From assembly GCA_963726295.1 (NCBI GenBank), contig CAVSBW010000009.1, positions 629 to 64,628 of the forward strand: a stretch of 64,000 nt of DNA. The letters run 5' to 3'. This document shows positions 1 through 64,000 of the stretch, piece by piece (the first letter of the stretch is position 1; the number at the start of each line of letters is the position of its first letter). Below the pieces are notes generated by a model. The model was not told the origin of the DNA, searched no databases, and worked only from the letters and a program-made list of their open reading frames with translations. The stretch is from an uncultured Actinomycetota bacterium. GTDB lineage: Bacteria > Actinomycetota > Actinomycetes > Actinomycetales > Dermatophilaceae. The position numbers and the translations under genes are program-made.

Positions 1-320
1 GTCGCAGTTCGGGTGACGCTGACCCGGACCCCGGTGAGCACCCCGTCACCGCCGGCGGAAGCGACGAACGCCGACGCCGCGACCCGGCCCGCGGCGCTGG
101 AGGCACCGAGGGCGCCCGCGGCGCGGGAACCCTCCTCGGCCGCGGCGATCGCCACGGTCCGGCCGTGGTAGGTCAACGCGGCCTGCATTCCGAGGAACAT
201 CAACGCGAACATCGCCGGCATCAGCACGACCAGTTGGACCGCCGCCGAGCCACGCTCGGGTCTGCGGGCGCGCACCACCAGGCGCGTCCACCGGTGGCGG
301 GCGAGGTCGGCTGGGGTCAT
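1..320 (-). CDS. TadE-like pilus assembly protein (C-terminus runs off the window edge)
   Basis: My own minus-strand translation from ATG at 320 gives MTPADLARHRWTRLVVRARRPERGSAAVQLVVLMPAMFALMFLGMQAALTYHGRTVA... The ERGSAAV motif followed by a hydrophobic helix is the TadE/TadG-type N-terminus. It lies directly downstream of the flp-like gene. It is absent from the ORF track because no stop falls in the window. Confidence 0.5.
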   Translation of the reverse strand, partial: MTPADLARHRWTRLVVRARRPERGSAAVQLVVLMPAMFALMFLGMQAALTYHGRTVAIAAAEEGSRAAGALGASSAAGRVAASAFVASAGGDGVLTGVRVSVTRTA

Positions 321-324
321 CGGG

Positions 325-528
325 CTAGCGGATCTGGCCGACCTTGTTGGTGACGTACGCGGAGATGGCCGCGTAGACCAACCCGGCGAGGACGAGCAGG
401 GCGACGACCCAGAACACGACCTCGATGGTGCTGGCACCGTCCTCGTCGCGCAGCCGTTCGCGGCGGGAGGTCACGACGTCGCCGGCCTTGATGCCGACGG
501 TGTGCAGGGTGGCGATCAGGTAGTGCAT
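325..528 (-). CDS. flp: Flp-family prepilin (67 aa)
   Basis: Small ORF with a charged leader, then DG/ASTIEVVFWVVALLVLAGLVYAAI. This resembles the Flp G/xxxxE(Y/V) cleavage motif plus a hydrophobic helix. It sits between tadC and the TadE-like gene. Confidence 0.55.
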   Translation of the reverse strand: MHYLIATLHTVGIKAGDVVTSRRERLRDEDGASTIEVVFWVVALLVLAGLVYAAISAYVTNKVGQIR

Positions 529-571
529 CGGCGTGCCTTTCTCGTGGTGGTGCGTTGGAGTCGGGTGGAGT

Positions 572-1477
572 TCATGAGGCGTCCAGCAGGCGCAGCAGCG
601 GTGGCGCCATGAGCAGGGCGAGGAAGACCAGGCCGAGGATGGAGGCGGGGAAGTACATCCGCTCCTCGACCAGGCTGGCCCGGGCGAGTTCCTCGCTGAG
701 CAGAGCGGATCGGGCGGAGGCGCTGCGGGCCCGCAGCTGGCGGTAGACCTCGCTGCTCTCGTCGCTGGCCAGGCGCATGATGTCGGCGACGTCGGCCAGC
801 TCGGGCAGCGCCAGGTCGTCGGCGAGGGCGTTCAGGGCGTCCCACGGCGGCTGACCGTTGTAGCGGGATCGGGCGATCTCCTCGCCGATCTTGGCGAACA
901 TCCACGAGTCGCCGACCTCGGCCGCGGTCGCCAACGCCACCGATGCCCCGGCGCCGGAGTTGCGTTCCAGGGCGCACAGCTCGATGTAGGCGCTCAGGGC
1001 GCGGGCGAAGTTGCTGCGGGCTTCCTTGGCCTGGGCGGCGAGGTCGCGTGAGGGCATCACGAACAGCACCGCGGCCAGGACCAGCGATGCCCCGAACGGG
1101 ATGACGAACGGGACGTGGATGCCGATGAGGGTGAAGAACGTGCCCAGAAGGGGCGGCACAGCCAGCCCGAGCAGGGCGTAGAGGACCTTGCGCCCGTAGA
1201 ACTGGGCGGGGGTCTGCCGCATGACCGCGAGGTCGCGGGCCGGTGGTATCCCGAGCAGGCGGGCCGGCAGGGTCCGCTCGGCCCACATGCCCATCCGCTC
1301 CTCCATGCCGGGGGCGACGGTCGGGGCGACGGCGCCGGGTCGGCGTCGGGCGGGCGGGGCGAGCCGGTCGACCACGTCGCCCAGGTCCGGCTGGGCGGGG
1401 ACCAGGTAGTAGACGAGCCCCGCCAGGCCGATGCCGACGACGGCGCCGAGGATGATCGCCAGCTGCACCCCGGTCAT
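572..1477 (-). CDS. tadC: TadC-like type II secretion system F-family membrane protein
   Basis: In-frame part of ORF 572..2275 starting MTGVQLAIILGAVVGIGLAGLVYYLV (ATG 1477). It is a polytopic membrane protein. Its ATG overlaps the tadB stop as ATGA (1474-1477). Confidence 0.7.
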   Translation of the reverse strand: MTGVQLAIILGAVVGIGLAGLVYYLVPAQPDLGDVVDRLAPPARRRPGAVAPTVAPGMEERMGMWAERTLPARLLGIPPARDLAVMRQTPAQFYGRKVLYALLGLAVPPLLGTFFTLIGIHVPFVIPFGASLVLAAVLFVMPSRDLAAQAKEARSNFARALSAYIELCALERNSGAGASVALATAAEVGDSWMFAKIGEEIARSRYNGQPPWDALNALADDLALPELADVADIMRLASDESSEVYRQLRARSASARSALLSEELARASLVEERMYFPASILGLVFLALLMAPPLLRLLDAS

Positions 1478-2337
1478 CGCGCCGCCGCCCTCGCTTCGGG
1501 GCCGAGGAACCGTGGGAGGTCCTTGCCTTCGGCCATCTTCCGCATCCACAGCAGCCCGCCGGCGTAGGCGACCAGCAGCACCACGAGGATGACCTGACCG
1601 AGCGCGGTGCCATAAGGGGCGACGTAGTCGCCGGTGAACGCGAGCACCACGAGCACGCCGAGTGAGAACGCCGAGACCATCCGGGCTGTGCCGCGGGGCT
1701 TGGCCCGGCCGGCCTCGACCCGGCGGCGGGCGGCGACATCCTCGGAGACCGACTCGGCGACCCCGTGCAGCGCGCTGGCCAGGGACCGGTTGCGGCGGCG
1801 GGCGGCGAGGATGAGGTTGGCGGCGACCAGGTCGCCGGTCACGTCGTCGAGGTCGTCGGCGAACGCCCGCAGCGCGGTCTCGGTGTCCCAGCGCGCCCGC
1901 AGCCGTGCGACGAGCTGGGTGACCTCGGGGCGGATCGGGTCGGGCACGGAGCGCAGTGTCGCGGTCAGCGCCTGCTCCATCCCGATCCCTGCGCCGAGGA
2001 CCCCGGCCAGGGCGCGGGTCCACTCCTCCATCGCCTCGACCCGCCGGATCCGCTGCGCGGTCGGTGGCGCGGAGAGCAGGTAGGGCAGGCCGAGCCATGC
2101 CGAGGGGATGACCAGCACGAGGACGAGCCATCCGGTTACTGCCGCGGCCAGCCCCCCGATGAGGATCGAGGCGACCAGGTCGATCCGTTGCCGCCGGGAC
2201 AGGCCGGTGAGGCGGCGCGCCAGCGCCGACGGCCGCGGCTCGACCGGCGTCTCCGGTCGGGCCTGCAGCGCCCACAGCGCGCCGGTCAGGCCGGTGACGA
2301 TCAGGGCACCGAACAGCCCGGCGAGCAGCGGGGTCAC
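1474..2337 (-). CDS. tadB: TadB-like type II secretion system F-family membrane protein
   Basis: In-frame part of ORF 1474..2532 from GTG 2337 (VTPLLAGLFGALIVTGLTGALWAL...). GTGA overlap with the ATPase stop (2334-2337). Membrane helices at both ends. Confidence 0.7.
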   Translation of the reverse strand: MTPLLAGLFGALIVTGLTGALWALQARPETPVEPRPSALARRLTGLSRRQRIDLVASILIGGLAAAVTGWLVLVLVIPSAWLGLPYLLSAPPTAQRIRRVEAMEEWTRALAGVLGAGIGMEQALTATLRSVPDPIRPEVTQLVARLRARWDTETALRAFADDLDDVTGDLVAANLILAARRRNRSLASALHGVAESVSEDVAARRRVEAGRAKPRGTARMVSAFSLGVLVVLAFTGDYVAPYGTALGQVILVVLLVAYAGGLLWMRKMAEGKDLPRFLGPEARAAAR

Positions 2338-3935
2338 GGCCGCCACCCCCGCCCGTCGGCCTCCGCCTGGTACAGGTCGGGGTCGAACCCGAACGCCTCG
2401 AGGGCCTTGGCGTGCTCGGGCAGGATGCCGGTGGCCTGGGCCGGCCCGTCGTGGGAGGGGCCGAAGATGTAGGTCAGGGCGTACCCCTTCTCCCGCTCCC
2501 CCGGCTCGACCACGGCGATCTCGCTGACCCATCGGCGCAGGATCTGGGTGCCGTCGGGCTGGTAGTCGATGCGCCGGTGAAGCTGCACGACGAGGTTCAG
2601 GCAGCCGGCCAGCTTCTCCACAGCCAGGTCACGGCTGACGTGGGAGCCGGCCTCCATCGCGCAGGTGACGAGCTTGCGGATGCAGGCCTCGGCGTTCGCG
2701 GCGTGGGTCGTGGACAGCGAGCCGGTGCCGGACTCCATCGCCTTGATCATCGTCCACACCTCCGGTCCGCGGATCTCGCCGACGATCTGGCGGGAGAGGG
2801 CGAACCGGAAGCTGTCGCTGAGAGCGTCAGAGAGCTCGAACGCTCCGGCGGCGCGGCCACTGGCGTCGACCTCGCCGACACCGGGGCGAGACTCCCAGTC
2901 GATGACGATCTCGTGTCTGCCCGACTCCTCGAGGAACAGCTCGTACTCGGTCTCGAAGGTGCCGATCGCCTCGTCACGGGGGATCTCCGAGCACAGCGCC
3001 CGCATCAAGGTGGTCTTGCCGGCCGACATGGGCCCCGAGACCGCGACGCTCCATGCGGCCCGCACCGCCGCGCCGAGGAGGTTCGCCGCCGCCGGGGAGA
3101 GGCACCCGCGGTCCACCCACCCCTCGAGGCTGTCCACCCGCAGCCGGTGCCGGCGGATGACGACGGTGGGCTTGGAGGTCACCCACGCGGTCGCCGCCAG
3201 CCGGGCACCACCGTCGAGCTTGAGGTGCAGCCGTGGGGTGCTCTCGGAGAACGGCCTTGGGTTCGACTCCGAGCGGTTGGCCAGGAAGCGCAGGAAGTCC
3301 AGCAGCTCGTCGTCGCTGTCCGCCACCGGCGGCCCGGTGATCCGCGAGCCGTCGGTGAGCTCGAGGAGGACCTGATGGTGGCCCAGGATGAAGATGTTCT
3401 CCACACGGTCGTCGTCGACTAGGGGCTGGAGGCGGCCCAACCGGAAGACCGCGTTGAAGGTGGCTTGCTCCATCAGCGCCTGCTCGCGCGGGGTCCACGC
3501 CTCCGCCCCGGTGGCGACCGCGTCGGCGGTGTGGTCGCGCACCAGCTCGTGGATCGCGGTTCGTCCGAAGGCCTCCTGCTCCTGGCGGGTCATCGCGGCG
3601 CGGGCCACGGCCGCTGGCTCTCCGTCGGTCGGGACGGAGCGGCTGTGCCAGTCCCCGCCGAGGGCTTGCGCGAGGCGGTTGGCAACCAACGTGCGGAACG
3701 CCGCGACCAGGCCCCAGTCGACTCCGGCCTGCTCCCCCAGGTGGTCGACGACCTCCACGGGCGGCAGCGGCGCGTGCCGGCGGCGCACCGCGTCGAGGTC
3801 CACCGGTGGTTGGTCGCTCGAGCCGGGAGTCATCGAGAACGTGCCCCGCACCCGGCCTCGACGCTCAGTGGCCGGCCGGAAGAACGGGATGTCGGTGGGG
3901 TCGATCGGGGATGGTTCGGGCTTCTCGATGCTCAT
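2334..3935 (-). CDS. tadA: CpaF/TadA family secretion ATPase
   Basis: In-frame part of ORF 2334..4442 from ATG 3935 (MSIEKPEPSPID...). Walker A VSGPMSAGKTTLMRAL and VGEIRGPEVWTMIKAMESGTGSLSTTHA are typical of the VirB11/CpaF family. ATGA overlap with the upstream gene (3932-3935). Confidence 0.85.
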   Translation of the reverse strand: MSIEKPEPSPIDPTDIPFFRPATERRGRVRGTFSMTPGSSDQPPVDLDAVRRRHAPLPPVEVVDHLGEQAGVDWGLVAAFRTLVANRLAQALGGDWHSRSVPTDGEPAAVARAAMTRQEQEAFGRTAIHELVRDHTADAVATGAEAWTPREQALMEQATFNAVFRLGRLQPLVDDDRVENIFILGHHQVLLELTDGSRITGPPVADSDDELLDFLRFLANRSESNPRPFSESTPRLHLKLDGGARLAATAWVTSKPTVVIRRHRLRVDSLEGWVDRGCLSPAAANLLGAAVRAAWSVAVSGPMSAGKTTLMRALCSEIPRDEAIGTFETEYELFLEESGRHEIVIDWESRPGVGEVDASGRAAGAFELSDALSDSFRFALSRQIVGEIRGPEVWTMIKAMESGTGSLSTTHAANAEACIRKLVTCAMEAGSHVSRDLAVEKLAGCLNLVVQLHRRIDYQPDGTQILRRWVSEIAVVEPGEREKGYALTYIFGPSHDGPAQATGILPEHAKALEAFGFDPDLYQAEADGRGWRP

Positions 3936-4753
3936 GCCGGACCCCCCGCGGTCGCTGCCAGCCGTTCCTCGTTCGCCCGGATGACCCCGGTGATCGCGCT
4001 GCGGGTGGACCGCAGCGACCGGTTCAGTGGCCTGTCCGCCCAGTGGCCGCGGCCGGTGGCCCGCTCCCGCAGTGTCGCCTTCGGCACGTCCTTGCCCTCG
4101 GAGATCACCGCCGCGGAGACCGGGTCCCACATCACCCTCGCCACGGTCGGAAGTTGGAGCACCCTGGTGATCTCGCGGGCGGTGTACGGCTCCTTCTCCC
4201 CCACCAGCAGCAGCCCCAGCGACGCCGCCGCCCCGGCCTGCTCGAACTTCTCCCGCAGGGTGTTTGCCCAGGACACCGCAGCCGCCAGCGTCGGCAGCTC
4301 GGTGCGGGTGACCAGCAGCATCAGGTCCGCCCCGTACACCAGCGGCTCCGGCCACCCGTACAACCCGAGCCGACCGGCATCCACGATCACGTCCTGCCCG
4401 GTCTCCTCCAGCGAGCGCAGCACCGCGAGCAGCGGGTCCCACAGCGCCAGCAGGCTGCGGGCCTGGTCGTGAGACTTGGCCCCCGGCACCACCCGCGCCC
4501 GACTCTGCGGGAGGTCGATCGAGACCTGAGACAGCGTCTCGCGCAGCCGGTCGTCGAAGTGGGCGTTCACCAGGTCGGTCATCGCGTTCGGCGGCTCGAC
4601 CTGCCCCCGCAGATACCCCGAAGCGACCGCGGACGCGCCCGTCGGGTCGGCCTCGACCAGCAGCACGGGCCGGGGCCAGCCCAGCGCCAGCCCGAGTGCG
4701 GTAGTGCTCACCCCCGGCGACCCGGACGCCGAACCCAGCACGATCAACGACAT
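3932..4753 (-). CDS. ParA/MinD-fold TadZ/CpaE-like pilus localisation protein with deviant P-loop
   Basis: MSLIVLGSASGSPGVSTTALGLALGW... has a ParA-like N-terminus but no P-loop lysine (GSPGVSTTA). Position between the CpaB-like gene and tadA. Confidence 0.6.
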   Translation of the reverse strand: MSLIVLGSASGSPGVSTTALGLALGWPRPVLLVEADPTGASAVASGYLRGQVEPPNAMTDLVNAHFDDRLRETLSQVSIDLPQSRARVVPGAKSHDQARSLLALWDPLLAVLRSLEETGQDVIVDAGRLGLYGWPEPLVYGADLMLLVTRTELPTLAAAVSWANTLREKFEQAGAAASLGLLLVGEKEPYTAREITRVLQLPTVARVMWDPVSAAVISEGKDVPKATLRERATGRGHWADRPLNRSLRSTRSAITGVIRANEERLAATAGGPA

Positions 4754-4754
4754 C

Positions 4755-5450
4755 TCAGCGGTCCCTGGAGTCCAGGACTACGGCGACCTGCCCCGTGCCG
4801 GCCATCTCCGCGAGCTTCTCGGCGTCACCGGAGGGGACCTGAACGGTCACCACGGTGGGCGCGCCCTGCCCGGTGACGTCCTCCCCGGTCTGGGCGGACA
4901 CCACCACACCCTCGACCGACACCGCGGTGGTTGCGGCGAGGTCGTCCACCTGGGCTGGGGTCGCCACGACCCGCACCTTGTCCCCGGCCAGCAGCGGCGT
5001 GCCCGGGGTCATCCCGGGCGGGACCGGCACCCCCACCAACGAGTAGCCGCTGCCGGGCAGGTTCTCCGCAGTGGTCGATGCCGGAGTCAGCAGGGAGCCG
5101 GCCGCAACGTCCACTGCAGCCCGCTGGCCGACCATCGACACCAGCTGCGTGGCCGGGACGGTTCGCAGACCCGGGTCGCCGCCGATCTGCACGGTCATCA
5201 AGTCCTCCTGGGTGATGACCTGACCGCGCTCGATCGCGTAGCGCGCTGCGACCACCGCCGTCGAGCTCGTCGACATCGAGACCAGCCACACGTTGCCCAG
5301 CACGCCGACGCAAACCAGCATCGCCATCGCCCCGAGCAGCCCCCACCGGCGGCGCGCCTTCGGCGGCGCCGGGACCGCTGTCCCCTCCGGCTGGTCTGGC
5401 GGGACGACGGTGCCCCGCCGTGGCGTCTCGTGTCGCAGGGTCGTCGTCAT
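4755..5450 (-). CDS. CpaB/RcpC-like SAF-domain pilus assembly protein
   Basis: 231-aa ORF with an N-terminal TM helix (WGLLGAMAMLVCVGVLGNVWLV) followed by a beta-rich domain. Conserved position upstream of the tadZ-like gene. Confidence 0.55.
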   Translation of the reverse strand: MTTTLRHETPRRGTVVPPDQPEGTAVPAPPKARRRWGLLGAMAMLVCVGVLGNVWLVSMSTSSTAVVAARYAIERGQVITQEDLMTVQIGGDPGLRTVPATQLVSMVGQRAAVDVAAGSLLTPASTTAENLPGSGYSLVGVPVPPGMTPGTPLLAGDKVRVVATPAQVDDLAATTAVSVEGVVVSAQTGEDVTGQGAPTVVTVQVPSGDAEKLAEMAGTGQVAVVLDSRDR

Positions 5451-5466
5451 CGCCAGCTCCTCGTCC

Positions 5467-6414
5467 TCACTTGACCAGCACCTGCACTTCGCCGACGGCG
5501 ATCTGGGCGGTGCGCGAGAGGGTGACCGGGATGCTCCCGCTCTGCCCGATTCCGGACCAGTCCACGCTCCAGTAGGACCTCGCCGTGACCGTGTAGCGGC
5601 CTTGGCGGGTGTAGGTGTACCCGCACGTCGGGGATGACTGCTTGCCGTAGCTGTCCTGATACTGCGTGCCGGCCCCGGTGCAGGTCACGCTCTGGCCGTC
5701 CCCCATGTCCCACACGATCTTCCGCAGCCAACCCGTTGCCGTCACCGTGTAGCCGCCGGCCCTGACCGAGCGGGTGATCGGGCCGGTCGTCGACGCGCCG
5801 GGGTCTGCGACCCACATCCAGGTCGGCATCCCCACGAGCCCGACCCGCCCGGGCGCCGACTCCGGGACGATCCCGATGGCCCCGGCCCTGAGGTTCATCC
5901 GCGCCAGCGCGGTGCGCGCCAAGGCCCGCGGATCCGGCGGCGCCCCCGCCGGAGGCTGCGCCAGCCACACGTAGAACACCGCGGCCGCGATCGCACCGAC
6001 GTTGATCGGGCGTGTGCACTCGTAGATCTGGCCGTCGGTGTGCCCCTCCCAGGCAGGGTCGTCCGCAGGCGGCTGGGGGGAAGCTGCCTTGCAGTACGCC
6101 TGCTGCGACTGCGACCACCAGCCGGTGTCGTTCGAACAGGGGACTTCCTTCTTCTTGCCACCCAAGGTGTAGGTGCACTTGGCGGGCTCCGAGCTCCCGC
6201 CACCCCCTGCGGCGCCCCCTCCCCCGGTGCCCCCACCACCACCAGGCGGTGGGGGCGCGGTGATGGCGAGGACGCAAGCCTGTGCGCGCGGGTCGTAGTG
6301 CTGATCGGGCGGACAAGTGACTTGCCCCGGGGGTGTATCAGCGACAGTCGCTCCCATGCCCCCAAGGCTGAGTAATGCCGCGAACAGCGAGGTCGCCACC
6401 GCCCGAGTCAGCAT
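5467..6414 (-). CDS. Secreted protein of unknown function (signal peptide, Gly/Pro-rich linker, Cys-rich)
   Basis: 315-aa ORF. N-terminus MLTRAVATSLFAALLSLGGMGATVA is signal-peptide-like. It overlaps the upstream lipoprotein gene by 7 nt, so it is probably in the same operon as the tad genes. Confidence 0.5.
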   Translation of the reverse strand: MLTRAVATSLFAALLSLGGMGATVADTPPGQVTCPPDQHYDPRAQACVLAITAPPPPGGGGGTGGGGAAGGGGSSEPAKCTYTLGGKKKEVPCSNDTGWWSQSQQAYCKAASPQPPADDPAWEGHTDGQIYECTRPINVGAIAAAVFYVWLAQPPAGAPPDPRALARTALARMNLRAGAIGIVPESAPGRVGLVGMPTWMWVADPGASTTGPITRSVRAGGYTVTATGWLRKIVWDMGDGQSVTCTGAGTQYQDSYGKQSSPTCGYTYTRQGRYTVTARSYWSVDWSGIGQSGSIPVTLSRTAQIAVGEVQVLVK

Positions 6415-6983
6415 GGCTCGATGGCCTTCTGCCCAGTTACGTAAAGGACCTGCCCGTCCATGGTCACGGTGTAGCGGAACTTCACGCGGTTGGGTCCGTC
6501 CGCGTTGCGCACGGACTCACCGTTCTTGTCGACCAAGTCCACCGTGGTGCCGTCCTGGCAGACCATCACGACCCAGTCGCCGGACTTGTTCGTGCCGGAG
6601 GAGAGGACCTCGAGGGTGAACTTGCCGGTCTGGGTCCAGTCGTTCTCCCGGTATCTCGTCAGGTCGCTGTAGGTCTGGTTGAGGGCGTCATCGCGGGCGT
6701 ACTGGTACAGCTTGCTGAGGTCCAGGTCCGGGTTGGCGCCGAACCGGTCGACGACGGCCACCCAGTTCTCCACCGCGTCGGCAGCCGCCTGAGCGTCCTT
6801 GTTCAGCGTCGACGCGCTGTCCGACGGCGTCGGAGTCGCCGAGGATGGCGTGGGGCTCGAGCTCGGGGTCGAGGGCGGCGGCGTCTGATCGGTGCCGGGG
6901 GAGTCGGTGCACGCCGACAGCAGCAGCCCCGCCGCGATGACGGCGAGAGCCGCCTGCCTGACCCCCAACGAGACACCCGCCAC
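6408..6983 (-). CDS. Lipoprotein of unknown function
   Basis: 191-aa ORF (GTG start) with lipobox LLLSAC followed by a Pro/Ser/Thr-rich linker. Confidence 0.55.
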   Translation of the reverse strand: MAGVSLGVRQAALAVIAAGLLLSACTDSPGTDQTPPPSTPSSSPTPSSATPTPSDSASTLNKDAQAAADAVENWVAVVDRFGANPDLDLSKLYQYARDDALNQTYSDLTRYRENDWTQTGKFTLEVLSSGTNKSGDWVVMVCQDGTTVDLVDKNGESVRNADGPNRVKFRYTVTMDGQVLYVTGQKAIEPC

Positions 6984-7171
6984 GTTGATCCCCTCCGGTG
7001 TGTTCCCCGCTACCGTAGCGATCTTTTCACACTAGTGGCAAGCGATCACCCGTCGTATGTGCAGACGCATCCCCGCTGCCAGTCGTGCGATACCCCGCGC
7101 CCGCCTCCCCTCGCTGGCGCAACCGACACCTGCGCGCCCCGGTTGTGCTCTACGGACGCAGTGTGACGCAC

Positions 7172-7606
7172 CTACTGCTCGGCCGCGACTTGTGCGGTAC
7201 GCAGCGCTTCCGGCCCGACGCCGAGGACCTCGGCCAGGCTCTGCGCCACTTGCGGCGACAGACTCGCCGGCAGCCCGTTTCTCTCCCAGCGCCGCACCGT
7301 CGGCGGCGGTGTGTCCGCGGCCTCTGCCACCTCATCCAAGGTCACCCCGGCCGAGAACCGCAGCCAGCGCAGGTCAACCTGCGGTGACGGATCGTCCCGT
7401 AGGAGCGCGCTCGGGCGGACGTGACATGCGCGTGCGACGCGGTGCAGCAACTCCGGTGTGCGCGGCGAGGATACGCCACGTTCCCATTCCGAAATCCGCT
7501 CTCCCCCAGCCAAACCGACCGAAACCGCGAGCTGTGCCTGAGTCAACCCGGCGGCCTCCCTGGCCGCCCGCAGCTTCTCGCCGCTGAGAACTTGTTCACT
7601 CGGCAT
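7172..7606 (-). CDS. XRE-family helix-turn-helix transcriptional regulator (two HTH-like halves)
   Basis: In-frame part of ORF 7172..7744 from ATG 7606: MPSEQVLSGEKLRAAREAAGLTQAQLAVSVGLAGGERISEWERG... A second segment is LRFSAGVTLDEVAEAADTPPPTVRRWERNG. Confidence 0.7.
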   Translation of the reverse strand: MPSEQVLSGEKLRAAREAAGLTQAQLAVSVGLAGGERISEWERGVSSPRTPELLHRVARACHVRPSALLRDDPSPQVDLRWLRFSAGVTLDEVAEAADTPPPTVRRWERNGLPASLSPQVAQSLAEVLGVGPEALRTAQVAAEQ

Positions 7607-7946
7607 GATGCCCACACTGTAGAGCTCCCGCCAGGCCCGGACGCGAGATCCGATCGCAGTCGGCTGGCGCCGTGGCAGCGTCCCACCACGCGGCGCTCGA
7701 GCGCATGGGCCGGACTCCTTCAGCGGGGTTGCAGCGGGTCGCACCCAGCCCCAGCGATGGCTTGAGCGGCTCAGCGTTGAGGCACCTCTGCACCAGGTGC
7801 GGCCCGCGAGTGCCTCGTCATGACCGCGTGTCCGGCAGCTCCAGAGACCTTCTTCCGAGCTTCTTGGTCGAAGTGACTCCTCAGCAGCCCCGAAGTCGGT
7901 CTAGGTGCGGTGAAGGGGTACCCCTCTGGACGGAAAGGGCAGCGCC

Positions 7947-8942
7947 ATGGGTCGCGAGCCGACGGGCGTACAGGGGATGCGCGAGGCGGGCTCTGCGATG
8001 CCGAACCGCTTCGGGACACATCTCGACGGCGAGGAGGCTCCGGCGACGGATCGGGCCTGGCGGCCCACTGCCCCGCCGCCCGGCGGAGGATCTGCCGACC
8101 GGGGCGGCCAGCGGCGACCCGCCAGGCCCCACTCACGCCGGATGTGGGAAGTCGGGTACGCCCGTGATCGCGACGCGGGGCGCCCCCGCTACGTCGACGC
8201 CTCGCGCACCCGCCGCCGGCTGGTGCGTCTGGTCGAGGCCGGGATGCCGGTACGCACCCTGGCCCGGGTATGCCGGGTCAGTGACACCGGCCTCGGGCTG
8301 ATCCTCGCCGGTGAGCGGACCTGGGTGCAGACGCGGACCGCCAAGGCAGTGGCCGAGGTGACGTTGGCGCGGGTGTACGCCTCGCAGACCACCGGGCACC
8401 TTCCCCGCATCGGCGCGGTCCGCCGAGTCGAGGCGCTCCTCGCACTCGGATGGCCGCATCCGGCCCTGGCCGCCGCCGGCGTCCCGCACACGGCGCAGCT
8501 GCTGGCCGCGACCGACCGAAACCTCATCACCGCCCAGCGGTGGCGGGCGATCGCCGCCGTGTACGACCGGTTGAGCATGACCCAGGGGCCGTCGGCCAGG
8601 ACCCTCAACGCCGCGCGCGACCGGGGGTACGCCCCGCCGCTGGCGTGGGACGAGGACGCCATCGACGACCCGCACGCCCAGCCGTGCGGAGTGGGGCACG
8701 ACCAGAGCGACGCGCAGGTGATGGACCTGGTGGCGGTCCGCCGCGCGCTCAGCGGGGAGGCACCCAGCCCCGCCCTGGCTCGGCCCGAACGCAAGCGGGT
8801 GGTCGAGGCTCTCGCCGGCGCCGGCTTCAATGACACCGAGATCGCCACCCGGGTCGGCGCATCCACTCGCACGATCCAGCGGGTGCGACACGAGCGCTCC
8901 GCCGGGGCGACGACGCGGCGGGCGCTGGGGGTGGCCAGATGA
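7947..8942 (+). CDS. Hypothetical protein with putative HTH segments (start uncertain; ATG 8142 is an alternative)
   Basis: 331-aa ORF. The C-terminus ALAGAGFNDTEIATRVGASTRTIQRVRHER looks like an HTH. I recognise no family. Confidence 0.4.
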   Translation: MGREPTGVQGMREAGSAMPNRFGTHLDGEEAPATDRAWRPTAPPPGGGSADRGGQRRPARPHSRRMWEVGYARDRDAGRPRYVDASRTRRRLVRLVEAGMPVRTLARVCRVSDTGLGLILAGERTWVQTRTAKAVAEVTLARVYASQTTGHLPRIGAVRRVEALLALGWPHPALAAAGVPHTAQLLAATDRNLITAQRWRAIAAVYDRLSMTQGPSARTLNAARDRGYAPPLAWDEDAIDDPHAQPCGVGHDQSDAQVMDLVAVRRALSGEAPSPALARPERKRVVEALAGAGFNDTEIATRVGASTRTIQRVRHERSAGATTRRALGVAR

Positions 8943-9136
8943 CCACGGCGGCCGAAGCCACTCCCCCGCCGAACCCCCAAGGGGGAAGCGACGTTGTTCG
9001 CGTTCTGGTATCCCACGCCCTTGCGCTGCCTCTGACAGGACCGGTCGGCCCAGGCGGCCCGGGACCGGGCCGCCGCGGTCGCGGCCGGGTACGTCGCCGA
9101 GGGGCCTCCGTGCGGGCCGGCGTGGTTGTGCCCGGG

Positions 9137-10081
9137 TCAGCTACGGACCAGGCGCAGCGCGGCGCGCCCGGGAACCGCCGCGCGTGCTGTGGGGGCGGGG
9201 CGCGAAGGGGCCGCAGCGCTCTGGCAGTCGGCGAGGAACTGGTTGTGCGCCCGCGTGAGTCGCCGCAGATGAGCCAGCCGTTCGGGGGTCGCAGCCCAGC
9301 GCCGCCGGTAGGCGATCAGGGCCGGCCCGAACCCGGCCCTGATCGCACCCTGCTCCCCCGCCCAGGTCATCGACTGCGTCCAGCCCCGATGCCACCGGGG
9401 GACCAGGCAGGTCAGTGCCTGCATCGTGCCGGCGCCCGCGGCCAGCCAGAGGTCTCCTTGCTGGACGGAGTGGAGGACGGTCGCCGTCATGACCAGATGC
9501 CGCATGTGCCACAACGCTTGGCCCCTGCCGCGCAGCGGGGTGAGCGCGATGTGGACGAGCAGGCCAGCCAGGTCCCACGGCAGAGTGAACAGCTCGAGCG
9601 CGAACTGGCGGCGGGTCCACCCGTCGCGCACCTGCGCGGCCGAGACCGCGAGCAAGGCAGTCACCTCCTCGGCGCCGACCCGGCCGGCGCGGTAGGCGAA
9701 GAGCAACCCGGTGGTCAGGGTCATGGTGCGCCGGCCCATCGCCGCGGTCTGCCACGTGGGTCCAGGGACCACACGCAGCGTGATTCGCGGTGGGCCGAGC
9801 CCGACGCCGGACAGGGCGGCCAGCACCGGGGCGAGGTCCTCGGCTTCGTCGAGGCGCAGAGGCCGGCTCCACCCGAGCAGGCGCGCCCCGAGTGGCTCGA
9901 GGCCCCCGAACACGAGGACCAGGCCGAGGAGGGTCCACAGCGCGGTCAGTGCAAGCCAGTAGGTCGCCGGGGTGAGCCCGCCGGCGACGATCCAGAGCAG
10001 GACGCTGACCGTCAGCGGCACCCACGTCGCCGCGACCCGGCGGACCCATCGCGGGGTGCGGGCAGAGATCCACTCGCGCAT
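9137..10081 (-). CDS. Hypothetical integral membrane protein
   Basis: In-frame part of ORF 9137..10663 from ATG 10081 (MREWISARTPRWVRRVAATWVPLTVSVLLWIVAGGLTPATYWLALTALWTLLGLVLVFGG...). Several hydrophobic helices. Confidence 0.45.
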   Translation of the reverse strand: MREWISARTPRWVRRVAATWVPLTVSVLLWIVAGGLTPATYWLALTALWTLLGLVLVFGGLEPLGARLLGWSRPLRLDEAEDLAPVLAALSGVGLGPPRITLRVVPGPTWQTAAMGRRTMTLTTGLLFAYRAGRVGAEEVTALLAVSAAQVRDGWTRRQFALELFTLPWDLAGLLVHIALTPLRGRGQALWHMRHLVMTATVLHSVQQGDLWLAAGAGTMQALTCLVPRWHRGWTQSMTWAGEQGAIRAGFGPALIAYRRRWAATPERLAHLRRLTRAHNQFLADCQSAAAPSRPAPTARAAVPGRAALRLVRS

Positions 10082-10272
10082 AGCGGACACCTCCACTGCT
10101 TGCGTCGGCGCGTGCTTCGCTCCGGCCTGGGCCCGAGTGTTGTCCGCACCGCCGACACGCGCAGGAGGCGACAGGGCCACGCACCCGCGGATGCGCCGTG
10201 GGTGGTCCTGTCGCGGATCCCGGCGATTCATCGCCCTGAACTGCCGGACCGCTGTGTCCGCGAGGTGCATCG

Positions 10273-11628
10273 ATGAGCGCCCCGGCGCCGGATCACCGGA
10301 GCGTGGGTGAGCTGCTGGCCAGCGCGGACCTCGCCGCCCGAGAGTGCCTGTGGGACCCGAACGCCGACAACGCTCAGGCTCGGGTGCGATCTTGGGTGGG
10401 GCTGGTCGAGGAAGCCGCTCGGGTGTGGGAGCTGCTGCCGACGGCGCCGTGGGCGGACCAGCAGCTGATGACCGAGGTGTTCCATCGGCGCACCTCGCTG
10501 GCCGAACGGTGCGTCCGCTTCGGTTGGCCCGGCCGCGGTGAGCTGGACCCGACGGTCGACGAGGCCACCGAAGCACTGGCCCGTGCCGGCGCCCTGCTCC
10601 GCGGCCGGGTGGACCACACGAGGCAGCCGACGCCGCCGGTGGACGCCGACGCCGCGGCGTCACGGGTGCGCCTGATGCACACCCTTCTGGCTGCCACTCA
10701 CGGCACCGCGCTCAGCGTTTCAGCCTATGTCCGCAACCGCGACCCGGCCGCCGGGCCTAAGGGGCTCAGCGGACAGGGTGCAAGGCAAGCGTGCCGAGCC
10801 ACCTCGGTGACCCTGGCCGGCATCGAGAGCCGAGTCCAGGCCTACCTGACGCCACGTTGGCCGCGCCTGCTGCACGGTGAGCATCGCGAGCCGGTCGACC
10901 CCGGACGCCTCGAGCACGCACTGGCGGTGTGGGCCGTGACGGCTCTGCGCAGCATGGCCGTCTCCCCCGAGCCCGACGCGGTGCTGTTCGTGTCTCGGGT
11001 GCAGGGCACGCTGGGCCGCTCGCTGCAGGTGCTCGGGGCGGCCTCGGCATCGCTCGGTGCGGTGGACCCGCAGCAGTACGCCTCCCGCGCCGCGCCTGCG
11101 TTCGCTGCGTTGACGGACGGCTGGGCCACGCTCCAGGGCTCCTTCCCCGCCAGTCCACGAGCCCTGCGACTGGTGGACCGGCACCTCCTCGCCGCCGGTC
11201 AGGAGGTCCTGGCCGCTGCCCGCGAGATCACCTTGGACGGCGGCGCCACCGCAGCCCGGGCCACCATCGCCGCACGAGTCGACCTGCGCGAGGCGGGCGA
11301 AGCGCTCCACCGCAACGTCACCACGGCAGCCGACCTCGCCGCCAGCATCCGTCAGGCCGTGGCGGACCCTGCCATGCCTGTCCCCGGCTACGACGCGGCC
11401 GAGAAGGCCCGCCGGCGCGTCGCCGCAGGCAGCGCCGCGCACGCCCTCGTTCAAGCGGCCACCATCGCGGACTCGGCCGGCAGCTTCCTGACCGCCCGGC
11501 CCACCACCCACCGCTCCCCCGACCCGACCATCCGCACACTTTCCCCGGTCCCACGGGCGGGGCGCGAGCACGACCGCAGAGCCATCACCGCGATGCGTGC
11601 CGAACCGCGCAGAGCACCGAGCCGATGA
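10273..11628 (+). CDS. Hypothetical protein (Ala-rich, 451 aa)
   Basis: Longest ORF at this locus, with GC3-rich codon usage like its neighbours. No recognisable motif. Confidence 0.4.
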   Translation: MSAPAPDHRSVGELLASADLAARECLWDPNADNAQARVRSWVGLVEEAARVWELLPTAPWADQQLMTEVFHRRTSLAERCVRFGWPGRGELDPTVDEATEALARAGALLRGRVDHTRQPTPPVDADAAASRVRLMHTLLAATHGTALSVSAYVRNRDPAAGPKGLSGQGARQACRATSVTLAGIESRVQAYLTPRWPRLLHGEHREPVDPGRLEHALAVWAVTALRSMAVSPEPDAVLFVSRVQGTLGRSLQVLGAASASLGAVDPQQYASRAAPAFAALTDGWATLQGSFPASPRALRLVDRHLLAAGQEVLAAAREITLDGGATAARATIAARVDLREAGEALHRNVTTAADLAASIRQAVADPAMPVPGYDAAEKARRRVAAGSAAHALVQAATIADSAGSFLTARPTTHRSPDPTIRTLSPVPRAGREHDRRAITAMRAEPRRAPSR

Positions 11629-11751
11629 TCCACAGCTCGGAGAGCCTCGCCCGGTCATCCACAGCCCCAGAAGCAGCGCTGTCGGTGCCGGGCCGGGTCT
11701 GCGGGAATCCGAACCGGAGACACGCAAAGCCCACACACTCAAGGAGCATCG

Positions 11752-12207
11752 ATGAGCACCGCGGACTCGCCTGAGCCTCCAGAGTCGGTCTGGCCTCAGC
11801 CGACGCCGGAGTCCCTGCCCGCAGCCGCCAGCCGAGCACAGAAGCCAGCCCTTTCCCGAGACACGCTCGCCAGCCCCACCCCGGGCGCGCTGGACACGCT
11901 GATGGATGTTGGGACCATTCTCTCCCAAGCTTTCTCACGCGCCCGGCAGGCCAACGCCATCGGTATGTACGACACCGCGGACCGCATCGAGGAGGTCGGA
12001 CTGGCCTTCGGCGTCCTCATCCCCGCCGACCTGTGGCAGACCTACTGCGACCGCAAGCTGGACGCCGAGCTCGCCGACCACTCCCCCGCCGAACTCGTTC
12101 GTGAGGCTCTGGCGCGCGTCAGCCACGTCAGTCTTGGGAACTACCCAACGGGAACGTCCACCGCAATCTACGCACTGGTGAGACTGACCAGCGACGTAGC
12201 GCAGTGA
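11752..12207 (+). CDS. Hypothetical protein (151 aa)
   Basis: ORF with a plausible globular C-terminal half. No recognisable motif. Confidence 0.3.
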   Translation: MSTADSPEPPESVWPQPTPESLPAAASRAQKPALSRDTLASPTPGALDTLMDVGTILSQAFSRARQANAIGMYDTADRIEEVGLAFGVLIPADLWQTYCDRKLDAELADHSPAELVREALARVSHVSLGNYPTGTSTAIYALVRLTSDVAQ

Positions 12208-12586
12208 CAGATCAAGAGCCGCGAGTGCGCCTCGCTGTCCCCCTCCAGGACCTTCGCCGACTCGCCCCACCCGTGCGCCCAGAAGTGCCTATGGGTGTGC
12301 CCCCTTGGCGGCGGAATGCCCTGCTCGCTCGGAAGCCGTCGCATGGGACGATCAAGGCGTGAGGATCGTCGACCGGATCCGAAGGTGGTGAAGGACGCGC
12401 GCGGATGGCTGGTCCCGGATGACGCCGCGAACGGTTCCGCCGGCAGGACCGCCAGTCTTCGATCGGGATGGGAAAGCCTCTACCGAGGATCCGCCTCCCG
12501 GCTCGTAAGTCTGCGTCCGAATGCGCCCAGCTCGCGGCGGAATTTCGCTGTGCGTGCTCTGGCTGCCGCCCACGCGGTGCCGTGGG

Positions 12587-13312
12587 CTACCCGCCGACCG
12601 CGACCACCCGGTCCGCCGGCGCCCCGCTGGCCCGGGCGGCCGCCCGGCACGCGGTGACGAACCCCTGCGGTCCCGCGACGACGACGTCGTGGCCGCTGAG
12701 GTCCGGCGCGACCCGCGGCAGGATCGCCGGGACGCGTCCGTGCAGGCGGCCCGCGGCCCACGCACGGGTCAGGGTCGTCAGCGTCCGGAAGTTCGGGTAC
12801 CGGAGGGACCAGTCCGCGAGGGTTCCTCCGGCGAGCACGTGGCGTTCCGTGCGCACCGAGAGGAGCACCGTGAGCGGCTCGGCGTGGCCCGCCGCCAGCG
12901 CGGCGTCCGCAAGGGCGAGGATCGGGGCGAGGCCGGACCCGCCGGCCAGGCACAGCGTAGGGCACCGACGCGACAGCTCGGGGGCCCGCGCGCCGCGGGG
13001 TCCGGTGACCCGGATGCGGTCGCCCTGTCGCACGCCCTCGTGGACCCAGCCGCTCAGCGCGCCGCCCGTCGCCCGGGAGACGAGAAGGGACAGCTCGCCG
13101 TCCCCCCGCGGGGCGTTGCAGATGGTGTAGGGCCGCGTTGTGGCGTCGGGGCCGTGAACGAGCAGGTACTGGCCCGGCCGGTGGTCGATGCCGCCGCCAA
13201 GGGGACGCAGGCGCAGCTCGACGACGCCGGGCCCGTGTGCCACCTTGCCCACGACCTCCGCGGACTGGCTCACCCCGTTGGCCCCCCGGTCAGCCGGCGC
13301 GACGAGCGGCAT
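12587..13312 (-). CDS. FNR-like FAD/NAD(P)H-binding flavin reductase
   Basis: In-frame part of ORF 12587..13564 from ATG 13312. RPYTI matches the RxY(S/T) FAD motif and CLAGGSGLAPIL matches the GGxGxxP NAD(P)H motif. It overlaps the monooxygenase gene by 23 nt. Confidence 0.7.
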   Translation of the reverse strand: MPLVAPADRGANGVSQSAEVVGKVAHGPGVVELRLRPLGGGIDHRPGQYLLVHGPDATTRPYTICNAPRGDGELSLLVSRATGGALSGWVHEGVRQGDRIRVTGPRGARAPELSRRCPTLCLAGGSGLAPILALADAALAAGHAEPLTVLLSVRTERHVLAGGTLADWSLRYPNFRTLTTLTRAWAAGRLHGRVPAILPRVAPDLSGHDVVVAGPQGFVTACRAAARASGAPADRVVAVGG

Positions 13313-14348
13313 CGTGCGCTCCGACCAGCCCGGCCACGTGCTCCAGCGACTCCATGATGTCCGGCGCCGGGACCCCGTAGTCGACGAGGCAGGCGATCTC
13401 GTCGACGCCCGTCGCGGCCATCCTGGCCACCGTGCGGTCCGCGTCGGCGAGCGTGCCGAAAAGGCCGCTCGATGTGAAGTACCGGTCGAAGGCGAGGCGC
13501 ACCAACGACTCGCGCTCCTTCTCGGACACCGAGTCGACGTCGAGGCCGGGCGGAAGGAGACCACTGGATGCCGCGACGAGCTCGAGCGAGCTGCGCAGGT
13601 AGCCGCTCAGGGGCTCGCGGACGCGGTCGCGGACGGCTTCACGGTCCTCCCCGAGGAGGGTGTGCAGCATGAGCACCACGTGTCCGCGGGCCTGCGGCCC
13701 ACGGGCCTCGGCGAACGCCTCGCGATAGGCCGCGATCTTGTCGCGGAGCTCCTCCGGGGACTGTCCGAGCAAGTGCGTCAGCACACCGGCGCCGAGGCGG
13801 CCCGCAGCGCGGAATGTGTCGACCGACCCGGCGCTCGTGACCCAAACCGGCAGCTCCGGTTGAACGGGCGGAGGGAAGACGCGTACCTCCCGCGGGGCAC
13901 CGGTGCCGTCGGGGAACTCGAGGCTGTCACCGCGCCACAGCCGGCGGACCTGCTCCACGGTGTCGGTGAGCACCGTCCTGCGGTCCTCGTACGCCTCGGG
14001 GCGCAGGACGAAGTCGGTTGCGTGCCACCCGGAGGCGAACGAGACCCCAACCCGGCCGTCGGAGAGGTTGTCCACGACGGCCCACTCCTCGGCGATCCGG
14101 ACCGGGTGGTGCAAAGGAGCGACGACGCTGCCGGCCCGGATCCTGATCCGCTCGGTCATGGCGGCGACCGCCGCCCCGGTGACCGCCGGGTTCGGGTAGA
14201 GGCCACCGAAGGGGTGGAAGTGGCGCTCCGGGGTCCAGACGGCCGTGAACCCGTGCGCGTCGGCGAATCGGGCGCAGTCGAGGAGCAGACGGTACCCGTG
14301 GTCACCGGCGGTGGCGCTATCGGCGAAGAAGAAAAGGCTGTAGTCCAT
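13290..14348 (-). CDS. Luciferase-like (LLM) flavin-dependent monooxygenase, secondary-metabolism type
   Basis: MDYSLFFFADSA...FTAVWTPERHFHPFGGLYPNPAV...VSFASGWH... The FSLFFF N-terminus and overall pattern match the LLM class found in NRPS/PKS clusters. Confidence 0.8.
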   Translation of the reverse strand: MDYSLFFFADSATAGDHGYRLLLDCARFADAHGFTAVWTPERHFHPFGGLYPNPAVTGAAVAAMTERIRIRAGSVVAPLHHPVRIAEEWAVVDNLSDGRVGVSFASGWHATDFVLRPEAYEDRRTVLTDTVEQVRRLWRGDSLEFPDGTGAPREVRVFPPPVQPELPVWVTSAGSVDTFRAAGRLGAGVLTHLLGQSPEELRDKIAAYREAFAEARGPQARGHVVLMLHTLLGEDREAVRDRVREPLSGYLRSSLELVAASSGLLPPGLDVDSVSEKERESLVRLAFDRYFTSSGLFGTLADADRTVARMAATGVDEIACLVDYGVPAPDIMESLEHVAGLVGAHDAARRAG

Positions 14349-14359
14349 GCCCGGCCGCC

Positions 14360-17300
14360 TCAGAGCCGGCTCAACAGCTCGTCGAGCTGTGTCTGGTCGA
14401 CCCGCGCGAGGGGGAAGTCCGACGCCACCGGCGCTGGCCCGTCCTCGTCGTCACCGGGGGCCGCCATGACGCGCAGCTCGTCGACGAGGCGTTCCGCCGC
14501 CGCGGCCACGGTCTCGACGCGGTGCCGCGCCGGGTCGTGGGTCCAGCGGGCGGTGATCACCCCGTCGCCCAGCTCGAGGTCGACCTCGAGCGGGTACGCG
14601 CGAGGGGTGCGGGCGCTCCGCTCGCCGTCGGCGGGACCGAGGAGGCGTAGCCCGGGACGCTCGGCGGGCGGCTCCGGGGTCACGAACCGCACCACGAGGT
14701 CGGCGCCCGGGTCGCTCACGGGATCGGAGTCCTGGCGCAGGAGCTGCCAGCCGACGCCGTCACCGGGCACGGCACCGAGATGGTCCGCGACCGCGCGGAC
14801 CGCGTCGGACGCCGGCTCGTCGGGGTTCGCCGGCAGCACGACCGGGTGGACGTGCCCGAAACGGCCCACCGTCCGGGCGAGGTCGACCTCGGGGAAGACC
14901 GCCACACGGTCCTGCCGCTCGAGGTCGACCCGGACGGCGTCGCCGCGCGCGCAGGGCGCGAGGCTGCGTCCGAGGGCGGCAAGGACGACCTCCTCGACCC
15001 GGCAGCCGAGTCGCTCGGCCACGGCCCTCACGCCGTCGGTGTCCCTGCGGTTCAGGGCCGTCGACATCGTCCGAGCGCTGGCGACCGTGGTCGGGGCGTC
15101 GGGCTCGGGTCCGTCGGAGGCGAGCGAGCCGGATGCCCTCGCCACGACGGACTCCCAGTGGTAACGCTCACCCTGGACGTCCTCGCTGCCGACGTGCCGG
15201 GCCAGCCGCCGGGCCCACGACTGCCACGACGTCGTCTTCGCGGGGAGGGTGGGCTCGGTCCCGTCGCGTCGGGCCCGGAGCCCGGCCGCGAGGTCGTCGA
15301 GGAGGATCCCGAGCGAGGTCCGGTCCGCGACCAGCCCGTGGGCGACGATGACCAGGCGGTCGGGCCGCGGGCCCCGACGGGCGAGCAGGACCCTCGTGAG
15401 TGGGCCGACGGCCGGGTCGAGCCCACGCTGGGCCACGTCCACGAGCTCGGCGAGGCGGGCGTCCTGCCCCTCCTCGTCGAGGTCGGAGAGGTCGTGGAGC
15501 GCCACGGGGGTTGCGTCGCCGGGCGCCGCGACGCGCACCCGGGTCGACTCCCCCGCCACGAGCAGGCGCTGGCGCAGACCGTCGTGGTGGAGCATCACCT
15601 GCTCGACGGTGGCGCGCAGGTCGTCGTCGTCGACCGGTCCGGTGGGCTCGAGCTCCGCGGAGACGTTCCAGTGCGCCACGTCCGGGGCTCCCGCGGTGCA
15701 CAGCCACCGCTGGGAGGGGGCCAGCGGCGCCGGACCCGAGACGGGCCCCTGCTCGGCGTCGACGACCGGTCCGACGGCCGCGACGGCCGCGAGCGAGGCG
15801 ACCGTGGGTCTCGAGAAGACGTCGAACGGGGTGAGCCGAACGCCACGCTCGGCGGCCCGCGCGACGACCTGAATGGCGAGGATGGAGTCCCCGCCGATCT
15901 CGAAGAAGTTGTCGTGGATGCCCACCCGCGGCCGGCCGAGGACGTCGGCCACCGCGGTCGCCAGCAGCTCCTGGACCGGCGTCTCGGGCTCCACCTCCTG
16001 CTCGCCGCTCGGCCCGGGCTCGCCGGTCGGTTCCGGCAGGGCGGCGCGGTCGACCTTGCCGTTCGAGGTCACGGGGAGGGCCTCCAGCGCCACCAGCTCA
16101 GCCGGCACCATGTACCCCGGAAGCTCGCCCTGGAGGTGGCGTCGCACCTCGCCGAGGTCGAGTCCCCCATCGGTCGCGGCCACGACGTAGCCGACAAGGC
16201 GGCGGTCGCCGAGGGCCGGCTCCACGGCGACGACGACTGACTCCGCGACGCCCGGCTGCCGGTTCAGTGCCGACTCGACCTCGGTCGGCTCGATGCGGTA
16301 GCCACGGACCTTGATCTGGGTGTCGACCCGGGAGTGGAACTCCAGGTTGCCGTCCGGGCGCCGACGCACCAGATCGCCGGTGCGGTACAGGCGGCCTCGC
16401 GGGCTCGCCGGGTCGGCGACGAACCGCTCCGCGGTCAGTGCCGCCCGGCCGAGGTAGCCGCGGGCCAGTGTTCCGCCACCGATGTGGAGCTCTCCCACCG
16501 CGCCGACGGGCACGGGTCGCAGCCGGTCGTCGAGCACGGAGAGGTCCGCCGACGGGATCGGCGTCCCGATCGGGAGGTTCGGCCACGAGGGGGTCGGGTC
16601 GCCCGGGTCGAGCCGGAAGAACGTGGAGGTGACCGTCGTCTCGGTCAGCCCGTAGCAGTGGACCAGCGGCGTCCCGTGCCGGCGCCACCGCTCGACGCGC
16701 TCGGGCAGGACCCGCTCGCCGCCGATGACGACCATCCGCAGGCAGTCCGGCAGGTCGCGCTCGCGCCGGTCCAGCTCCCTCACCCACTCGTGCCAGAACG
16801 CCGTGGGCAGCTCCATCACCGTGATGCGCTCGCGCCGGGCAAGGTCCGCGAGGTCGTCCTCCCCGTTCGTCACCGACCTGGCGGGCACGACGACGCACCC
16901 GCCGGCCAACCAGACGGGGAACAGCTCCTCCGCGAGGACGTCGAAGCCGGGCGAGGCGAACTGGAGGAAGCGGTCACCCGACCCGAGGCCGAGCCGTTCC
17001 TGCACCTCGCGCGCGAAGGTCATGAGCGAGCCGTGCTCGACCATCGCGCCCTTCGGCGTCCCGGTGGAACCGGAGGTGTACACGACGTAGGCCAGGGAGT
17101 CAGGCGCCGGGAGGGACAGTGGGGCGTCGTCGCCGGGCTCGGGCTCGGCGGGCACGTCCACGAGGACCGTTCGCGGTGCCGAACCCTCGGGCGCCGCCCC
17201 CGCGACCACGGACTCGTGGGTGCCGTCCGTGAGGAGCACCTCGACACCGGCGTCGGCGAGCACGCGGCAACTCCGGAGCGGTGGGTAGTCGACGTCCAGC

Positions 17301-19021
17301 GGCACGTACGCGCCACCGGACTTCAGCACCCCGAGCACCGCGGTGAGCAGCCGTGGGGAGCGGTCGAGGAGGATGCCGACCAGGGACCCCTCCGCGACCC
17401 CCTCCCGCCGCAGCCGACGGGCCAGCCGGTCGGCGTCGCGGTCGAGCTCCGCGTAGCTCGTTGAGACCCCGTCGCACACCACCGCAGGAGCGTGCGGAGC
17501 CTGCGCGACCCGGGCCGCGAAGAGCTCGACGTAGGTGGGCGGCGGGGTGGCGGTCCCCACGCACGCCGCCGGGAGGACGGTCCGCGGGTCGGTCTCCAGG
17601 TCCACCCCGTCGACGGTTGTCTCCGGAGACGTGGCGATCTCGTGGAGGATCCGCTCGAACTGACCGGCGAGGAGGACCACGGTCTCGTCGTCGAACATCT
17701 CGGTCATGTAGAGCCATTGGAGGCACAGCTCGTCCGCTTCGGGGTTCACGCCGAGGGTGAGGGGGCTGGGCGCGAGGTTCGACGGCATGGGCTCCGGGAG
17801 GATCCGCAGCCCCGGCACCTCGAGCCGGGTGGGCGTCGTGCGGACGTCGAGCCACATGTCCATGAGCGAGCTGACCGCCGTCTCAGGCCCGAGGTCGAGC
17901 TGGTCGAGCATCGCGTCGACGGGTAGGTCCTGGTGGCCGTAGGCCGTGACGACGGTGGCCCGCGCCGTCCGGACCACCTCGCGGAGCGTCTGCTCGCCGC
18001 TGACGCGGACCCGCAGCGGGAGCGCACCGACGAAGCACCCGAGGGTCCGCTCGATCTCGGCACGGTTGCGCCCGACGAGGATCTCGCCGATGACGAGGTC
18101 CTGACGTCCCGTGTAGCGGTGCAGCAGCACGGCGCTCGCCGCGCAGAGGACCACCGCGAGCGAGGCCCGCTCGTCGTCGGCGAACCGGCGAAGGGCCACG
18201 GCCACGGCGCTCGGCAGCTCCCTCATCAGATCCCCGCCCACGAAGGTCGGCGTGGCCGGGTACGGGCGGTCGCTGGGCAGCGCCAGCCCCGCCGGGACCC
18301 CCTCGAGCGTGTTCCGCCAGTGCTCGCTCTCCGCGTCGATCCGTTCGACCTCGACCCCGCGCTGCCACACGGCGAAGTCCGCGTACTGGACCTCCACCGG
18401 AGGTAGGCCGCCGCACCCCGTGCTGTGCTGTTTGTAGAGGGCCGCGAACTCCTCGACGAGGAACCCCATCGAGACGAGATCGCCGGCGCTGTGGTCGGTC
18501 GTGATGAGCACGGCGTGCTCGGCAGGGCCGAAGCGCAGGAGCGAGATCCTCAGCCGATGGTGCTGGTCGGCGTCGAAGGGTGTCACGACCTCCGCCTCCC
18601 AGCGACGCCGCAGCTCGGAACGCTGCTCGTCCTCCCCGAGGTGAGTGAGGTCATCGACTGGGACCGGGACCGCGGACACGGGGTGGACCACCTGGACCAG
18701 GCCGCCGTCGGGCTGCTCCTCCACCGTCGACCGCAGCACCTCGTGGCGCTCGGTGACCTCGGTCAGCGCCCGGCCGAGGATGTCCCGGTCGAAGTCACCC
18801 TCGACCCGGAACGCGCCGATGATGTTGTTCGCGCCGCGGAAGCGGCCGAAGGCCCACTCACGCTGCTGCTGGATCGACAGCGGCGCCGGCCGGCTCCGGT
18901 CCCGGGCGGTGATCCGCTCGCCACCGGGCGGGTCGTGGACGACCCGGTCGGCGAGCCGTCGCTCGAGCAGCTCACGCTGCTCCGGGGAGAGCGCGGCGAT
19001 GCGCGTGTGGAGTTCGGTCAT
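14360..19021 (-). CDS. NRPS, C-A-T-E(epimerase-like)
   Basis: In-frame part of ORF 14360..19468 from ATG 19021 (MTELHTRIAALSPEQ). C: TTDHSAGD. A: LAYVVYTSGSTGTPKGAMVEH, YGLTETT, YRTGDLVRRRPDGNLEFHSRVDTQIKVRGYRIEPTEVE, SNGKVDR. T: FFEIGGDSILAIQV. E-like: PLAPSQRWL, AHGLVAD, RTVGRFGHVHPV. Confidence 0.9.
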   Translation of the reverse strand: MTELHTRIAALSPEQRELLERRLADRVVHDPPGGERITARDRSRPAPLSIQQQREWAFGRFRGANNIIGAFRVEGDFDRDILGRALTEVTERHEVLRSTVEEQPDGGLVQVVHPVSAVPVPVDDLTHLGEDEQRSELRRRWEAEVVTPFDADQHHRLRISLLRFGPAEHAVLITTDHSAGDLVSMGFLVEEFAALYKQHSTGCGGLPPVEVQYADFAVWQRGVEVERIDAESEHWRNTLEGVPAGLALPSDRPYPATPTFVGGDLMRELPSAVAVALRRFADDERASLAVVLCAASAVLLHRYTGRQDLVIGEILVGRNRAEIERTLGCFVGALPLRVRVSGEQTLREVVRTARATVVTAYGHQDLPVDAMLDQLDLGPETAVSSLMDMWLDVRTTPTRLEVPGLRILPEPMPSNLAPSPLTLGVNPEADELCLQWLYMTEMFDDETVVLLAGQFERILHEIATSPETTVDGVDLETDPRTVLPAACVGTATPPPTYVELFAARVAQAPHAPAVVCDGVSTSYAELDRDADRLARRLRREGVAEGSLVGILLDRSPRLLTAVLGVLKSGGAYVPLDVDYPPLRSCRVLADAGVEVLLTDGTHESVVAGAAPEGSAPRTVLVDVPAEPEPGDDAPLSLPAPDSLAYVVYTSGSTGTPKGAMVEHGSLMTFAREVQERLGLGSGDRFLQFASPGFDVLAEELFPVWLAGGCVVVPARSVTNGEDDLADLARRERITVMELPTAFWHEWVRELDRRERDLPDCLRMVVIGGERVLPERVERWRRHGTPLVHCYGLTETTVTSTFFRLDPGDPTPSWPNLPIGTPIPSADLSVLDDRLRPVPVGAVGELHIGGGTLARGYLGRAALTAERFVADPASPRGRLYRTGDLVRRRPDGNLEFHSRVDTQIKVRGYRIEPTEVESALNRQPGVAESVVVAVEPALGDRRLVGYVVAATDGGLDLGEVRRHLQGELPGYMVPAELVALEALPVTSNGKVDRAALPEPTGEPGPSGEQEVEPETPVQELLATAVADVLGRPRVGIHDNFFEIGGDSILAIQVVARAAERGVRLTPFDVFSRPTVASLAAVAAVGPVVDAEQGPVSGPAPLAPSQRWLCTAGAPDVAHWNVSAELEPTGPVDDDDLRATVEQVMLHHDGLRQRLLVAGESTRVRVAAPGDATPVALHDLSDLDEEGQDARLAELVDVAQRGLDPAVGPLTRVLLARRGPRPDRLVIVAHGLVADRTSLGILLDDLAAGLRARRDGTEPTLPAKTTSWQSWARRLARHVGSEDVQGERYHWESVVARASGSLASDGPEPDAPTTVASARTMSTALNRRDTDGVRAVAERLGCRVEEVVLAALGRSLAPCARGDAVRVDLERQDRVAVFPEVDLARTVGRFGHVHPVVLPANPDEPASDAVRAVADHLGAVPGDGVGWQLLRQDSDPVSDPGADLVVRFVTPEPPAERPGLRLLGPADGERSARTPRAYPLEVDLELGDGVITARWTHDPARHRVETVAAAAERLVDELRVMAAPGDDEDGPAPVASDFPLARVDQTQLDELLSRL

Positions 19022-20154
19022 GTCGTGATCACTTCCCTGACGTCGGCGCGCAGAACATGTTCGAGCCGGTCGAGGCCGGCGGTCAGCTCGTCCCGGCTCC
19101 CCCCGAAGCCGAGGCGTACGTAGTTCCGGTACCGGTCGCCGAAGCAGGCGCCCGGAACGAGGAGGACGCGGTGCTCTTCGGCCAGCCGGCGACAGGAGGC
19201 GACGACGTCCGGCTGCCCGGGAAGTTCCACGAAGGCCGTGACCCCACCCTCCGGTTCGACCCACCGGACCAGACCCGGCAGCCGCCCGGCCCACTCGCGC
19301 ACCACCTCGAGGTTGGCGGCGGCGTGTCGCTGCTGCATCGCGACAATCCGGTCGGCGTTGCGGACCGCGTGTTCGGTGAGCAGTTCGAGCACCGGCGAGA
19401 CATACAGCGCGATGTAGTCGCGCAGCAGAGCCATCTCGGCGAGCAGCGCCGGCGGCGCGACGCACCACCCGACACGAAGCCCGGCCAGTCCGTAGCTCTT
19501 CGAGAAGGTCCCGAAAACGATGGCCCGCCCGTAGCGGTCGCTGGGAAGCGGGAGCGGTGGACGGCGGTAGGTGAGCTCACCGAAGGCGTGGTCCCAGACG
19601 AGCCAGGCGCCGCACCCGGCGGCGATCGAGACGAGCTCCTCCTGCTCGGCCGGGGTGATCGAGACCCCGGTCGGGTTGTGCGGGAAGTTGACGATGATCA
19701 TGGCCGGTCCCCGGGCTGCGAGTCGGCGCAGCTCGGCGAGATCGGCGGCGAAGCCCCGGCCCGCGTCCAGGGCCCACCGGGTCACCCGGCACCCCCGGGC
19801 GGCGGCGATGTCGTGGAGCTGCTGGTAGGCGGGGTCGACGCAGATCACCTCGTCGCCCGGTGCGAGTGCGGTGTTCATCACGAGGTAGATCGCCTCGCTC
19901 GAGCCGTGGGTCACCATGACGCGGTCCGGGTCCCCGTGCGTCCAGCGCTCGGCGAGGGCCTGGCGCAGGTGGGTTCCCCCGTGGCTCTCGCTGTCGTGGA
20001 AGACCATGCAGTCGAGTTCGGCCAGGGTGAACCCGCACTGCTCGCGGAGCTCGGCCACGGTGAGGTCGCGCACTCCGCTGCTCCCGATGTCGTGGTCGAC
20101 GGCGTGGTAGTAGTCACGCATCCAGGCCTCGAGCGCGGCTACGGCGATGTCCAT
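19018..20154 (-). CDS. PLP-dependent aminotransferase-fold enzyme (class I/II)
   Basis: In-frame part of ORF 19018..20247 from ATG 20154. Motifs: DIGSSGV, THGSSEAIYL, NFPHNPTG and FSKSYGLAGLRVGW (PLP lysine). ATGA overlap with the NRPS start (19018-19021). Confidence 0.8.
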   Translation of the reverse strand: MDIAVAALEAWMRDYYHAVDHDIGSSGVRDLTVAELREQCGFTLAELDCMVFHDSESHGGTHLRQALAERWTHGDPDRVMVTHGSSEAIYLVMNTALAPGDEVICVDPAYQQLHDIAAARGCRVTRWALDAGRGFAADLAELRRLAARGPAMIIVNFPHNPTGVSITPAEQEELVSIAAGCGAWLVWDHAFGELTYRRPPLPLPSDRYGRAIVFGTFSKSYGLAGLRVGWCVAPPALLAEMALLRDYIALYVSPVLELLTEHAVRNADRIVAMQQRHAAANLEVVREWAGRLPGLVRWVEPEGGVTAFVELPGQPDVVASCRRLAEEHRVLLVPGACFGDRYRNYVRLGFGGSRDELTAGLDRLEHVLRADVREVITT

Positions 20155-20358
20155 GTCGCGAGGTTCCGTCCCGGAGTCGGAGGTGGCCGCCGGACGGGTC
20201 CACATCCGGCTCGGCAGCGGCGCACGGGTGCGCCCGCCGGATGTCACCGTAGGAGCGGATGGCCTCTCCCGGCTGTCACGTGAAGGCGTGACGAGGGCCG
20301 AGGGGTCCTCGTTTCACGGGACAGCGAGTCGTACGTGACCGTGCCTAGCCTCGGCGGC

Positions 20359-20571
20359 ATGAACCCCTTCGACGACCCCGACGGCCGCTTCATCGTCCTC
20401 GTGAACGACGAGGAGCAGCACTCCCTCTGGCCCGCCCGGATGGACGTCCCCGCAGGGTGGCGAACCGTGCACGGAGAGGACGACCGGCAGTCGTGCCTCG
20501 ACTACATCGAGGCCAACTGGACCGACATCCGCCCCCTCAGCGCCCGCCGCGACGCGTCGCCGGTCGCCTGA
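20359..20571 (+). CDS. MbtH-like protein
   Basis: [34 protein letters not shown]...[14 protein letters not shown] is the canonical MbtH signature (NxExQxSxWP...PxGW). Confidence 0.9.
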
Positions 20572-20594
20572 GCGGGCGCCCACCGGCTCGCGGC

Positions 20595-21446
20595 ATGCTA
20601 CCGCCGTCGTCGACGGGCGTCGTCGCCGACGACCTCGACTCGCGCTGGCTCAAGCGCCTCCGTCCGGCGGGAACGCCGGCCGGGGACGTCACCCTCTTCT
20701 GCTTCCACCACGCCGGCGGCAGCGCCACCGTGTACCGCGCGTGGGGCACGCGGCTCGAGCCGGCCGTCGACCCGGTCGCCGTGCAGTTGCCCGGCCGGGC
20801 GGACCGGTTCAACGAGGACCCGTACGACCGGTTCCCCCCGCTCGTCGACGCAGTCGTGGAGACGCTCACCCCGATGCTCGATCGGCCCTTCGCGTTCTAC
20901 GGCGCGAGCATGGGCGCACGCCTCGCGTGGGCGGTGACCCTTCGGCTGCGTGAGCTCACGCTGCCGCTCCCGGTCCGGCTGTTCCTGGCGTGCGAGCCGG
21001 GGCCGTGGCACGACGACGGGTCCCGGCCGTGGGAGGCCTGGCCCGGGGGGCTGCCGGGCTACATGCGCGACCTCGGCGGCACCCCGCCGGAGGTCCTCGC
21101 CCAGCCGGAGGTCGTCTCGATCCTCCTGCCGACCCTGCGAGCGGACCTCGTCGCTCTGACGACCGCCCCGGGCCGGCCGGACACCCCCCTGGACATCCCC
21201 ATCCACGCCTTCGCCGGGACGACCGACGAGGTCGCCCCACCGGCGCGGATGGCCGCCTGGGCCGACGAGACGTCAGCGGGGTTCGTCCTCGAACTCGTCC
21301 CCGGCAGCCACTTCTTCGACGAGGACGGCGAGTGGCAGGTCCTGCGAGCCATCTCGAGGGACCTGCGCCGCCCTCTCGCAGGGGGAGCTGGTCGCCCCAC
21401 GACCACCGACCTCGACGCCGCCACGGGACGAACGGAGCCGTCATGA
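20595..21446 (+). CDS. Type II thioesterase (canonical Ser nucleophile)
   Basis: In-frame part of ORF 20457..21446 from ATG 20595. Motifs: LFCFHHAGGSATVY and FYGASMGARLAW (GxSxG). ATGA overlap with the next NRPS (21443-21446). Confidence 0.8.
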   Translation: MLPPSSTGVVADDLDSRWLKRLRPAGTPAGDVTLFCFHHAGGSATVYRAWGTRLEPAVDPVAVQLPGRADRFNEDPYDRFPPLVDAVVETLTPMLDRPFAFYGASMGARLAWAVTLRLRELTLPLPVRLFLACEPGPWHDDGSRPWEAWPGGLPGYMRDLGGTPPEVLAQPEVVSILLPTLRADLVALTTAPGRPDTPLDIPIHAFAGTTDEVAPPARMAAWADETSAGFVLELVPGSHFFDEDGEWQVLRAISRDLRRPLAGGAGRPTTTDLDAATGRTEPS

Positions 21447-24400
21447 CCCAGACCCATCGCGAAACCGCCCGGACGGGGCGCCTCGACACGATCCTCCCCA
21501 TCCCCCGGGGCGAGGGGATGCCGTGCACGCTGCAGCAGGAGGGCTTGTGGTTCGAGCACCAGCTGAACCCGGATTCGTCGGCATACCACATGGGCTTCGC
21601 GCTGCGGTTGCGTGGGGCGTTGGACGTGGGGGCGTTGCGGTCGGCCCTGTCGGCGCTGATCGTGCGTCACGAGGTGTTGCGGACCCGGTTCGTCGGGCAG
21701 GGCGGTCTCCCGCGGCAGGTGGTCGATGACCCGGCGGAGGACTTCGAGCTTCGGGTCGAGCCGGTCGAGCCGGCCGCGGTCGAAGCCTGGGCCGCCGCCC
21801 AGGTGGACGAGCCGATGGATCTGGCCACGGGCCCGCTGCTGCGGGTGCGGCTGGCCGGCACCGGGCCGCAGGAGTACGTCCTGGTCCTGGTCCTGCACCA
21901 CATCGTCGGCGACGGCTGGTCGATCCGCCTGCTCGGGGAGGAGCTCTCCCGGCTGTACACGGCCGAGGTGACCGGGGGCGAGGCCGACCTGACCCCGCTG
22001 CCGATCCAGTCCGCCGACCACGCCGCGTGGCAGCGCAGCCGGGTCGACGACGCCGAGGTCGAGCGCCAGCTCGCCTTCTGGGTCGAGAACCTCGCCGACC
22101 TGCCCACGATCGACCTACCCACCGACCGGCCCCGCCCCGCCCAGCCGACCGGCGAGGGCGGCTTCATCCGGCGAGAGCTACCGGTCGAGGTCGGGTCCTC
22201 GGCCCGGGAGTTCGCGCGGACCCGTCGGGTGTCGTTCCTGGCGGTGTTGCACGCAGCGTTGCTGTGCGTGCTGAACCGGTGGACCGGGCAGGAGGACCTC
22301 CCGGTGGGGTCGGTGTTCTCGGGGCGGAACCGGCCCGAGGTCGAACCACTAGTCGGGTTGTTCGTCAACCAGGTGGTGCTGCGCACGTCCGTGGCGGGCG
22401 AGCCCTCCTTCGAGGAGCTGGTCCAGCGCTGCCACGAGTGCATCATGGACGCTGCCGCGCATGAGGACACCCCGTTCAACGTCGTCGTCGAGGCCGTCCA
22501 GCCCGAGCGGGTCGCCGGGCGGAACCCGCTCTTCCAGGTGGGGTTCACCCTCCAGTCGACCGGCCCGAGCTTCCCCGACCTCTGCCCCGAGCGACTGGAG
22601 ACCACGGCTGAGGTCCTCGGCACGGGTCACTCGATGTTCGACGTCGAGATCGAGATCGACGAGGCCGTGTCCGGCCGGCTCACGATGCGCACCGAGTACT
22701 CGAGCGAGCTGTTCGATGCCGAGCGGGTGGAGCGGTTGGTGGCCCACTTCGGGGCCGCGCTGGCCGGGGGGTTGGCCGACCCGCAGGCCCCCGCGTCCTC
22801 GATCGAGGTGATGGACCGGGCGGAACGCGAGCACGTCCTGACCACGGGCAACGACACCACCATGGCGTACCCCACCACCCTGCTGCACCACCTCGTCGAG
22901 AACCAGGCCCGCACCCACCCCGAGGCCGTGGCCGTCCTCGACCACGACGGCACCACCCACACCTACCGCGAGCTGGACCGAGCCGCCAACCGCCTCGCCC
23001 ACCACCTGCGCACCCACCTGGACCCGGACACCTGCACCCCGGTCGGCGTCAGCCTCCACCGCGGCATCGGCCTGGTCACCGCCCTCCTGGCCTGCTGGAA
23101 GGCCGGCGCCACCTACCTGCCCCTGGACCCCGACCTTCCCCGCGAGCGACTCCACCGGCTCCACACCGACGCCACCCCCGCCGCCGTCATCACCACCAGC
23201 ACCATCCCTGCACCCCCCGACAGCCCACCGCGCATCCACCTCGACACCGAAACCGACATCCTCGACACCCACCCCGACACCGCCCCACCGAACCGGCTCA
23301 CCCCCCACGACCCCGCCTACATCCTCTACACCTCGGGCTCCACCGGAACCCCCAAGGGCGTCCAGGTCCCCCACCACGGCCTCACCAACCGGATCCAGTG
23401 GATGCAGGACGCCTACCCCATCGACGCCACCGACACCGTCCTGCACAAGACCCCCTACACCTTCGACGTCTCCCTCTGGGAGCTCATCTGGCCCCTGACC
23501 ACCGGCGCCCGCCTCGTCATCGCCGCCCCCGACGGACACCGCGACCCCCACTACCTCCACGACCTCATCGAGCACCGGAACATCACCACCGCGCACTTCG
23601 TCCCCACCATGCTCGAGACCTACCTCGACCACCTCACCACCCACGAACCCACCCCCCACGACACCCTCCGCCAGGTCTTCTGCAGCGGCGAGGCCCTCAC
23701 CACCGACACCGCCAACCGCCTTCTCGACACCCTCCCCCACACCACCCTGCACAACCTCTACGGCCCCACCGAGGCCTCCATCGACGTCACCGCCTGGACC
23801 TGCCACCCCAGCACCGACCCCACCCCCATCGGCCTGCCCATCGCCAACCACCGCGCCTACGTCCTGGACCGCCACCTGCGCCCCGTCCCCCTCGGCGTCC
23901 CTGGCCACCTCCACATCGCCGGCACCGGCCTGGCCCACGGCTACCTCAACCAACCCACCACCACCGCCACCACCTTCATCGCCGACCCCTACACCCCCCA
24001 CCCCGGCACCCGCATGTACGCCACCGGCGACCTCGTCCGCCGCCGCACCGACGGCACCCTCGACTACCTCGGCCGCACCGACCGCCAAACCAAGCTCAAC
24101 GGCCAACGCCTCGAACCCGCCGAGGTCGAGACCACCCTCACCACCCACCCCGACATCACCCACGCCACCGTCCAGGTCCACCACGACACCCTCACCGCCT
24201 ACCTCCTCCCCACCCCCGGCACCACCCCCGACCCCACCAGGATCCGCGAACACCTCGCCGACCGGCTCCCGGTCTACATGATCCCCACCCACTACATCAC
24301 CCTCGACGAACTTCCCCTCACCACCAGCGGAAAGCTCGACCACAACCGCCTCCCCCACCCCACCGACCACACCCCCACCCACCAACCCCCCACCACCCCC

Positions 24401-27400
24401 ACCGAACACTGGCTCACCACCACCTGCACCGACCTCCTCGACACCACCACCCCCATCGGGATGCACCACACCTTCTTCGACATCGGCGGCAACTCACTCC
24501 ACGCCACCCGACTCCTCGCCCGCATCCGCGACCACTACGACATCCACCTCCACCTCCGCGACCTCTTCACCCACCCCACCCTCGCCCACCTCGCCACCCT
24601 CATCGACAACGCCACCCCCACCCACGACCCCACCACCCCCACCCCACCAACCGAGCTGGACTCGGAGATCGCCGAGCTCGAGCGCCGGCTGGCCGAGCGC
24701 ACCGAGCTCGAGCGCCTGCTGGCCGAGAAGCGGGCGGCCAAGGAGAAGCGCAAGGCCGCCCGCCGCATCGAACCCGTCCCGCGAGGCGAGGGGATGCCGT
24801 GCACGCTGCAGCAGGAGGGCTTGTGGTTCGAGCACCAGCTGAACCCGGATTCGTCGGCCTACCACATCGCCTTCGCGCTGCGGTTGCGTGGGGCGTTGGA
24901 CGTGGGGGCGTTGCGGTCGGCCCTGTCGGCGCTGATCGTGCGTCACGAGGTGTTGCGGACCCGGTTCGTCGGGCAGGGCGGTCTCCCGCGGCAGGTGGTC
25001 GATGACCCGGCGGAGGACTTCGAGCTTCGGGTCGAGCCGGTCGAGCCGGCCGCGGTCGAAGCCTGGGCCGCCGCCCAGGTGGACGAGCCGATGGATCTGG
25101 CCACGGGCCCGCTGCTGCGGGTGCGGCTGGCCGGCACCGGGCCGCAGGAGTACGTCCTGGTCCTGGTCCTGCACCACATCGTCGGCGACGGCTGGTCGAT
25201 CCGCCTGCTCGGGGAGGAGCTCTCCCGGCTGTACACGGCCGAGGTGACCGGGGGCGAGGCCGACCTGACCCCGCTGCCGATCCAGTCCGCCGACCACGCC
25301 GCGTGGCAGCGCAGCCGGGTCGACGACGCCGAGGTCGAGCGCCAGCTCGCCTTCTGGGTCGAGAACCTCGCCGACCTGCCCACGATCGACCTACCCACCG
25401 ACCGGCCCCGCCCCGCCCAGCCGACCGGTGCCGGGACGGGGTCCGACCATGCCCTCCCCGAGGCTGTCGGGCACGCCGCCCGGGAGTTCGCGCGGACCCG
25501 TCGGGTGTCGTTCCTGGCGGTGTTGCACGCAGCGTTGCTGTGCGTGCTGAACCGGTGGACCGGGCAGGAGGACCTCCCGGTGGGGTCGGTGTTCTCGGGG
25601 CGGAACCGGCCCGAGGTCGAACCACTGGTCGGGTTGTTCGTCAACCAGGTGGTGCTGCGCACGTCCGTGGCGGGCGAGCCCTCCTTCGAGGAGCTGGTCC
25701 AGCGCTGCCACGAGTGCATCATGGACGCGACGACCTACCAGGACCTCCCGTTCACCAGCGTCGTCGAGGCCCTCCAGCCGAAGCGGGTCGCCGGGCGGAA
25801 CCCCCTCTTCCAGGTCAACCTCACCCTCCAGCCGCCCAGCGCGTCACTGGGCGGGCTGAGGCTGCACGACGTCGCCGCCGAGCCCCTGAGCGTGGACTTC
25901 ATGAGCTCCCACCTCGACCTGTCGCTCGGCGTGACGCAGGACGCCGACGGCAGCCTGGTCGTCGGGACCGAGTACTCGAGCGAGCTGTTCGATGCCGAGC
26001 GGGTGGAGCGGTTGGTGGCCCACTTCGGGGCCGCGCTGGCCGGGGGGTTGGCCGACCCGCAGGCCCCCGCGTCCTCGATCGAGGTGATGGACCGGGCGGA
26101 ACGCGAGCACGTCCTGACCACGGGCAACGACACCACCATGGCGTACCCCACCACCCTGCTGCACCACCTCGTCGAGAACCAGGCCCGCACCCACCCCGAG
26201 GCCGTGGCCGTCCTCGACCACGACGGCACCACCCACACCTACCGCGAGCTGGACCGAGCCGCCAACCGCCTCGCCCACCACCTGCGCACCCACCTGGACC
26301 CGGACACCTGCACCCCGGTCGGCGTCAGCCTCCACCGCGGCATCGGCCTGGTCACCGCCCTCCTGGCCTGCTGGAAGGCCGGCGCCACCTACCTGCCCCT
26401 GGACCCCGACCTTCCCCGCGAGCGACTCCACCGGCTCCACACCGACGCCACCCCCGCCGCCGTCATCACCACCAGCACCATCCCTGCACCCCCCGACAGC
26501 CCACCGCGCATCCACCTCGACACCGAAACCGACATCCTCGACACCCACCCCGACACCGCCCCACCGAACCGGCTCACCCCCCACGACCCCGCCTACATCC
26601 TCTACACCTCGGGCTCCACCGGAACCCCCAAGGGCGTCCAGGTCCCCCACCACGGCCTCACCAACCGGATCCAGTGGATGCAGGACGCCTACCCCATCGA
26701 CGCCACCGACACCGTCCTGCACAAGACCCCCTACACCTTCGACGTCTCCCTCTGGGAGCTCATCTGGCCCCTGACCACCGGCGCCCGCCTCGTCATCGCC
26801 GCCCCCGACGGACACCGCGACCCCCACTACCTCCACGACCTCATCGAGCACCGGAACATCACCACCGCGCACTTCGTCCCCACCATGCTCGAGACCTACC
26901 TCGACCACCTCACCACCCACGAACCCACCCCCCACGACACCCTCCGCCAGGTCTTCTGCAGCGGCGAGGCCCTCACCACCGACACCGCCAACCGCCTTCT
27001 CGACACCCTCCCCCACACCACCCTGCACAACCTCTACGGCCCCACCGAGGCCTCCATCGACGTCACCGCCTGGACCTGCCACCCCAGCACCGACCCCACC
27101 CCCATCGGCCTGCCCATCGCCAACCACCGCGCCTACGTCCTGGACCGCCACCTGCGCCCCGTCCCCCTCGGCGTCCCTGGCCACCTCCACATCGCCGGCA
27201 CCGGCCTGGCCCACGGCTACCTCAACCAACCCACCACCACCGCCACCACCTTCATCGCCGACCCCTACACCCCCCACCCCGGCACCCGCATGTACGCCAC
27301 CGGCGACCTCGTCCGCCGCCGCACCGACGGCACCCTCGACTACCTCGGCCGCACCGACCGCCAAACCAAGCTCAACGGCCAACGCCTCGAACCCGCCGAG

Positions 27401-28774
27401 GTCGAGACCACCCTCACCACCCACCCCGACATCACCCACGCCACCGTCCAGGTCCACCACGACACCCTCACCGCCTACCTCCTCCCCACCCCCGGCACCA
27501 CCCCCGACCCCACCAGGATCCGCGAACACCTCGCCGACCGGCTCCCGGTCTACATGATCCCCACCCACTACATCACCCTCGACGAACTTCCCCTCACCAC
27601 CAGCGGAAAGCTCGACCACAACCGCCTCCCCCACCCCACCGACCACACCCCCACCCACCAACCCCCCACCACCCCCACCGAACACTGGCTCACCACCACC
27701 TGCACCGACCTCCTCGACACCACCACCCCCATCGGGATGCACCACACCTTCTTCGACATCGGCGGCAACTCACTCCACGCCACCCGACTCCTCGCCCGCA
27801 TCCGCGACCACTACGACATCCACCTCCACCTCCGCGACCTCTTCACCCACCCCACCCTCGCCCACCTCGCCACCCTCATCGACAACGCCACCCCCACCCA
27901 CGACCCCACCACCCCCACCCCACCAACCGAGCCGCCGACCGGCAGCCTCGTAACGTTCCGCTCCGAGGGGAGTCGTCCGCCACTGTTCCTCATCCACCCC
28001 GTCGGCGGGTCCGTCGCGGGCTACGCGGAGCTGGCCGTCGCCCTCGGCGAGGACCAGCCCGTGCACGCCATCGAGGACCCCGCCCTGCACGGGCAGGTGC
28101 CGCCGGCCGACCTGGCCGAGCGCGCCGAGGCCTACGCCCGCCTCATCCGCGAGGTCCTACCACACGGTCCGTACCTCGTGGGTGGCTGGTCCCTCGGCGG
28201 TGTCATCGCCCACGAGACCGCCCGCCTGCTCGGGGGCGACGGCGACGCGGTGACGGTCCTCGCCCTCGACGCCGCGACCGTCCCCGAGCGCACGGCGGAG
28301 CCCGACGACCTCGAGGTCGGCGCCGCCTTCCTCACCGACCTCGCGGGGAGCGCCGCCGTCACCCTGCCCGACATCGACCGCGACACGCTGCACGACCTGG
28401 GCCGGCCGGCCCTGGAGAAGCTCGCCCTCGACACCCTCATCGAGGCCGGGGTGGCGCCCGAAGCGCTGCGCGACGAGCTGCACACCCGGCTCCTCGCCTT
28501 CGAGGGCAACTACCGCGGTGCCTTCCGGCAGCCGACCCGTCGGGGTGAGCACACCGTGGTCCTCATCAGTGCCGCGGACAACCCAGAGGGCGCCGGTGAC
28601 CGCGGGTGGCTCGGGCTCACCCCCGACCTGCGCCGTCGCACCACACCCGGCGACCACTACACGATGTGGCGGGAACCAAACCTCGGCCAGCTCACCACCA
28701 ACCTCGCCGCCGCGCTCAAGGACGCCACCGTGACACCGCGGCAGCCCGTGACCGCCCCCGAAACCCCCAGGTAG
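21443..28774 (+). CDS. Bimodular NRPS, C-A-T-C-A-T-TE
   Basis: In-frame part of ORF 20990..28774 from ATG 21443 (MTQTHRETAR). HHIVGDGWS occurs twice. A domains: AYILYTSGSTGTPKGV, NLYGPTEASID, YATGDLVRRRTDGTLDYLGRTDRQTKLNGQRLEPAEVE, TSGKLD. T domains: FFDIGGNSLHATRL. TE: GGWSLGG. Confidence 0.9.
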   Translation: MTQTHRETARTGRLDTILPIPRGEGMPCTLQQEGLWFEHQLNPDSSAYHMGFALRLRGALDVGALRSALSALIVRHEVLRTRFVGQGGLPRQVVDDPAEDFELRVEPVEPAAVEAWAAAQVDEPMDLATGPLLRVRLAGTGPQEYVLVLVLHHIVGDGWSIRLLGEELSRLYTAEVTGGEADLTPLPIQSADHAAWQRSRVDDAEVERQLAFWVENLADLPTIDLPTDRPRPAQPTGEGGFIRRELPVEVGSSAREFARTRRVSFLAVLHAALLCVLNRWTGQEDLPVGSVFSGRNRPEVEPLVGLFVNQVVLRTSVAGEPSFEELVQRCHECIMDAAAHEDTPFNVVVEAVQPERVAGRNPLFQVGFTLQSTGPSFPDLCPERLETTAEVLGTGHSMFDVEIEIDEAVSGRLTMRTEYSSELFDAERVERLVAHFGAALAGGLADPQAPASSIEVMDRAEREHVLTTGNDTTMAYPTTLLHHLVENQARTHPEAVAVLDHDGTTHTYRELDRAANRLAHHLRTHLDPDTCTPVGVSLHRGIGLVTALLACWKAGATYLPLDPDLPRERLHRLHTDATPAAVITTSTIPAPPDSPPRIHLDTETDILDTHPDTAPPNRLTPHDPAYILYTSGSTGTPKGVQVPHHGLTNRIQWMQDAYPIDATDTVLHKTPYTFDVSLWELIWPLTTGARLVIAAPDGHRDPHYLHDLIEHRNITTAHFVPTMLETYLDHLTTHEPTPHDTLRQVFCSGEALTTDTANRLLDTLPHTTLHNLYGPTEASIDVTAWTCHPSTDPTPIGLPIANHRAYVLDRHLRPVPLGVPGHLHIAGTGLAHGYLNQPTTTATTFIADPYTPHPGTRMYATGDLVRRRTDGTLDYLGRTDRQTKLNGQRLEPAEVETTLTTHPDITHATVQVHHDTLTAYLLPTPGTTPDPTRIREHLADRLPVYMIPTHYITLDELPLTTSGKLDHNRLPHPTDHTPTHQPPTTPTEHWLTTTCTDLLDTTTPIGMHHTFFDIGGNSLHATRLLARIRDHYDIHLHLRDLFTHPTLAHLATLIDNATPTHDPTTPTPPTELDSEIAELERRLAERTELERLLAEKRAAKEKRKAARRIEPVPRGEGMPCTLQQEGLWFEHQLNPDSSAYHIAFALRLRGALDVGALRSALSALIVRHEVLRTRFVGQGGLPRQVVDDPAEDFELRVEPVEPAAVEAWAAAQVDEPMDLATGPLLRVRLAGTGPQEYVLVLVLHHIVGDGWSIRLLGEELSRLYTAEVTGGEADLTPLPIQSADHAAWQRSRVDDAEVERQLAFWVENLADLPTIDLPTDRPRPAQPTGAGTGSDHALPEAVGHAAREFARTRRVSFLAVLHAALLCVLNRWTGQEDLPVGSVFSGRNRPEVEPLVGLFVNQVVLRTSVAGEPSFEELVQRCHECIMDATTYQDLPFTSVVEALQPKRVAGRNPLFQVNLTLQPPSASLGGLRLHDVAAEPLSVDFMSSHLDLSLGVTQDADGSLVVGTEYSSELFDAERVERLVAHFGAALAGGLADPQAPASSIEVMDRAEREHVLTTGNDTTMAYPTTLLHHLVENQARTHPEAVAVLDHDGTTHTYRELDRAANRLAHHLRTHLDPDTCTPVGVSLHRGIGLVTALLACWKAGATYLPLDPDLPRERLHRLHTDATPAAVITTSTIPAPPDSPPRIHLDTETDILDTHPDTAPPNRLTPHDPAYILYTSGSTGTPKGVQVPHHGLTNRIQWMQDAYPIDATDTVLHKTPYTFDVSLWELIWPLTTGARLVIAAPDGHRDPHYLHDLIEHRNITTAHFVPTMLETYLDHLTTHEPTPHDTLRQVFCSGEALTTDTANRLLDTLPHTTLHNLYGPTEASIDVTAWTCHPSTDPTPIGLPIANHRAYVLDRHLRPVPLGVPGHLHIAGTGLAHGYLNQPTTTATTFIADPYTPHPGTRMYATGDLVRRRTDGTLDYLGRTDRQTKLNGQRLEPAEVETTLTTHPDITHATVQVHHDTLTAYLLPTPGTTPDPTRIREHLADRLPVYMIPTHYITLDELPLTTSGKLDHNRLPHPTDHTPTHQPPTTPTEHWLTTTCTDLLDTTTPIGMHHTFFDIGGNSLHATRLLARIRDHYDIHLHLRDLFTHPTLAHLATLIDNATPTHDPTTPTPPTEPPTGSLVTFRSEGSRPPLFLIHPVGGSVAGYAELAVALGEDQPVHAIEDPALHGQVPPADLAERAEAYARLIREVLPHGPYLVGGWSLGGVIAHETARLLGGDGDAVTVLALDAATVPERTAEPDDLEVGAAFLTDLAGSAAVTLPDIDRDTLHDLGRPALEKLALDTLIEAGVAPEALRDELHTRLLAFEGNYRGAFRQPTRRGEHTVVLISAADNPEGAGDRGWLGLTPDLRRRTTPGDHYTMWREPNLGQLTTNLAAALKDATVTPRQPVTAPETPR
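21509..24656 (+). repeat. Copy 1 of the intragenic tandem module duplication (C-A-T), period 3,276 bp
   Basis: Direct comparison of sequence lines and of ORF-track translations in several frames with the region offset by +3276. The copies are mosaic, with near-identical blocks and two divergent patches. Confidence 0.9.
24785..27932 (+). repeat. Copy 2 of the intragenic tandem module duplication (C-A-T)
   Basis: Same comparison as copy 1. 25967..27932 appears identical to 22691..24656. Confidence 0.9.
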
Positions 28775-28783
28775 GAGATCACG

Positions 28784-31384
28784 GTGGGACACACCGACGT
28801 CGACGACATCTACGAGCTCTCGCCGCTGCAGCGGGGGATGCTCCTCCACACGGTGCACGACGGCTCGGCCGACATGTACCTCGGTCAGCACGTCTACGTC
28901 ATCGATGGCCCCCTGGACGCGGACCTGCTGGTCCGCGCCTGGCGGCAGGTCTTCGAGTCCCACCCCGCGCTGCGCACGTCCTTCCACTGGGAGGGGCTCG
29001 ACAAGCCCCTGCAGGTGGTCCACCGCGAGGTCACCCCTCCGTCGCGGACAGAGGATTGGTCCGGCGTGCCCGAGGACGAACAGCAGGAACGGCTCGACCG
29101 CCTCCTCGCCGAGGACCGGGCGACCGGGTTCGACCTCACCGCGCCGCCCCTCCAGCGCCTCTACCTCGTGCGGCTGAGGCCCGAGCGGCACGCCCTCGCC
29201 TGGACGCACCACCACCTGCTGCTCGACGGCTGGTCGGTCCCAGTGTTCATGAACGAGGTGATGGCCCACTACCAGGGGATCGTCACCGGTGGCCCGCGGC
29301 CGGCGCCGGCGCCGGCCTTCCGCGAGTACATCGCCTGGCTCGACCAGCAGGACATGGACGCCGCCCGCCGGTTCTGGTCCGAGACGTTGGGCGGGGTGTC
29401 GCCGCATCCGCTGCCGGGGTTGCGCGCGCTCGACCCCCGACACGCCACCGGGGAGCCCGGACGACGGTCGGTGGACATCGCGGGCCGGCTCGAGGACGGC
29501 CTGCGCGCGGCCGCGGCCCGCCACCGGGTCACGGTGGGTACCGTCCTCCACGGCGCCTGGGCCGCCGTCCTCAGCCGCCTCACCCACTCGTCAGACGTCC
29601 TCTTCGGCTGCGTCAGCTCGGGCCGCCCCGCCGACCTCCCGGATGTCGACCGAATGATCGGCATGTTCGTCAACACCCTTCCCGTCGCGGTGGACGTCCC
29701 CGGCGACGGCGACCTGGGCGAGTGGCTGCGTGACGTCCAGGCACGAGCCGCCGCGGCCCGCGAGTACGAGTTCAGCCCGCTCTCGGACGTCAAGCGATGG
29801 GCGGGCGTCCCGGGCCGGCAGCTGTTCGACAGCCTGGTCGTGTTCGCCAACTACTCCTTCGGGGTCGGCGAGGAGAGCGCCGTCGCCGGACAGCTCTCGG
29901 TCCGCTCCCAACGCACCTTCGACAAGGTGAGCGTCCCGCTGGCGCTCATCGTCAACCCGGCGCCGGTCTCGGAGCTGGAGTTGCTGTGGCACGAGGACCG
30001 CTTCGACGCCCACGTCGTCGACGACGTCCTTGCGCTCCTCCTCGCAGTACTCGGAACCCTCCCGGACGCGGACCGCACGTCGGCGCTGCTCGCTGCCGGC
30101 GACGCGCACACCGAGGCATCGTGCGCCTCCGCCCCCGCGCCCACCGGGGCCCCGCTCCCGGCGGCCCCCGTGCCGGCCGACGGCCGGGGCCGGACCTCGG
30201 CCCCGGTCCCGCCCGCGACCCCCGAGGAGGAGCACATCGCGTCAGCCTGGCGCGAGACGCTCGGCCTCGAGGAGCTCGATGTCACGGCGAACTTCTTCGA
30301 CCTCGGCGGAGACTCCTTCACCGCCGTCCGCGCGGTCGGGCGCATCGAGGGGGCGACGGTCGCCATGCTCGCCCTCCACCCGACGGTCCGCGACCTCGCC
30401 GCGGCCCTCGCGGCCGTCGGGCCCGACGAGGAGGACCGGGAGCTCGACGCCGAGATCGCCGAGCTGGAGCGCCGGCTCGCTGAGACCGGTGGCCCCGTCG
30501 GCACGCCCGCTGCGGACACCTCCGTGGAGACGCGCCTCGGCGCGACGGCGGCGCCGTCGGAGGACCGTTCCCTCCAGGAGCAGCTGACCGCGTACTACGA
30601 AGGGCCCGGACGAGAGCAGACCCTCGAGCAGGAGAGCTCGGGTCACGGGGCGCTGGAGTTCGAGCGCACCAAGGAGATCGTGCTGCGGCACCTGCCACCG
30701 GCTCCGGCCGTCGTCGCCGACATCGGCGGGGGGCCCGGGCGGTTCGCGCTGTGGCTGGCGGAGCTCGGGTACGAGGTCCTTCACCGCGAGATCGTGCCGT
30801 CCTTCGTCGACGAGGTGAACCGCGCTGCGCAGGACAAGGGGCTCGCGGTCGAGTCGGCCGTCGGTGACGCCCGGTGGCTCGACCTCGACGACGAGAGCGT
30901 CGATGCAGTCCTGCTGTTGGGGCCGCTCTACTACCTGCCCTCCGAGGAGGACCGGCTCGCCGTGCTGCGCGAGGCGCGGCGCGTCGTCCGCCCCGGGGGC
31001 CCGGTGTACGGGGCCGGCATCTCCCGCTGGGCCAGCCGCATGGACGGCATGCTGCGCGAGCGCATGTACGAGCGGGGACCCCAGATGCTCGAGCTCATCG
31101 CCGCGGTCGAGCAGACCGGCGTCCTGCCCTCCGCAGCCGCAGGCGGCTACACCGCCTTCACCCACCTCCCGCGCCAGCTGGCCACCGAGCTCGAGGCGGC
31201 AGAGCTCGAGGTCACCGACCTCGTGAGCGTCGAGGGGGCGGCGTTCCTCGTCGACGACCTCAGCGAGCGGATGGCCGACCCCCGCGCCCGCGAGGCCGTG
31301 CTCGCCGGCGCCCGCGCCCAAGAGCGGGTCCCGGAGCTGCTCGGTCTCGGTCCGCACCTGGTGGCGACCGGCGTCCGGCGATGA
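28784..31384 (+). CDS. NRPS-like C-T-methyltransferase protein without an adenylation domain
   Basis: GTG start preceded by AGGAG. C: DIYELSPLQRGMLLH, WTHHHLLLDGWS. T: FFDLGGDSFTAVRAV. Class I SAM methyltransferase: VADIGGGPGRFALWL, LLLGPLYYL. No A-domain core motifs lie between C and T. Confidence 0.85.
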   Translation: MGHTDVDDIYELSPLQRGMLLHTVHDGSADMYLGQHVYVIDGPLDADLLVRAWRQVFESHPALRTSFHWEGLDKPLQVVHREVTPPSRTEDWSGVPEDEQQERLDRLLAEDRATGFDLTAPPLQRLYLVRLRPERHALAWTHHHLLLDGWSVPVFMNEVMAHYQGIVTGGPRPAPAPAFREYIAWLDQQDMDAARRFWSETLGGVSPHPLPGLRALDPRHATGEPGRRSVDIAGRLEDGLRAAAARHRVTVGTVLHGAWAAVLSRLTHSSDVLFGCVSSGRPADLPDVDRMIGMFVNTLPVAVDVPGDGDLGEWLRDVQARAAAAREYEFSPLSDVKRWAGVPGRQLFDSLVVFANYSFGVGEESAVAGQLSVRSQRTFDKVSVPLALIVNPAPVSELELLWHEDRFDAHVVDDVLALLLAVLGTLPDADRTSALLAAGDAHTEASCASAPAPTGAPLPAAPVPADGRGRTSAPVPPATPEEEHIASAWRETLGLEELDVTANFFDLGGDSFTAVRAVGRIEGATVAMLALHPTVRDLAAALAAVGPDEEDRELDAEIAELERRLAETGGPVGTPAADTSVETRLGATAAPSEDRSLQEQLTAYYEGPGREQTLEQESSGHGALEFERTKEIVLRHLPPAPAVVADIGGGPGRFALWLAELGYEVLHREIVPSFVDEVNRAAQDKGLAVESAVGDARWLDLDDESVDAVLLLGPLYYLPSEEDRLAVLREARRVVRPGGPVYGAGISRWASRMDGMLRERMYERGPQMLELIAAVEQTGVLPSAAAGGYTAFTHLPRQLATELEAAELEVTDLVSVEGAAFLVDDLSERMADPRAREAVLAGARAQERVPELLGLGPHLVATGVRR

Positions 31385-31439
31385 CGGCCCACGGGACGTG
31401 GTCGCGGCGAACCCGGACCGGACGGGACGGGACGGACTG

Positions 31440-32225
31440 ATGACGACCAGCCCCGGCGTCAGGGATGCCCAGCGGGTCCGGCTCCCGGACGGCACGTCCT
31501 GGCACTGCCCGTCGAGGAACGACGCGCTGATGATCTGGCGAGAGATCTTCGACGACAGGTGCTACGGCGACGCCGTCCGCGGCGTCGCCCGCGGCGAGAC
31601 CGTCCTGGACGTCGGCGCGCACTGCGGCCTCGCGTCCCTCTACGTATCCCGCGCCGTTCCGGACGCGCGCATCCTCGCCTTCGAGCCGGCGCAGGTGCTC
31701 CACCGGTGCCTGACGCGCAACCTGCGCGACCACGTGCCCGGGGCGACGGCGTACCGGCGCGCGGTCGGCCGTACGGAGGGGCCGGTCCGCTTCACCTACT
31801 ACCCGAAGGCACCCTGCCAGTCCGGGATGTACGCCCACGCGGAGCGGGACCGCGACGCCACCCGCCACTACCTCGAGAACAACGAAGTCGTCGGCGAGGC
31901 CGCCGAGTACCTCCTCGACGGTCTCCACGAACCACGGGTCGAGCACGTCTACGTGACGACGCTGTCGGCGGCGCTCGCGGCGTACGGAGTGGGTGAGGTC
32001 GCCCTCCTCAAGGTCGACGTGGAACGGGCAGAGCTCGACGTCCTCGAGGGTATCGAGGACACGGACTGGCCACGGATCCGCACCGTGGTCGCCGAGGTGC
32101 ACGAGGACGAAGGACACCTCGACCGCAGCCTCGCGCTGTTCGGTGCTCACGGGTACTCGACGGAGGTCGACCAGGCCTCGTGGCTCGCCGGCTCCGGCCT
32201 CCACACCGTGACGGCGCGCCGATGA
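31440..32225 (+). CDS. FkbM-family SAM-dependent methyltransferase
   Basis: In-frame part of ORF 31398..32225 from ATG 31440. Motifs: VLDVGAHCGLASLY and LLKVDVERAELDVLEG, typical of the FkbM family. Confidence 0.7.
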   Translation: MTTSPGVRDAQRVRLPDGTSWHCPSRNDALMIWREIFDDRCYGDAVRGVARGETVLDVGAHCGLASLYVSRAVPDARILAFEPAQVLHRCLTRNLRDHVPGATAYRRAVGRTEGPVRFTYYPKAPCQSGMYAHAERDRDATRHYLENNEVVGEAAEYLLDGLHEPRVEHVYVTTLSAALAAYGVGEVALLKVDVERAELDVLEGIEDTDWPRIRTVVAEVHEDEGHLDRSLALFGAHGYSTEVDQASWLAGSGLHTVTARR

Positions 32226-33634
32226 GGGACCTACGGGCGTCCGCCCCCACCGGGTTCCGCGCGTTCGGAGTCCTGTGGGTGGGCCAGCTCGCCTCCCTGA
32301 CGGGCTCGGGGCTGACCGGCTTCGCCCTCGGCGTGCACGCCTACCGGCTCACCGGGTCGGTGACGACCCTCAGCCTCGTATACGCCCTCGCCTTCGTCCC
32401 GTTCGTGCTCGCGGCCCCCTTCGCCGGTGCTGTCATCGACCGGTGGGGGCCGCGACGGGCCATGACGGTCGGCACGGGAGGGGCGGCCGTGGTGATGCTC
32501 CTCTTCGCGGTGGTTCTCACCACCGGGGCCTTCGCCCTCTGGCAGGTCTACGTGCTCGTCTCCTGCCTCGCCCTGGCCCAGTCGCTGGAGACCCCGGCGC
32601 TCGAGACGGCCGTGCCGGCCCTCGTGCCGAAGCGGCAGATCGGTCGGGCCAACGGCCTGCTCATGCTGGCCGTCGCGGCCAGCCGGCTGCTCGCGCCGGT
32701 GGTCGCGGGGCTCCTGCTCGTGGCGATCGAGCTGCCGGGCATCGTCCTCGTCGACTGTGCCTCCTACGTGCTCGCCCTGCTGGGTCTGGCCGTCGTCCGG
32801 ATCCCGCGCCCCGCCGGCCCGCCCGGGGCCGAGCGGCCGAGGGGTCCGGCAGGCCTGGCCCGTAACCTGCGCACGGCATGGCGGTTCGTCGCCGGACGGC
32901 ACGGGCTCGTCGTCCTCCTCGCCTTCTCGGCCGTCGTCAACTTCTGCGGCGGCGTGGTCCAGCTGATGATCACACCCCTCGTCCTGGCCTTCGGGTCGGC
33001 GGTGACCCTCGGCACGGTGTTGTCGTCCGCTGGCATCGGTATGGTCGCGGCCGGCCTCGGCATGAGCGCATGGGGCGGGCCGCGGCGCCGGGTGGCCGCC
33101 GTCCTCGGCTTCGCAGTCCTCATGGGCGCCGCCATGGTGGCCGGCAGCCTGCGCCCCGACCCCGTCCTCATCGGCGCGGCGGCGTTCGTGGTCCTCGGCA
33201 GCTCGGCGGTCGTCATGGCCTGCAACCAGGCGATCTGGCAGGTCAAGGTCGCCCCCGAGCTGCGCGGCAGGGTCATCGCGCTGCTCACGATGACCTTCTC
33301 GGCCCCGCCGCTGGTCGCCTACGCGGTGGCCGGCCCGGCTGCCGATCACGTCTTCGTCCCGCTCGTGGGTCGCAATGACGTCACGAACCCGGTGCTGCGG
33401 GTCCTCGTGGGCACCGGACCGGGCAGGGGCTACGCGTTGGTCGTGATGGTCATGGGCGCGGCCATCGTCCTGTGCGTCCTCGCCGCCGCGCTCTCCCCCA
33501 GGCTCCGGCACCTCGACACCGAGATGCCCGACATGATCACCGACCCCGGCGCCGACGACGGCGTCGACGACGAGCCGGAGGTGCACGCCTGGCGGGTCCC
33601 GGCGACCGCCCCGGCGGAACGGGTGCCCTCATGA
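32222..33634 (+). CDS. MFS transporter (EntS-like exporter type)
   Basis: From ATG 32222 (MRDLRASAPTGFRAFGVLWVGQLAS...VIDRWGPRR...). About 12 hydrophobic helices. ATGA overlap with the previous gene. Confidence 0.8.
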   Translation: MRDLRASAPTGFRAFGVLWVGQLASLTGSGLTGFALGVHAYRLTGSVTTLSLVYALAFVPFVLAAPFAGAVIDRWGPRRAMTVGTGGAAVVMLLFAVVLTTGAFALWQVYVLVSCLALAQSLETPALETAVPALVPKRQIGRANGLLMLAVAASRLLAPVVAGLLLVAIELPGIVLVDCASYVLALLGLAVVRIPRPAGPPGAERPRGPAGLARNLRTAWRFVAGRHGLVVLLAFSAVVNFCGGVVQLMITPLVLAFGSAVTLGTVLSSAGIGMVAAGLGMSAWGGPRRRVAAVLGFAVLMGAAMVAGSLRPDPVLIGAAAFVVLGSSAVVMACNQAIWQVKVAPELRGRVIALLTMTFSAPPLVAYAVAGPAADHVFVPLVGRNDVTNPVLRVLVGTGPGRGYALVVMVMGAAIVLCVLAAALSPRLRHLDTEMPDMITDPGADDGVDDEPEVHAWRVPATAPAERVPS

Positions 33635-36081
33635 CCACCGTCGACCCAGTCCTCAACGCCGTCCCCGGCGCGAACCACGAGAACGCGGTGCCCGTGCGTC
33701 TCGGGTCGCGGGTCGCCGGGGCGCTGCGCGAGCTCGCGACGGACACGGGCGCCCCGCTCGACGCCGCCGTCGTGGCCGGGGTGCAGGTGCTCCTGGCGCG
33801 GCTCCGCGGGACGCCGGAGGTCGTGGTCGGCCTCCCCCTGCCCTGCTCCCCGGCGGCCTTCCCCGTCCGCGGCGACCTCTCCGACGGTCCGGTATACCGA
33901 GAGCTGGTGGGCCGCGTGGCGGCCACCCTCGCGGAGGCCGGGAGCCACGCCGGAGACCTCGACGCGCTGGGGGCGGACCTGAAGGAGGCGTCCGGCGGCC
34001 GGCCGGAGCCCGACGCGGTTGTCGAGCTGCTGCGTCCAGGGGCCTCCGGCGCCGGTTCCACGCTGGCCAAGGCCGATGCGGCCTGGCGACTGACCCTCAG
34101 CGACGGCACACCCGACCTCTCCGGCGAGCTGCGCACGGGCAGCGCGCACCCCGACGAGACCGCCCGGGTCGCCGCGATGCTCGAGCACCTGATCGGCGAG
34201 CTCGTCGCCGCCCCCGGGCGCAAGGTCCTGTCCGTGTCGCCGGTCCCTCCCACGGAGCGCACGCGGCTCCTCCATGGCCTGAACCCGGCACGGGACCCGG
34301 AACCGACCCACGTGACGATGGCCCAGCTGTTCGAGGAGCAGGTGCGCCGTACGCCCGACGCAACGGCGGTCGTCGACGAAAACGACGACCGGCTCACCTA
34401 CGCCGAGCTCAACGTCCGCGCGAACCGGCTCGCACACGAGCTCCGCGCTCTCGGTGCCCGCCCGGGTGGTTTCGTCGCGGTCACCATGCCCCGCAGCATC
34501 GACGTGATGGTGGCGCTCTACGCGGTCACGAAGTCCGGCGCGGCCTACGTACCGGTCGACCCGGACCTCCCCGACTCCCGGATGCAGTTCATGCTCGAGG
34601 ACTCGGCCCCGCTCGCGGTGCTCACCGACGCCGGTACCCGGCCCCGGGTCCCAGCGGGCCGGTGGCAGACCCTCGCGGTCGACGCGGACGCCACCCGGTG
34701 GGCCAGCCGCCCCGCGGAGGACCCACCACCCCTGGAGGGGAACCACCTCATCCACCTGCTGTACACGTCCGGGACGACCGGACGGCCCAAGGCCGTCGCG
34801 TACCCCGTCGACGGGGCGCTGGCCGACATCGCGTGGCTGCACCGGTCCTACCCGTACGGCCCGGGCGATACCGCCCTGTTCAAGACGTCGTACGGTTTCG
34901 ACGTCTCCATCTGGGAGATCTTCTGGCCGCTCTTCCACGGCGCTCGCGTCGCCATCTGCCCACCGGAGGCCCATCGCGACCCCGCCGCGCTCCGCGACGC
35001 CGTGGACCGCTTCCGGGTCACGACCATGTTCATGGTCCCGTCCATGGCGGCCCCGTTCTACTCGTGCACGTCGGCGGGCAGCTGTCCGTCGCTCCGCTGG
35101 GTCTTCTGCGGCGGCGAGGCGGTGACGCCGCGGGTCCGCGACGGCTTCCACGAGCGCTTCTCGGCGCGGATCATCAACTGCTACGGCCCGACCGAGCTCG
35201 GCTGCGTCACCGAGACGGTGCTCCCCGTGGAGCCCGGAGCCCCGGTCCCGGTCGGTCCACCGGTCGAACACCGCCGCGTGTACGTTCTCGACGAATGGCT
35301 GGAGCCGGTTCCCGTCGGGGTGCCGGCCGAGCTGTACGTCGGGGGCCGGGTCGGAATCGCGCAGAGCTACCACCGTCGCCCCGGACTGACCGCCGAGCGG
35401 TTCCCGGCGGACCCGTTCGGAGCCCCCGGCTCCCGTATGTACCGGACGGGCGACCTCGTCCGCTACCGGGCTGACGGAGTACTCGAGCACCTCGGCCGCA
35501 TCGGCCGGCAGGTCAAGATCCGCGGCGTGCGCATCGAACCAGCCGAGATCGAGGCCGTCCTCGCCGAGCACCCGGACGTCGCGCAGTCCGTCGTGACGGT
35601 GATACCCGACACCGACGGCGAGATTGCGGCCTTCGTCGTTCCGGCCGACGGAGCACGGCCGTCGGCCGAGGAGCTGCTCTCGCAGGGCCGTCGGCTGCTC
35701 CCGGCACACATGGTGCCGACGACCGTGACCGTCCTGGACGCCGTCCCGACGCTGGTCAACGGCAAGACCGACGTCGAGACGCTGCTCACCCTGATCGACC
35801 GCGGTGCGCCGTCCGGTCGAACCGGGGTCGAGCCCCCCGCCACCGCCACCGAGGCGCGCACCGTGGCCCTGTTCGCCTCCGTCCTCCAGCTCGACGAGGT
35901 GGGCGCCACCGACGGGTTCTTCGAGCTCGGCGGCCACTCGCTGCTCGTCTTCCGGCTCGTCGAGCTGTGCGGTGCCGAGTTCGGGGTCGACCTCGCGGTC
36001 CGGGACGTCCTGCGCACGCTGACCCCGCGCGGTCTCGCCACGCTCGTCGACGCCCACCCCGACACGGAGGGGGCCCGATGA
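33631..36081 (+). CDS. NRPS, (C-domain remnant)-A-T
   Basis: From ATG 33631 (MTTVDPVLNAV), with ATGA overlap to the MFS gene. A: LIHLLYTSGTTGRPKAV, NCYGPTELG, YRTGDLVRYRADGVLEHLGRIGRQVKIRGVRIEPAEIE, VNGKTD. T: FFELGGHSLLVFRL. The first ~250 aa have no HHxxxD. Confidence 0.85.
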   Translation: MTTVDPVLNAVPGANHENAVPVRLGSRVAGALRELATDTGAPLDAAVVAGVQVLLARLRGTPEVVVGLPLPCSPAAFPVRGDLSDGPVYRELVGRVAATLAEAGSHAGDLDALGADLKEASGGRPEPDAVVELLRPGASGAGSTLAKADAAWRLTLSDGTPDLSGELRTGSAHPDETARVAAMLEHLIGELVAAPGRKVLSVSPVPPTERTRLLHGLNPARDPEPTHVTMAQLFEEQVRRTPDATAVVDENDDRLTYAELNVRANRLAHELRALGARPGGFVAVTMPRSIDVMVALYAVTKSGAAYVPVDPDLPDSRMQFMLEDSAPLAVLTDAGTRPRVPAGRWQTLAVDADATRWASRPAEDPPPLEGNHLIHLLYTSGTTGRPKAVAYPVDGALADIAWLHRSYPYGPGDTALFKTSYGFDVSIWEIFWPLFHGARVAICPPEAHRDPAALRDAVDRFRVTTMFMVPSMAAPFYSCTSAGSCPSLRWVFCGGEAVTPRVRDGFHERFSARIINCYGPTELGCVTETVLPVEPGAPVPVGPPVEHRRVYVLDEWLEPVPVGVPAELYVGGRVGIAQSYHRRPGLTAERFPADPFGAPGSRMYRTGDLVRYRADGVLEHLGRIGRQVKIRGVRIEPAEIEAVLAEHPDVAQSVVTVIPDTDGEIAAFVVPADGARPSAEELLSQGRRLLPAHMVPTTVTVLDAVPTLVNGKTDVETLLTLIDRGAPSGRTGVEPPATATEARTVALFASVLQLDEVGATDGFFELGGHSLLVFRLVELCGAEFGVDLAVRDVLRTLTPRGLATLVDAHPDTEGAR

Positions 36082-37331
36082 GCGCCTCCACGACGACCCC
36101 GGCGACCCGCCCCGACGTGGACCTCGCCGACCTCGACCAGGTCCTCGCCCTCGACCTCGCCGACCCCGCCCTCTACGCCACCGACCGTCCCGAGCGAATC
36201 TGGCGCACGATGCGGCGGTCGGGGACCCCCGTGCTCGTCACCGCCCGCCGACGACATTGGGCGGTCACGCGCTACCAGCAGGTCAGGGAGGTCCTGCGGC
36301 GCAGCGAGGTCCTGTCGTCCGAGCAGGGGATGCGGCTGGGTGAGAAGGCGTCGGACGTGGCCGCAGGGGCGGCCGCGGGTGGGCGGTCGGTCCTCGTCAG
36401 CGACGACCCCGCCCACGCCCGGGTGCGGCGGGTCCTCGAGCCGGCCTTCACCCCCAAGGCGGTCCGCCGCCTCGCCGAGGGCACTCGCGGCCTAGCCGAC
36501 CGGCTCGTCTCCGAGGCCATCGCCCGACCGTCTGTCGACTTCGTCGAGGCTCTCGTCGCCCCGCTGCTCACGACGGTCAGCTGCGACCTCGTCGGGGTTC
36601 CCGAGGCCGACCGCGAGGCGCTCGCGCGACTGAGCCAACGAGCCTTCTGCGGCTCCGGCGATGCGACCGCGTCGACCCAGATCTCCGCGCACGTCGAGTT
36701 GCTCGCCTACTGCGACGAGCTCGTGCTCGCCAAGCGCCGCCGGCCGGGCGACGACGTCGCGAGCATCCTCGCGACCGCGCAGGTCGACGGCGCCCCGATT
36801 CCCCGGAGCGCGGCCGTGATGAACTGCCACGACCTCATCCTCGGCGGCAACGCCTCCGCCCGGTACGCGCTCACCAGCGTCCCGCTGACCATGCTCCACC
36901 AGCGGCCGTTCTGGGACACCCTCCGCGCCGGCGGGGCCGATGTCGATGCGGCGGTGCGGGAGCTGCTGCGCTGCGAGGCCCCCGTGAACCACATCATGCG
37001 CACCCTCCTGGACGACCTGGAGGTGGGTGGTGTGCGGATCCCACGCGGCGAGCTCGTCACCCTGTGGCTGCGTTCGGCCAACCGCGACGAGGAGGTGTTC
37101 GCGCACCCGGACGAGATGCGCCTCGACCTCCCGCGCCGGGCGCACCTGGCCTTCGGGGCCGGGCCCCACCACTGCCTCGCGGCGAACCTCGCGCGTCTGG
37201 AGATCTCCGCGCTGCTCTGTGCGCTGGCCGACCGGGTCGGCGACGTCGAGCCGACCGGTCCGGCGGTCCGGATGGAGTCGGACTTCCTCCGCGGCTACCG
37301 GGAGGTGCCGGTCTCGCTCTCCCCGCGTTGA
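36078..37331 (+). CDS. Cytochrome P450
   Basis: From ATG 36078, with ATGA overlap to the A-T NRPS. ExxR: ELLRCEAPV. Heme loop: FGAGPHHCLAANLARLE. Confidence 0.85.
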   Translation: MSASTTTPATRPDVDLADLDQVLALDLADPALYATDRPERIWRTMRRSGTPVLVTARRRHWAVTRYQQVREVLRRSEVLSSEQGMRLGEKASDVAAGAAAGGRSVLVSDDPAHARVRRVLEPAFTPKAVRRLAEGTRGLADRLVSEAIARPSVDFVEALVAPLLTTVSCDLVGVPEADREALARLSQRAFCGSGDATASTQISAHVELLAYCDELVLAKRRRPGDDVASILATAQVDGAPIPRSAAVMNCHDLILGGNASARYALTSVPLTMLHQRPFWDTLRAGGADVDAAVRELLRCEAPVNHIMRTLLDDLEVGGVRIPRGELVTLWLRSANRDEEVFAHPDEMRLDLPRRAHLAFGAGPHHCLAANLARLEISALLCALADRVGDVEPTGPAVRMESDFLRGYREVPVSLSPR

Positions 37332-38050
37332 GGGGGGCCGGCCAGCAGGCCGATCAGCTCCGCGGGCGCGTCGATGAAACGGCTGTGCCGACCCGGGAAC
37401 ACCGTGAAGGTCGTGTCGGGGCAGGCCGACCAACCCTGCATCTGCGCCGGCGTGATCTCGGTGTCCTCGCTCCAGCCCAGCGCCGTCACCGGGCACGGGA
37501 GCGCGGCGGGCTCCGAGGGGACGTAGCGGCGGATCATGTCGAGGTCAGCCTGGAGGATGTCGACGTAGATGGCGACGAGCTCCGGGTGCGGCTGCTGGCC
37601 CATGTCGCGGACCACCTTCTCGAGCTCCACCTCGAGCGCGGCGTCGTCCATGTCGAGCATCCGCGCGATCATCTCGTCCTGCGGCGCGAGCTGGGACGAC
37701 GCGACGATGCGCACCGGCGGGGGCAGGCCCCGTCTGTGCATCTCGAAGGCCATCTCGTAGGCGGCCAGCGCCGCCCAGCAGTGCCCGAAGACCGTGACGG
37801 GGACGTCGAGGTGGGGGGCGAGCCCGTCGACGAGACCGACCGCCAGCTCCTGGAAGGTCTCAGGCATCCGGTCGCCGAAGCGGGACAGCCGGCCAGGGAG
37901 GTCGACCGCGAGGAACTCGACCGGGCCCCGCTCGACGGGCCAGTTGCGGAACACGCTGACGCCGCACCCCGCATGCGGGATGCACAGCACCCGCGCGGTC
38001 GCGGACGCGGACGGCGGACGCTGCAGCCAGGCCGTCGCCGCCCCGGTCAC
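37295..38050 (-). CDS. Type II thioesterase-like alpha/beta hydrolase with Cys in the nucleophile position
   Basis: 251-aa ORF (GTG start). Motifs: VLCIPHAGCGVSVF, and VFGHCWAALAAYE where canonical TEIIs have GHSxG. GTGA overlap with the PhzF-like gene. Its 3' end overlaps the P450 3' end by 37 nt (convergent). Confidence 0.7.
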   Translation of the reverse strand: MTGAATAWLQRPPSASATARVLCIPHAGCGVSVFRNWPVERGPVEFLAVDLPGRLSRFGDRMPETFQELAVGLVDGLAPHLDVPVTVFGHCWAALAAYEMAFEMHRRGLPPPVRIVASSQLAPQDEMIARMLDMDDAALEVELEKVVRDMGQQPHPELVAIYVDILQADLDMIRRYVPSEPAALPCPVTALGWSEDTEITPAQMQGWSACPDTTFTVFPGRHSRFIDAPAELIGLLAGPPQRGESETGTSR

Positions 38051-38889
38051 GTCCGGACCCCCGCGGAGGCGGGGCGCGCCGCGTCGGCTCGTACCCCTGG
38101 CCGGTCGAGGTGGCGGGGTCCGCCGCGCGGCACGGCACTGCCGATGACCCGCACGAGATCGCCCCGGGCCTCCACCTCGAGCCGTCCCCCGCGCTCCGAG
38201 AGCTGACGCGCGGTGAGCGCCGCCCGGCCCAGCCGGTCGGCCCAGAAGGGCGCCAGCTTGCCGTGGGCGCTGACGCAGACCTGGTCCTCGGTCACGCCGA
38301 GCGCCGGGAAGAACGTGCGAGAGACGAAGTCGGTGCCGGTGCCGCCCGCGGCCGTGACGATGTGACCACGGAACGGCAGGCGAGCGAGGGCGTCGAAGTC
38401 CGGACGCACCGCCGCGACCGCGTCCGGGGTCGCGACCTCGACGAGGACGTCGTCGTGCGAGGTCGCACAGCAGCGGTGATCAGTGAGGCCCAGAGCCTCC
38501 AGCAGCCCGGGAGGAGGCGGCCCGGGGGTGAGGGCCGCCGCGTCCAGCTCGATGGCGACGAGGGGGCCCACCCGTTCCGCCGCGAGGACCCCCTCGCCGC
38601 CGTCGAACACCAGCCGGACCCGCCCGGTGTTCTCCGGGCGGGTGAACAGCACGCGCGCACTCGCGATGGTCGCGTGCCCGCAGACGTTGATCCGGGCGTG
38701 CGGGGTGTACCAGCGCACCCGGTAGCGGCCCGCGCCCGCCTCCGACACGAAGGCGGTCGTCGGAACGCCGATGCGGCGGGCAAGGTCCTGCATCTCGTCC
38801 GGTTCGGGCAGCTCCGGGACCTCGACGACCGCCGCCGGGTTCCCGAGGTGCTCGTCGTCGGCGAAGGCGTCAACGAGGGAATACTGCAT
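38047..38889 (-). CDS. PhzF-family isomerase-like protein
   Basis: In-frame part of ORF 38047..39090 from ATG 38889: MQYSLVDAFADDEHLGNPAAVVEV...TTAFV...RWYTP...INVCGHATIA... is the typical PhzF/YddE pattern. Confidence 0.75.
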   Translation of the reverse strand: MQYSLVDAFADDEHLGNPAAVVEVPELPEPDEMQDLARRIGVPTTAFVSEAGAGRYRVRWYTPHARINVCGHATIASARVLFTRPENTGRVRLVFDGGEGVLAAERVGPLVAIELDAAALTPGPPPPGLLEALGLTDHRCCATSHDDVLVEVATPDAVAAVRPDFDALARLPFRGHIVTAAGGTGTDFVSRTFFPALGVTEDQVCVSAHGKLAPFWADRLGRAALTARQLSERGGRLEVEARGDLVRVIGSAVPRGGPRHLDRPGVRADAARPASAGVRT

Positions 38890-40027
38890 CGGCGCGCCTC
38901 TCCTGCTTTGGGTCCCAGGAACGGAAGAGCGCGTCGATGGCCGACGCCATGCCCCACACCTCCCGGTAGGTGGGGCCCTCGGGGCCCTCGTCGATGTCCC
39001 TCTGGCGAGCGTAGGCGGCCGTCGTCCACTCCGGGGTCGAGGGATAGCGGTGGTGGTGGTCGTGGTTGGGGAGGTCGCCCACCACGACAAGCAGCCGCGC
39101 CGGCACGTGGTAGGAGAGCGTCGCCGCCCACCAGCGCACCCAGGCCGTCGTGCGCCGAGCGAACGGGAGCCCGCGGTCCGGCACCGGGGACCCGCAGAAC
39201 CGGGCCGAGGTGTTCGCCACGGTGTAGTACCGGCCGAGCTCCGGGTCGCGGGGGGCCAGCCACTCGTGCTCGCCGAGCCGGTCGAGCAAGGCGCTCAGCT
39301 GCGCGAACATGACGACCGGCACGAAGAAGGCGAGCACGAGCACGAGCACGCCGTTCGGGAGCCAGAAGGGCAGGGATAGCCACCAGCCGACCCAGACGAG
39401 GAACGCGAGCCGGCGGACCGGGCTCGCTCGCACGTTGCTCCGCACCCGGTCGACGAGACCGCGCCAGTAGAACACCGGCGACAGGAAGACCACCCAGGCG
39501 CGCCGCCACAGACCGCCCCGGGACATGCCGGGATGAAGCCCGAGGTCGAAGAGGAACTGCACGGGAGGGTCGTCCTCGGTCGCGAAGATGTCCCGCCGGT
39601 GGTGGTTGTCGAAGTGCTCGGTTCGGAAGTCCCGGAAGGTGTGGAAAACGCTGAGCACCGTCACCGCCTCGCCCCAGAAGGCGTCGCGCGGAGCCCGCCC
39701 CGAGAAGCGGCGGTGCAACGCCTGGTGGGCGATGACGAGGACCATCATGCGCTCGCCGGCGACCGTGAGCACCCACCCCACGAGCAGCGCGAGGTACCAG
39801 AAGGGGAACATCGTCGCGACGGCGACCGTCGACAGGGCGAGGCCGCCGACGAACAGGGCCACCACCACCGCGAGGTACGACGCCCAGGTGTGGCGCAGCA
39901 GCGGCTCCTGGCCCGGCAGTGCCTTCCCGGTCTGCCAGGTCCAGAAGTGCTGCGTCCACCCCGGGAAGCGCCGGTAGGTGGCACGGACGTCCCTGACGGG
40001 AACCATCGCCTCCTCGCCCGGGGTCAT
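38870..40027 (-). CDS. Membrane fatty-acid-desaturase-family diiron protein
   Basis: In-frame part of ORF 38870..40579 from ATG 40027. Three His boxes (HQALH, HFDNHH, HDHHH) separated by hydrophobic helices. ATGA overlap with the upstream gene. Confidence 0.7.
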   Translation of the reverse strand: MTPGEEAMVPVRDVRATYRRFPGWTQHFWTWQTGKALPGQEPLLRHTWASYLAVVVALFVGGLALSTVAVATMFPFWYLALLVGWVLTVAGERMMVLVIAHQALHRRFSGRAPRDAFWGEAVTVLSVFHTFRDFRTEHFDNHHRRDIFATEDDPPVQFLFDLGLHPGMSRGGLWRRAWVVFLSPVFYWRGLVDRVRSNVRASPVRRLAFLVWVGWWLSLPFWLPNGVLVLVLAFFVPVVMFAQLSALLDRLGEHEWLAPRDPELGRYYTVANTSARFCGSPVPDRGLPFARRTTAWVRWWAATLSYHVPARLLVVVGDLPNHDHHHRYPSTPEWTTAAYARQRDIDEGPEGPTYREVWGMASAIDALFRSWDPKQERRADAVFPR

Positions 40028-40716
40028 CGTGCCGTCGCCGGCGCCCTGACGTCGGACTCGATCGCGAGCCGGTCGAAGAACGCCGTCCAGAGCCGCCACA
40101 TCTCGTCCGCGGCCTTGAGCACCGTCTCCTCCTGCTGCTCGGAGAACTCGGAGGTCAGGGCGTTCTTGGCCTGCTCGACGTGGTCCGGCTCCTGTCGGAG
40201 GTGGATCGCGACCCACTCGTTGTCCTCGACCTCCGTGGCGCGGGCCACGGCCTTCCCGATGCTCGACACCATGAGCAGGTCCGTGGTCTCGGTCGCGAAG
40301 ATCGAGCCGAGGGCGGTCTCCCGGGTGTCCGTGGACACCCGGTACCCCTCGACGAGTGCGGCGGTCTCCGGGTAGGGCTCCGCGGTGCGGATCTGCTCCG
40401 GGTCGAACCCGCACCGGGCCATGGAGTCGAGGTAGATCACCTCGTGGGCCCGGCCGACGTTCCCACCGCCCGCCTCCTGGTTCAGGATCCGTGAGATCGC
40501 GCTCTGGGAGGCGATGTCGGGGAGTACCGCGATGGAGCGGGCGAGGAAGGTCGGGAAGTAGTGCAGCGGGTGCCACCACTGGTCGATGAGCACCGACGCC
40601 TGTTCCTTCGAGAGGTCGATGCTGTCGACGGAGTCGAAGAACCGGTGGTTGCAGAACTCGGTGAAGACCGGGCTCGTGGCGAGCCGCTCGTCGAACGACA
40701 CGTTTGTGGTTGACAT
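40024..40716 (-). CDS. Heme-oxygenase-like diiron (HDO) family protein
   Basis: 230-aa ORF with a GAAGGAG RBS. NHRFFDS...LSKEQASVLIDQWWHPLHYF, QEAGGGNVGRAHEVIY and IHLRQEPDHVEQA match the E/H ligand spacing of the PqqC/CADD/UndA-like helical family as I recall it. Confidence 0.6.
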   Translation of the reverse strand: MSTTNVSFDERLATSPVFTEFCNHRFFDSVDSIDLSKEQASVLIDQWWHPLHYFPTFLARSIAVLPDIASQSAISRILNQEAGGGNVGRAHEVIYLDSMARCGFDPEQIRTAEPYPETAALVEGYRVSTDTRETALGSIFATETTDLLMVSSIGKAVARATEVEDNEWVAIHLRQEPDHVEQAKNALTSEFSEQQEETVLKAADEMWRLWTAFFDRLAIESDVRAPATAR

Positions 40717-40749
40717 CTTTCGCTCCTTCGGATGGGCGGGTGGTTCCGG

Positions 40750-41640
40750 TCAGGTTGACGGGGAGGACACGGGGCTGAAGGGCACACCCCAGGCGTTCTC
40801 GGTGCGCATCCGGTTGTGCCCGTGGGCGTCCTCACCGGCGACGAGCACGCAGCCGTGCCGGTCGAGGTCAAAGTGGTGCCCGAACTCGTCGAACTCCGTC
40901 ATGCCCCCGTACACGCGCACGTGGGTGGGCACGGTGCGGATCGCGTAGCCCATGCGCTGGCGGTTGCTCGTGTTCGGGTTCGAGCCGTGGATCGTGCGCG
41001 CCGTGAAGATGATGAACTGGCCCGGGCGCATCTCGACGTGGTCGACATGCTCGTCGTCGGGGTCCCAGTCCGGGTCGATCTTGATGTCCTCGTAGTTGTA
41101 GCCGAAGAAGGCGTTGTCCCGTGCCCGACCATTCCAGCTCATCCGCGCATGCTCGTCGTAGCGCCACTGGCGGTGGCTGCCCGGGATGAGCCTCATGCAG
41201 CCGTTCTCCCGAGTGGCCTCCGTGAACGCCACCCAGCAGGTGAGCTCCATCGGGGTCTCCGGAGACTGCTCGGTCGCCTCGAGCATCCCCTCGCTCGTCT
41301 CGCCGATGGCGTAGGTCTCGACCTGGTGCCACCCGGTTCCGGAGTCACCCGGGTTCTTCGGGAAGAACTCGGTGCGCCAGCAGACGATGTCGTCCCCGAT
41401 CAGGGCCTGCATGCGGCGGACGATCTCCGGCTGGGTGATCAGCTCACCGAGTCCCGTGACGTCGAGGTGACGGTCGTAGTTCATCGGGTTGTCGAAGACC
41501 TTCGCCTCGTCGTTGGTCGGGTCGAGAAGGGCCTTGCGCTGCACCTTCCACCACGCAGTCATCTCCTCCGGCTCCCAGAGCGTGAAGGGTCCGATGTAGC
41601 CGCGCTCCGCGAAGGTGCGGCGGTCTGCGTCAAGATCCAT
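40750..41640 (-). CDS. SyrB2/CmaB-family Fe(II)/2-oxoglutarate enzyme, divergent paralogue with HxV motif
   Basis: In-frame part of ORF 40750..41685 from ATG 41640 (MDLDADRRTFAERGYIGPF...). Motifs: NYDRHLD, CWRTEFFPKNPGDSGTGWHQVETY, CWVAFTEATRENGCMRLIPGSH, GQFIIFTARTIHGS. Clearly homologous to the gene at 50845..51798. Confidence 0.8.
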   Translation of the reverse strand: MDLDADRRTFAERGYIGPFTLWEPEEMTAWWKVQRKALLDPTNDEAKVFDNPMNYDRHLDVTGLGELITQPEIVRRMQALIGDDIVCWRTEFFPKNPGDSGTGWHQVETYAIGETSEGMLEATEQSPETPMELTCWVAFTEATRENGCMRLIPGSHRQWRYDEHARMSWNGRARDNAFFGYNYEDIKIDPDWDPDDEHVDHVEMRPGQFIIFTARTIHGSNPNTSNRQRMGYAIRTVPTHVRVYGGMTEFDEFGHHFDLDRHGCVLVAGEDAHGHNRMRTENAWGVPFSPVSSPST

Positions 41641-44245
41641 CGAGGGCACCCGCTGTCTCCGTTCCTGAGTTTTCGAGGGCCGCATCGAGACGGGCCGCGA
41701 GGTCCGCCACGTCGGGCTCGTGCATGACGCTGTGGTGGTCCCCGGCGACGGGGACGGTCGTGAACGGCCCGGTGCAGAGGCCGCGCAGTGCCTCGGCCAA
41801 CCGGGCCTGCCGGCCGGGGTCGGACCCGGCCGGCTGGAAGAGGGTGACCGGCCCGCCGTAGGGCCGGGGCGTGTAGCGCATCGCCGCGTCCATGCAGGCC
41901 CGGGCCCGGAGGAGCACGGTGCGCAGGTAGTCCGTCGGCGTCCCTCCGGTGAGCGGGGCGCCCATGAGCTGGGTCCACACCCGGCCGCTCGTGAGCTCGA
42001 CGACGTCGTCGGGAGAGCAGGTCGGGTCGTCCAGCCGCGACAGGACGCCGTCGAGCATCTCCCGGAAGGGCGTCTCCGCCATGGGCAGCCCGGTCAGCGG
42101 GTCGACCAGGGGATTCGCGTCGACCATCCCCAGCAGGTCCACGGTCACCCCGGCGTCCCGGAGCTGTCGGGCGACCTCGTAGGCGAGGACCCCCCCGAAC
42201 GACCAGCCCGCAAGGAGGTACGGCCCGTCGGGCCGCGCGGCCCGCAGCTGCTCGACGTGGGTACGGGCCAGCTCCTCGAGCGAGGTGCCTCGCGGGACGG
42301 GCCCGGTCCGGGCGACCCCGAGCAACCGGTACGGGGCGCGTGACGCGCGGGCGAGCGCACGGTAGGCGATCGGCTCCCCGCCGAGCGGGTGCAGCAGGTG
42401 GAGGCTGCGGACGGACGGTCCAGGCCGCAGTGTCATGACTGCTGAGCACCTGGCCCGCCCCTCGGCGCGGGCGCCCTGCTCCGCGAGGGCGCCGACGAGC
42501 CCGGAGACGGTGCTGTCGTCGAGGAAGACCGAGAGCCCGAGCGTGCTGCCGAGTTCCTGGGCCATCTCCGCGACCACCCACGTGGCGAGCAGCGAGTCCC
42601 CGCCGATGTCGAAGAAGTCGTCGTGGGCGTCGAACTCGTCGTGCCCGAGGACCCGGCGCCAGATGGCGGTGACGGTGTCGGCCAGAGACGTGCCGGCCCC
42701 GGACGGTCCGGCCTCCGGCAGCTCCAGGGCAGCCAGGGCCTGCGCGTCCACCTTGCCGGAGGAGGTGCGTGGCAACGAGTCGACAAGGACGAACCGCGCG
42801 GGCACCAGGTGCTCCGGTACGAGCCCGCGCAGGTGGTCGACCAGCTCGCGGTGGGGGGCCGGGCCCCGCGTCTGGAGGTAGCCGACGAGGCCCGGCACTC
42901 CCGGGGCGAGGTCGCGCAGCCCGACCGCGGCCGCCTCGACCTGAGGATGGTGTAGTAGGGCACCCTCGACCTCCGCGGGCTCCACCCGGAACCCGCGGAC
43001 CTTGAGCTGTCGGTCGTCACGGCCGAGGAACTCCAGGCCCTGCGATCCCGCGCGGACGAGGTCACCGGTCCGGTAGAGCCGTGTCCCGCTCCCCGTGGGA
43101 TCGGCGACGAAGCGTGTGGCGGTCTGCGCCGCGTCGCCCACGTAGCCGCGGGCCAGACCGGAGCCTCCGAGGTAGAGCTCGCCGACCTCGCCGTCACCGA
43201 CCGCCGCCATCCGCTCGTCGAGCACGGCGCACGTGACCCCGGCCACGGGTGCCCCGATCGGCGGCGCCGCAGGCCACTCCCCCGTCCCGCCGGCGAGGGT
43301 GAAGCGCGTCGCGAGGTGGGCCTCGGTCGGTCCGTAGTGGTTGTCGAGGCGACATTGCGGGAGGGCGCCGAACAGTGCCCGGATCGCGGGTGTCGCGACG
43401 AGGCGCTCACCGGCGGTCACGACGTGGCGCAGCGACGACGGCCACAGGGCGCGGCGCCGAGCGGCGGCGGCGAGGAGCTGCAGCGCGACGTACGGCAGGA
43501 AGAGGCGTTCGGCGTGCTGATCGACGACGAGGTCGAGGAGGGCGTCCGGGTCGCGACGGACCCGCTCCGGGGCGAGCACGAGGGTTCCGCCGGTGGACAC
43601 GGTGGAGAGCACCTCCTGGAACGTCACGTCGAACGAGGTCGCTGTGAACTGCACGGTGCGCAGCCCGCGCGGCCCGTCCGCGACCTGCCAGCCGATGAGC
43701 CGGTCGAGGCCCCGATGGGTCATGCCGACCGCCTTCGGCCGGCCGGTCGACCCCGAGGTGTGCAGCACGTAGGCCAGCGAGTCGGGGGCGGGAGGCGCCG
43801 GGTGGTCCGGGCCCGCGACATCGGGTCCCCGCGGGTCGACCACCTGCGCGGCGGCCACCGGGGCCTCGCCGCCGCCGACCACCACGCGGACGCCGAGCCG
43901 CTCCAGGGCGGCGGCCGTCCGCTCGGGGGGAGCGCCCTCGTCGATCGGGCAGTAGGCGCCCCCGGCGAGGAGAATGCCGAGCATCGCGACGACGCCGTCG
44001 ACGGAACGGTCCGACACGGCGGCCACGACCTCGTCCTGCGACACCCCGGCCGTCCGCAGGCGTGCGGCCAGGCCTTCGACCCGCCGGAGGAGCTCGCCGT
44101 AGGTGGCCGGCCGCCCGGGGGCCGTCGGGTCGACGACGGCGGGCTCGTCGGGATGGGTCCGGGCATGCTCGGTGAGGGCGGCGTGCCAGGACCAACCCGG
44201 GGCGGGGGCCCCCGTGGGGGGGGTCATGGTCTGGGTCACTGTCAT
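41630..44245 (-). CDS. NRPS, A-T-TE (stand-alone loading/release tridomain)
   Basis: In-frame part of ORF 41630..44776 from ATG 44245 (MTVTQTMTPP). A: [74 protein letters not shown]: FFDIGGDSLLATWV. TE: LLAGWSFGG. Confidence 0.85.
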   Translation of the reverse strand: MTVTQTMTPPTGAPAPGWSWHAALTEHARTHPDEPAVVDPTAPGRPATYGELLRRVEGLAARLRTAGVSQDEVVAAVSDRSVDGVVAMLGILLAGGAYCPIDEGAPPERTAAALERLGVRVVVGGGEAPVAAAQVVDPRGPDVAGPDHPAPPAPDSLAYVLHTSGSTGRPKAVGMTHRGLDRLIGWQVADGPRGLRTVQFTATSFDVTFQEVLSTVSTGGTLVLAPERVRRDPDALLDLVVDQHAERLFLPYVALQLLAAAARRRALWPSSLRHVVTAGERLVATPAIRALFGALPQCRLDNHYGPTEAHLATRFTLAGGTGEWPAAPPIGAPVAGVTCAVLDERMAAVGDGEVGELYLGGSGLARGYVGDAAQTATRFVADPTGSGTRLYRTGDLVRAGSQGLEFLGRDDRQLKVRGFRVEPAEVEGALLHHPQVEAAAVGLRDLAPGVPGLVGYLQTRGPAPHRELVDHLRGLVPEHLVPARFVLVDSLPRTSSGKVDAQALAALELPEAGPSGAGTSLADTVTAIWRRVLGHDEFDAHDDFFDIGGDSLLATWVVAEMAQELGSTLGLSVFLDDSTVSGLVGALAEQGARAEGRARCSAVMTLRPGPSVRSLHLLHPLGGEPIAYRALARASRAPYRLLGVARTGPVPRGTSLEELARTHVEQLRAARPDGPYLLAGWSFGGVLAYEVARQLRDAGVTVDLLGMVDANPLVDPLTGLPMAETPFREMLDGVLSRLDDPTCSPDDVVELTSGRVWTQLMGAPLTGGTPTDYLRTVLLRARACMDAAMRYTPRPYGGPVTLFQPAGSDPGRQARLAEALRGLCTGPFTTVPVAGDHHSVMHEPDVADLAARLDAALENSGTETAGALDGS

Positions 44246-44479
44246 CCCTCGGCCGTCGGAGGCTCGTGTCTGCTGTCGGCGGGACCGCGCCACACGGTGT
44301 GCGACAACCAGGTCCGCGACCCACAGTAGGAGCGGCCGCCCCCGGGCCGTCGTCACGTGAATCGGCCACGGCACGACGGAGCACGCCGACCCTGTCCGGC
44401 GTATCGGGGACAGGACCCCGCGGACACGAACCCCTTGACTTGGGGCCCTAGCTCTCGGACACCCAGCAGGGAAGACGCC

Positions 44480-45022
44480 ATGGACACGCTCACCGCTCGC
44501 CCGACCGCGCCGGCCGAACCGGACTGCATCGGTCCGATCGCCATCGCACCACGGCTCGCCCACGAGCTCGAGGTGCTCGCCGCCGGCGCGGCCGCCGACG
44601 ACCTCGCCCCGTTCGTGGTCTGCGCATCCGAGTTGTTGCTGCGCTGGTCGCGGGGCGGCACGCCGAGGTGTGCCCGCGTGATCCGGGGCCGTCACGAGGC
44701 GTTCGCACATCCCGTCGCCCCGACGGGGACGACCCCGGACCGGGCCCACCTGAGCTTCCGGGACGCTCTGGTCCACCTGGCCGCCCGGCCGGCCGAGGAG
44801 GTGGACCCGGCAGACCTGGCCGATGTCACGATCCTCATCTCCTCCGACGGTGAGCGGATGTACCTCGAGCGCACGACCACCGGGGCCGGTGGCCCCTGCC
44901 TCGGGTCTTGGGCCGACACCTACCTCGGCCTGCTCGGCACCCTCGCGGAACGTCCGGACGCCCCCCAGATCACCCGCCCCGGCACCCCAGGGGACGGCGT
45001 GACGGTGTTGGCGGCCTCGTGA
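44480..45022 (+). CDS. Small protein resembling the C-terminal part of a condensation domain (possible remnant or docking protein)
   Basis: In-frame part of ORF 44357..45022 from ATG 44480. No HHxxxD. The tail resembles the region that precedes A domains in NRPSs. GTGA overlap with the next NRPS (45019-45022). Confidence 0.35.
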   Translation: MDTLTARPTAPAEPDCIGPIAIAPRLAHELEVLAAGAAADDLAPFVVCASELLLRWSRGGTPRCARVIRGRHEAFAHPVAPTGTTPDRAHLSFRDALVHLAARPAEEVDPADLADVTILISSDGERMYLERTTTGAGGPCLGSWADTYLGLLGTLAERPDAPQITRPGTPGDGVTVLAAS

Positions 45023-48000
45023 CGGCGACGCGTACCGACCCCGACGTCACGGTGACGGTGGGCTCCGCCGACGGTGGTCCGGAGGAGGACCGGACCGTCC
45101 CCGGGCTCATCCTGGCCCGGGCCCGCCGACGGCCCCGTGCCGTCGCCGTCGAGGCGGTGGACGGACGCCTCACCTACGGCTCGCTCGTCGACCGCGCGGG
45201 GGCGGTCGCTCGCCACCTCCGAGCCCTGGGGATCTCGGGCGGTGACGTCGTCGCCGTGGATGTCGAGCGCACCATCGACCTCGTGCCCGCACTGCTCGGC
45301 GTGCAGCTGAGCGGGGCCGCCTACCTTCCCCTGGACCCCGGCCACCCGAGGGAGCGGGTCGAGAGCATCCTGGCCGACACGAGGACGGCCGTGCTGCTCA
45401 CGGACGACGCCCACCGCTCGCCCCCGGGGGCCGGACGCACGGTCCCGATGTCGCAGATCCACCCCGCGGAAGGGACCGACGGCCTCGGCGCGTCCCCGGA
45501 CGCAGCGGCCTACGTCATCCACACCTCGGGGTCGACCGGCCGTCCGAAGGGCGTCATGGTCGGCCACCGGGCCCTGACCAACCTCATCCTGTCCCTGCGT
45601 GACCTGTTCGGGCTCCCGGAGGACTGCGTGCTGCCCGCCGTGACGACGGTCTCCTTCGACATCGCCGGGCTCGAGCTGTTCCTCCCCCTGACCGGAGGCG
45701 GAACCGTCGTCCTCGGCGAACCCGCCGATGCCCGTGACCCGCACCGCCTCACGGCCCTTGTCGAGCGGGCTGGGGCCTCGGTGCTCCAGGCCACCCCCAC
45801 CTCCTGGCGCCTGCTCCTCGCGGCCGGCTGGCAGCCGCCGCCGGGCTTCACTGTCCTCTGCGGTGGGGAGCGGCTCCCCTCCGACGTCGCCGACGACCTC
45901 CTCACCGACGCCACGGTCCTGTGGGACCTGTACGGACCGACCGAGACGACGATCTGGTCCGCCGTCACCCGGTACGAGAGGGGCACCACCCCACGGTTCC
46001 ATCCCGTACGCGGAACCTCCCTCGTCGTGCTCGACGGCGCGCTGGACCCGGTCCCCGACGGCTCCCCCGGGGAGCTCTACATCGGGGGCCCCGGACTGGC
46101 CGAGGGCTACCTCGGCCGGCCCGGCGCCACCGCCGGCCGCTTCATCGCGCACCCGTGGTCCCACGGCGCGCGGTTGTACCGCACGGGTGACCTCGCACGG
46201 CGGCTCCCCGACGGCCGCACCGAGATCCTCGGACGGACCGACGACCAGGTGAAGATCCGCGGCTTCCGCGTGGAGCCGGGAGAGATCGAGGCCGCTCTGG
46301 TGCGGCACCCGGGGGTGGCCTCCGCCGCGGTGGCGGCCGAGCAGACGGACCACGGGGCCCGGCTCGTCGCGCACGTTTGCGCGTCCGACCCCGCCGATCA
46401 CCCGGACGAGGGCACGCTGCGCCGCCACCTGGGGCAGCGCCTCCCGGAGTACATGGTGCCCGCAGAGTTCCGCGCCGTCGAACGGCTGCCGACCACCCCC
46501 AATGGGAAGCTCGACCGGGCGGCCCTCGCCGCCCCGGATGGCCGGCGCTCCGGCGCGCCGGTGGCGGCCCCGCGCTCCCCCGCGTCCGCCCCGCCCGCCG
46601 CGGACGACAAGGGGTCACCGGGACCGGGCAGCGAGGTCGTCGTCGCCCGGGTCCTGGCGGAGGCCCTGGACCGCGACCACGTCGGCGTGCACGACGACTT
46701 CTTCTCGCTCGGTGGCGACTCGCTGCGCGCGGTGCAGGCGATCCTCCGGCTCAACGCCGAGCTGGGAACCGAGCTGCCGGTCAACACGCTCTTCGAGATG
46801 CGCACCGGGTACGGGCTCGCGCGCCTCGTCGACGGCGACATCGTCCCCGAGCCGACGCTGGAGGCCCTCCCGAAGGCCCAGCCGCACCAGCTCTCGGCGG
46901 CCCAGTGGCGGCTGTTGCTGCACCAGACGCACGCCCCGGAGAGCGTCCTGCACAACCGGGCCCTCGCGCTCCGGGTACCGGACGACGTCGACGTCGACGC
47001 CGTGCGGGACGCCGTCGACGGCCTCGTGGCCCGGCACGGGACGTTGCGGACCCGCTATGTGGTGGACGCGGCCGGCCTGCCGCGCCCGGTCCTCGAGGAA
47101 CCCGGCCGGACGCCGGTGACGCTCGTGGACGCCGACCCGGCCGCCACACTCGCTGACGAGCTGTCGCGCCCCTTCGACCTCGCTGGGTCGGTGCCGGTCC
47201 GCGCGCGGGTGGTCCGAGGGCCCGACGGCGGGAGCTACGTCGTGCTCACCGTCCACGAGATTGCTGCAGACCACCGCTCGCGGGCCCTCCTCGTGCGACA
47301 GCTGCGGGCCGCTTTCCGTGGCCATCCGGTCCCCGACCCGCCCTTCGACTACGTGGACTATGCCGCGTGGCAGCGCGAGCTGGCGGGCGGGCCGAACACG
47401 CAACGTCACCTGGACTACTGGCGCGCCACGCTCGCCGGGCTCGACCCTGCCGACCTGCGGACCGACCGGCCGCGCCCGTCGCGACGCGTCCGCAGCGCCG
47501 GCGCCGTGCGCTTCTCCCTCCCGCGCGAGGTCGTGGCCGGGACCCACGACCTCGCCGCCGACCATGACGCGCCCCTGGCGGTCGGTCTCCTCGCCGGGCT
47601 CGTCGCGGTGCTCGACCGGTACACGACCGGCTCGGACGTCACCGTCGGGGTCCACACCGACGGGGCCGAGCACCCGGACCTCGAGCAGATGGTCGGGGCG
47701 TTCGAGAGCACGGTGCCGCTGAGGGTCCGGACGGCCGACGCCGACGCCCCCGGGCAGCTGCTCGGCCGGGTGCGGGAGGCGGCGATCAGTGCGCTCGGTC
47801 ACGCCAGCCCGCCGCTGGAGGACGTCGTCTCGGCAACGGTCGGCTGCGTCGCACCGTCCGCGCCCGGCCGGAATCCCCTCTTCGACGTCTCCTTCGCACT
47901 CCGTGCCCCCACGGGGCTCAGCGACCTCGACGTCCCGCCGTGCGCCGAGGCCGCGGTCGACCTGCACTGCGAGCTGACCGAGCTGCCTGACGGCGGCGTC

Positions 48001-48147
48001 GACGGCCATTTCCACTACGCCAAGGCCCTCTTCGACGAGACGACGGTGCGCGGCATGGCCGACGAGATGGTCCGCCACCTGACCCGCGTCGCGGCCGAGC
48101 ACCGTCCTCCCCCCGCCCCGTTCGACCCGACAAGGAGATCATCGTGA
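45019..48147 (+). CDS. NRPS, A-T-C* (terminal C domain has HExxxD)
   Basis: From GTG 45019 (VTATRTDPDV). A: [78 protein letters not shown]: FFSLGGDSLRAVQAI. C: LSAAQWRLLL, TVHEIAADHRS. Confidence 0.85.
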   Translation: MTATRTDPDVTVTVGSADGGPEEDRTVPGLILARARRRPRAVAVEAVDGRLTYGSLVDRAGAVARHLRALGISGGDVVAVDVERTIDLVPALLGVQLSGAAYLPLDPGHPRERVESILADTRTAVLLTDDAHRSPPGAGRTVPMSQIHPAEGTDGLGASPDAAAYVIHTSGSTGRPKGVMVGHRALTNLILSLRDLFGLPEDCVLPAVTTVSFDIAGLELFLPLTGGGTVVLGEPADARDPHRLTALVERAGASVLQATPTSWRLLLAAGWQPPPGFTVLCGGERLPSDVADDLLTDATVLWDLYGPTETTIWSAVTRYERGTTPRFHPVRGTSLVVLDGALDPVPDGSPGELYIGGPGLAEGYLGRPGATAGRFIAHPWSHGARLYRTGDLARRLPDGRTEILGRTDDQVKIRGFRVEPGEIEAALVRHPGVASAAVAAEQTDHGARLVAHVCASDPADHPDEGTLRRHLGQRLPEYMVPAEFRAVERLPTTPNGKLDRAALAAPDGRRSGAPVAAPRSPASAPPAADDKGSPGPGSEVVVARVLAEALDRDHVGVHDDFFSLGGDSLRAVQAILRLNAELGTELPVNTLFEMRTGYGLARLVDGDIVPEPTLEALPKAQPHQLSAAQWRLLLHQTHAPESVLHNRALALRVPDDVDVDAVRDAVDGLVARHGTLRTRYVVDAAGLPRPVLEEPGRTPVTLVDADPAATLADELSRPFDLAGSVPVRARVVRGPDGGSYVVLTVHEIAADHRSRALLVRQLRAAFRGHPVPDPPFDYVDYAAWQRELAGGPNTQRHLDYWRATLAGLDPADLRTDRPRPSRRVRSAGAVRFSLPREVVAGTHDLAADHDAPLAVGLLAGLVAVLDRYTTGSDVTVGVHTDGAEHPDLEQMVGAFESTVPLRVRTADADAPGQLLGRVREAAISALGHASPPLEDVVSATVGCVAPSAPGRNPLFDVSFALRAPTGLSDLDVPPCAEAAVDLHCELTELPDGGVDGHFHYAKALFDETTVRGMADEMVRHLTRVAAEHRPPPAPFDPTRRSS

Positions 48148-49637
48148 CCCCCTCGACCCAGGAGTCCCCCGGCACCGTCCGTGCCGTCCCGGTTCCCGCC
48201 GACGGCACGAGGACGTACGCCCGGCTCTGGCCGCTGCAGTACCTCTCGGGCTTCGCCATCGCCGTGGCTACCCTGGCCATCACGATCCGGGCTGACGCCT
48301 TTGCCGGCTTCTTCACCGGCTCCGCAGTGCTGCTCGCGCTCGCCCACTCACTGACGTTCTTGGCGTTCACCCCGGTGGGCGTCGTGTCCGGCCGGCTCGT
48401 CGACCGCTGGGGGCCGCGGCGGGTTCTCGTCGGCAGCAACGTCGGCTACCTCGTGATCATGGTCGTGGCGCTGCTCGCCCTCGCCGCCGCCTTCTTCCCA
48501 CCATGGCTCGCGATCGCCCTCCTGCTCGCGCGGACAGGCTCGCAGTCCGCCCAGCTGACGGCGCTCGAGTCATCGGTCCCGCGGCTGTTCTCGCGACGTG
48601 ACCTCATCCGCGCCAACGGGCCGCGGATGATCTTCACCGCGTCGGTGGCGGGCTTCGAGGGACCCATCGCCGCCGTGCTCTTCCCCGTCGCCGGGCTGCT
48701 GGCCCTCATCGGGGCGACCGTGGTGGTGCTCGTCGTCTCGCTCGTCGGTGCCGTCCGCGCCGGCATCCCCGACAACCCGGTCCCGCCCCCCGGCGCCGAG
48801 CCCGCGGACCGGACCTACCGCCCCCTGGCCGCCCACGTGCGCCGGCGGCCCGGGCTCGTCATCGTGATCGGAGCCTTCGCGCTATTCAACTTCGTCCTGG
48901 GCTTCTGCGAGCTGTCCGACCGCCAGGTCACCGCGAGCCTCGGCTCGGAGGCGACCACCAGCGCGGTCCTCGGTGTCGGCTTCCTCTTCATGATCGCCAC
49001 CACGGTCGGCATCACGCTGCGCGGCACCCCCCGGGGTCACGCCCGCTGGCTGCGGATCTGTTTCCTCGCCACCGGGGGCGCGATGGTCCTCGGGTCCCTC
49101 CGACCCAACATCTTCCTCGTGACGGTGGCCGTCGTCGTCTTCCTCGTGAGCGCGACCCTCATCATGGCAATCGTCAGCACCCTCCTCCACGCCAACACCG
49201 AGCCCAGCATCATGGGCCGGATGATGGGGGTCAAGACGACGACGATCGGGCTCTTCTACGGCAGCGGCTGCGTCGCGGCCGCCCTCTTCTCGAACACTCC
49301 CGAGGCGCTGGCAGGGGGCGAGCGGGTCAGCGGCGGGCTGCTCGGCGCCGTCGTCGGGTCGGGTGAGGCCTACGGCCGGGTCTACGCCTTCCTCACCCTC
49401 GTCCTCGGGGTCGTGGTCCTCGCACTGACCCTTGGCGTCGGCCGGCACCGCACCCTTCGCGCCCTCGACGACCCGAGCGTGGCCGAGAGCACGCTTCCCC
49501 GCCGTCCGGCGGCGGATGAGTGGCTCGAGGCCCGCGGGACGACGACGGCGGGCACGGCCCCGCGCGACGCCGGACCCGTGGAGCGCAACGCCGACCGCGC
49601 CGAGGAGCTCGCCGCTAACCGGCCTGGCGCCGGATGA
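48144..49637 (+). CDS. MFS transporter (paralogue of 32222..33634)
   Basis: GTG 48144 overlaps the NRPS stop. It has the LVDRWGPRR motif and many hydrophobic helices. Confidence 0.75.
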   Translation: MTPSTQESPGTVRAVPVPADGTRTYARLWPLQYLSGFAIAVATLAITIRADAFAGFFTGSAVLLALAHSLTFLAFTPVGVVSGRLVDRWGPRRVLVGSNVGYLVIMVVALLALAAAFFPPWLAIALLLARTGSQSAQLTALESSVPRLFSRRDLIRANGPRMIFTASVAGFEGPIAAVLFPVAGLLALIGATVVVLVVSLVGAVRAGIPDNPVPPPGAEPADRTYRPLAAHVRRRPGLVIVIGAFALFNFVLGFCELSDRQVTASLGSEATTSAVLGVGFLFMIATTVGITLRGTPRGHARWLRICFLATGGAMVLGSLRPNIFLVTVAVVVFLVSATLIMAIVSTLLHANTEPSIMGRMMGVKTTTIGLFYGSGCVAAALFSNTPEALAGGERVSGGLLGAVVGSGEAYGRVYAFLTLVLGVVVLALTLGVGRHRTLRALDDPSVAESTLPRRPAADEWLEARGTTTAGTAPRDAGPVERNADRAEELAANRPGAG

Positions 49638-50835
49638 AGTCGGCGGCGACCCGCGGGAGGTAGTCGGCCGCCTGGAACAACGTCGTGTGGTCGCCGTGCG
49701 GCTGCACCCGCAGTGACGCATGGCGCAGCCCCCCGGCCACTCGCCGGGAGCCCTCGGGATGGGCGGTCTCGTCGTCGGTGCTCGTCACGACGAGAGTCGG
49801 CTGGCTGACGGCAGCGAGGAACGGCGTCACGTCGGTGCGAGCCAGCGTGCCGTTGAGGCGGCAGTACCGGTGGAAGAGGTCGGCGGTCGTGTAGGGGTAC
49901 AGCACGAGATGGGCCAACTCGGCGGGCGTGTTCGTGAGCGTCACCTGGCAGAACGCCGCCTGCACCGAGCGGGCGGCCGCCCGGCTGGTCGCGGCGACCG
50001 TCATGAGCTCGATGAGGTCGTTCTGGAAGGTCGTCCGCGGTGACCCGCCGGCGAGCTCGTACGCCCCGTGCCAGAGGCTGAGCGAGCGGACCCGGTCCGG
50101 TCTCGCGGCCGCCGCGGCCAGGCCGATGACCGCCCCTCCGCACAGGCCGACGACGTGCGCCGACTCGGCGCCGAAGTGGTCCATCAGGCGGAACATGTCC
50201 TCGGCCTGCACCGCCGCGTCCACGCGGAGGGCATCCCCGTCGGAGCCGTAGTCCTCGACGAGGGGGGCGCCGAACATCCCCCGGGTCTCCCACGTGAGCA
50301 CCCGGTGGTCCCGGGCGAGGTAGCGCAGCCACGGCTCGGCCAGCCGAGCCGGCATCCCGCAGGCGGTCGCGAGGACCACCACCTCCGCGCCGTTCCCGGC
50401 GCCGTAGACGGTCAGCGGGAGGCCGTCACTCGCGGCGGTGCTCTGCCGCTGGAACACGGCGTCGAGCCCGGTCGACACCGCCTCGTCGGCGGCCCTGTCG
50501 ACCGCGGGGTCGTCGGGGTCGACGGGCAGCGTGTCGATCACGTCCGCGAGCGCGAGCCGGGTACTGACGACCCGCTCGAACACCCCGAGCGCGGCGGCGT
50601 CCGGATGGGGCTCGAACACTAGCCCGTCCACACCGACGCGGGACGCCACCCGGCGGAGCAGGCGGACCCACGCGCTCCCCAGGCCCGCCACCTCGGGGGG
50701 CGGGGGGCCGGTGCCGTCGGAGCGCAGGGGGACGATCCGGACCGGAGCCGTCAGCTGGGCCACCAGGGGCCCGACCGCGAGGAGGGAGTCGGCGAGCCGT
50801 CCGACGGCCGGCCGGGTGCCGGGCGGGGCCACCAC
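49615..50835 (-). CDS. SyrC/CmaE-like alpha/beta-hydrolase-fold aminoacyltransferase (Cys nucleophile)
   Basis: 406-aa ORF (GTG start). The nucleophile elbow is VVGLCGGAV (GxCxG) rather than GxSxG. It lies directly downstream of the halogenase gene, as syrC follows syrB2. Confidence 0.65.
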   Translation of the reverse strand: MVAPPGTRPAVGRLADSLLAVGPLVAQLTAPVRIVPLRSDGTGPPPPEVAGLGSAWVRLLRRVASRVGVDGLVFEPHPDAAALGVFERVVSTRLALADVIDTLPVDPDDPAVDRAADEAVSTGLDAVFQRQSTAASDGLPLTVYGAGNGAEVVVLATACGMPARLAEPWLRYLARDHRVLTWETRGMFGAPLVEDYGSDGDALRVDAAVQAEDMFRLMDHFGAESAHVVGLCGGAVIGLAAAAARPDRVRSLSLWHGAYELAGGSPRTTFQNDLIELMTVAATSRAAARSVQAAFCQVTLTNTPAELAHLVLYPYTTADLFHRYCRLNGTLARTDVTPFLAAVSQPTLVVTSTDDETAHPEGSRRVAGGLRHASLRVQPHGDHTTLFQAADYLPRVAADFIRRQAG

Positions 50836-50844
50836 GCCGGCGGC

Positions 50845-51798
50845 TCAGCCGACCGGGAACGCGTGTCCGCGCGTGGTCGTGGTGACCTTGCGGTTGTGCG
50901 TGTAGGTGTCGACGCCGGAGACGAGGACGGCCCCGTAGTCCCGGAGGCTCACCCGCCCGCCGTACTCGTCGACGTCGTCGGTGTCGGGGTAGATCTCGAC
51001 GCACGTCGGCACGTAGCGGCCCGCGTAGCCGAGCCGCATCTCCTTGTCCGGCGCGCTGTGGGGCTTGGACGCGTGCATGAGCGTCGACCAGAACATGATC
51101 GCCTGACCGGGCTTCATGACCATCGAGACCGCCTCCTCCTCCGGCGGGCGCCAGTGCGGGTCCTTCTGCAGGTCGCGGTAGTCGTACCCGTAGAAGCCGC
51201 GACTGACGCCGTCCTTGTCCTGGCCGTTGATCAGCTCCGGCTGGTAGTGCATCCCGCCGGTCTCGTCGTAGTGCATCGCGCGGTGAGAGCCGGGGATGAA
51301 CTGCAGGCAGCCGGTGTCCTCGGCCGCCTCGGTGAAGGCGGTCCAGACCGTGATCGTGCCGCCGAACTCCCTCTGACCCTCCGGCCAGACGATCTGGGGC
51401 TTGCCGGACGCGAAAGCGAAGGTGTCGGCCTGGTGCCAGTCGGTGCCCTCGTCGCCGGGGTACTTGGGGAAGAACTCGCTGCGCCAGCAGAGCACGTTGG
51501 GTCCGAGCACCGCGGCCACGCGGTCGACGATCTCGCGCCGGCAGACGTGGTCGGCTAGGAACGTCGAGTCGAGGTGCCGGTCGTAGTTGGCGATGTTCGT
51601 GTTGCCGGCGTAGGCGTCCTCGTCGTACACGGCGTGGCTGCGGTTCATGAGCCGGAGCCGCTCGCGGCGCCAGAGCCGCCGCATCTCCTCCTCCTCGTAG
51701 ACCGTGAACGGCCCGAGGTAGCCGCGTTCCTGGAACGAGGCGATCTCCTCCTCCGTCGGGGTGAAGGTCGGCCGGGCGTTGTGGGCTGTGCTCGTCAT
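50845..51798 (-). CDS. SyrB2-type non-heme Fe(II)/2-oxoglutarate halogenase (HxA motif)
   Basis: In-frame part of ORF 50845..52086 from ATG 51798 ([12 protein letters not shown]...). Blocks [55 protein letters not shown] and [11 protein letters not shown] match my recollection of P. syringae SyrB2 very closely. H122-Q-A124 was verified at nucleotide level (CAC CAG GCC, 51435..51427). Confidence 0.85.
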
Positions 51799-52058
51799 GG
51801 GGTGGCTCCTGCCGTCGCCGGTGTCGTGGGGTCGAGGTGCTGGGCCACGAGCTCGGAGAGGGCGTCGACGCTGGCCTCCTCGAGCTCGCCGACGTCGACG
51901 GCGACGTCGTAGCGCTCGCTGATCCGGGCCACGGCCCGGATGAACGCGAGCGACGTGGCGCCCTGGTCGAAGACGTCGACGGCCGGGTCGACGTCGCGAC
52001 CGAGCATCGTGGTGACGATCTCGTGGACCGTCCGCCGCACGTCGGGCGGTGCCGTCAT
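51795..52058 (-). CDS. Stand-alone peptidyl carrier protein
   Basis: 87-aa ORF with [16 protein letters not shown] (carrier-protein Ser motif). ATGA overlap with the halogenase start (51795-51798). Confidence 0.75.
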
Positions 52059-52082
52059 GATGTCGCCTCCTGTCGTGCTGGT

Positions 52083-53645
52083 TCACTGTCCGAGGGCATC
52101 GCGATCCACCTTTCCTTGCGGGGTCATCGGCATCTCCGAGACGACTTCGTAGAGAGAGGGACGAACGTGCCGTGGCAGCTGCGCCATCGCCCGCCGCTCG
52201 GCGGCGGCGGCGAGGCCCGCCGCAGACCCCTCGGCGCCGGTGGGCGGGGAGCCCCCCTCTGGGAGGAGGTACGCGACGAGCCGCACGTCGTCGGTGGCGA
52301 CCTCACGTGCGGCGACGACGGCGCGCCCGACCCCGGGCACCCGACAGAGACAGAGCTCGACCTCACCCGGCTCGATGCGGAAGCCGCGGACCTTCAACTG
52401 GTCGTCCACCCGGCCGGCATAGGTGAGCTCACCGTCGGGCAGACGCACCGCGCGGTCCCCGGTGCGGTAGACGCGCTCCTCCCCCAGCCCGGGGGGATCG
52501 GTGAGGAAGCGGGTGGCGGTCAGCTCGGGCCGGTCCAGGTAGCCGCGCGCCACTCCGCCACCGGCGACGTACACCTCGCCGGGCTCGCCGTCGGGGACCG
52601 GCGCACCGGTCGTGTCCAGTAGGTGCAGGCGCAGGTCGGGGATGGGGACGCCGATGGGGCTGCCCTCGTCGTCGAGGTCCGCGGCCGTGATCCGCCGGTA
52701 GGTGCAGTGCACCGTGGTCTCGGTGATCCCGTACATGTTCGCGAGCGCCGGCCGCCGGTCTCCGTGCCGCTCGACCCACGGCCGGAGCAGCCGGGGCTGC
52801 AGTCGTTCCCCGCCGAAGACCACGTGGCGCAGCGCCAGTCCGTCGGTCACGTGGGCAGGCTGCCGGGGAGCGAACAGAACGGTGAGGAGCTGAGCGAAGG
52901 CCGAGGGCGTCTGGTTGAGCACCGTGACGCCCTCCGCGCGCAGCAGGGCGACGAGGGCGAGCGGCGCCCGCGCCGTGGTCTCCGGCAGCACGACCAGCCT
53001 GCCGCCGTGGAGCAGCGCCCCCCACACCTCCCACACGGAGAAGTCGAAGCTCAGGGAGTGGAACTGTGCCCACACGTCGTGCTCGTCGAAGCCGAACCAG
53101 GTCGCGGTCTGCTCGAAGAGGCGCACGACGTTGCGGTGCTCGACGGTGACACCCTTCGGTCGTCCGGTCGAGCCCGAGGTGTAGATGACGTAGGCGAGGT
53201 CGGTGGCGCCGACGGCCGGATCCGGCACGGGCAGGTCGAGGGCGTCCGCGTCGTCGTCGAGGAGGACCGGGTCCGGCCCCGTGCCCGCGAGGGCCTCGGC
53301 GCTGGCGGACGTCGCGACGACGACCGGTGCGGCGCAGTCCGTGAGGAGGTACTCGACCCGCTCGGCGGGGTAGCCGGGGTCCACCGGGACGTACGCCCCA
53401 CCAGCCTTGAGGATGCCGAGCATGCCGACGACGGCGTCGAGGCCACGCGGCGCGCAGAGCGCGACGAGCACGTCCCGGCCGACGCCGCGGGCCGCCAGCC
53501 GGGCGGCCACGCGGTCGCTGCGCGCGTCGAGATCCCCGTACGTGAGGAACCCGGGGCGGGCGGTGACCGCGACCCGCTCGGGCGCGGCCCGGGCACGCGC
53601 CCGGAAGAGCGTGTGCAGACAGCTGTCGGGGAGGGCCACCGGCAT
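52083..53645 (-). CDS. Stand-alone adenylation enzyme (no T domain)
   Basis: In-frame part of ORF 52083..54050 from ATG 53645 ([14 protein letters not shown]), with a GGAGGAGAG RBS. Motifs: [89 protein letters not shown]. Confidence 0.85.
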
Positions 53646-53756
53646 CTCTCCTCCCTCTCGCCCAGTGGCTGCGACGCTACGGACGGGCAGCGGACGCCTG
53701 AAGTCACCGGTATGGGCTACTCGCCGGGCCCCCGCCACGCGCAGGACACTGCGTCC

Positions 53757-54008
53757 ATGACTGCGCCTCCCCTCGTCGACGAGCTGACCGACCGGATCCT
53801 CGCGCTGGCCCGCGAGGTGCTGCGGGCGCCTGACCTGGAGCCCGACGACGAGCTGACCCAGCAGGGGGGCACGTCTCTCTCCCTCGTAAGGATCATCGCG
53901 AGGACCCACGACTCGCTCGGCGTGGACATCGACCCCCGCGACCTCGCCGGGGGGTTCACCGCGCGGGGTCTCGCCGAGGCCGCGCAGCCCCTTCCCCCGC
54001 GGCGCTGA
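53757..54008 (+). CDS. Second stand-alone peptidyl carrier protein
   Basis: In-frame C-terminal part of ORF 52623..54008 from ATG 53757: MTAPPLVDELTDRILALAREVL...ELTQQGGTSLSLVRII... It is divergent from the A-enzyme gene. Confidence 0.7.
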   Translation: MTAPPLVDELTDRILALAREVLRAPDLEPDDELTQQGGTSLSLVRIIARTHDSLGVDIDPRDLAGGFTARGLAEAAQPLPPRR

Positions 54009-54013
54009 CGGTC

Positions 54014-55186
54014 GTGCTGTCCGTCGCCCGCGGTGCCGGCCGTGCGGCACCGCCGGACGCGGTGGGTGCCGTGGTGGAGGCGGTGCGCCAGCTCGAGGGC
54101 CTCACCGCGCAGGTCGGCCCGTTCGCCCTGCCACCGGACACCTGCACTCATGCCCCGGAGGTGGTCGGCGCGGTCTGCCGCGAGCTCGGCGTCCCGCTCA
54201 CCTTCGACGGCCACGACGGCGACCACGTCGCCATCGCCCTCGCGGCCGAGATCCGCCGGGCCGAGCACGGCCTGGCGGGCGCAGACCCGTCGGCGACGGC
54301 GGCGGCCGCCCGTCGCTGCGCGGACGAGGAGGACGCCGGCCACGAGCGGCACGTGGTCCGAACGACGGACGGGGCGGAGGTCGCCGCGGTCGCCGCCGGA
54401 CCGCGGGACGCGCCGTGCGTCCTCGTGTCCCCACCCCCAGGGCTGAGCCTGCGGCTCTCGCTGCCGTGGCTGCGCGCGCTCGGCTCCCGGTACCGCTGCG
54501 TGGTGCCCCAGAGCCGCGGCACGAGCGGTCCTCTCGGGGACCCGGGGGGGTTCGACCGGCAGGACCCCGACCTCGCCGACCAGGTGTCGGACCTGCTCGC
54601 CGTCATGGACGCGCTGTCGACCGGTCCCGTCCATGTCATGGGGGTGTGCGGTGGCTCGGGGCCGGCTCTGGCGGCGACCTCACGCCGCCCGGACCGGATC
54701 ACGTCCGTGAGCGTCTGGCACCCCGATCTCGACCTCGGCGGTGAGGCGGAGCAGACCGACCATCAGATGAACCTCCGGGCCCTCGTCGACCTCGCCGGCG
54801 AGTCTCGGGACACGGCTGACTGGCTGCGCACCAAGATCGTCAGCGGGCCGATGACCGGGGTCCCCGAGGGGATCGGACCCCTCGTCGTGCGCCCCTACGC
54901 CACGGCGGAGCTCTTCTACCGGTACGCGAGGCTCACCGCGGCGACCGTCCACTGGGACTGCCGCCCGACCGCGCGGAGGCTCGGCGTCCCGTGCCTCGTC
55001 GTCACGACCGAGGACGACGCCACCACGCATCCCTCCGGATCCCGTCGCTTGGCCGAGATCGCTCCCCGGACCGAGCTCGTCGTCGGCCGGCACGGGGACC
55101 ACCTCGACGCCTTCCGCGCCGGGGCCGAACAGGTGGGCTGCCTCGTCTCCTTCCTCGAGGACGCCGTGGCGACCCCGACGTCCTGA
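54014..55186 (+). CDS. Second SyrC/CmaE-like Cys-nucleophile alpha/beta hydrolase (putative aminoacyltransferase)
   Basis: 390-aa ORF (GTG start). The elbow is VMGVCGGSG. Its C-terminal half is collinear with 49615..50835 (ELFYRYARL / DLFHRYCRL; VVTTEDDATTHPSGSRR / VVTSTDDETAHPEGSRR). Confidence 0.65.
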   Translation: MLSVARGAGRAAPPDAVGAVVEAVRQLEGLTAQVGPFALPPDTCTHAPEVVGAVCRELGVPLTFDGHDGDHVAIALAAEIRRAEHGLAGADPSATAAAARRCADEEDAGHERHVVRTTDGAEVAAVAAGPRDAPCVLVSPPPGLSLRLSLPWLRALGSRYRCVVPQSRGTSGPLGDPGGFDRQDPDLADQVSDLLAVMDALSTGPVHVMGVCGGSGPALAATSRRPDRITSVSVWHPDLDLGGEAEQTDHQMNLRALVDLAGESRDTADWLRTKIVSGPMTGVPEGIGPLVVRPYATAELFYRYARLTAATVHWDCRPTARRLGVPCLVVTTEDDATTHPSGSRRLAEIAPRTELVVGRHGDHLDAFRAGAEQVGCLVSFLEDAVATPTS

Positions 55187-55193
55187 CGGCCGG

Positions 55194-58100
55194 TTAGGCC
55201 TGCTCGACCTCCCGCAGGAGCTCCTCGAGGTCCTCCGCGCCGACCTGCTCGGCCTGGGCGCCGACGATGCGTGGGGCGAGCTCGTCCACGGTCGGCGACT
55301 CGAAGACGTCCCGCACCGCCAGCTGCACCCCGAAGCCGTCCCGGACCCGCGTGATGAGCTGGGTCGCGAGCATCGAGAAGCCACCGAGCTCGAAGAAGCT
55401 GTCGTAGACCCCGACCCGCTCGATCTCGAGCAACTCCTCGATCGTCCCGGCCAGGCGGCGCTCCACCGGGGTGCGGGGCGCGGCGTAGCCGCCGTCCTGC
55501 GCGTCCTCGCTCCCGGGGCGCGGCAGGGCGCGCAGGTCGTACTCTCCCCAGGGCGTGCGCGGGAGCGCGTCGACAACGAGCACCTGGCGCGGCACGAGGT
55601 GGTCCGGGAGGTGGGCCTTGACGTGCCCCTGCACGATCGCCGGACCGCTCTCCGGGTCGGGGCCGGCCACGTAGCCCACCAGCATGGTGCCGCCCGAGCG
55701 GTCGGCGAGGGGAAGGACGACCGCGTCGCTCACGCCCGGGGCGTCGCGCAAGGCGGACAGCGTCTGGGTGGGGTCGTCGACCACCGCCCCTGCAGTGGCC
55801 ATCGTCAGCTCCAGCGTCCCGTCGGCGAGGAGGCGCCCGGCGTCGCCGGTCCGCTCGCCGCCGCACCAGATCTCGCCGAGCTCGCCGACGGCAGCCCTCA
55901 CCCCGGACTCCCGGCGCAGCTCCACCGCCGCGCCCGGGCGCGGGACACCCAGCGGGACTCGCAGCGGGGCGTCGGCCACGGCGAGCTCCGCGGGGGCCTC
56001 GTGGACGGCGGCCGGGCGCCCGTCGGCAGCCAGGCGGTACACGGCGACGAACCGGCAGCCCGGCGCCAGCTCGCGCACCGCCTCCACGTCGTGGGGCAGG
56101 AGGTCGCCGGCGTGGTCGACGACCACGCACCGCAGCGCAGGCAGGTGGGGGGGCGGGCGGTGGGTCGAGAGCGCCCGCAGGATCGGCGCATCGGCGTGGG
56201 CGACGCTGACCTCGTGCTCGCGGAGCCAGTCGGCGAGGGCCCCGACGTCCGTCCCGAACGCACGGTCGGGGATGAGGAGGGTCGCGCCCGCCTCGAAGGC
56301 ACTGCAGGCCGCGGACACGACATGCCCGGGCCGGGCGGTCAGGACGACGACCCGGTCCTGCGGAGCGAACCCGAGCCCTATGCCGGCACCGTCCCCGCCA
56401 CCGCCGACGGGGGGCTCGGGACGTGGCACGGGCTCGCCACGTGCTGGCAGGACCGCGCCGATGTCGACGGTCCCGTCGGCCACACCCCCGACCGGCCCGG
56501 GGTCGAGCACGGTCGTGAGGCCGAGGGGGCCGGTGAGCGCAGGGTCGTCGGTCTCGATCACGGTGCAGTCGAACCCGGCCTGGACGACGGCGCTGAGGAC
56601 CGCGACGAACCCGGCGGTCGGACGCCGGACCACGCCGATGGTGCCGGGCCCCGGCTCGGCGCGCCCGGCCAGCTCCTTGAGGACACGCCCGGCGGCCTCG
56701 GTCATCCACTGGTAGCTCCACGCCCCGCCCCCGTCGACGACGGCGACGCGGTCCTCGTCGCCGGTGTGCCCGTGGAGTGCCGCCAACGGCGCCTGGGGTG
56801 CGTCGGGGCCAGCCGGCGCGGGTGGCAGCGCGTCGCCGACGGGGGCGTCCAGCAGACGCGACCGGGGCTCCGAGGTCGCGGCCCCCACCAGGGTGCGCAG
56901 CTGGCGCAACAGCTCCCGACCGGTCTCCTCGTCGCACCGGTCCGCGGGGAAGTCGAGGGTGAGGCGGAGCACCCCGCCGGACTCCTGCGCGGTGAGGTTG
57001 AGGTCGTAGCGGCTGAACAGCGACGGCGTGTCCATCAGCTCGATCGCGAGGCCGCTGACCTCCTCGGCCTCGGGACTCCCCACGACGTTGAGCACCGCCT
57101 CGAAGAGCGGCGTGCGCCGCGGGTCGCGCTCGACGCCCAGGTCTCGAACCAGCTCGTCCATCGGCGCCTCGGTGTGGGCGTAGGCGTCGACGGCAGCGGC
57201 TCGGACCCGTTCGAGCAGCCGCGCGAACGGCGGATCGTCGGAGAGGTCCACTCGCAGGGGCAGGAGGTTGACGAAGAAGCCGATGAGCCTGTCCGTCGAG
57301 GTGGTGCTCCGCCCCGCGACGGGCACGCCCACGACGATGTCGCGCTGGCCCGACCACCGGGCGAGGAGCGTGGCGAAGGCCGCGTAGAGCACCATGAAGG
57401 AGGTCACGCCGTGGTCCCGGCAGAGGGCGTGCAGGGCGGCCGACTCCTCCAGGGGGAGCTCGGTGGACACCTGTCCGGCCTCGGCGCGCAGGGCGTCGGT
57501 CCGGCGCTGCGCGGTCGGCAGCGCCAGGGCGCGCGGGGCGCCCTCCAGGTGCTCGCGCCAGTGGCGAAGGCGCAGCTCGAGGGCCTCACCCGTGAGCCAT
57601 TCCCGCTGCCACACCGCGTAGTCGCGGTACTGCACCACGAGCGGGTCCAGGCCGGCCCGCCCGGGGTCCCCACCGGCGCGATACAGCGCCGTCAGCTCCC
57701 GGACAAAGAGGCCGATCGACCACGCGTCGGAGACGATGTGGTGCATCGTGATCCCGAGGACGTGCTCGTCGTCCGCCAGGCGGATGAGGACGCAGCGAAG
57801 GAGCGGCCCCGACTCGAGGTCGAAGGGCCGCTCGAGCTCCTCGTCGAGGATGTCGCGGGCCGCACGCTCGGCCGACGGGCCGTTCTCCTGGTCGCCGAGG
57901 TCGACCACGCGCAGGGCCCCGCTCTCCGCGGTCTCGTCGACGACCTGCAGCGGCGCCGTGTCGGAGGCGGGGAACCGGGTGCGCAGGGTCTCGTGGCGGC
58001 CGACGATGGCTCTGATGCTCTCCTGCAGCACGTCGACGTCGAGGGCTCCCCGGATCCGGCGGCGCCCGTGGACGTTGTAGATCGACCCCGGCAGGAGCTG

Positions 58101-58520
58101 GTTCTCCATCCACAGCCGCTGCTGGTCGTAGGACAGCACCTGACGGGCTCCCAGGGGTCGCGGCCCCAGCGACGGCGGGCGCACGGCGCGGCGCCCCGCG
58201 AGCGAGCGGGCCGACACCGCCGACGCGAGGCCGGCGACGGTCTGGGCCTCGACGTAGTCGGCGACCGGGATGTCGACACCCATCGTGCGGCGGATCTGGG
58301 CGACGACGTGGGGCACTTCGGCGACGTCGCCGAGGTCGAGCAGCCGATCGTGGACGGCGACCTCGTGGCACCCGAGCACCTCCCCCAGGATGCCCACCAC
58401 CGCGTCCTCGTACGGGGACCGTGGTGGCAGCGCTCGGCTCGGCTCCGCCTCACGGGTGTCGGACGCGGCAGCCGGGTGGCTCGTGGGAGGGGTCGTCTGG
58501 GGGCGCGCCATGGGTAGCAC
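55194..58520 (-). CDS. NRPS-like T*-C-A*-T (N-terminal carrier-like domain without Ser; degenerate A domain)
   Basis: 1108-aa ORF. C: LSYDQQRLWM, MHHIVSDAWS. The A-like region lacks A3, A5 and A8, and its A10 reads PRTPWGEYD. C-terminal T: FFELGGFSMLATQL. Confidence 0.8.
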   Translation of the reverse strand: MLPMARPQTTPPTSHPAAASDTREAEPSRALPPRSPYEDAVVGILGEVLGCHEVAVHDRLLDLGDVAEVPHVVAQIRRTMGVDIPVADYVEAQTVAGLASAVSARSLAGRRAVRPPSLGPRPLGARQVLSYDQQRLWMENQLLPGSIYNVHGRRRIRGALDVDVLQESIRAIVGRHETLRTRFPASDTAPLQVVDETAESGALRVVDLGDQENGPSAERAARDILDEELERPFDLESGPLLRCVLIRLADDEHVLGITMHHIVSDAWSIGLFVRELTALYRAGGDPGRAGLDPLVVQYRDYAVWQREWLTGEALELRLRHWREHLEGAPRALALPTAQRRTDALRAEAGQVSTELPLEESAALHALCRDHGVTSFMVLYAAFATLLARWSGQRDIVVGVPVAGRSTTSTDRLIGFFVNLLPLRVDLSDDPPFARLLERVRAAAVDAYAHTEAPMDELVRDLGVERDPRRTPLFEAVLNVVGSPEAEEVSGLAIELMDTPSLFSRYDLNLTAQESGGVLRLTLDFPADRCDEETGRELLRQLRTLVGAATSEPRSRLLDAPVGDALPPAPAGPDAPQAPLAALHGHTGDEDRVAVVDGGGAWSYQWMTEAAGRVLKELAGRAEPGPGTIGVVRRPTAGFVAVLSAVVQAGFDCTVIETDDPALTGPLGLTTVLDPGPVGGVADGTVDIGAVLPARGEPVPRPEPPVGGGGDGAGIGLGFAPQDRVVVLTARPGHVVSAACSAFEAGATLLIPDRAFGTDVGALADWLREHEVSVAHADAPILRALSTHRPPPHLPALRCVVVDHAGDLLPHDVEAVRELAPGCRFVAVYRLAADGRPAAVHEAPAELAVADAPLRVPLGVPRPGAAVELRRESGVRAAVGELGEIWCGGERTGDAGRLLADGTLELTMATAGAVVDDPTQTLSALRDAPGVSDAVVLPLADRSGGTMLVGYVAGPDPESGPAIVQGHVKAHLPDHLVPRQVLVVDALPRTPWGEYDLRALPRPGSEDAQDGGYAAPRTPVERRLAGTIEELLEIERVGVYDSFFELGGFSMLATQLITRVRDGFGVQLAVRDVFESPTVDELAPRIVGAQAEQVGAEDLEELLREVEQA

Positions 58521-58568
58521 GATCCCGGTTCACCGGCGGGAGCTCCTGTCCCCGGTTCGGCGGACGCG

Positions 58569-59270
58569 TCACCCGGCCGATGGTCCGGAGCCCGGCCGGA
58601 AGACATGGCCGGTCGGACCGTCGTCGGGCAGCGACACCAGCCAGAGCACGGTGTCGACGACGCCGGCGCCGCTGACCCTCTTGCCGCGGCGACGCCGAGC
58701 AGCCGGGCGCGAGTCGACCGCGTTGACCAGGACCCCGTGGCCGGCAAGGTCCGTGGCGAGGGCGCGGGTTAGGGCCCGCACCGCGGCTCGCCACGCGCGA
58801 TCCCCGGCGTGGTTCGTCACGGTGACGACCCGTCCGTGGCCGTGGCGGCGCATCAGGGGGGCGAACGCCTGGGCCAGCTGCCAGGTCTGCACCAGCGACG
58901 ACTCGATCCGGCGGCGGACGACGTCGACCGATCCCTGGACGTCCTCGGTGACCACGGCGGTGTGGTGGACCAGGGCGTCGCAGCGACCTAGCTGGCGTTC
59001 GAGGGTCGCCACGAGGCGGGAGAGACCCGTCTGGTCGGTGAGGTCGAGGTGGCGGACGGCGACGCGGTCTGCCAGCTCGCCGAGGTCGTCGAGAGCAGCG
59101 CGGCCGACGTCCGGGGCGCCCGTCGCCATGACCACCCGCATGCCCTGCTCCGCCAGTGCGGCAACGAGCGCCAGGCCGCTCCCGTGCTCACCTCCGGTAA
59201 CGACACCGACGCGGCCACCCATCGCGGCGGACCCGGCCGGGTCGTCGCGGGTACGTTCCGGATGTGTCAT
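58569..59270 (-). CDS. SDR-fold protein with degenerate catalytic residues
   Basis: In-frame part of ORF 58569..59306 from ATG 59270. Rossmann motif: VVTGGEHGSGLA. The YxxxK position reads WRAAV and NNAG reads HHTA. Confidence 0.5.
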   Translation of the reverse strand: MTHPERTRDDPAGSAAMGGRVGVVTGGEHGSGLALVAALAEQGMRVVMATGAPDVGRAALDDLGELADRVAVRHLDLTDQTGLSRLVATLERQLGRCDALVHHTAVVTEDVQGSVDVVRRRIESSLVQTWQLAQAFAPLMRRHGHGRVVTVTNHAGDRAWRAAVRALTRALATDLAGHGVLVNAVDSRPAARRRRGKRVSGAGVVDTVLWLVSLPDDGPTGHVFRPGSGPSAG

Positions 59271-59471
59271 CGTCCCCGGTCCAGGTCGCGCGGCGTGGCC
59301 TGCCACGATGCTCCCCGGGGGTCAGCGGCGGCGAGTCCCCGAATGGGGTCACCGGCCCCTTCCTCCGGATGGTGCCGCAGCCGGCGCGGCGCCCCCTAGC
59401 GACGCCCACGGATGCCCCCGTCACGGGAACCGGTGACAGCACGACTCGCGAAAGGGCGGTCTATGGTCAAA

Positions 59472-59499
59472 AATCATCGCAGGGAAGCAATCATCGCAG
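59472..59499. promoter_or_regulatory. 11-bp direct repeat AATCATCGCAG x2 (17-bp register) in an AT-rich patch upstream of the LuxR-type gene
   Basis: Read directly: 59472..59482 and 59489..59499. The local sequence tatggtcaaaaatcatcgcagggaagcaatcatcgcagtg is unusually AT-rich for this window. Confidence 0.3.
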
Positions 59500-59617
59500 T
59501 GATGCGGGGGGACGAGAGATCGCCCGGCCCTGGTGACGCCTGTCACTGCGCGTATCTGTCCGTCAGTCACTCGAGAGACGACCTCAGGGGTGGGGCTGTG
59601 AATCAGGTGGAAGAACC

Positions 59618-60265
59618 GTGATCCGAACCGACCTACTCATCTCCGCACCATGCTTCCTCATGGGGCTGCGCCGCGTGCTCACCGACTCCGGGATCCGCAT
59701 CGTCGGCGTCCGCACGTCGCTCGCCGAGGAGCCGTCCTGGCTCGCCGACGCCGCCCTCATCGACGCAGACGTCATGCCGGGGCCCGACCTCGCACCGATC
59801 GCCGAGACCGCCCGGACCATGTCGGTCCTCGTGCTCACCAACAAGATCGCCCACAACGAGGACACGTACCTGCGCGCCGGGGCGACCGGCGTGGTGAACA
59901 AGAGCGCGGCCGCCACGGACATCGTCGAGGCGATCCAGCGGTGCACGTCCGCCACGTGCGGCTGCCCGACCCCCGTCTCCGCGAATCCCACCCCGGCGGC
60001 GGTGGACGACCCGGCGCCCGATGCGCTCCCACAGCACCAGCTGTCCGAGCGCGAGTCGCAGGTGCTGCGCCAGATCGCGCACGGCCTCACCCACGGACAG
60101 GTCGCGAACCGACTGGGGATCAGCCCGCACACCGTCGACACCTACGTGAAGCGGATCCGCGCCAAGCTGGGCGTCGGCAACAAGGCCGAGCTCACCCGGG
60201 CCGCCCTCCTCGGGCGGATCGTGCTGGCCCCCGACGCCAACGCCGCGGCAGGCAGCGGCCCGTGA
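59618..60265 (+). CDS. LuxR/NarL-type regulator with an atypical receiver domain
   Basis: 215-aa ORF (GTG start). C-terminal GerE HTH: LSERESQVLRQIAHGLTHGQVANRLGISPHTVDTYVKRIRAKLGV. The receiver-like N-terminus lacks the DD acidic pocket (LLISAPCF). Confidence 0.8.
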   Translation: MIRTDLLISAPCFLMGLRRVLTDSGIRIVGVRTSLAEEPSWLADAALIDADVMPGPDLAPIAETARTMSVLVLTNKIAHNEDTYLRAGATGVVNKSAAATDIVEAIQRCTSATCGCPTPVSANPTPAAVDDPAPDALPQHQLSERESQVLRQIAHGLTHGQVANRLGISPHTVDTYVKRIRAKLGVGNKAELTRAALLGRIVLAPDANAAAGSGP

Positions 60266-60329
60266 GGTCGGCGCCGGCCCTCGGGCCGCCGTCCGGCTCC
60301 CCCGTTCCCGCCGGGTCGCTGGCCACACG

Positions 60330-61511
60330 ATGATCCTCAACCAGCGCGTCCGTGCCACCGCCGACTCGCCCATCGGGGCGACCTTCGAGCTGCTCGAGCA
60401 CTGTCCCGCGGACGTCCTCGACCTCGCCCAGGCAGCGCCCACGTACCCGCCTGCGCCCGAGGTCGTCGAGCGCGTCGTCGCCGTTGCCCGCGGGCCGCAC
60501 GGCGCCGAGTACTGCGATATCGCAGGCCTACCGACCCTCCGCGAGGCCTTCGCCGCCGAGCTCGCGACCGCGTACATCGGTGACGTGCGGCCCGAGCAGG
60601 TCGCCGTCACCGCGGGGTGCAACCAGGCCTTCTGCCTCGCCCTGACCGCCATCGCCGACCCCGGCGACGAGGTCGTCCTCACCCTCCCGTTCTACTTCAA
60701 CCACGACATGTGGCTGCGGATGTCCGGCCTCGTCCCGCGCTACCTCGAACCCGGCCCCGACCTCACCCCCTCCGCGGCCGGCCTCGAGCGGGTCATTACC
60801 GAGCGCACCCGCGCCGTCGTCGTCGTGACGCCAGGGAACCCCACGGGGTTGACGCTGGGCCGCGCCCGCCTGCGCGAGCTGCTGGAGGTGGCCCGTCGCC
60901 ACGGTGTCGCCCTGGTCCTCGACGAGACGTACCGGTCGTTCCGTGACACCGAGGAACCCCCCCACGACCTGTTCGCCGACCCGGAGTGGGCGGACACGCT
61001 CGTCAGCCTGCACAGCTTCTCCAAGGACCTCGCCCTTCCTGGGTACCGCGTCGGCGCCCTCGTCGCGTCCGCCGCCATGCAGTGGCAGGTCGCGAAGGTG
61101 CTCGACTGCGTCGCGATCTGCGCCCCCCGGGTCGGGCAGGAAGCGGCGCTCGCCGGACTGGAGTCGGCCGGGCCCTGGCGCGCGGCCCGCGCCGCCGAGC
61201 TGGCCGAGCGACGCGGCGCCCTGGCTGCTGCCCTGGAGCCACGGCCCGGCGGGTTCGAGCTCCTCGGCCTCGGCGGCTTCTTCGCCTGGGTGCGACACCC
61301 GTTCGGGACCCGGGAGACGGAGGAGGTCTGCCGGGGGCTGGCGGTCGAGCACGGCGTCCTGGTCGTGCCGGGAACGGCCTTCCTTCCCGACGACCGCGCC
61401 ACCGTGCGGGTCAGCGTGAGCAACTTGGCGCCGGCCGATGTCCCCGAGCTCGCCGGACGGCTGGCCGCGGCCGGGGTGGGCTCCGACCTCGCCGGCGCGG
61501 GCCGTCAGTAG
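60330..61511 (+). CDS. PLP-dependent aminotransferase (class I/II)
   Basis: 393-aa ORF. Motifs: TAGCNQAF, VVTPGNPTG, LDETYRSF and SFSKDLALPGYRVG (PLP lysine). Confidence 0.8.
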   Translation: MILNQRVRATADSPIGATFELLEHCPADVLDLAQAAPTYPPAPEVVERVVAVARGPHGAEYCDIAGLPTLREAFAAELATAYIGDVRPEQVAVTAGCNQAFCLALTAIADPGDEVVLTLPFYFNHDMWLRMSGLVPRYLEPGPDLTPSAAGLERVITERTRAVVVVTPGNPTGLTLGRARLRELLEVARRHGVALVLDETYRSFRDTEEPPHDLFADPEWADTLVSLHSFSKDLALPGYRVGALVASAAMQWQVAKVLDCVAICAPRVGQEAALAGLESAGPWRAARAAELAERRGALAAALEPRPGGFELLGLGGFFAWVRHPFGTRETEEVCRGLAVEHGVLVVPGTAFLPDDRATVRVSVSNLAPADVPELAGRLAAAGVGSDLAGAGRQ

Positions 61512-62659
61512 ACGACGCGGTCCTCCGGCGCCCGTCGCCAGGCCCGTGACCCCCGCAGGTTCCCCGTAATGTTGAGGCGCTTGAGCCAGCGGTCCGAGCC
61601 GTCGTAACGGGCGCGGAACGAGGCCCGGCCGTGAACCGCCCGGAAGTTGTCGAGGAACGCGATGTCACCCGGCCGCAGGACCAGGCCCCTCAGGTTGGCC
61701 TCGATCTGACCGCACAGACCGTCGAACGCCTCTCGGGACCGACGCGACCACCCATCGGTCGGCATGTGGTAAGGGTCGAGCGCCGTGTACGGGTCGTGCC
61801 GGTCCCCGAAGAGCACGGGGCGCTTCACCGGGTCGTCGTTCCACGACTGGATGAGCTCGGCGCTGCGGGCGCGGAGCCGGTCGACCGTGGGGTCGCCGGT
61901 GGAGCGGCTCAGGTCGGCCCGGTGGGAGTTGTCCGGCATCTGCGTGAACTCCGGCTCGAAAAGGGCCTCGACGTCGACCCGGGACCAGTCGACGTCGCGG
62001 GTGTCGCAGACGAGCGTCGCGACGTCGTCGGGGTTGCGCAGGCACATCAGTGCGACGTAGTCGCCCCGGCACGGATGGAAGGCATCCTCGGTGTGCCAGG
62101 ACAGGTGCTGGAGGCTGTTCGAGCCGATCTCCTCGTACTCGTGGCCATGGATGGGCAGCACGTCGTGCATGATCCGGCCGTCCTGCTGCGTGGCCCAGCC
62201 GAAGACGTCGCCGAGCACGGATCCGCAGAGGAGGAAGAAGACCTCGCGGGTGAGGACCGGCGAGGAGTACTGGCTGTCCCGCCAGTGCGCGGGTGTCGCA
62301 CCGAGCGCGGCGTCGTCGACATCAAGGCCGGACACGAGGCACACCGCAGCCGGCTCCCGGAGCCGGAAGTCCTCGAGGAACTGCACCAGCCGCGGCGGCA
62401 GTCCGAGCGCGAGCTGCCGCGCGCGGCGGTGCAGCTCTGTGTCCTCGATCGTCTCGAACTCGCGGGCCAGGCGCGCCAGCAACGGGACGAGGGCGCGGTT
62501 GTCCTCGGCCGAGAGGACGAAGCGATACGAGGCAATCGCGGGCGGGGCGACCGCGACCGGGAGCTCCGAGGCATCGAGGAGTCTAGCCACACTCCGAGCA
62601 TGCCGCTCGCGCGTCCGGAGCGTCGGTCCCCCAATGGTGGGACGCCTCCTCCCGGACAC
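61505..62659 (-). CDS. VioC-like clavaminate-synthase-fold Fe(II)/2-oxoglutarate L-arginine (amino acid) beta-hydroxylase
   Basis: 384-aa ORF (start uncertain). LGDVFGWATQQDGRIMHDVLP, WHTEDAF (HxE), FLDNFRAVHGR and RYDGSDRWLKRLNIT match my recollection of VioC/AsnO-type hydroxylases closely. Confidence 0.8.
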   Translation of the reverse strand: MSGRRRPTIGGPTLRTRERHARSVARLLDASELPVAVAPPAIASYRFVLSAEDNRALVPLLARLAREFETIEDTELHRRARQLALGLPPRLVQFLEDFRLREPAAVCLVSGLDVDDAALGATPAHWRDSQYSSPVLTREVFFLLCGSVLGDVFGWATQQDGRIMHDVLPIHGHEYEEIGSNSLQHLSWHTEDAFHPCRGDYVALMCLRNPDDVATLVCDTRDVDWSRVDVEALFEPEFTQMPDNSHRADLSRSTGDPTVDRLRARSAELIQSWNDDPVKRPVLFGDRHDPYTALDPYHMPTDGWSRRSREAFDGLCGQIEANLRGLVLRPGDIAFLDNFRAVHGRASFRARYDGSDRWLKRLNITGNLRGSRAWRRAPEDRVVY

Positions 62660-62881
62660 CGCGACCTACGGTCGGCGTACCTGCCACCGCCGTCCGGACC
62701 GACGGCCGAGAGCGACCGCACGCGACGCACCCTCCGGTGCCCCGGGCCACGCCACGGACCCGGACGAGGCCCCGGTGACGCCGGACCGGTCCCCCTTAGC
62801 GGGGACGGTCGCCCCGGGACGTCCCGCCATAGTGTCGCGGCACGCCCTCCCCGACCCCGTGGCCCTCGATCGCCCGGAAGG

Positions 62882-64000
62882 ATGCCAGTGATGAGCCTGA
62901 TGCAGGTCTCCAACCTCACGACTATGGAGGTCGACGCGCTGACCGACCTCGACGGCAGCCTCAACCTCACCGACGGGCACGCCCGGCTCCACCTCACGGA
63001 GGAGCAGGCCGCAATCGTCGCGAACATCCCGGAGATGTTCGGCGTCGCCTCGACGCGGCCCTTCCCCGCCATCGAGTCCGAGGCCCACGCAGCGTTCCTC
63101 TACGCCGTCGGCCAGCACAGCGCGCCGGTCGGCACCGGGCGGATCCTCAGCTGCTACTCCTCGACCCTCGCGACGGACATCGTCGCCCGTGCCCTGCCGG
63201 CGGGCGCCCGGGTCGCCGTCCTCCACCCGACCTTCGACAACATCGCCGACCTGCTGGTCACCCGCGGCCTGTCCCTCGAGCCGTTCTCCGAGGAGGCCCT
63301 CCTCGCCATGGACTGGCCCGGTCCGCCGGTGAGCGTCATCGTCGTCACGCACCCGAACAACCCGACCGGGCTGGTCACCCCGGAGCACCACCTGCGCTCC
63401 CTCGCCGAGCACGCGGCACGCAACGGGCAGACCATCATCATCGACGCGAGCTTCCGCGGCCAGGTCCGCGCCGCCCAGTACGACACGTACGCCGTGCTCG
63501 AGCGTGCGGGTGCAGACTGGATCGTCATCGAGGACACCGGCAAGCTCTGGCCGACGCACGAGCTGAAGATCGGGCTGCTCGCGCACAGCCCGCGGACGCA
63601 GCTGCCGATCGGCCGGGCCTTCTCCGAGTCGCTGCTCGCCGCCTCCCCCGTCGTCCTCCAGCTCGTCAACCGCCTCGCCGAGGACTGGGCCGACGGTGGC
63701 TACGAGCGCTCTCGCGACCTCATCGACGGCAACCGGACCGTGGTGCGGGAGGCGGTCGAGTCGGTGGGCCTGCGGCTCGCGGACCCCGACTCGCAGATCA
63801 GCGTGGCCCGGATCGACCTCGGGGACTCCGGGCCGGAGTCCGGGCTCCTCTACAAGGAGCTGCTCAAACGGGGTGTCCACGTGCTCCCCTGCGCACCCTT
63901 CCACTGGGCTGACCCGGCCGGCGGGGAGCGCTTCATCCGGCTCTCGCTCGCCCGGCCGCACGAGGTCGTCTCCGCCGCCGCCCGGACCCTGGCCGCCGCG
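62882..64000 (+). CDS. PLP-dependent aminotransferase-fold enzyme (3' end beyond window)
   Basis: My own translation from ATG 62882 is open to 64000: MPVMSLMQVSNLTTMEVDALTDLDGSLNLTDGH...VTHPNNPTGL...IIIDASFRG...VIEDTGKLWPTHELKIG...RFIRLSLARP. It is absent from the ORF track because no stop lies in the window. Confidence 0.6.
   Translation, partial: MPVMSLMQVSNLTTMEVDALTDLDGSLNLTDGHARLHLTEEQAAIVANIPEMFGVASTRPFPAIESEAHAAFLYAVGQHSAPVGTGRILSCYSSTLATDIVARALPAGARVAVLHPTFDNIADLLVTRGLSLEPFSEEALLAMDWPGPPVSVIVVTHPNNPTGLVTPEHHLRSLAEHAARNGQTIIIDASFRGQVRAAQYDTYAVLERAGADWIVIEDTGKLWPTHELKIGLLAHSPRTQLPIGRAFSESLLAASPVVLQLVNRLAEDWADGGYERSRDLIDGNRTVVREAVESVGLRLADPDSQISVARIDLGDSGPESGLLYKELLKRGVHVLPCAPFHWADPAGGERFIRLSLARPHEVVSAAARTLAAA

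Follow-up and report, generated by a model that had tools for sequence, protein, structure and literature searches.

Background

Several systems are known in which an amino acid is modified while held on a dedicated T domain, as in the pathways of CytC1-C4 (dichloroaminobutyrate), SyrB1/SyrB2/SyrC (4-chlorothreonine) and CmaA/B/C/D/E/T (coronamic acid). In these, a PhyH-fold Fe/2OG enzyme with a 2-His metal site is encoded right after the A-T gene, and a TE then frees the product or a Cys-dependent alpha/beta-hydrolase transfers it. CytC3 and SyrB2 act on carrier-tethered amino acids only. Tridomain A-T-TE loaders are typified by NikP1/NikQ, with histidine as the substrate of NikP1 and a P450 as its tailoring enzyme. 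Other pathways to non-proteinogenic amino acids, namely those of BesD/BesC, HrmI/HrmJ and BelK/BelL, pair an Fe/2OG enzyme with a heme-oxygenase-like diiron oxidase/oxygenase (HDO); these enzymes act on free lysine, and BesD is not of the SyrB2 type. Among integral-membrane diiron enzymes with three His boxes, JamB works on chains bound to a carrier, and GntB has an amino acid as its substrate. The substrates of characterised HDOs are mostly free amino or fatty acids (PMC13108848). A further relevant theme is the TEII-like shuttle LgnA, shown biochemically to work with a stand-alone A-T protein and an A-less C-T module (PMC8748450), a logic also described or proposed for WS9326A and rotihibin (PMC10510592, PMC8552735).

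Here we describe an operon, found in a 64,000-nucleotide stretch of DNA (hereafter the window), that shares features with these systems. An earlier note on this DNA did not recognise its six-enzyme combination from any characterised pathway, and a search of full-text papers, few of them from subscription journals, likewise gave no description of an A-T-TE, SyrB2-like, HDO, desaturase and PhzF combination.

Results and discussion

Structure of the operon

Third-position GC frame analysis of the region 37295-44245 shows six consecutive coding frames on the minus strand, with the frame changing at the junctions listed below, and reading of the sequence yields six corresponding ORFs without internal stops, with start and stop codons at the coordinates given below. 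The g1 stop and the g2 start share 11 nt (41630-41640), g2 and g3 are separated by a 33-nt gap (40717-40749) in which GAAGGAG precedes the ATG of g3, the g3/g4 junction is an ATGA (40024-40027), g4 and g5 overlap by 20 nt (38870-38889), and the g5/g6 junction is a GTGA (38047-38050). The same six genes were called independently in a public copy of this DNA (L001), the sole differences being the starts of g1 (44239, giving 869 aa) and g2 (41649, giving a 20-nt overlap). The head-to-tail arrangement originally described is confirmed. A scan for promoter or terminator signals inside the operon found none, a result that is uninformative at 73% G+C. From the translational coupling and the synteny described below we infer that g1-g6 form a real, co-transcribed operon. 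Pfam places all six proteins in the expected families, every score being above the curated cut-off, and NCBIfam agrees on the families; thus, each of the six initial assignments was borne out, including the matches to PF14518, FA_desaturase and PhzC-PhzF.

The A-T-TE protein and its coupled Fe/2OG enzyme

The first gene, g1 (41630..44245, minus strand), encodes an 871 aa A-T-TE protein with AMP-binding (25-368), PP-binding (523-587) and Thioesterase (615-842) domains. Its A-domain Stachelhaus code is DVQFVAHATK, that of the orthologues is DVQFVAHVTK, and the canonical proline code is DVQLIAHVVK. As every A-T-TE orthologue has a proline-like code, the substrate of the non-proteinogenic residue pathway, left unnamed in the earlier note, can be named as most likely proline. 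The TE domain has a GWSFGG motif followed by candidate Asp and His residues, and is apparently active in its own right. Trans-acting oxidative tailoring of a tethered aminoacyl group is assumed for g1 as for the NikP1/NikQ loaders, but histidine and a P450 there are replaced here by a proline code and four other tailoring enzymes. The domain order of a NikP1-type loader is present, whereas its free-standing role is less certain, as g1 may instead be the terminal module of a split NRPS.

The product of g2 (40750..41640, minus strand; PhyH, 1.8e-29) scores 310.7 bits against the NCBIfam model TIGR01762 'chlorinating enzyme' (cut-off 226.3) and is closest to CytC3 (2.1e-72) and SyrB2 (6.3e-65). 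Alignment of its WHQVE on their WHQAD upholds the reported His-x-Val, in place of the Ala or Gly of halogenases. This Val, at the halide-site position, is invariant (WHQVE in 37/37 sequences); the second His and the 2OG Arg are retained in a 2-His metal site that lacks a carboxylate, and the metal ligands are intact and invariant in g2 as well as in g3 and g4. Since Gly and Ala, but not Val, are described at the halide site of halogenases (PMC12006828), halogenation by g2 is uncertain. The same cluster encodes a canonical WHQAD halogenase, for threonine; the window also has, apart from g1 and g2, a canonical copy of the Syr-type cassette (49615-53645). While the arrangement of g1 and g2 follows that of the Cyt, Syr and Cma systems, the cassette differs from them in its proline code, in having Val instead of Ala at the halide site, in its HDO, membrane diiron and PhzF-fold proteins, which have no counterparts there, and in a transferase of the TEII family (PF00975) rather than the SyrC/CmaE type of the Syr and Cma systems.

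The two diiron proteins

The HDO encoded by g3 (40024..40716, minus strand; PF14518, 1.5e-21) has a 3-His/3-carboxylate ligand set (E81, H91, E143, H172, E176 and H179) that is invariant in 25 homologues. Its AF2 model (pLDDT 88.6) superimposes in Foldseek on CADD, BesC, PolF and UndA with TM 0.75-0.80 at 14-21% identity, which is the full range of its identity to any solved HDO. Although BesC is the best sequence match among solved structures (~21% identity), g3 is structurally as close to CADD and PolF. The proposed analogy with BesD/BesC, HrmJ/HrmI and BelL/BelK is therefore a loose one: the pairing of an Fe/2OG enzyme with an HDO holds, but g2 is a carrier-dependent enzyme of the SyrB2/CytC3 type and not a free-amino-acid enzyme, and g3 lies at much the same distance from BesC, PolF, CADD and UndA.

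The g4 product (38870..40027, minus strand) is an integral-membrane diiron desaturase/hydroxylase-like protein (FA_desaturase, 2.5e-09, 37.7 bits) with hydrophobic segments at 52-99 and 226-244 and three His boxes, HQALH, HFDNHH and HDHHH, all of which are invariant. It shares the three-His-box fold with the JamB/UndB-type enzymes and GntB, but the similarity is very low (37.7 bits in Pfam; 28 bits for GntB, an arginine hydroxylase and its best NCBIfam match, against a cut-off of 380), and no solved structure is detectable for it by sequence. It is the most conserved protein of the cassette, with 60-81% identity across genera, and forms a tight clade of its own.

The PhzF-like protein and the Cys thioesterase

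For g5 (38047..38889, minus strand) membership of the PhzF family is clear (PF02567, 1.6e-42; DapF fold), its matches among solved structures being 1s7j (7e-40) and PhzF (1.4e-15). In relation to PhzF, a DHHA isomerase, the fold and the equivalents of His74 and Asp208 are conserved, but its PTTAF aligns on SESTF/SETAF such that Thr replaces the catalytic Glu45; an isomerase role is thus not assured. The PTTAF motif is largely kept in orthologues, CGHAT and ED.VC.SAH are conserved in 38 sequences, and the closest solved relatives, 1s7j and 4dun, have no known function.

The last gene, g6 (37295..38050, minus strand; PF00975, 4e-18), encodes a type II thioesterase fold. The Cys nucleophile noted earlier is confirmed by GHCW in 25/25 aligned sequences and by its alignment on Ser94 of RifR (1e-26), and the Cys-Asp-His triad, with Asp and His likewise aligned, is invariant. 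A function as a release enzyme is less likely than one as an aminoacyl shuttle, given its C-T neighbours (PMC8748450, PMC8552735). The A-less C-T-methyltransferase protein of the window (28784..31384, plus strand; Pfam Condensation, PP-binding and Methyltransf, no AMP-binding) has 54-56% orthologues of its C-T part directly beside g6 orthologues in five loci, as C-T-TE in L004/L005 and as C-T-C-T in L027/L047/L055. Accordingly, g6 is probably a shuttle to this module, the likely acceptor, more than a release enzyme, but its role is ambiguous because g1 carries an apparently active TE. As in the LgnA, WS5/WS20 and RthD systems (PMC8748450, PMC10510592, PMC8552735), a free-standing TEII-fold protein occurs with an A-T loader and an A-less C-T module; unlike in those systems, the donor bears its own TE domain, and where LgnA has Ser77 in GHSxG (PMC8748450), g6 and all its orthologues have Cys in GHCW.

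Distribution of the cassette

We surveyed the 46 species-level genomes encoding a relative of g4. The A-T-TE, SyrB2-like, HDO, desaturase-like and PhzF-like genes are collinear in 33 of the 46 loci, which span about ten genera of actinomycetes as well as two further phyla (Eremiobacterota and Caulobacterales MAGs). Chance could not plausibly produce such a shared gene order in 33 species besides this one, and the combination is not a one-off but a widespread, portable cassette with a core of five genes; orthologues of g6 are present in 22 of the 33 loci and missing from 11. It is surrounded by many different NRPS contexts, as is the case with building-block cassettes. Parts of it also occur elsewhere. 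The HDO-desaturase pair is found without the A-T-TE or SyrB2-like gene in Actinoplanes (L040), between NRPS genes of a cluster that lacks a proline-type A domain, and, as HDO-desaturase-PhzF-cupin-NhaP, in Paraburkholderia (L002/L003) next to a Ser-Ser NRPS; a Bradyrhizobium MAG has desaturase-PhzF-NhaP. As the pair occurs without a proline loader, its substrate is uncertain and need not be tethered proline. For the same reason (L040, L002), the idea that all six enzymes act on one carrier-bound residue is not secure.

A model for on-carrier proline tailoring and its alternatives

The best reading of the sequence comparisons is that the six genes are an uncharacterised, portable building-block cassette in which proline would be loaded, tailored on its carrier and handed to an NRPS; we consider this about as likely as not. 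Around the observed gene structure, families, active-site residues, proline code, conservation and neighbourhood, we propose the following chemical steps, their order and a common tethered substrate for the four tailoring enzymes. The g1 protein would adenylate L-proline (or an imino acid closely resembling it) and load it as a thioester on its own T domain. The translationally coupled g2 would act on the tethered prolyl group at an unactivated C-H of its ring, most likely that of C4, resulting in chlorination or, because Val replaces Ala/Gly, possibly in a non-halogenating reaction such as hydroxylation or desaturation. Further two-electron oxidations, be it desaturation, hydroxylation or N-oxygenation, would fall to the soluble g3 and membrane-bound g4, and g5 might reposition a double bond or proton. 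Finally, g6 would pass the modified residue to the A-less C-T-MT module, or, alternatively, the TE domain of g1 would release or edit it. The cassette would most likely yield an oxidised or unsaturated residue derived from proline, which may be chlorinated at one point of the pathway and would go on to a peptide assembly line. The earlier interpretation as a tailoring operon is partly supported: its families and operon structure stand, and its BesD analogy and the idea of one shared residue are weakened.

A possible, though distinctly less probable, reading that is compatible with this one makes g1 the terminal module of a split NRPS, with an upstream protein ending in a C domain condensing its chain onto prolyl-S-g1; tailoring would then act on T-bound prolyl or peptidyl, and the g1 TE would free a short peptide, e.g. 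Gly-Pro*. Upstream proteins of this form would be a C-A-T-C protein at 14360-19021 or the A(Gly)-T-C protein encoded divergently from g1 (45058..48147, plus strand; Gly code DILQLGLIWK), which has a C-terminal C domain with no A-T downstream and is a candidate upstream partner of g1. Orthologues of the latter (54-64%) adjoin the cassette in the closest relatives (L007, L008, L010, L012 and L020), with another in L040, which has the HDO-desaturase pair only. In about 24 cassette loci an adjoining NRPS protein has a C domain as its last domain, with no A-T after it, and the Ser/Asp/His pattern of the g1 TE is typical of chain-releasing TE domains. However, a C domain is missing from the 10 kb around some 8-10 of the cassettes (L014, L015, L019, L021, L024, L026, L028, L053), which also counts against the main model, and the occurrence of g6 and of A-less C-T modules favours passing the residue on from g1. 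Somewhat more doubtful is that the HDO and desaturase-like proteins, with or without PhzF, are a separate and merely co-located unit that makes or modifies some other compound, for example an acyl starter or an amino acid in free form. The partial cassettes described above, and the free substrates of GntB and of known HDOs (PMC13108848), favour such a unit; against it stand the strict collinearity and translational coupling with g1 and g2 in 33 species, and the absence from the operon of any further carrier or ligase and of an evident precursor enzyme.

In another scheme g2 is a true cryptic chlorinase, whose 4-chloroprolyl-S-T would give rise to a dehydro- or bicyclic proline, either through elimination or through an intramolecular displacement aided by the DapF-fold g5, as in CmaB/CmaC and KtzD/KtzA (coronamic acid). 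In the case of CmaB/CmaC, gamma-chlorination is followed by carbanion chemistry, and the score of g2 above the NCBI 'chlorinating enzyme' cut-off and its carboxylate-free 2-His site fit this precedent. We nevertheless consider it unlikely, given the invariant Val, neither Ala nor Gly, beside a canonical HxA threonine enzyme in the same cluster (PMC12006828), the lack of a CmaC- or KtzA-type partner, and the loss from g5 of its family's known base. It is equally improbable that the cassette has already been characterised in a paper or MIBiG entry: the full-text papers searched, few of them from subscription journals, gave nothing relevant for the family names, enzyme combinations or locus tag, the 240 listed homologues of g3 and g4 bear generic names only, and a 2026 review of about a dozen validated HDOs ties none to an NRPS proline module (PMC13108848).

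Associated genes

A proline-3-hydroxylase-like gene is present in 27 of the 33 cassette loci and absent from the window. A cytochrome P450 (36078..37331, plus strand; Pfam p450) converges on g6 with a 37-nt overlap, and its orthologues (65-71%) occur only in cassette loci without the proline-3-hydroxylase-like gene (L007, L008, L012). Preceding it is a truncated-C/A/T protein (33631..36081, plus strand; Pfam), at the N-terminus of which only the C-terminal lobe of a C domain is recognisable. Its A code, DVWFFGCVTK, is presumably nearest to the Leu code DAWFLGNVVK among published codes, and about 28 loci have a conserved code of the pattern DVWF[LFM]GCVxK adjoining the cassette. On the other side, divergent from g1, lies a small conserved ORF of ~180 aa (44474..45022, plus strand) with high third-position GC and no Pfam family, which the L001 gene call includes. 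A stretch with 33-50% identity to it occurs in 26 other loci, likewise encoded next to the A-T-TE gene and divergent from it; in L004, where the locus was checked, this stretch is the N-terminus of the A-T partner.

Structure of the operon and family assignments

The minus strand between 37295 and 44245 carries six genes in a head-to-tail arrangement, as the earlier note had observed. These are g1 (41630-44245, 871 aa), g2 (40750-41640, 296 aa), g3 (40024-40716, 230 aa), g4 (38870-40027, 385 aa), g5 (38047-38889, 280 aa) and g6 (37295-38050, 251 aa), each of them an ORF free of internal stops. Neighboring genes overlap by 11 nt (g1/g2), share ATGA (g3/g4), overlap by 20 nt (g4/g5) and share GTGA (g5/g6), and a 33-nt gap with GAAGGAG separates g2 from g3. 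These junctions can all be read from the sequence. In this actinomycete-type DNA (73% G+C), a third-position GC frame plot reveals six consecutive minus-strand coding frames from 37295 to about 44250, with frame switches at these same junctions. The public assembly of the same DNA (L001) also calls the six genes, beginning g1 at 44239 and g2 at 41649. A scan for promoters and terminators returned 0 sites and is uninformative at this G+C content. Pfam and NCBIfam profile searches upheld all six family assignments, including the PF14518-like, FA_desaturase and PhzF calls. The original interpretation of on-carrier amino acid tailoring is supported in part, and is sharpened here to a proline substrate, a portable five-gene core, a probable shuttle role of the Cys-thioesterase and active sites that, in g2 and g5, depart from the family pattern.

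The first gene, g1, encodes AMP-binding, PP-binding and Thioesterase domains in that order, and its TE domain displays a GWSFGG motif, with candidate Asp and His residues downstream. This motif is retained in all 37 sequences examined, which bears out the proposed NikP1-type A-T-TE organization with an intact TE nucleophile. Alignment of the A domain to GrsA yielded the Stachelhaus-type specificity code DVQFVAHATK, with most orthologs displaying DVQFVAHVTK. For GrsA itself, the alignment reference gave back DAWTIAAICK, as published, with its motifs in the contexts expected. The canonical proline code is DVQLIAHVVK, and the g1 code lies near it, His322 included. Hence, proline is the predicted substrate of g1.

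Atypical active sites of the tailoring enzymes

The g2 protein belongs to the PhyH family (PF05721, 1.8e-29), scores 310.7 bits against the TIGR01762 'chlorinating enzyme' model (cut-off 226.3) and aligns end-to-end with CytC3 (2.1e-72) and SyrB2 (6.3e-65). At the site where CytC3 and SyrB2 carry WHQA, g2 displays WHQVE, as do all 37 sequences examined. The HxV signature reported earlier therefore stands: the carboxylate of the facial triad is absent and its place is taken by Val, rather than by the Ala or Gly of HxA/HxG halogenases. The second His ligand (TIHGSNP) and the 2OG-binding Arg (QRMGY) are conserved both in the g2 orthologs and in the other HxV representatives. According to a 2025 review, halogenases have Gly or Ala at the halide-site position (PMC12006828). 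Lineage drift is not the source of this Val, because the same window holds a canonical 4-chlorothreonine-type cassette (49615-53645, minus strand). This comprises a Thr-code A domain (DFWNVGMVHK; 52083-53645), a lone T domain (51795-52058), a halogenase paralogous to g2 with a SyrB2-like WHQAD motif (HxA; 50845-51798) and a SyrC/CmaE-like alpha/beta-hydrolase of 406 aa (49615-50835).

A search of 1.84 billion representative proteins recovered 123 full-length SyrB2-like representatives, eight of which have Val at the halide site. The nearest neighbors of these HxV representatives are mostly one another, and the two that were looked up adjoin carrier proteins in the absence of HDO, desaturase or PhzF genes. 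This rules out HxV being unique to the g1-g6 operon; as such enzymes occur in other carrier contexts, the motif rather characterizes a loose clade of carrier-associated enzymes that extends beyond it. No characterized HxV member was found in these searches. The link of g2 itself to a carrier is its adjacency to the A-T gene, in the window as well as in the orthologous loci.

The g3 protein is a member of PF14518, in which E81, H91, E143, H172, E176 and H179 are invariant across 25 homologs. These residues conform to the 3-His/3-carboxylate pattern of the heme-oxygenase-like diiron oxidases/oxygenases (HDOs), the ligand positions being assigned by spacing and not from a metal-bound structure. 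Such a motif has been described on core helices 1-3 of the HDOs (PMC13108848). The AF2 model of g3 is all-helical (pLDDT 88.6), and Foldseek searches with it point to the seven-helix heme-oxygenase fold, with CADD, BesC, PolF and UndA recovered about equally well (probability 1.00, TM 0.75-0.80, 14-21% identity). Since these enzymes are about equally distant, none of the four was retained as a specific model, and g3 is best placed in an HDO subfamily of its own. The same review, of March 2026, puts the number of validated HDOs at about a dozen and links none of them to an NRPS proline module (PMC13108848).

The next gene product, g4, has invariant His boxes (HQALH, HFDNHH and HDHHH), hydrophobic segments at 52-99 and 226-244, and a score of 37.7 bits against PF00487 (cut-off 29.7). 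By these sequence features it is a member of the membrane fatty-acid desaturase/AlkB superfamily; sequence searches against solved structures recovered no solved relative. In the case of g5, the PhzF-like call is upheld at the level of the fold (PF02567, 1.6e-42; TIGR00654, 87 bits, cut-off 76.2) and fails at the catalytic residue. A Thr of g5 aligns with Glu45 of PhzF, the general acid/base of the proton shift, as well as with the equivalent Glu of 1s7j and 4dun. The PTTAF motif bearing this Thr is largely retained across a 38-sequence alignment. Finally, alignment of g6 with RifR places a Cys on the nucleophilic Ser94, with Asp and His in place, so that the Ser of the RifR-like GxSxG is substituted by Cys, as had been proposed. 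The corresponding GHCW motif is found in 25 of 25 g6-type sequences. The SyrC and CmaE transferases use a Cys nucleophile, and by analogy the Cys of g6 should favor transfer over hydrolysis.

Conservation and spread of the cassette

Homologs of g4 with 60-81% identity are spread over many genera of actinomycetes and also occur in a Paraburkholderia. A g4-family profile scan with one genome per species returned 46 loci, and in 33 of these tblastn searches recovered the A-T-TE, SyrB2-like, HDO, desaturase-like and PhzF-like genes with order and orientation unchanged (hereinafter the cassette). The hosts are Streptomyces, Nocardia, Micromonospora, Pseudonocardia, Streptosporangium, Sphaerisporangium, Actinoplanes, Amycolatopsis, Spirillospora and Phytohabitans, along with several MAGs, plus one MAG from Eremiobacterota and one from Caulobacterales; a homolog, Caci_3442, is also known from Catenulispora acidiphila. 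A g6-type thioesterase is present in 22 of the 33 loci, and many loci also have a Na+/H+-exchanger-like gene. As the surrounding NRPS genes vary from locus to locus, the cassette behaves as a portable building-block unit.

In 27 of the 33 loci, a gene for a proline-3-hydroxylase-like Fe/2OG enzyme separates g2 from g3; this gene is absent from the window. Here, a P450 gene (36078-37331, plus strand) converges on g6 with a 37-nt overlap. Orthologs of this P450 (65-71% identity) are limited to cassette loci lacking the proline-3-hydroxylase-like gene (L007, L008 and L012), which hints that the P450 replaces that enzyme.

Parts of the cassette are also found on their own. The HDO-desaturase pair lies between NRPS genes in Actinoplanes sp. 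NPDC049316 (L040, 9306-11089), where the A-T-TE, SyrB2-like and PhzF genes, as well as any proline-type A domain, are missing. In Paraburkholderia (L002/L003; L002 9262-12563), HDO, desaturase and PhzF genes are accompanied by those for a cupin and a Na+/H+ exchanger beside a Ser-Ser NRPS, and A-T-TE and g2 are again absent. Hence, the enzymes concerned may use another substrate or accept a range of carriers. The Paraburkholderia synthetase is not an ortholog of the Ser-Ser NRPS of the window, with which it shares 38% identity.

The window synthetase (21443-28774, plus strand) is a C-A-T-C-A-T-TE protein, both modules of which carry the Ser code DVWHFSLIDK and are 93.8% identical over 1041 aa. 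Thr, His and Pro are abundant in its A domains, which sets them apart from the remainder of the window, and in 26001-28000 the third codon position has 537 C versus 98 G, with GC skew down to -0.46. The module identity, C-rich third positions and unusual composition suggest a recent duplication, and a foreign origin is possible.

Probable entry of the residue into the peptide

The window encodes three candidate transferases, namely two SyrC-like hydrolases and g6, and the cluster leans heavily on loading in trans. In the stretch 53757-58400, a lone T domain (53757-54008) is followed at 54071-55186 by the second SyrC-like hydrolase and at 55194-58400 by a T-C-(degenerate A)-T protein. Orthologs of this T-C-(degenerate A)-T protein (51-64% identity) occur in loci from Streptomyces chartreusis (L004) and Actinoplanes (L040). 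An A-less C-T-methyltransferase module (28784-31384, plus strand) is a likely acceptor of a shuttled residue. Orthologs of its C-T part (54-56% identity) directly adjoin g6 orthologs in S. chartreusis (L004/L005), where they take the form C-T-TE, and in Streptosporangium (L027, L047 and L055), where they take the form C-T-C-T. In legonmycin biosynthesis a stand-alone A-T protein, a TEII-like shuttle and an A-less C-T module work together, the action of LgnA (Ser77) having been shown by intact-protein MS (PMC8748450). The same logic has been described in the case of WS9326A, and for rotihibin it has been proposed (PMC10510592, PMC8552735). The window has the corresponding gene set, with g6 as the free-standing TEII fold, g1 as the A-T donor and 28784-31384 as the A-less C-T acceptor. 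Based on the adjacency of the C-T and g6 orthologs, the LgnA-type precedent and the Cys nucleophile, g6 is probably an aminoacyl shuttle operating from T domain to T domain. It differs from LgnA in having Cys where the latter has Ser77 (PMC8748450).

A simple shuttle of this kind has to contend with the fact that g1 carries its own, apparently active, TE. Moreover, g1 may also serve as a split terminal NRPS module, because in about 24 cassette loci a C domain, not followed by an A-T unit, forms the end of an NRPS protein. The window offers two candidate partners of this type: an A(Gly)-T-C protein (45058-48147) encoded divergently from g1, and a C-A-T-C protein (14360-19021, minus strand) with the code DVEEVGCVTK and acidic pocket residues. 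Other cassette loci are devoid of any C domain. The simple picture is complicated as well by a second conserved partner of the cassette, an A-T protein whose code is DVWF[LFM]GCVxK and whose window copy is 33631-36081. Its N-terminal ~150 aa (33631-34300, plus strand) match only the C-terminal lobe of a condensation domain (model positions 223-364 of 440) and have no HHxxxDG, which points to a truncated, presumably inactive C domain.

Proposed chemistry and novelty

SyrB2, CytC3, CmaB and KthP attack gamma-type carbons of tethered amino acids. By analogy, g2 would most likely abstract a hydrogen at the C4 position of prolyl-S-g1. Further two-electron oxidations would come from g3 and g4, the two diiron enzymes, and g5 would shift a proton or double bond. 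The likely product is an oxidized or unsaturated, possibly chlorinated, derivative of proline. Given that 33 of the sequenced species scanned have the cassette, actinomycete peptides probably contain its product as a recurrent residue that has so far escaped recognition.

In the full-text literature searched, which includes few subscription journals, we found no description of the cassette pathway, in line with the earlier note, whose author did not recognize this six-enzyme combination from any characterized pathway. Among the 240 listed homologs of g3 and g4 all names are generic, such as 'TenA family', 'PQQ biosynthesis protein C' and 'fatty acid desaturase'. It is improbable that the cassette has already been characterized elsewhere. 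Two known pathways were considered and set aside. That of the N-hydroxypyrrole of chalkophomycin likewise involves prolyl-carrier chemistry, but uses two flavoenzymes and a heme N-oxygenase of other families. MboA/MboB of mangotoxin, whose substrate is a tripeptide, pair an HDO and a flavin/Fe2S2 reductase, and have no membrane desaturase partner. On-carrier amino acid tailoring for NRPS is a known kind of process; the enzyme set of g1-g6 represents a new form of it, with several features outside current family definitions.

Several novel enzyme reactions, radical chlorination and cryptic-halogenation cyclopropanation among them, have come from cassettes for on-carrier tailoring. The present one unites four under-explored catalysts: a SyrB2-like enzyme of an HxV clade that lies outside the accepted Gly/Ala rule, an HDO of a subfamily distant from the dozen or so characterized ones, a membrane diiron enzyme in an amino acid setting and a PhzF fold devoid of the known catalytic base. 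A Cys-type TEII acting as proposed for g6 would extend the recently found 'shuttle' function of thioesterases. We also entertain, as a long shot, a wider scenario: the invariant HxV enzymes would be a clade apart among carrier-dependent 2-His Fe/2OG enzymes, with an outcome other than chlorination, and together with the new HDO subfamily and the membrane diiron enzyme they would build a type of proline-derived residue new to peptides, and the Cys-type TEII may itself join the two residues where there are two loaded T domains and no C domain. With proline as the predicted substrate, g1 as a defined carrier and its genes in one compact operon, the cassette lends itself directly to intact-protein mass spectrometry.

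Other features of the window

A small ORF (44474-45022, plus strand) lies divergent from g1, with high third-position GC and no Pfam family, and overlaps, in a different frame, the region where the Gly A-T-C gene starts. In 26 other loci, a stretch with 33-50% identity to it is encoded next to the A-T-TE gene, again divergently, and in the one locus checked, L004 from S. chartreusis, this stretch is the N-terminus of the A-T partner. By this sequence conservation it is a conserved domain. It bears no similarity to the N-terminus of 33631-36081, ruling out a truncated C domain of that kind.

The segment 12587-20154 (minus strand) encodes a flavin reductase, a luciferase-like monooxygenase, the C-A-T-C protein and an aminotransferase, of which the last three accompany the cassette in about nine loci with 51-78% identity. 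Outside the biosynthetic cluster, 572-5979 (minus strand) carries Tad/Flp-pilus-like genes, with two T2SSF proteins, a T2SSE ATPase and an SAF/RcpC-like protein.

What the first reader, a model, noticed from the sequence alone, without database searches (positions are those of the whole stretch)
41317..41328. SyrB2-family paralogue carries H-x-V where halogenases have H-x-A/G and hydroxylases H-x-D/E
Seen: minus-strand codons CAC CAG GTC GAG at 41328..41317 encode H105-Q-V107-E in GTGWHQVETY. This aligns with DWHQADTF (H122-Q-A124-D) in the paralogue at 50845..51798. The second His (IHGS vs MHAS) and the surrounding blocks are conserved. Established: loss of the carboxylate ligand opens the Fe site for halide in SyrB2, CmaB and CytC3. 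Inference: Val also removes the carboxylate but is bulkier than Ala or Gly. The enzyme could be a halogenase with altered anion or substrate geometry, or it could do non-halogenating radical chemistry. The adjacent Glu might also re-create a shifted facial triad.
Basis: partly seen in the sequence, partly recalled or inferred. Interest (0 to 1): 0.7.

Follow-up and report, generated by a model that had tools for sequence, protein, structure and literature searches.

The report
SyrB2-like iron enzyme with His-x-Val
A gene annotated by homology as an iron "chlorinating enzyme" has valine where known halogenases have alanine or glycine; the change is fixed in hundreds of relatives that sit in a conserved, uncharacterised proline-modifying gene cassette, so its chemistry is an open, testable question.

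Summary
Codons 41328..41317 (minus strand) encode H105-Q-V107-E108. V107 aligns without gaps to the ligand-replacing Ala118 of SyrB2 and to the equivalent Ala of CytC3.

It is not a one-off. All 120 closest homologues (67-87% identity) have H-Q-V. A second deep clade has H-Q-V-R. In both clades Val comes with Tyr at SyrB2-F121, Ala at SyrB2-S231 and an acidic residue at SyrB2-T141. The paralogue's clade is 120/120 H-Q-A-D with Ser231.

The gene is translationally coupled to an A-T-TE protein whose adenylation code (DVQFVAHLAK) is proline-like. It lies in a cassette conserved in about 35 of 40 species genomes: A-T-TE, HxV enzyme, (free-proline-hydroxylase homologue, absent here), a haem-oxygenase-like diiron oxidase weakly related to BesC, a membrane desaturase-like protein, a PhzF-like isomerase and a thioesterase.

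I found no characterised HxV member in the searchable literature. Databases call them all "chlorinating enzyme".

The idea that Glu108 makes a shifted triad is not supported. Whether the enzyme chlorinates (my slight preference, probably cryptically) or does non-halogenating oxidation cannot be decided in silico. I rate it a new variant of a known kind.

The parts
40750..41640 (-). HxV enzyme: 296-aa PhyH-family, SyrB2/CytC3-type Fe(II)/2OG protein. Key residues: H105 (41328..41326), V107 (41322..41320), E108, Y110, E132 (41247..41245), T134, W136, A214 (41001..40999), H218 (40989..40987), R235.
41630..44245 (-). A-T-TE tridomain protein (about 871 aa). Its stop overlaps the HxV start by 11 nt. 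The Stachelhaus code DVQFVAHLAK is proline-like, and the TE domain has a GWSFGG motif. It is the inferred carrier and loader for the HxV enzyme.
40024..40716 (-). Haem-oxygenase-like diiron oxidase (Pfam Haem_oxygenas_2). Its best solved relative is BesC, 4-chloro-allylglycine synthase (E=3e-8).
38870..40006 (-). Membrane fatty-acid-desaturase-like protein (Pfam FA_desaturase). It has a weak NCBIfam hit to GntB, an L-arginine gamma-hydroxylase.
38113..38889 (-). PhzF-family isomerase-like protein. Its start overlaps the end of the desaturase gene.
37295..38050 (-). Free-standing type II thioesterase at the end of the operon.
33379..36081 (+). Companion A-T didomain protein (ORF bounds; true start not determined). 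Its code, DVWFFGCCVK, is unusual. It co-occurs with the cassette in nearly all loci, including Pseudoalteromonas and Bradyrhizobium. Here it is followed by a P450 gene (35967..37331).
50845..51798 (-). Canonical HxA paralogue (H122-Q-A124-D, STLMHAS), 41% identical to the HxV enzyme. It scores 446 bits on TIGR01762.
52083..54101 (-). Stand-alone adenylation protein with a Thr code (DFWNVGMVHK), upstream of the HxA paralogue (ORF bounds).
49615..50844 (-). Alpha/beta-hydrolase immediately downstream of the HxA paralogue. Its position matches that of SyrC/CmaE-type aminoacyl shuttles; that role is inferred.

Best explanation
The gene encodes an active, carrier-protein-dependent Fe(II)/2-oxoglutarate C-H-activating enzyme of the SyrB2/CytC3 lineage. 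It belongs to a large, previously unrecognised HxV subfamily.

Inferred mechanism. L-proline is loaded on the T domain of the translationally coupled A-T-TE protein. The HxV enzyme attacks a ring C-H of prolyl-S-T. The haem-oxygenase-like oxidase, the desaturase-like protein and the PhzF-like isomerase then process the product further. A thioesterase releases a non-proteinogenic amino acid for the surrounding NRPS.

The iron site has two His ligands and no carboxylate at the canonical position. Val107 belongs to a co-evolved pocket: V107, Y110, A214 and E132 in place of SyrB2 A118, F121, S231 and T141.

My preferred reading, by a small margin, is that this is an alternative packing of the halide pocket. 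On that reading the enzyme still binds chloride and chlorinates prolyl-S-T, probably as a cryptic activating step.

Shown: the alignment register, conservation, co-variation, synteny and the adenylation code. Inferred: the substrate, halide binding, and the order and chemistry of all steps.
For: Register and fold:
- The alignment to SyrB2 and CytC3 is gap-free.
- The AF2 model matches 2fct at TM 0.90.
- H105, H218, R235, T134 and W136 are retained.

Conservation:
- V is present in 120/120 homologues.
- A second clade has V+Y+D132+A214 in 112/120.

Co-variation:
- V pairs with Ala at the Ser231 position in 4/7 HxV representatives, against 0/42 HxA representatives.
- The change Ser to Ala makes room next to the larger Val. 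That fits repacking of the chloride pocket rather than filling it. By my recollection of the 2006 SyrB2 structure paper, Ala118, Phe121 and Ser231 line that pocket.

Phylogeny: the HxV clades are nested among HxA lineages of the ~300-aa SyrB2 subfamily, and the sister of the target clade is HxA.

Context:
- The enzyme sits in an A / T / TE cassette like those of all characterised carrier-dependent halogenases.
- The next oxidase is most similar to BesC, whose native substrate is made by an Fe/2OG halogenase.
- The adenylation code DVQFVAHL[AV]K is conserved in about 35 loci.
- A homologue of free-proline cis-3/cis-4 hydroxylases sits in most cassettes (E=1e-39).

A second-sphere Glu is compatible with halogenation in BesD and HalB (abstract of 10.1101/2023.05.25.542349).
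Against: - No characterised Fe/2OG halogenase has anything but Ala or Gly at this position. Current mining rules use HxA/G (10.64898/2026.01.20.700248).
- Val is strictly fixed, with no Ala or Gly in more than 230 sequences. This suggests selection for bulk, which could equally mean exclusion of halide.
- An invariant carboxylate (E132/D132) near the site could repel anions or even bind the metal.
- The target scores much lower on the chlorinating-enzyme model TIGR01762 than its paralogue (311 against 446 bits).
- The same gene cluster already has a canonical Thr-chlorination set.
- A desaturase-like enzyme in the cassette would make a chlorine leaving group unnecessary for unsaturation.
- AspH shows that a natural 2-His Fe/2OG enzyme can be a hydroxylase (PMC10947486 abstract).
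- No coordinates were available, so the V107-Fe and E132-Fe distances were not measured.
Confidence: 0.4

Rival explanations
1. Non-halogenating oxygenase or desaturase. Val107 fills or shields the site that chloride occupies in SyrB2, and the iron keeps water or hydroxide there. The water may be held by E132, or E132 may itself act as a relocated carboxylate ligand. The enzyme then hydroxylates or desaturates the prolyl-S-T ring and supplies an oxidised proline to the downstream oxidases.
For: - Val is strictly invariant, where a neutral pocket residue would be expected to toggle with Ala.
- At 50%-identity representatives, an acidic residue at the T141 position occurs in 5/7 HxV against 2/42 HxA (Fisher p=2e-4, not corrected for phylogeny). 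It is invariant in both large HxV clades.
- That position lies on the same face of the strand as T143 and W145, which point into the active site.
- The TIGR01762 score is lower than the paralogue's.
- AspH is a natural 2-His Fe/2OG hydroxylase (PMC10947486, PMC13168262 abstracts).
- The cassette is rich in other oxidases and an isomerase, and has no obvious chloride-displacing enzyme.
Against: - Carrier-dependent amino-acid hydroxylation is normally done by P450, TauD-type or diiron enzymes. No SyrB2-type hydroxylase is characterised.
- The HxA sister P0121 also has Glu at position 132, so the acid is not strictly tied to Val.
- One HxV lineage (P0129) lacks the acid.
- The Ser231-to-Ala change next to Val suggests the extra bulk is accommodated away from the metal.
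- A second-sphere Glu exists in genuine halogenases of the BesD family (10.1101/2023.05.25.542349).
Confidence: 0.35
2. Radical enzyme with a different exogenous ligand or outcome. The tightened, more hydrophobic pocket with a nearby acid would select a ligand other than chloride, such as another small anion or the substrate's own ring nitrogen. Alternatively the enzyme performs C-C or C-N bond scission or rearrangement of the proline ring.
For: - The pocket is remodelled at many clade-specific positions around the metal: SyrB2 positions 114, 118, 119, 121, 124, 125, 129-132, 140, 141, 146, 230-232 and 236.
- The companion A-T that always accompanies the cassette does not have a proline-type code. 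This would fit a ring-opened product, but equally an unrelated building block.
- From my own knowledge, SyrB2 can transfer azide and nitrite.
Against: There is no positive evidence for any particular ligand or rearrangement. The companion A-T may simply load a different amino acid, since a P450 follows it in the window. A smaller pocket argues against larger anions.
Confidence: 0.12
3. Catalytically dead or purely structural paralogue of a halogenase.
For: Only the absence of the canonical A/G and the lower family-model score.
Against: - Both His ligands, the 2OG-binding Arg, T134 and W136 are invariant across divergent homologues.
- The gene is conserved in a fixed operon position across several phyla.
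- The structure model is confident.
Confidence: 0.03

Closest known systems
SyrB2 (syringomycin, Thr-S-SyrB1 4-chlorinase; PDB 2FCT) and CytC3 (PDB 3GJA/3GJB)
   Same: - Same fold and length, with 37-47% identity.
- Both His ligands, the 2OG-binding Arg, Thr143 and Trp145 equivalents are present.
- No carboxylate at the ligand position.
- Encoded next to an adenylation and carrier protein, with a thioesterase nearby.
   Different: - Val instead of Ala at the ligand position.
- Tyr for Phe121 and Ala for Ser231.
- Thr and Arg for Trp230 and Thr232.
- Glu for Thr141.
- The partner adenylation domain has a proline-type code.
- Downstream genes are a diiron oxidase, a desaturase-like protein and a PhzF-like isomerase, not a SyrC- or CmaC-type partner.
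KthP (kutzneride piperazyl-S-carrier chlorinase) - from memory, sequence not available here
   Same: A SyrB2-type enzyme acting on a carrier-bound cyclic imino or hydrazino acid. This is the closest substrate analogy to prolyl-S-T. Piperazate-synthesis genes (KtzI/KtzT-like) lie next to the cassette in 3 of about 40 loci.
   Different: No Kutzneria locus appeared among relatives with 55% identity or more. KthP's motif could not be checked because the paper is not held. Most cassettes have no piperazate genes.
BesD/BesC pair of the beta-ethynylserine pathway
   Same: An Fe/2OG enzyme without a carboxylate ligand is followed by a haem-oxygenase-like diiron oxidase. The window's oxidase has BesC as its best solved relative.
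   Different: BesD belongs to a different Fe/2OG subfamily and acts on free lysine. The similarity to BesC is remote (E=3e-8; 33 bits against a 500-bit NCBIfam cut-off). The substrate here is carrier-bound and proline-like.
AspH (human aspartate/asparagine beta-hydroxylase)
   Same: A natural Fe/2OG oxygenase with only two His protein ligands (PMC10947486 abstract). It shows that loss of the carboxylate does not by itself mean halogenation.
   Different: Unrelated subfamily, protein substrate, eukaryotic.

Membership tests
PhyH-type Fe(II)/2OG oxygenase superfamily | Significant match to PF05721 and a double-stranded beta-helix fold | tested here: met
   PF05721 E=1.8e-29 and 104 bits against a cut-off of 22. 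The best Foldseek matches of the AF2 model are SyrB2 and CytC3, followed by other PhyH-type enzymes.
PhyH-type Fe(II)/2OG oxygenase superfamily | Two His iron ligands and a basic residue binding the 2OG C5 carboxylate | tested here: met
   H105, H218 and R235 are invariant in a 44-sequence alignment spanning 29-82% identity.
SyrB2/CmaB/CytC3 'chlorinating enzyme' subfamily (TIGR01762) | Score above the curated cut-off of the family model | tested here: met
   310.7 bits against a cut-off of 226.3. The paralogue scores 445.8.
SyrB2/CmaB/CytC3 'chlorinating enzyme' subfamily (TIGR01762) | No Asp or Glu at the H-x-(D/E) ligand position | tested here: met
   V107 aligns to SyrB2 A118 without gaps.
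Fe/2OG halogenases as currently defined | Small residue (Ala or Gly) at the ligand position, the H-x-A/G motif used for mining | tested here: not met
   Val in 120/120 members of the clade. The HxG/A rule is stated in 10.64898/2026.01.20.700248.
Fe/2OG halogenases as currently defined | Halide bound to Fe, and halide-dependent C-Cl bond formation | not testable with these tools
   This needs biochemistry or a structure. The modelling tool returns no coordinates.
Carrier-protein-dependent tailoring enzymes | Encoded beside, and co-conserved with, an adenylation and thiolation protein | tested here: met
   An 11-nt overlap with the A-T-TE gene. The same order is seen in about 40 loci.
Canonical 2-His-1-carboxylate hydroxylases | Asp or Glu two residues after the first His | tested here: not met
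   The residue is Val. The neighbouring Glu108 is homologous to the non-ligand Asp119 of SyrB2, and is Arg in the second HxV clade.

The most novel reading that the evidence does not exclude
HxV enzymes may be a natural class of carboxylate-free (or carboxylate-relocated, via E/D132) SyrB2-type Fe/2OG enzymes that do not halogenate.

In this cassette the enzyme would start an undescribed conversion of carrier-bound proline into a new amino acid. The steps could include ring functionalisation, BesC-like oxidative C-C scission by the diiron oxidase, further desaturation by the acetylenase-type membrane enzyme and isomerisation by the PhzF-like protein. A ring-opened vinyl- or ethynyl-glycine-type product is one possibility, re-activated by the co-conserved non-proline A-T protein.

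A second HxV clade (A - HxV - T - cupin - TE with amino-acid exporters, present even in Klebsiella aerogenes) would make another unknown antimetabolite.
Probability: 0.25. Interest if true: 0.85.

Novelty: new variant of a known kind. Interest (0 to 1): 0.62.

Why it matters
H-x-A/G against H-x-D/E is the rule used to tell iron halogenases from hydroxylases. It is used in genome mining and as the starting point for enzyme engineering.

This work finds a third state, H-x-V. It is fixed together with three other pocket residues in at least two deep, widespread clades. All members are auto-annotated as "chlorinating enzyme" and none is characterised.

If they chlorinate, the motif rule and the picture of the halide pocket need widening. 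If they do not, they are a natural example of how this scaffold is switched away from halogenation, which is useful for engineering.

Either way, the conserved cassette points to an undescribed proline-derived building block in many actinomycete peptide clusters. The second HxV clade points to an unknown small amino-acid product in Streptomyces, Pseudomonas and Klebsiella aerogenes.

Tried and rejected
1. An indel shifting the register. Rejected: the alignment to SyrB2 and CytC3 is gap-free across the motif and the model superposes on 2fct at 1.9 A.

2. A sequencing error or pseudogene. Rejected: V is present in 120/120 homologues, the ORF is intact and the gene is coupled to its neighbour.

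3. Glu108 as a shifted ligand. Rejected as a general solution. It is homologous to SyrB2 D119, is Ala in CytC3 and is Arg in HxV clade 2.

4. Literature search for a characterised HxV enzyme or for this cassette. All ten full-text searches found nothing relevant. The KthP paper is not held. Subscription-journal papers are largely outside the library, so this absence is weak evidence.

5. Exact look-up of the target protein in public assemblies. It was not found. The paralogue was found at 100% identity in a metagenome-derived record, so the window is probably from an uncultured actinomycete.

6. Piperazate as the general substrate. Rejected: KtzI/KtzT-like genes are adjacent in only 3 loci.

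7. Measuring V107-chloride and E132-Fe distances. Not possible, because structure prediction returns no coordinates.

8. Identifying the final natural product from NRPS codes (Ser, Ser, Gly, Thr, a basic-type DVEE code). No match to a known compound that I could defend.

Full report
**1. The observation**

Minus-strand codons 41328..41317 read CAC CAG GTC GAG. They encode H105-Q-V107-E108 of a 296-aa ORF (ATG 41640, stop 40750), within GTGWHQVETY.

The protein is a PhyH-family Fe/2OG enzyme (PF05721, E=2e-29). Its best solved relatives by sequence are CytC3 (E=2e-72) and SyrB2 (E=6e-65). In both printed alignments the block GTGWHQVETYA pairs column for column with GTDWHQA[D/A]TFA. V107 therefore occupies the position of SyrB2 Ala118 with no nearby indel.

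The in-window paralogue (50845..51798) is 41% identical and has H122-Q-A124-D in the same register. The second His (H218), the 2OG-binding Arg (R235 = SyrB2 R254), T134 (= T143) and W136 (= W145) are present. H105, H218, R235 and W136 are invariant in a 44-sequence alignment reaching down to 29% identity, and T134 is conserved in at least 90% of those sequences.

**2. HxV is a fixed state of large clades**

All 120 closest cluster representatives (67-87% identity) have G-T-G-W-H-Q-V. In 119 the next residue is E, in one it is Q. As a control, the 120 closest homologues of the paralogue, at similar divergence, are 120/120 H-Q-A-D, and all 117 that matched the second-His pattern have Ser at the SyrB2-231 position. 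Ala and Val therefore do not toggle within clades.

I scanned 1.84 billion 50%-identity representatives. Among 125 full-length relatives the counts were HxA 42, HxD 43, HxT 9, HxV 7 (16 with fragments), HxG 7, HxE 7, HxN 5 and HxS 3.

A profile of the non-target HxV representatives retrieved a second large clade: H-Q-V-R in 105 of 120 and H-A-V-R in 7. It occurs in Streptomyces, Rhodococcus, Actinoplanes, Microbispora, Pseudomonas wayambapalatensis and Klebsiella aerogenes.

In a neighbour-joining tree the HxV lineages sit inside the ~300-aa SyrB2/CytC3 subfamily, interspersed with HxA lineages. The sister of the target clade is HxA (no bootstrap).

Sources call every one of these proteins "chlorinating enzyme" or "halogenase". 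The target passes TIGR01762 (311 bits, cut-off 226) but scores far below the paralogue (446 bits).

**3. What changes together with Val**

I compared the two 120-sequence clades. The positions that are conserved in each clade but differ between them cluster around the metal site. In SyrB2 numbering they are:
- 114 (D to G), 118 (A to V), 119 (D to E), 121 (F to Y)
- 124/125, 129-132
- 140/141 (G,T to M,E), 146
- 230-232 (W,S,T to T,A,R), 236 and 240

Across independent lineages, three partners recur with Val: Tyr at 121, Ala at 231 and an acidic residue at 141.
- Ala at the 231 position occurs in 4/7 HxV representatives and 0/42 HxA representatives.
- An acid at the 141 position occurs in 5/7 HxV and 2/42 HxA representatives (Fisher p=2e-4, not corrected for phylogeny).
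- The acid is Glu in 120/120 of the target clade. It is Asp in all 112 H-[Q/A]-V-R sequences of the second clade.

By my recollection of the SyrB2 structure paper, Ala118, Phe121 and Ser231 line the chloride pocket. Position 141 lies on the same strand face as T143 and W145, which point into the active site. The quartet V107/Y110/E132/A214 is thus a coherent remodelling of exactly the halide region.

The residue after Val is Glu in the target clade, Arg in the second clade, Asp in SyrB2 and Ala in CytC3. SyrB2 has an acid at that very position and, as I recall, still binds iron through two histidines only.

**4. Genomic context**

The HxV start overlaps the stop of an upstream gene by 11 nt. 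That gene encodes an A-T-TE protein (41630..44245).

Downstream, on the same strand, lie:
- a haem-oxygenase-like diiron oxidase (40024..40716)
- a fatty-acid-desaturase-like membrane protein (38870..40006)
- a PhzF-like isomerase (38113..38889)
- a thioesterase (37295..38050)

A scan of one genome per species found 40 loci. About 35 of them carry the same order: A-T-TE, HxV, [proline-hydroxylase homologue], diiron oxidase, desaturase-like, PhzF-like, often with a Na+/H+-exchanger-family transporter and a thioesterase.

The taxa are Nocardia, Streptosporangium, Pseudonocardia, Amycolatopsis, Streptomyces, Micromonospora, Actinoplanes and an Eremiobacterota MAG. Reduced versions occur in Pyrinomonadaceae, Bradyrhizobium, Planctomycetota and Pseudoalteromonas luteoviolacea.

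The extra gene, absent from the window, is a clear homologue of the free L-proline cis-4 and cis-3 hydroxylases (E=5e-39 and 2e-36).

The Stachelhaus code of the A-T-TE adenylation domain is DVQFVAHLAK in the window and DVQF[VI]AHLVK in about 35 orthologues. I judged this against the classical Pro code DVQ[LF][IV]AHVVK, which I recalled from memory; the PheA ruler returned the correct DAWTIAAICK. Proline, or a close analogue, is therefore the inferred carrier-bound substrate.

A second A-T protein with the unusual code DVWF[FLM]GC[CNS]VK accompanies the cassette in nearly all loci, including the Gram-negative ones. In the window it is 33379..36081 and is followed by a P450 gene.

The diiron oxidase has BesC as its best solved relative (E=3e-8) and is equally weakly related to CADD.

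The paralogue sits in a textbook SyrB1/SyrB2/SyrC-like arrangement: a Thr-code adenylation protein (DFWNVGMVHK), the HxA enzyme and an alpha/beta-hydrolase.

The second HxV clade sits in a different small cluster: A - HxV - T - Cupin_2 - TE, with LysE, EamA or Na+/H+-exchanger-type transporters and HMGL-like enzymes. Its adenylation code is DIR[LC]FGQDVK.

**5. Mechanism**

What is solid: this is a functional, carrier-dependent Fe/2OG enzyme with two His ligands, no carboxylate at the canonical position and a co-evolved pocket. What it does with the open site is not decided by the data.

Evidence for retained, probably cryptic, chlorination:
- It is nested in the halogenase subfamily.
- Its cassette architecture is that of all known carrier-dependent halogenases.
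- The space-creating Ser231-to-Ala change next to Val suggests the extra methyls pack sideways rather than into the halide site.
- The next enzyme resembles BesC.
- BesD-family halogenases also have a second-sphere Glu near the anion site (abstract of 10.1101/2023.05.25.542349).

Evidence for non-halogenating oxidation:
- Every characterised halogenase has Ala or Gly.
- Val is strictly fixed.
- An invariant carboxylate appears beside the site and could hold water, repel halide or even ligate iron.
- The family-model score is lower.
- The cassette contains other desaturating enzymes and no recognisable chloride-displacing enzyme.
- AspH shows that a 2-His Fe/2OG enzyme can be a hydroxylase (PMC10947486, PMC13168262 abstracts).

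My estimates are 0.40 for halogenase, 0.35 for oxygenase or desaturase, 0.12 for another ligand or rearrangement chemistry and 0.03 for inactive.

**6. Comparison and novelty**

The enzyme is a member of the PhyH superfamily and of the SyrB2/CytC3 structural subfamily. It fails the one sequence feature, H-x-A/G, by which Fe/2OG halogenases are currently recognised. I therefore do not file it as a halogenase.

Ten full-text searches found no paper on an HxV enzyme, an A118V variant or this cassette. The library lacks most subscription journals, so this is weak evidence of absence.

I rate it a new variant of a known kind. It is of real interest to Fe/2OG enzymologists and natural-product miners, and its function is unresolved.

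**7. Limits**
- No model coordinates were available, so the geometry was not tested.
- The tree is neighbour-joining without support values.
- The co-variation counts are small and phylogenetically non-independent.
- Substrate assignment rests on an adenylation code and on synteny.
- The window appears to come from an uncultured actinomycete. The paralogue was found at 100% identity in a metagenome-derived record, and the nearest cassettes are in soil MAGs at 85-86% identity. No producer strain or product is known.

Noticed in passing
window 49615..54101 (minus strand): A complete SyrB1/SyrB2/SyrC-like set. It comprises a stand-alone adenylation protein with a Thr code (DFWNVGMVHK), the canonical HxA halogenase paralogue and an alpha/beta-hydrolase. 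It probably makes 4-chlorothreonine for the NRPS. The same trio lies near the HxV cassette in the closest relatives (L005, L006, L021).
   Followed up: partly
window 33379..37331 (plus strand); loci L001-L042: An A-T didomain protein with the unusual specificity code DVWF[FLM]GC[CNS]VK co-occurs with the HxV cassette in nearly all loci, including Pseudoalteromonas and Bradyrhizobium. In the window it is followed by a cytochrome P450. It may re-activate the cassette's product or load a separate beta-hydroxylated residue.
   Followed up: partly
loci L052 (Klebsiella aerogenes) 8428..13598 and L053 (Streptomyces sp. NBC_01410) 4396..13875: A second large HxV clade (H-Q-V-R, Tyr, Asp at the T141 position, Ala at the S231 position). 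It sits in a small conserved cluster: A - HxV - T - Cupin_2 - TE, with LysE or Na+/H+-exchanger-type exporters and HMGL-like enzymes. The adenylation code is DIR[LC]FGQDVK. I know of no characterised product.
   Followed up: partly
loci L005-L040, e.g. L019 14272..15645; also L049 1049..2197 and L053 4396..5691: A Na_H_Exchanger-family transporter gene lies next to the HxV cassette in at least 22 loci. It also lies next to the HxA sister lineage (P0121) and the second HxV clade. It is missing from the window, where the PhzF-like gene and the thioesterase are only 62 nt apart. Its role (product export, or ion supply) is unknown.
   Followed up: partly
protein representatives P0152-P0245: Relatives of about 400-430 aa carry H-x-T (9 representatives), H-x-N (5) or H-x-S (3) at the ligand position. 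The position varies more than the A/G-versus-D/E dichotomy suggests.
   Followed up: no
loci L034 3529..4203, L041 5074..7020, L045 4767..6884: In three loci a KtzI/KtzT-like ornithine N-oxygenase / piperazate-synthase gene sits directly beside the A-T-TE gene. This hints that in some clusters the cassette works alongside, or on, piperazate.
   Followed up: no
window 60150..64000 and 13290..14450: A TauD-family oxygenase lies between two class I/II aminotransferase-fold genes, and there is a luciferase-like monooxygenase. The same set is found next to the cassette in Streptomyces sp. NPDC021020 (L046). It may make a hydroxylated or cyclised basic amino acid for the NRPS module with the DVEE[IV]G code.
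   Followed up: no
window 20954..28774: An NRPS gene encodes two serine-code modules (DVWHFSLIDK twice) and a terminal thioesterase. Together with the Gly-code module at 44854..48147, this outlines a peptide I could not match to a known compound.
   Followed up: no

What the first reader, a model, noticed from the sequence alone, without database searches (positions are those of the whole stretch)
49615..55186. SyrB1/SyrB2/SyrC-like on-carrier halogenation and shuttle cassette, with duplicated carrier proteins and duplicated Cys-transferases
Seen: the minus-strand operon is free A enzyme (53645-52083), PCP (52058-51795), HxA halogenase (51798-50845, ATGA-coupled to the PCP) and a GxCxG hydrolase (50835-49615). 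Divergent from it are a second PCP (53757-54008) and a second GxCxG hydrolase (54014-55186). Established: in syringomycin, SyrB1 loads Thr, SyrB2 chlorinates it on the carrier, and the Cys-hydrolase SyrC transfers it to an A-less module. CmaA/B/D/E work similarly. Inference: a chlorinated or chlorination-derived residue is made in trans and delivered to the assembly line. Two transferases and two PCPs suggest two delivery routes.
Basis: partly seen in the sequence, partly recalled or inferred. Interest (0 to 1): 0.75.

Follow-up and report, generated by a model that had tools for sequence, protein, structure and literature searches.

The report
Threonine chlorination and two-shuttle cassette
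This is a real but uncharacterised relative of the syringomycin SyrB1/SyrB2/SyrC system: one enzyme loads threonine onto small carrier proteins, a second chlorinates it there, and two related cysteine transferases probably hand the residues to peptide-synthetase modules whose own loading domains are dead.

Summary

- **Free A enzyme:** its 10-residue specificity code is DFWNVGMVHK (threonine).
- **Halogenase:** 64% identical to SyrB2, with the HxA motif aligned to SyrB2 His116/Ala118.
- **Hydrolase 1:** a full-length SyrC homologue (35% identity). Its Cys aligns with SyrC Cys224, and it groups with other halogenase-adjacent SyrC proteins.
- **Hydrolase 2 and PCP2:** these are not recent copies. 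Each belongs to its own conserved clade. At least 16 contigs from several actinomycete genera carry both a hydrolase-1-type and a hydrolase-2-type protein.
  - In some relatives a second halogenase sits between PCP2 and hydrolase 2. The pair therefore looks like an old paralogous cassette that has no halogenase of its own in this window.
- **Acceptors:** the adjacent NRPS (55194-58520) carries a dead A domain with no A3, A8 or A10 lysine. A C-T-MT module (28784-31384) has no A domain at all.

Two delivery routes are plausible. Which carrier feeds which module is unresolved. No CmaC-type cyclase is present. The product is unknown and no characterised cluster matched. I rate this a new variant of a known kind, of moderate interest.

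The parts
52083..53645 (-). Stand-alone adenylation enzyme (SyrB1 A-domain equivalent, without a fused T domain), predicted to be Thr-specific
   Evidence: AMP-binding E 1.2e-94 and AMP-binding_C. TIGR01733 444 bits. Stachelhaus code DFWNVGMVHK. 46% identity to the SyrB1 A domain. Orthologues read DFWNIGMVHK.
51795..52058 (-). PCP1, the carrier on which Thr is chlorinated; translationally coupled (ATGA) to the halogenase
   Evidence: PP-binding. Ser in DQGATSL. ATGA overlap. PCP1 orthologue clade 61-74% identical.
50845..51798 (-). SyrB2-type Fe(II)/2-oxoglutarate halogenase (clade 'HalI')
   Evidence: 457 bits to SyrB2 2FCT and 417 bits to CytC3. HQA aligned to SyrB2 H116/A118. TIGR01762 446 bits against a cut-off of 226. 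Second His conserved.
49615..50835 (-). Hydrolase 1: SyrC-orthologue-type Cys aminoacyltransferase
   Evidence: 35% identity to SyrC over residues 10-403, E 2e-66, with GLCGG Cys aligned to SyrC C224. Falls in the halogenase-adjacent SyrC clade. The same position after the halogenase is seen in nearly all of the 80 loci examined.
53646..53756 (.). 111-bp divergent intergenic region between the A gene and PCP2 (presumed shared promoter region)
   Evidence: Sequence read. The sigma-70 consensus scan found nothing, which is uninformative for high-GC actinomycete DNA.
53757..54008 (+). PCP2, second stand-alone carrier and an old paralogue of PCP1
   Evidence: PP-binding E 3.5e-11. Ser in QQGGTSL. 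PCP2 orthologue clade 44-66% identical and 32% identical to PCP1. Lies immediately upstream of hydrolase-2-type genes in 14 of the 16 loci with upstream sequence (not detected in L095).
54014..55186 (+). Hydrolase 2: SyrC-like Cys transferase of a separate, uncharacterised clade
   Evidence: 34% identity to SyrC, E 6e-49. 38% identity to hydrolase 1. Own clade of about 115 clusters at 48% identity or more. C212, D335 and H363 invariant. Full-length profile match to the SyrC/hydrolase-1 clade, E 1.6e-64. AF2 pLDDT 93.
55194..58520 (-). NRPS subunit T(deg)-C-A(dead)-T: probable acceptor module for trans-loaded (chloro)threonine
   Evidence: Pfam C, partial A and two PP-binding stretches. N-terminal T has Ala in place of the Ser. 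C domain reads HHIVSDA. The A domain lacks A3, D235, A5, A8 and the A10 Lys (GEYD). C-terminal T reads LGGFS. Adjacent to hydrolase 2 in the window, L003, L090, L096, L098, L105 and L128.
28784..31384 (+). C-T-MT module with no A domain: second candidate acceptor
   Evidence: Pfam Condensation, PP-binding and methyltransferase, with no AMP-binding. HHHLLLDGWS and FFDLGGDS are intact.
20284..20571 (+). MbtH-like protein, a possible activator of the stand-alone A enzyme (coordinates are stop-to-stop)
   Evidence: PF03621 E 3e-28. Its role here is inferred only.

Best explanation
The region encodes two paralogous trans-loading routes that share one threonine-activating enzyme.

Route 1 is the minus-strand operon and works like SyrB1/SyrB2/SyrC.
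- The free A enzyme adenylates L-Thr and loads it on PCP1.
- The Fe/2OG halogenase chlorinates Thr-S-PCP1, by analogy at C4.
- Hydrolase 1 takes the (chloro)threonyl group onto its active-site Cys and passes it to the T domain of an NRPS module that cannot load itself.

Route 2 is PCP2 plus hydrolase 2. It is an old paralogue of the carrier-halogenase-transferase unit. It still has its own halogenase in some relatives but has none in this window. It most likely serves a second A-less position with threonine that is not chlorinated on PCP2.

The acceptors are the dead-A module of 55194-58520 and/or the C-T-MT module of 28784-31384.

What is shown: gene content, family membership, active-site residues, Thr code, dead A domain, and conserved synteny and co-occurrence. 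What is inferred: loading of both carriers by the one A enzyme, the site of chlorination, the direction of each transfer, and which T domain each transferase serves.
For: - The A-(T)-halogenase-SyrC-like order recurs in nearly all of 80 loci from Pseudomonas, Streptomyces, Sorangium, Pseudonocardiaceae and others. A split A/PCP version occurs in S. mirabilis.
- Hydrolase 1 clusters with Pseudomonas SyrC and other halogenase-adjacent enzymes. Hydrolase 2 forms a sister clade. Both share the whole two-domain architecture and a Cys/Asp/His set.
- PCP1 and PCP2 are closer to each other (G[AG]TSL motif) than to the in-line T domains.
- The same six-gene layout occurs in L003, in L088 (Micromonospora sp. 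NRRL B-16802) and in L090.
- At least 16 contigs carry both transferase types, judged from matching contig lengths.
- In L087, L094, L104 and L107 the order is PCP2-halogenase(HalII, HxA)-hydrolase 2.
- The dead A domain is conserved in orthologues.
- One metagenomic protein (P0197) fuses hydrolase 2 to a T domain. That T is 55% identical to the C-terminal T of 55194-58520 and shares its unusual LGGFS motif.
- Published precedent: CysK A3 lacks the A10 lysine and is loaded by CysH through the SyrC-like shuttle CysB (PMC7966384).
Against: - No biochemistry has been done and the product is unknown.
- In relatives (L087, L094, L098, L101, L127, L128) PCP2 directly follows, and is translationally coupled to, an NRPS that ends in C-A(dead) with no T domain. 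That makes PCP2 look like an acceptor carrier, not a donor. The window itself holds no such NRPS.
- Nothing shows that the free A enzyme loads PCP2.
- Two other free-standing loaders (A-T at 33379-36081 and A-T-TE at 41630-45046) could supply route 2.
- Carrier isoelectric points do not discriminate donors from acceptors.
Confidence: 0.7

Rival explanations
1. Relay model, following CmaA/CmaE/CmaD logic. PCP2 is the detached T domain of an A-less or dead-A elongation module. Hydrolase 2 loads it, taking threonyl or chlorothreonyl from PCP1. Hydrolase 1 loads the T domain of 55194-58520. There is then one donor, two acceptors and two acceptor-specific transferases.
For: - In six relatives the gene before PCP2 is an NRPS ending C-A(dead) with no T, overlapping or abutting PCP2.
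- In the cma operon a carrier gene is likewise followed directly by the transferase gene.
- In L126 the order is colinear: A-PCP1-Hal-hydrolase 1-(A-T-C)-434 aa-(C-Adead-T)-(A-T)-NRPS, with PCP2-hydrolase 2 following in the overlapping L101.
Against: - PCP2 resembles PCP1-type tailoring carriers, not in-line T domains.
- In type II relatives a halogenase lies between PCP2 and hydrolase 2, as in a donor cassette.
- The P0197 fusion links hydrolase 2 to a T domain of the 55194-58520 type, not to PCP2.
- The window has no C-A(dead) NRPS lacking a T.
Confidence: 0.3
2. PCP2 and hydrolase 2 handle a different amino acid. A residue activated by the free-standing A-T protein 33379-36081, possibly beta-hydroxylated by the adjacent P450 at 35967-37331, is shuttled by hydrolase 2. 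Only hydrolase 1 handles (chloro)threonine.
For: - An A-T didomain (code DVWFFGCVTK), a P450 and a type II thioesterase lie together at 33379-38050.
- Homologues of this A-T protein recur in the cluster family (L098).
- Two donors and two shuttles would parallel WS9326A, as summarised in PMC10956176.
Against: - PCP2-hydrolase 2 lies next to the Thr-specific A gene in all four six-gene loci.
- The A-T protein has its own T and a neighbouring thioesterase that could release its product.
- In type II loci PCP2 is paired with a SyrB2-like halogenase.
Confidence: 0.15
3. The cassette makes a free chlorinated amino acid, like Thr1-4 for 4-chlorothreonine or CytC1-4. The hydrolase would act as a releasing thioesterase, not a shuttle. 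(Thr1-4 and CytC1-4 are cited from my own knowledge.)
For: The stand-alone A, PCP and halogenase followed by an alpha/beta hydrolase have the same layout as those pathways. The halogenase scores 417 bits to CytC3.
Against: - Both hydrolases carry a Cys nucleophile and group with SyrC, not with Ser thioesterases.
- Separate type II thioesterases exist elsewhere in the window (37295-38050; 20694-21317).
- The cluster holds A-less and dead-A modules that need trans loading.
Confidence: 0.05

Closest known systems
SyrB1/SyrB2/SyrC of syringomycin biosynthesis (Pseudomonas syringae)
   Same: - Thr-specific A.
- Carrier-tethered chlorination by an HxA Fe/2OG halogenase (64% identity).
- A Cys transferase of the same two-domain family (35% identity, Cys224 aligned), encoded directly after the halogenase.
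- Delivery to a module that cannot load itself.
   Different: - A and T are separate proteins here, whereas SyrB1 is an A-T fusion.
- The likely acceptor keeps a full-length but dead A domain; SyrE's last module, by my recollection, simply lacks one.
- A second paralogous carrier-transferase pair is present.
- The host is a high-GC actinomycete-type organism and the product is unknown.
CmaA/CmaD/CmaE/CmaB of coronamic acid biosynthesis
   Same: Two carriers serve one A domain. A carrier gene is immediately followed by an alpha/beta-hydrolase Cys transferase gene (cmaD-cmaE). The halogenase is SyrB2-family (53% identity).
   Different: - CmaE is 282 aa and lacks the N-terminal domain. It is only 25-27% identical over about 90-180 residues.
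- PCP2 shows no detectable similarity to CmaD.
- The window has no CmaC cyclase homologue.
- The A code is Thr, not allo-Ile.
CysH/CysB/CysK-module 3 of cystobactamid biosynthesis (PMC7966384)
   Same: An in-line A domain inactivated by loss of the A10 lysine. Its T domain is primed in trans from a stand-alone loader through a SyrC/CmaE-like shuttle.
   Different: CysB is only about 20% identical to SyrC according to that paper. The substrate is tailored Asn. There is no halogenase and only one shuttle.
WS5/WS20 shuttles of WS9326A biosynthesis and the LgnA TEII domain (as summarised in PMC10956176)
   Same: A nonlinear NRPS with A-less modules. In WS9326A two separate shuttling enzymes work in one cluster.
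   Different: Those shuttles are type II thioesterase-like enzymes, not the SyrC family. No halogenation is involved.

Membership tests
SyrB2-type carrier-dependent Fe(II)/2OG halogenase | Membership of the curated 'chlorinating enzyme' family and close similarity to solved SyrB2/CytC3 | tested here: met
   TIGR01762 445.8 bits (cut-off 226.3). SyrB2 457 bits and CytC3 417.5 bits.
SyrB2-type carrier-dependent Fe(II)/2OG halogenase | 2-His iron site with Ala or Gly in place of the carboxylate (HxA), plus the distal His | tested here: met
   WHQADTF aligned to SyrB2 H116/A118. STLMHAS aligned to the SyrB2 distal-His segment.
SyrB2-type carrier-dependent Fe(II)/2OG halogenase | Chlorination of a carrier-tethered aminoacyl substrate | not testable with these tools
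   Context only: the gene overlaps the PCP1 stop codon.
SyrC-type aminoacyltransferase | Full-length homology to authentic SyrC, including the roughly 110-130-residue N-terminal domain | tested here: met
   Hydrolase 1: residues 10-403 against SyrC 7-396, E 2e-66. Hydrolase 2: BLASTP covers only 117-385, but the profile-profile alignment covers 14-397 against 7-404 at probability 100%.
SyrC-type aminoacyltransferase | Catalytic Cys in GxCxG at the nucleophile elbow (SyrC Cys224), with conserved Asp and His | tested here: met
   GLCGG and GVCGG aligned to SyrC GICGG. C212, D335 and H363 are invariant in the hydrolase-2 clade. C232, D355 and H383 are invariant in the hydrolase-1/SyrC set.
SyrC-type aminoacyltransferase | Encoded directly after the halogenase of an A-T-halogenase cassette | tested here: met
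   Met for hydrolase 1. Not met for hydrolase 2 in this window, but met in its relatives L087, L094, L104 and L107.
SyrC-type aminoacyltransferase | Thioester-to-thioester transfer between carrier domains without net hydrolysis | not testable with these tools
No solved structure of the family exists for comparison.
SyrB1-type threonine loader | Thr-specific 10-residue code | tested here: met
   DFWNVGMVHK against SyrB1 DFWSVGMVHK.
SyrB1-type threonine loader | A-T didomain in one polypeptide | tested here: not met
   The A enzyme (520 aa) ends before a separate 87-aa PCP gene. The same split occurs in L003, L086, L088 and L126.
CmaD/CmaE carrier-transferase pair | Sequence membership of the CmaE and CmaD lineages | tested here: not met
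   Hydrolase 2 against CmaE: 27% over 88 residues, E 1e-5. Hydrolase 1 against CmaE: 25% over 178 residues. PCP2 against CmaD: no alignment. CmaE is the outgroup in the tree.
Coronamic-acid-type cryptic chlorination (cyclopropane formation) | A CmaC-like cyclase next to the halogenase | tested here: not met
   tblastn of CmaC against the whole window found no hit at E <= 0.01.
Trans-loaded dead-A NRPS module (CysK-M3 type) | A domain present but lacking catalytic motifs, notably the A10 lysine, followed by an intact T | tested here: met
   A3, D235, A5 and A8 are absent and A10 reads GEYD instead of GKxD. The T domain reads LGGFS. This is conserved in six orthologues.

The most novel reading that the evidence does not exclude
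One threonine-activating enzyme feeds two paralogous carrier proteins so that the cell can keep chlorinated and unchlorinated threonine apart. Each pool is then delivered by its own dedicated SyrC-family transferase to a different dead-A module of a nonlinear assembly line. The uncharacterised hydrolase-2 clade would be a new, acceptor-specific class of carrier-to-carrier shuttle. A further possibility is that it moves peptidyl chains from a detached carrier.
Probability: 0.3. Interest if true: 0.6.

Novelty: new variant of a known kind. Interest (0 to 1): 0.4.

Why it matters
SyrC-family shuttles are rare. Only 96 clusters at 50% identity reach E <= 1e-30 among 1.84 billion representatives. 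Only SyrC, CmaE and CysB have been studied.

A cluster family with two paralogous shuttles, two paralogous carriers and dead-A acceptor modules would be a natural system for learning how these enzymes choose donor and acceptor carriers. That knowledge would help in inserting tailored or halogenated residues at chosen positions of engineered NRPSs.

It also marks an orphan family of actinomycete peptides that probably contain chlorothreonine. Culturable carriers of the family include Micromonospora sp. NRRL B-16802 and Nocardia sp. BMG111209.

Tried and rejected
- **Source and product:** exact-sequence look-ups gave only unnamed metagenome records. Four literature searches found no characterised cluster with this layout.
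- **Solved structures:** there is no SyrC-family entry by sequence. The AF2 model of hydrolase 2 matched only generic alpha/beta hydrolases by fold, TMq about 0.5.
- **NRPS 14360-19468 as the counterpart of the relatives' C-A-T-C-A(dead) subunit:** rejected. Identity is only 33-34%, which is generic NRPS similarity.
- **Carrier isoelectric points as a guide to transfer direction:** all lie between 4.05 and 4.87, so they are uninformative.
- **Promoter and terminator consensus scans of 49400-55400:** nothing found.
- **CmaE-type membership of hydrolase 2, suggested by the carrier-hydrolase gene order:** rejected on sequence.
- **Recent duplication of the two pairs:** rejected. Identities are 38% and 32%, and each gene sits in a separate orthologous clade.

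Full report
**Setting.** The window is 72-75% G+C throughout. GC3-based gene calling shows a large NRPS cluster between about 12.5 kb and the right end. Exact-protein look-ups trace it to an unnamed 76.9-kb metagenome contig.

**Observation.**
- Pfam gives Abhydrolase_1 for 49615-50835(-) and PhyH for 50845-51798(-).
- It gives PP-binding for 51795-52058(-), and AMP-binding plus AMP-binding_C with no T domain for 52083-53645(-).
- It gives PP-binding for 53757-54008(+) and Abhydrolase_1 for 54014-55186(+).
- The PCP1 stop and the halogenase start overlap as ATGA. PCP1 and the A gene are preceded by GGAGG-like sites.
- Both carriers keep the Ser (DQGATSL; QQGGTSL).

**Halogenase.**
- It scores 457 bits against SyrB2 (2FCT) and 417 bits against CytC3.
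- WHQADTF aligns to SyrB2 His116-Gln-Ala118.
- It exceeds the curated cut-off of NCBIfam TIGR01762 'chlorinating enzyme' (446 against 226 bits).
- It is 64% identical to SyrB2 and 53% to CmaB.

**A enzyme.** I aligned it to GrsA-PheA, whose sequence I recalled from memory and checked by recovering DAWTIAAICK. The code is DFWNVGMVHK, the canonical Thr code. SyrB1 from Pseudomonas gives DFWSVGMVHK and the orthologues give DFWNIGMVHK. The enzyme is 46% identical to the SyrB1 A domain.

**Hydrolases against authentic SyrC and CmaE.**
- A genome scan with the SyrB2 sequence returned 80 loci.
- In Pseudomonas sp. RGM 3321, whose SyrB2 is 100% identical, the next gene is SyrC.
- Hydrolase 1 aligns to SyrC end to end at 35% identity, E 2e-66. 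GLCGG lies on SyrC GICGG (Cys224).
- Hydrolase 2 aligns over 117-385 at 34% identity, E 6e-49.
- A profile-profile comparison of the two clades covers the whole length, including the N-terminal helical domain (probability 100%, E 1.6e-64).
- The two window enzymes are 38% identical to each other.
- CmaE was taken from a P. syringae COR plasmid. It is only 25-27% identical to hydrolase 1, hydrolase 2 and SyrC alike, over the C-terminal part. PCP2 shows no similarity to CmaD.
- In a neighbour-joining tree rooted on CmaE, hydrolase 1 sits with Pseudomonas SyrC and the other halogenase-adjacent enzymes, and hydrolase 2 forms a separate sister clade.
- tblastn of SyrC finds exactly these two genes in the window, and CmaC finds nothing.

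**How common is the first cassette?** The order A-(T)-halogenase-SyrC-like occurs in nearly all of the 80 loci. These come from Pseudomonas, Streptomyces, Sorangium, Pseudonocardiaceae, Micromonospora and others. The split A/PCP form also occurs on a Streptomyces mirabilis plasmid, whose halogenase is 80% identical. The minus-strand operon is therefore an ordinary new member of a known kind.

**The second pair.**
- Hydrolase 2 has its own family: 117 hits, nearly all at 48-72% identity. They come from Streptosporangium, Sphaerisporangium, Phytohabitans, Micromonospora, Streptomyces, Nocardia and Pseudonocardia.
- Cys212, Asp335 and His363 are invariant in that family.
- Sixteen contig lengths are shared between the hydrolase-1 and hydrolase-2 hit lists. 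The two types therefore usually occur in the same cluster.
- PCP1 and PCP2 likewise form separate orthologous groups. They resemble each other (G[AG]TSL motif, 32-38% identity) more than they resemble in-line T domains.

Three layouts of the second pair are seen among relatives.
- **Six-gene layout, as in the window:** L003, L088 (Micromonospora sp. NRRL B-16802) and L090.
- **NRPS(...C-Adead) | PCP2 | a second HxA halogenase clade (HalII) | hydrolase 2:** L087, L094, L104, L107.
- **The same without a halogenase:** L098, L101, L127, L128. In at least one such cluster the A-PCP1-halogenase-hydrolase 1 cassette lies elsewhere in the cluster (L126/L101).

I read this as an old duplication of a carrier-halogenase-transferase unit. 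The window's second copy has no halogenase.

**Acceptors.** The gene convergent with hydrolase 2, 55194-58520, is T-C-A-T on paper.
- Its N-terminal T has Ala at the Ser position. The Ser is retained in L090, L098 and L105.
- Its A domain lacks A3, Asp235, A5 and A8, and A10 reads GEYD. This is conserved in orthologues.
- Its C-terminal T (LGGFS) is intact.
- This matches the published CysK module 3 case, in which an A domain without the A10 lysine is loaded through the SyrC-like CysB (PMC7966384).
- A second module with no A domain at all, C-T-MT at 28784-31384, has intact C and T motifs.
- One metagenomic protein, P0197, fuses hydrolase 2 to a T domain that is 55% identical to the C-terminal T of 55194-58520. 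This links hydrolase 2 functionally to that kind of T.

**What remains open.** In the relatives, PCP2 follows, and often overlaps, an NRPS that ends C-A(dead) with no T. This makes PCP2 look like the module's own carrier and supports a CmaE/CmaD-like relay. The window contains no such NRPS, although about 13 kb of the source contig lie outside it. Whether the A enzyme loads PCP2, and which transferase serves which T, cannot be decided from sequence.

**Structure.** The AF2 model of hydrolase 2 is confident (pLDDT 93.3, pTM 0.90). It is a helical N-terminal domain followed by an alpha/beta-hydrolase core. The PDB holds only generic hydrolase neighbours.

**Verdict.** 'Two routes' is plausible and now has comparative backing, but the second pair is an old paralogue, not a duplicate, and its partners are unresolved. 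No cyclase for a halogen-derived ring is present. I rate it a new variant of a known kind, interest 0.4.

Noticed in passing
window 40750-41634 (-), with 40024-40716 (-), ~39090-40027 (-), 38047-39090 (-) and 41630-~44300 (-): A second SyrB2/CytC3-family enzyme (TIGR01762 310 bits; CytC3 247 bits) has Val where halogenases have Ala or Gly. It reads WHQVETYAIGE, and this is conserved in three orthologues. All reported radical halogenases are 2His-1Ala/Gly (PMC13489965). It lies in a conserved block with an A(Pro-like code DVQFVAHLAK)-T-TE protein, a heme-oxygenase-like diiron protein with weak BesC similarity, a fatty-acid-desaturase-like protein and a PhzF-like protein. The function is unknown.
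   Followed up: partly
window 20954-28774 (+): The two Ser modules (code DVWHFSLIDK) of this C-A-T-C-A-T-TE synthetase have A-T regions that are 100% identical over 1740 nt, 3276 nt apart. The C domains are only 86% identical. This could be recent gene conversion or duplication, or an assembly collapse.
   Followed up: partly
window 55194-58520 (-), residues ~35-110: The N-terminal carrier-like domain has Ala in place of the phosphopantetheine Ser in the window and in L003 (LGDVA, LGDLA). It keeps Ser in L090, L098 and L105 (LGDVS) and is canonical in L095. The domain seems to be losing its function within this lineage.
   Followed up: partly
window 61505-62665 (-), 60150-61511 (+), ~62800-64000 (+): A VioC/MppO-type arginine or enduracididine beta-hydroxylase (TIGR03946 471 bits) is flanked by two class I/II aminotransferase-like genes. 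This suggests a hydroxy-arginine, capreomycidine or enduracididine-type residue in the product. The same trio occurs in L087 and L127.
   Followed up: no
window 20694-21317 (+): A CmaT-like type II thioesterase (32% identity, E 9e-22) lies between the MbtH-like gene and the large NRPS. The NRPS therefore probably starts near 21450, not at 20954.
   Followed up: no
window 44908-48147 (+) and 14360-19468 (-): The terminal C domain of the A(Gly)-T-C protein reads VHEIAADH instead of HHxxxDG. The C-terminal C-like domain of 14360-19468 reads AHGLVAD. Both may be non-canonical or inactive condensation domains.
   Followed up: no
P0197 (metagenome protein, 465 aa), related to window 54014-55186: A natural fusion of a hydrolase-2-type transferase with a C-terminal T domain that carries the unusual LGGFS motif of the 55194-58520 module.
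   Followed up: partly
L088 (Micromonospora sp. NRRL B-16802, LGEB01000075.1): This culturable strain carries the same six-gene cassette plus a second HxA halogenase directly after a C-A(dead) NRPS. It is a practical organism for experiments.
   Followed up: partly
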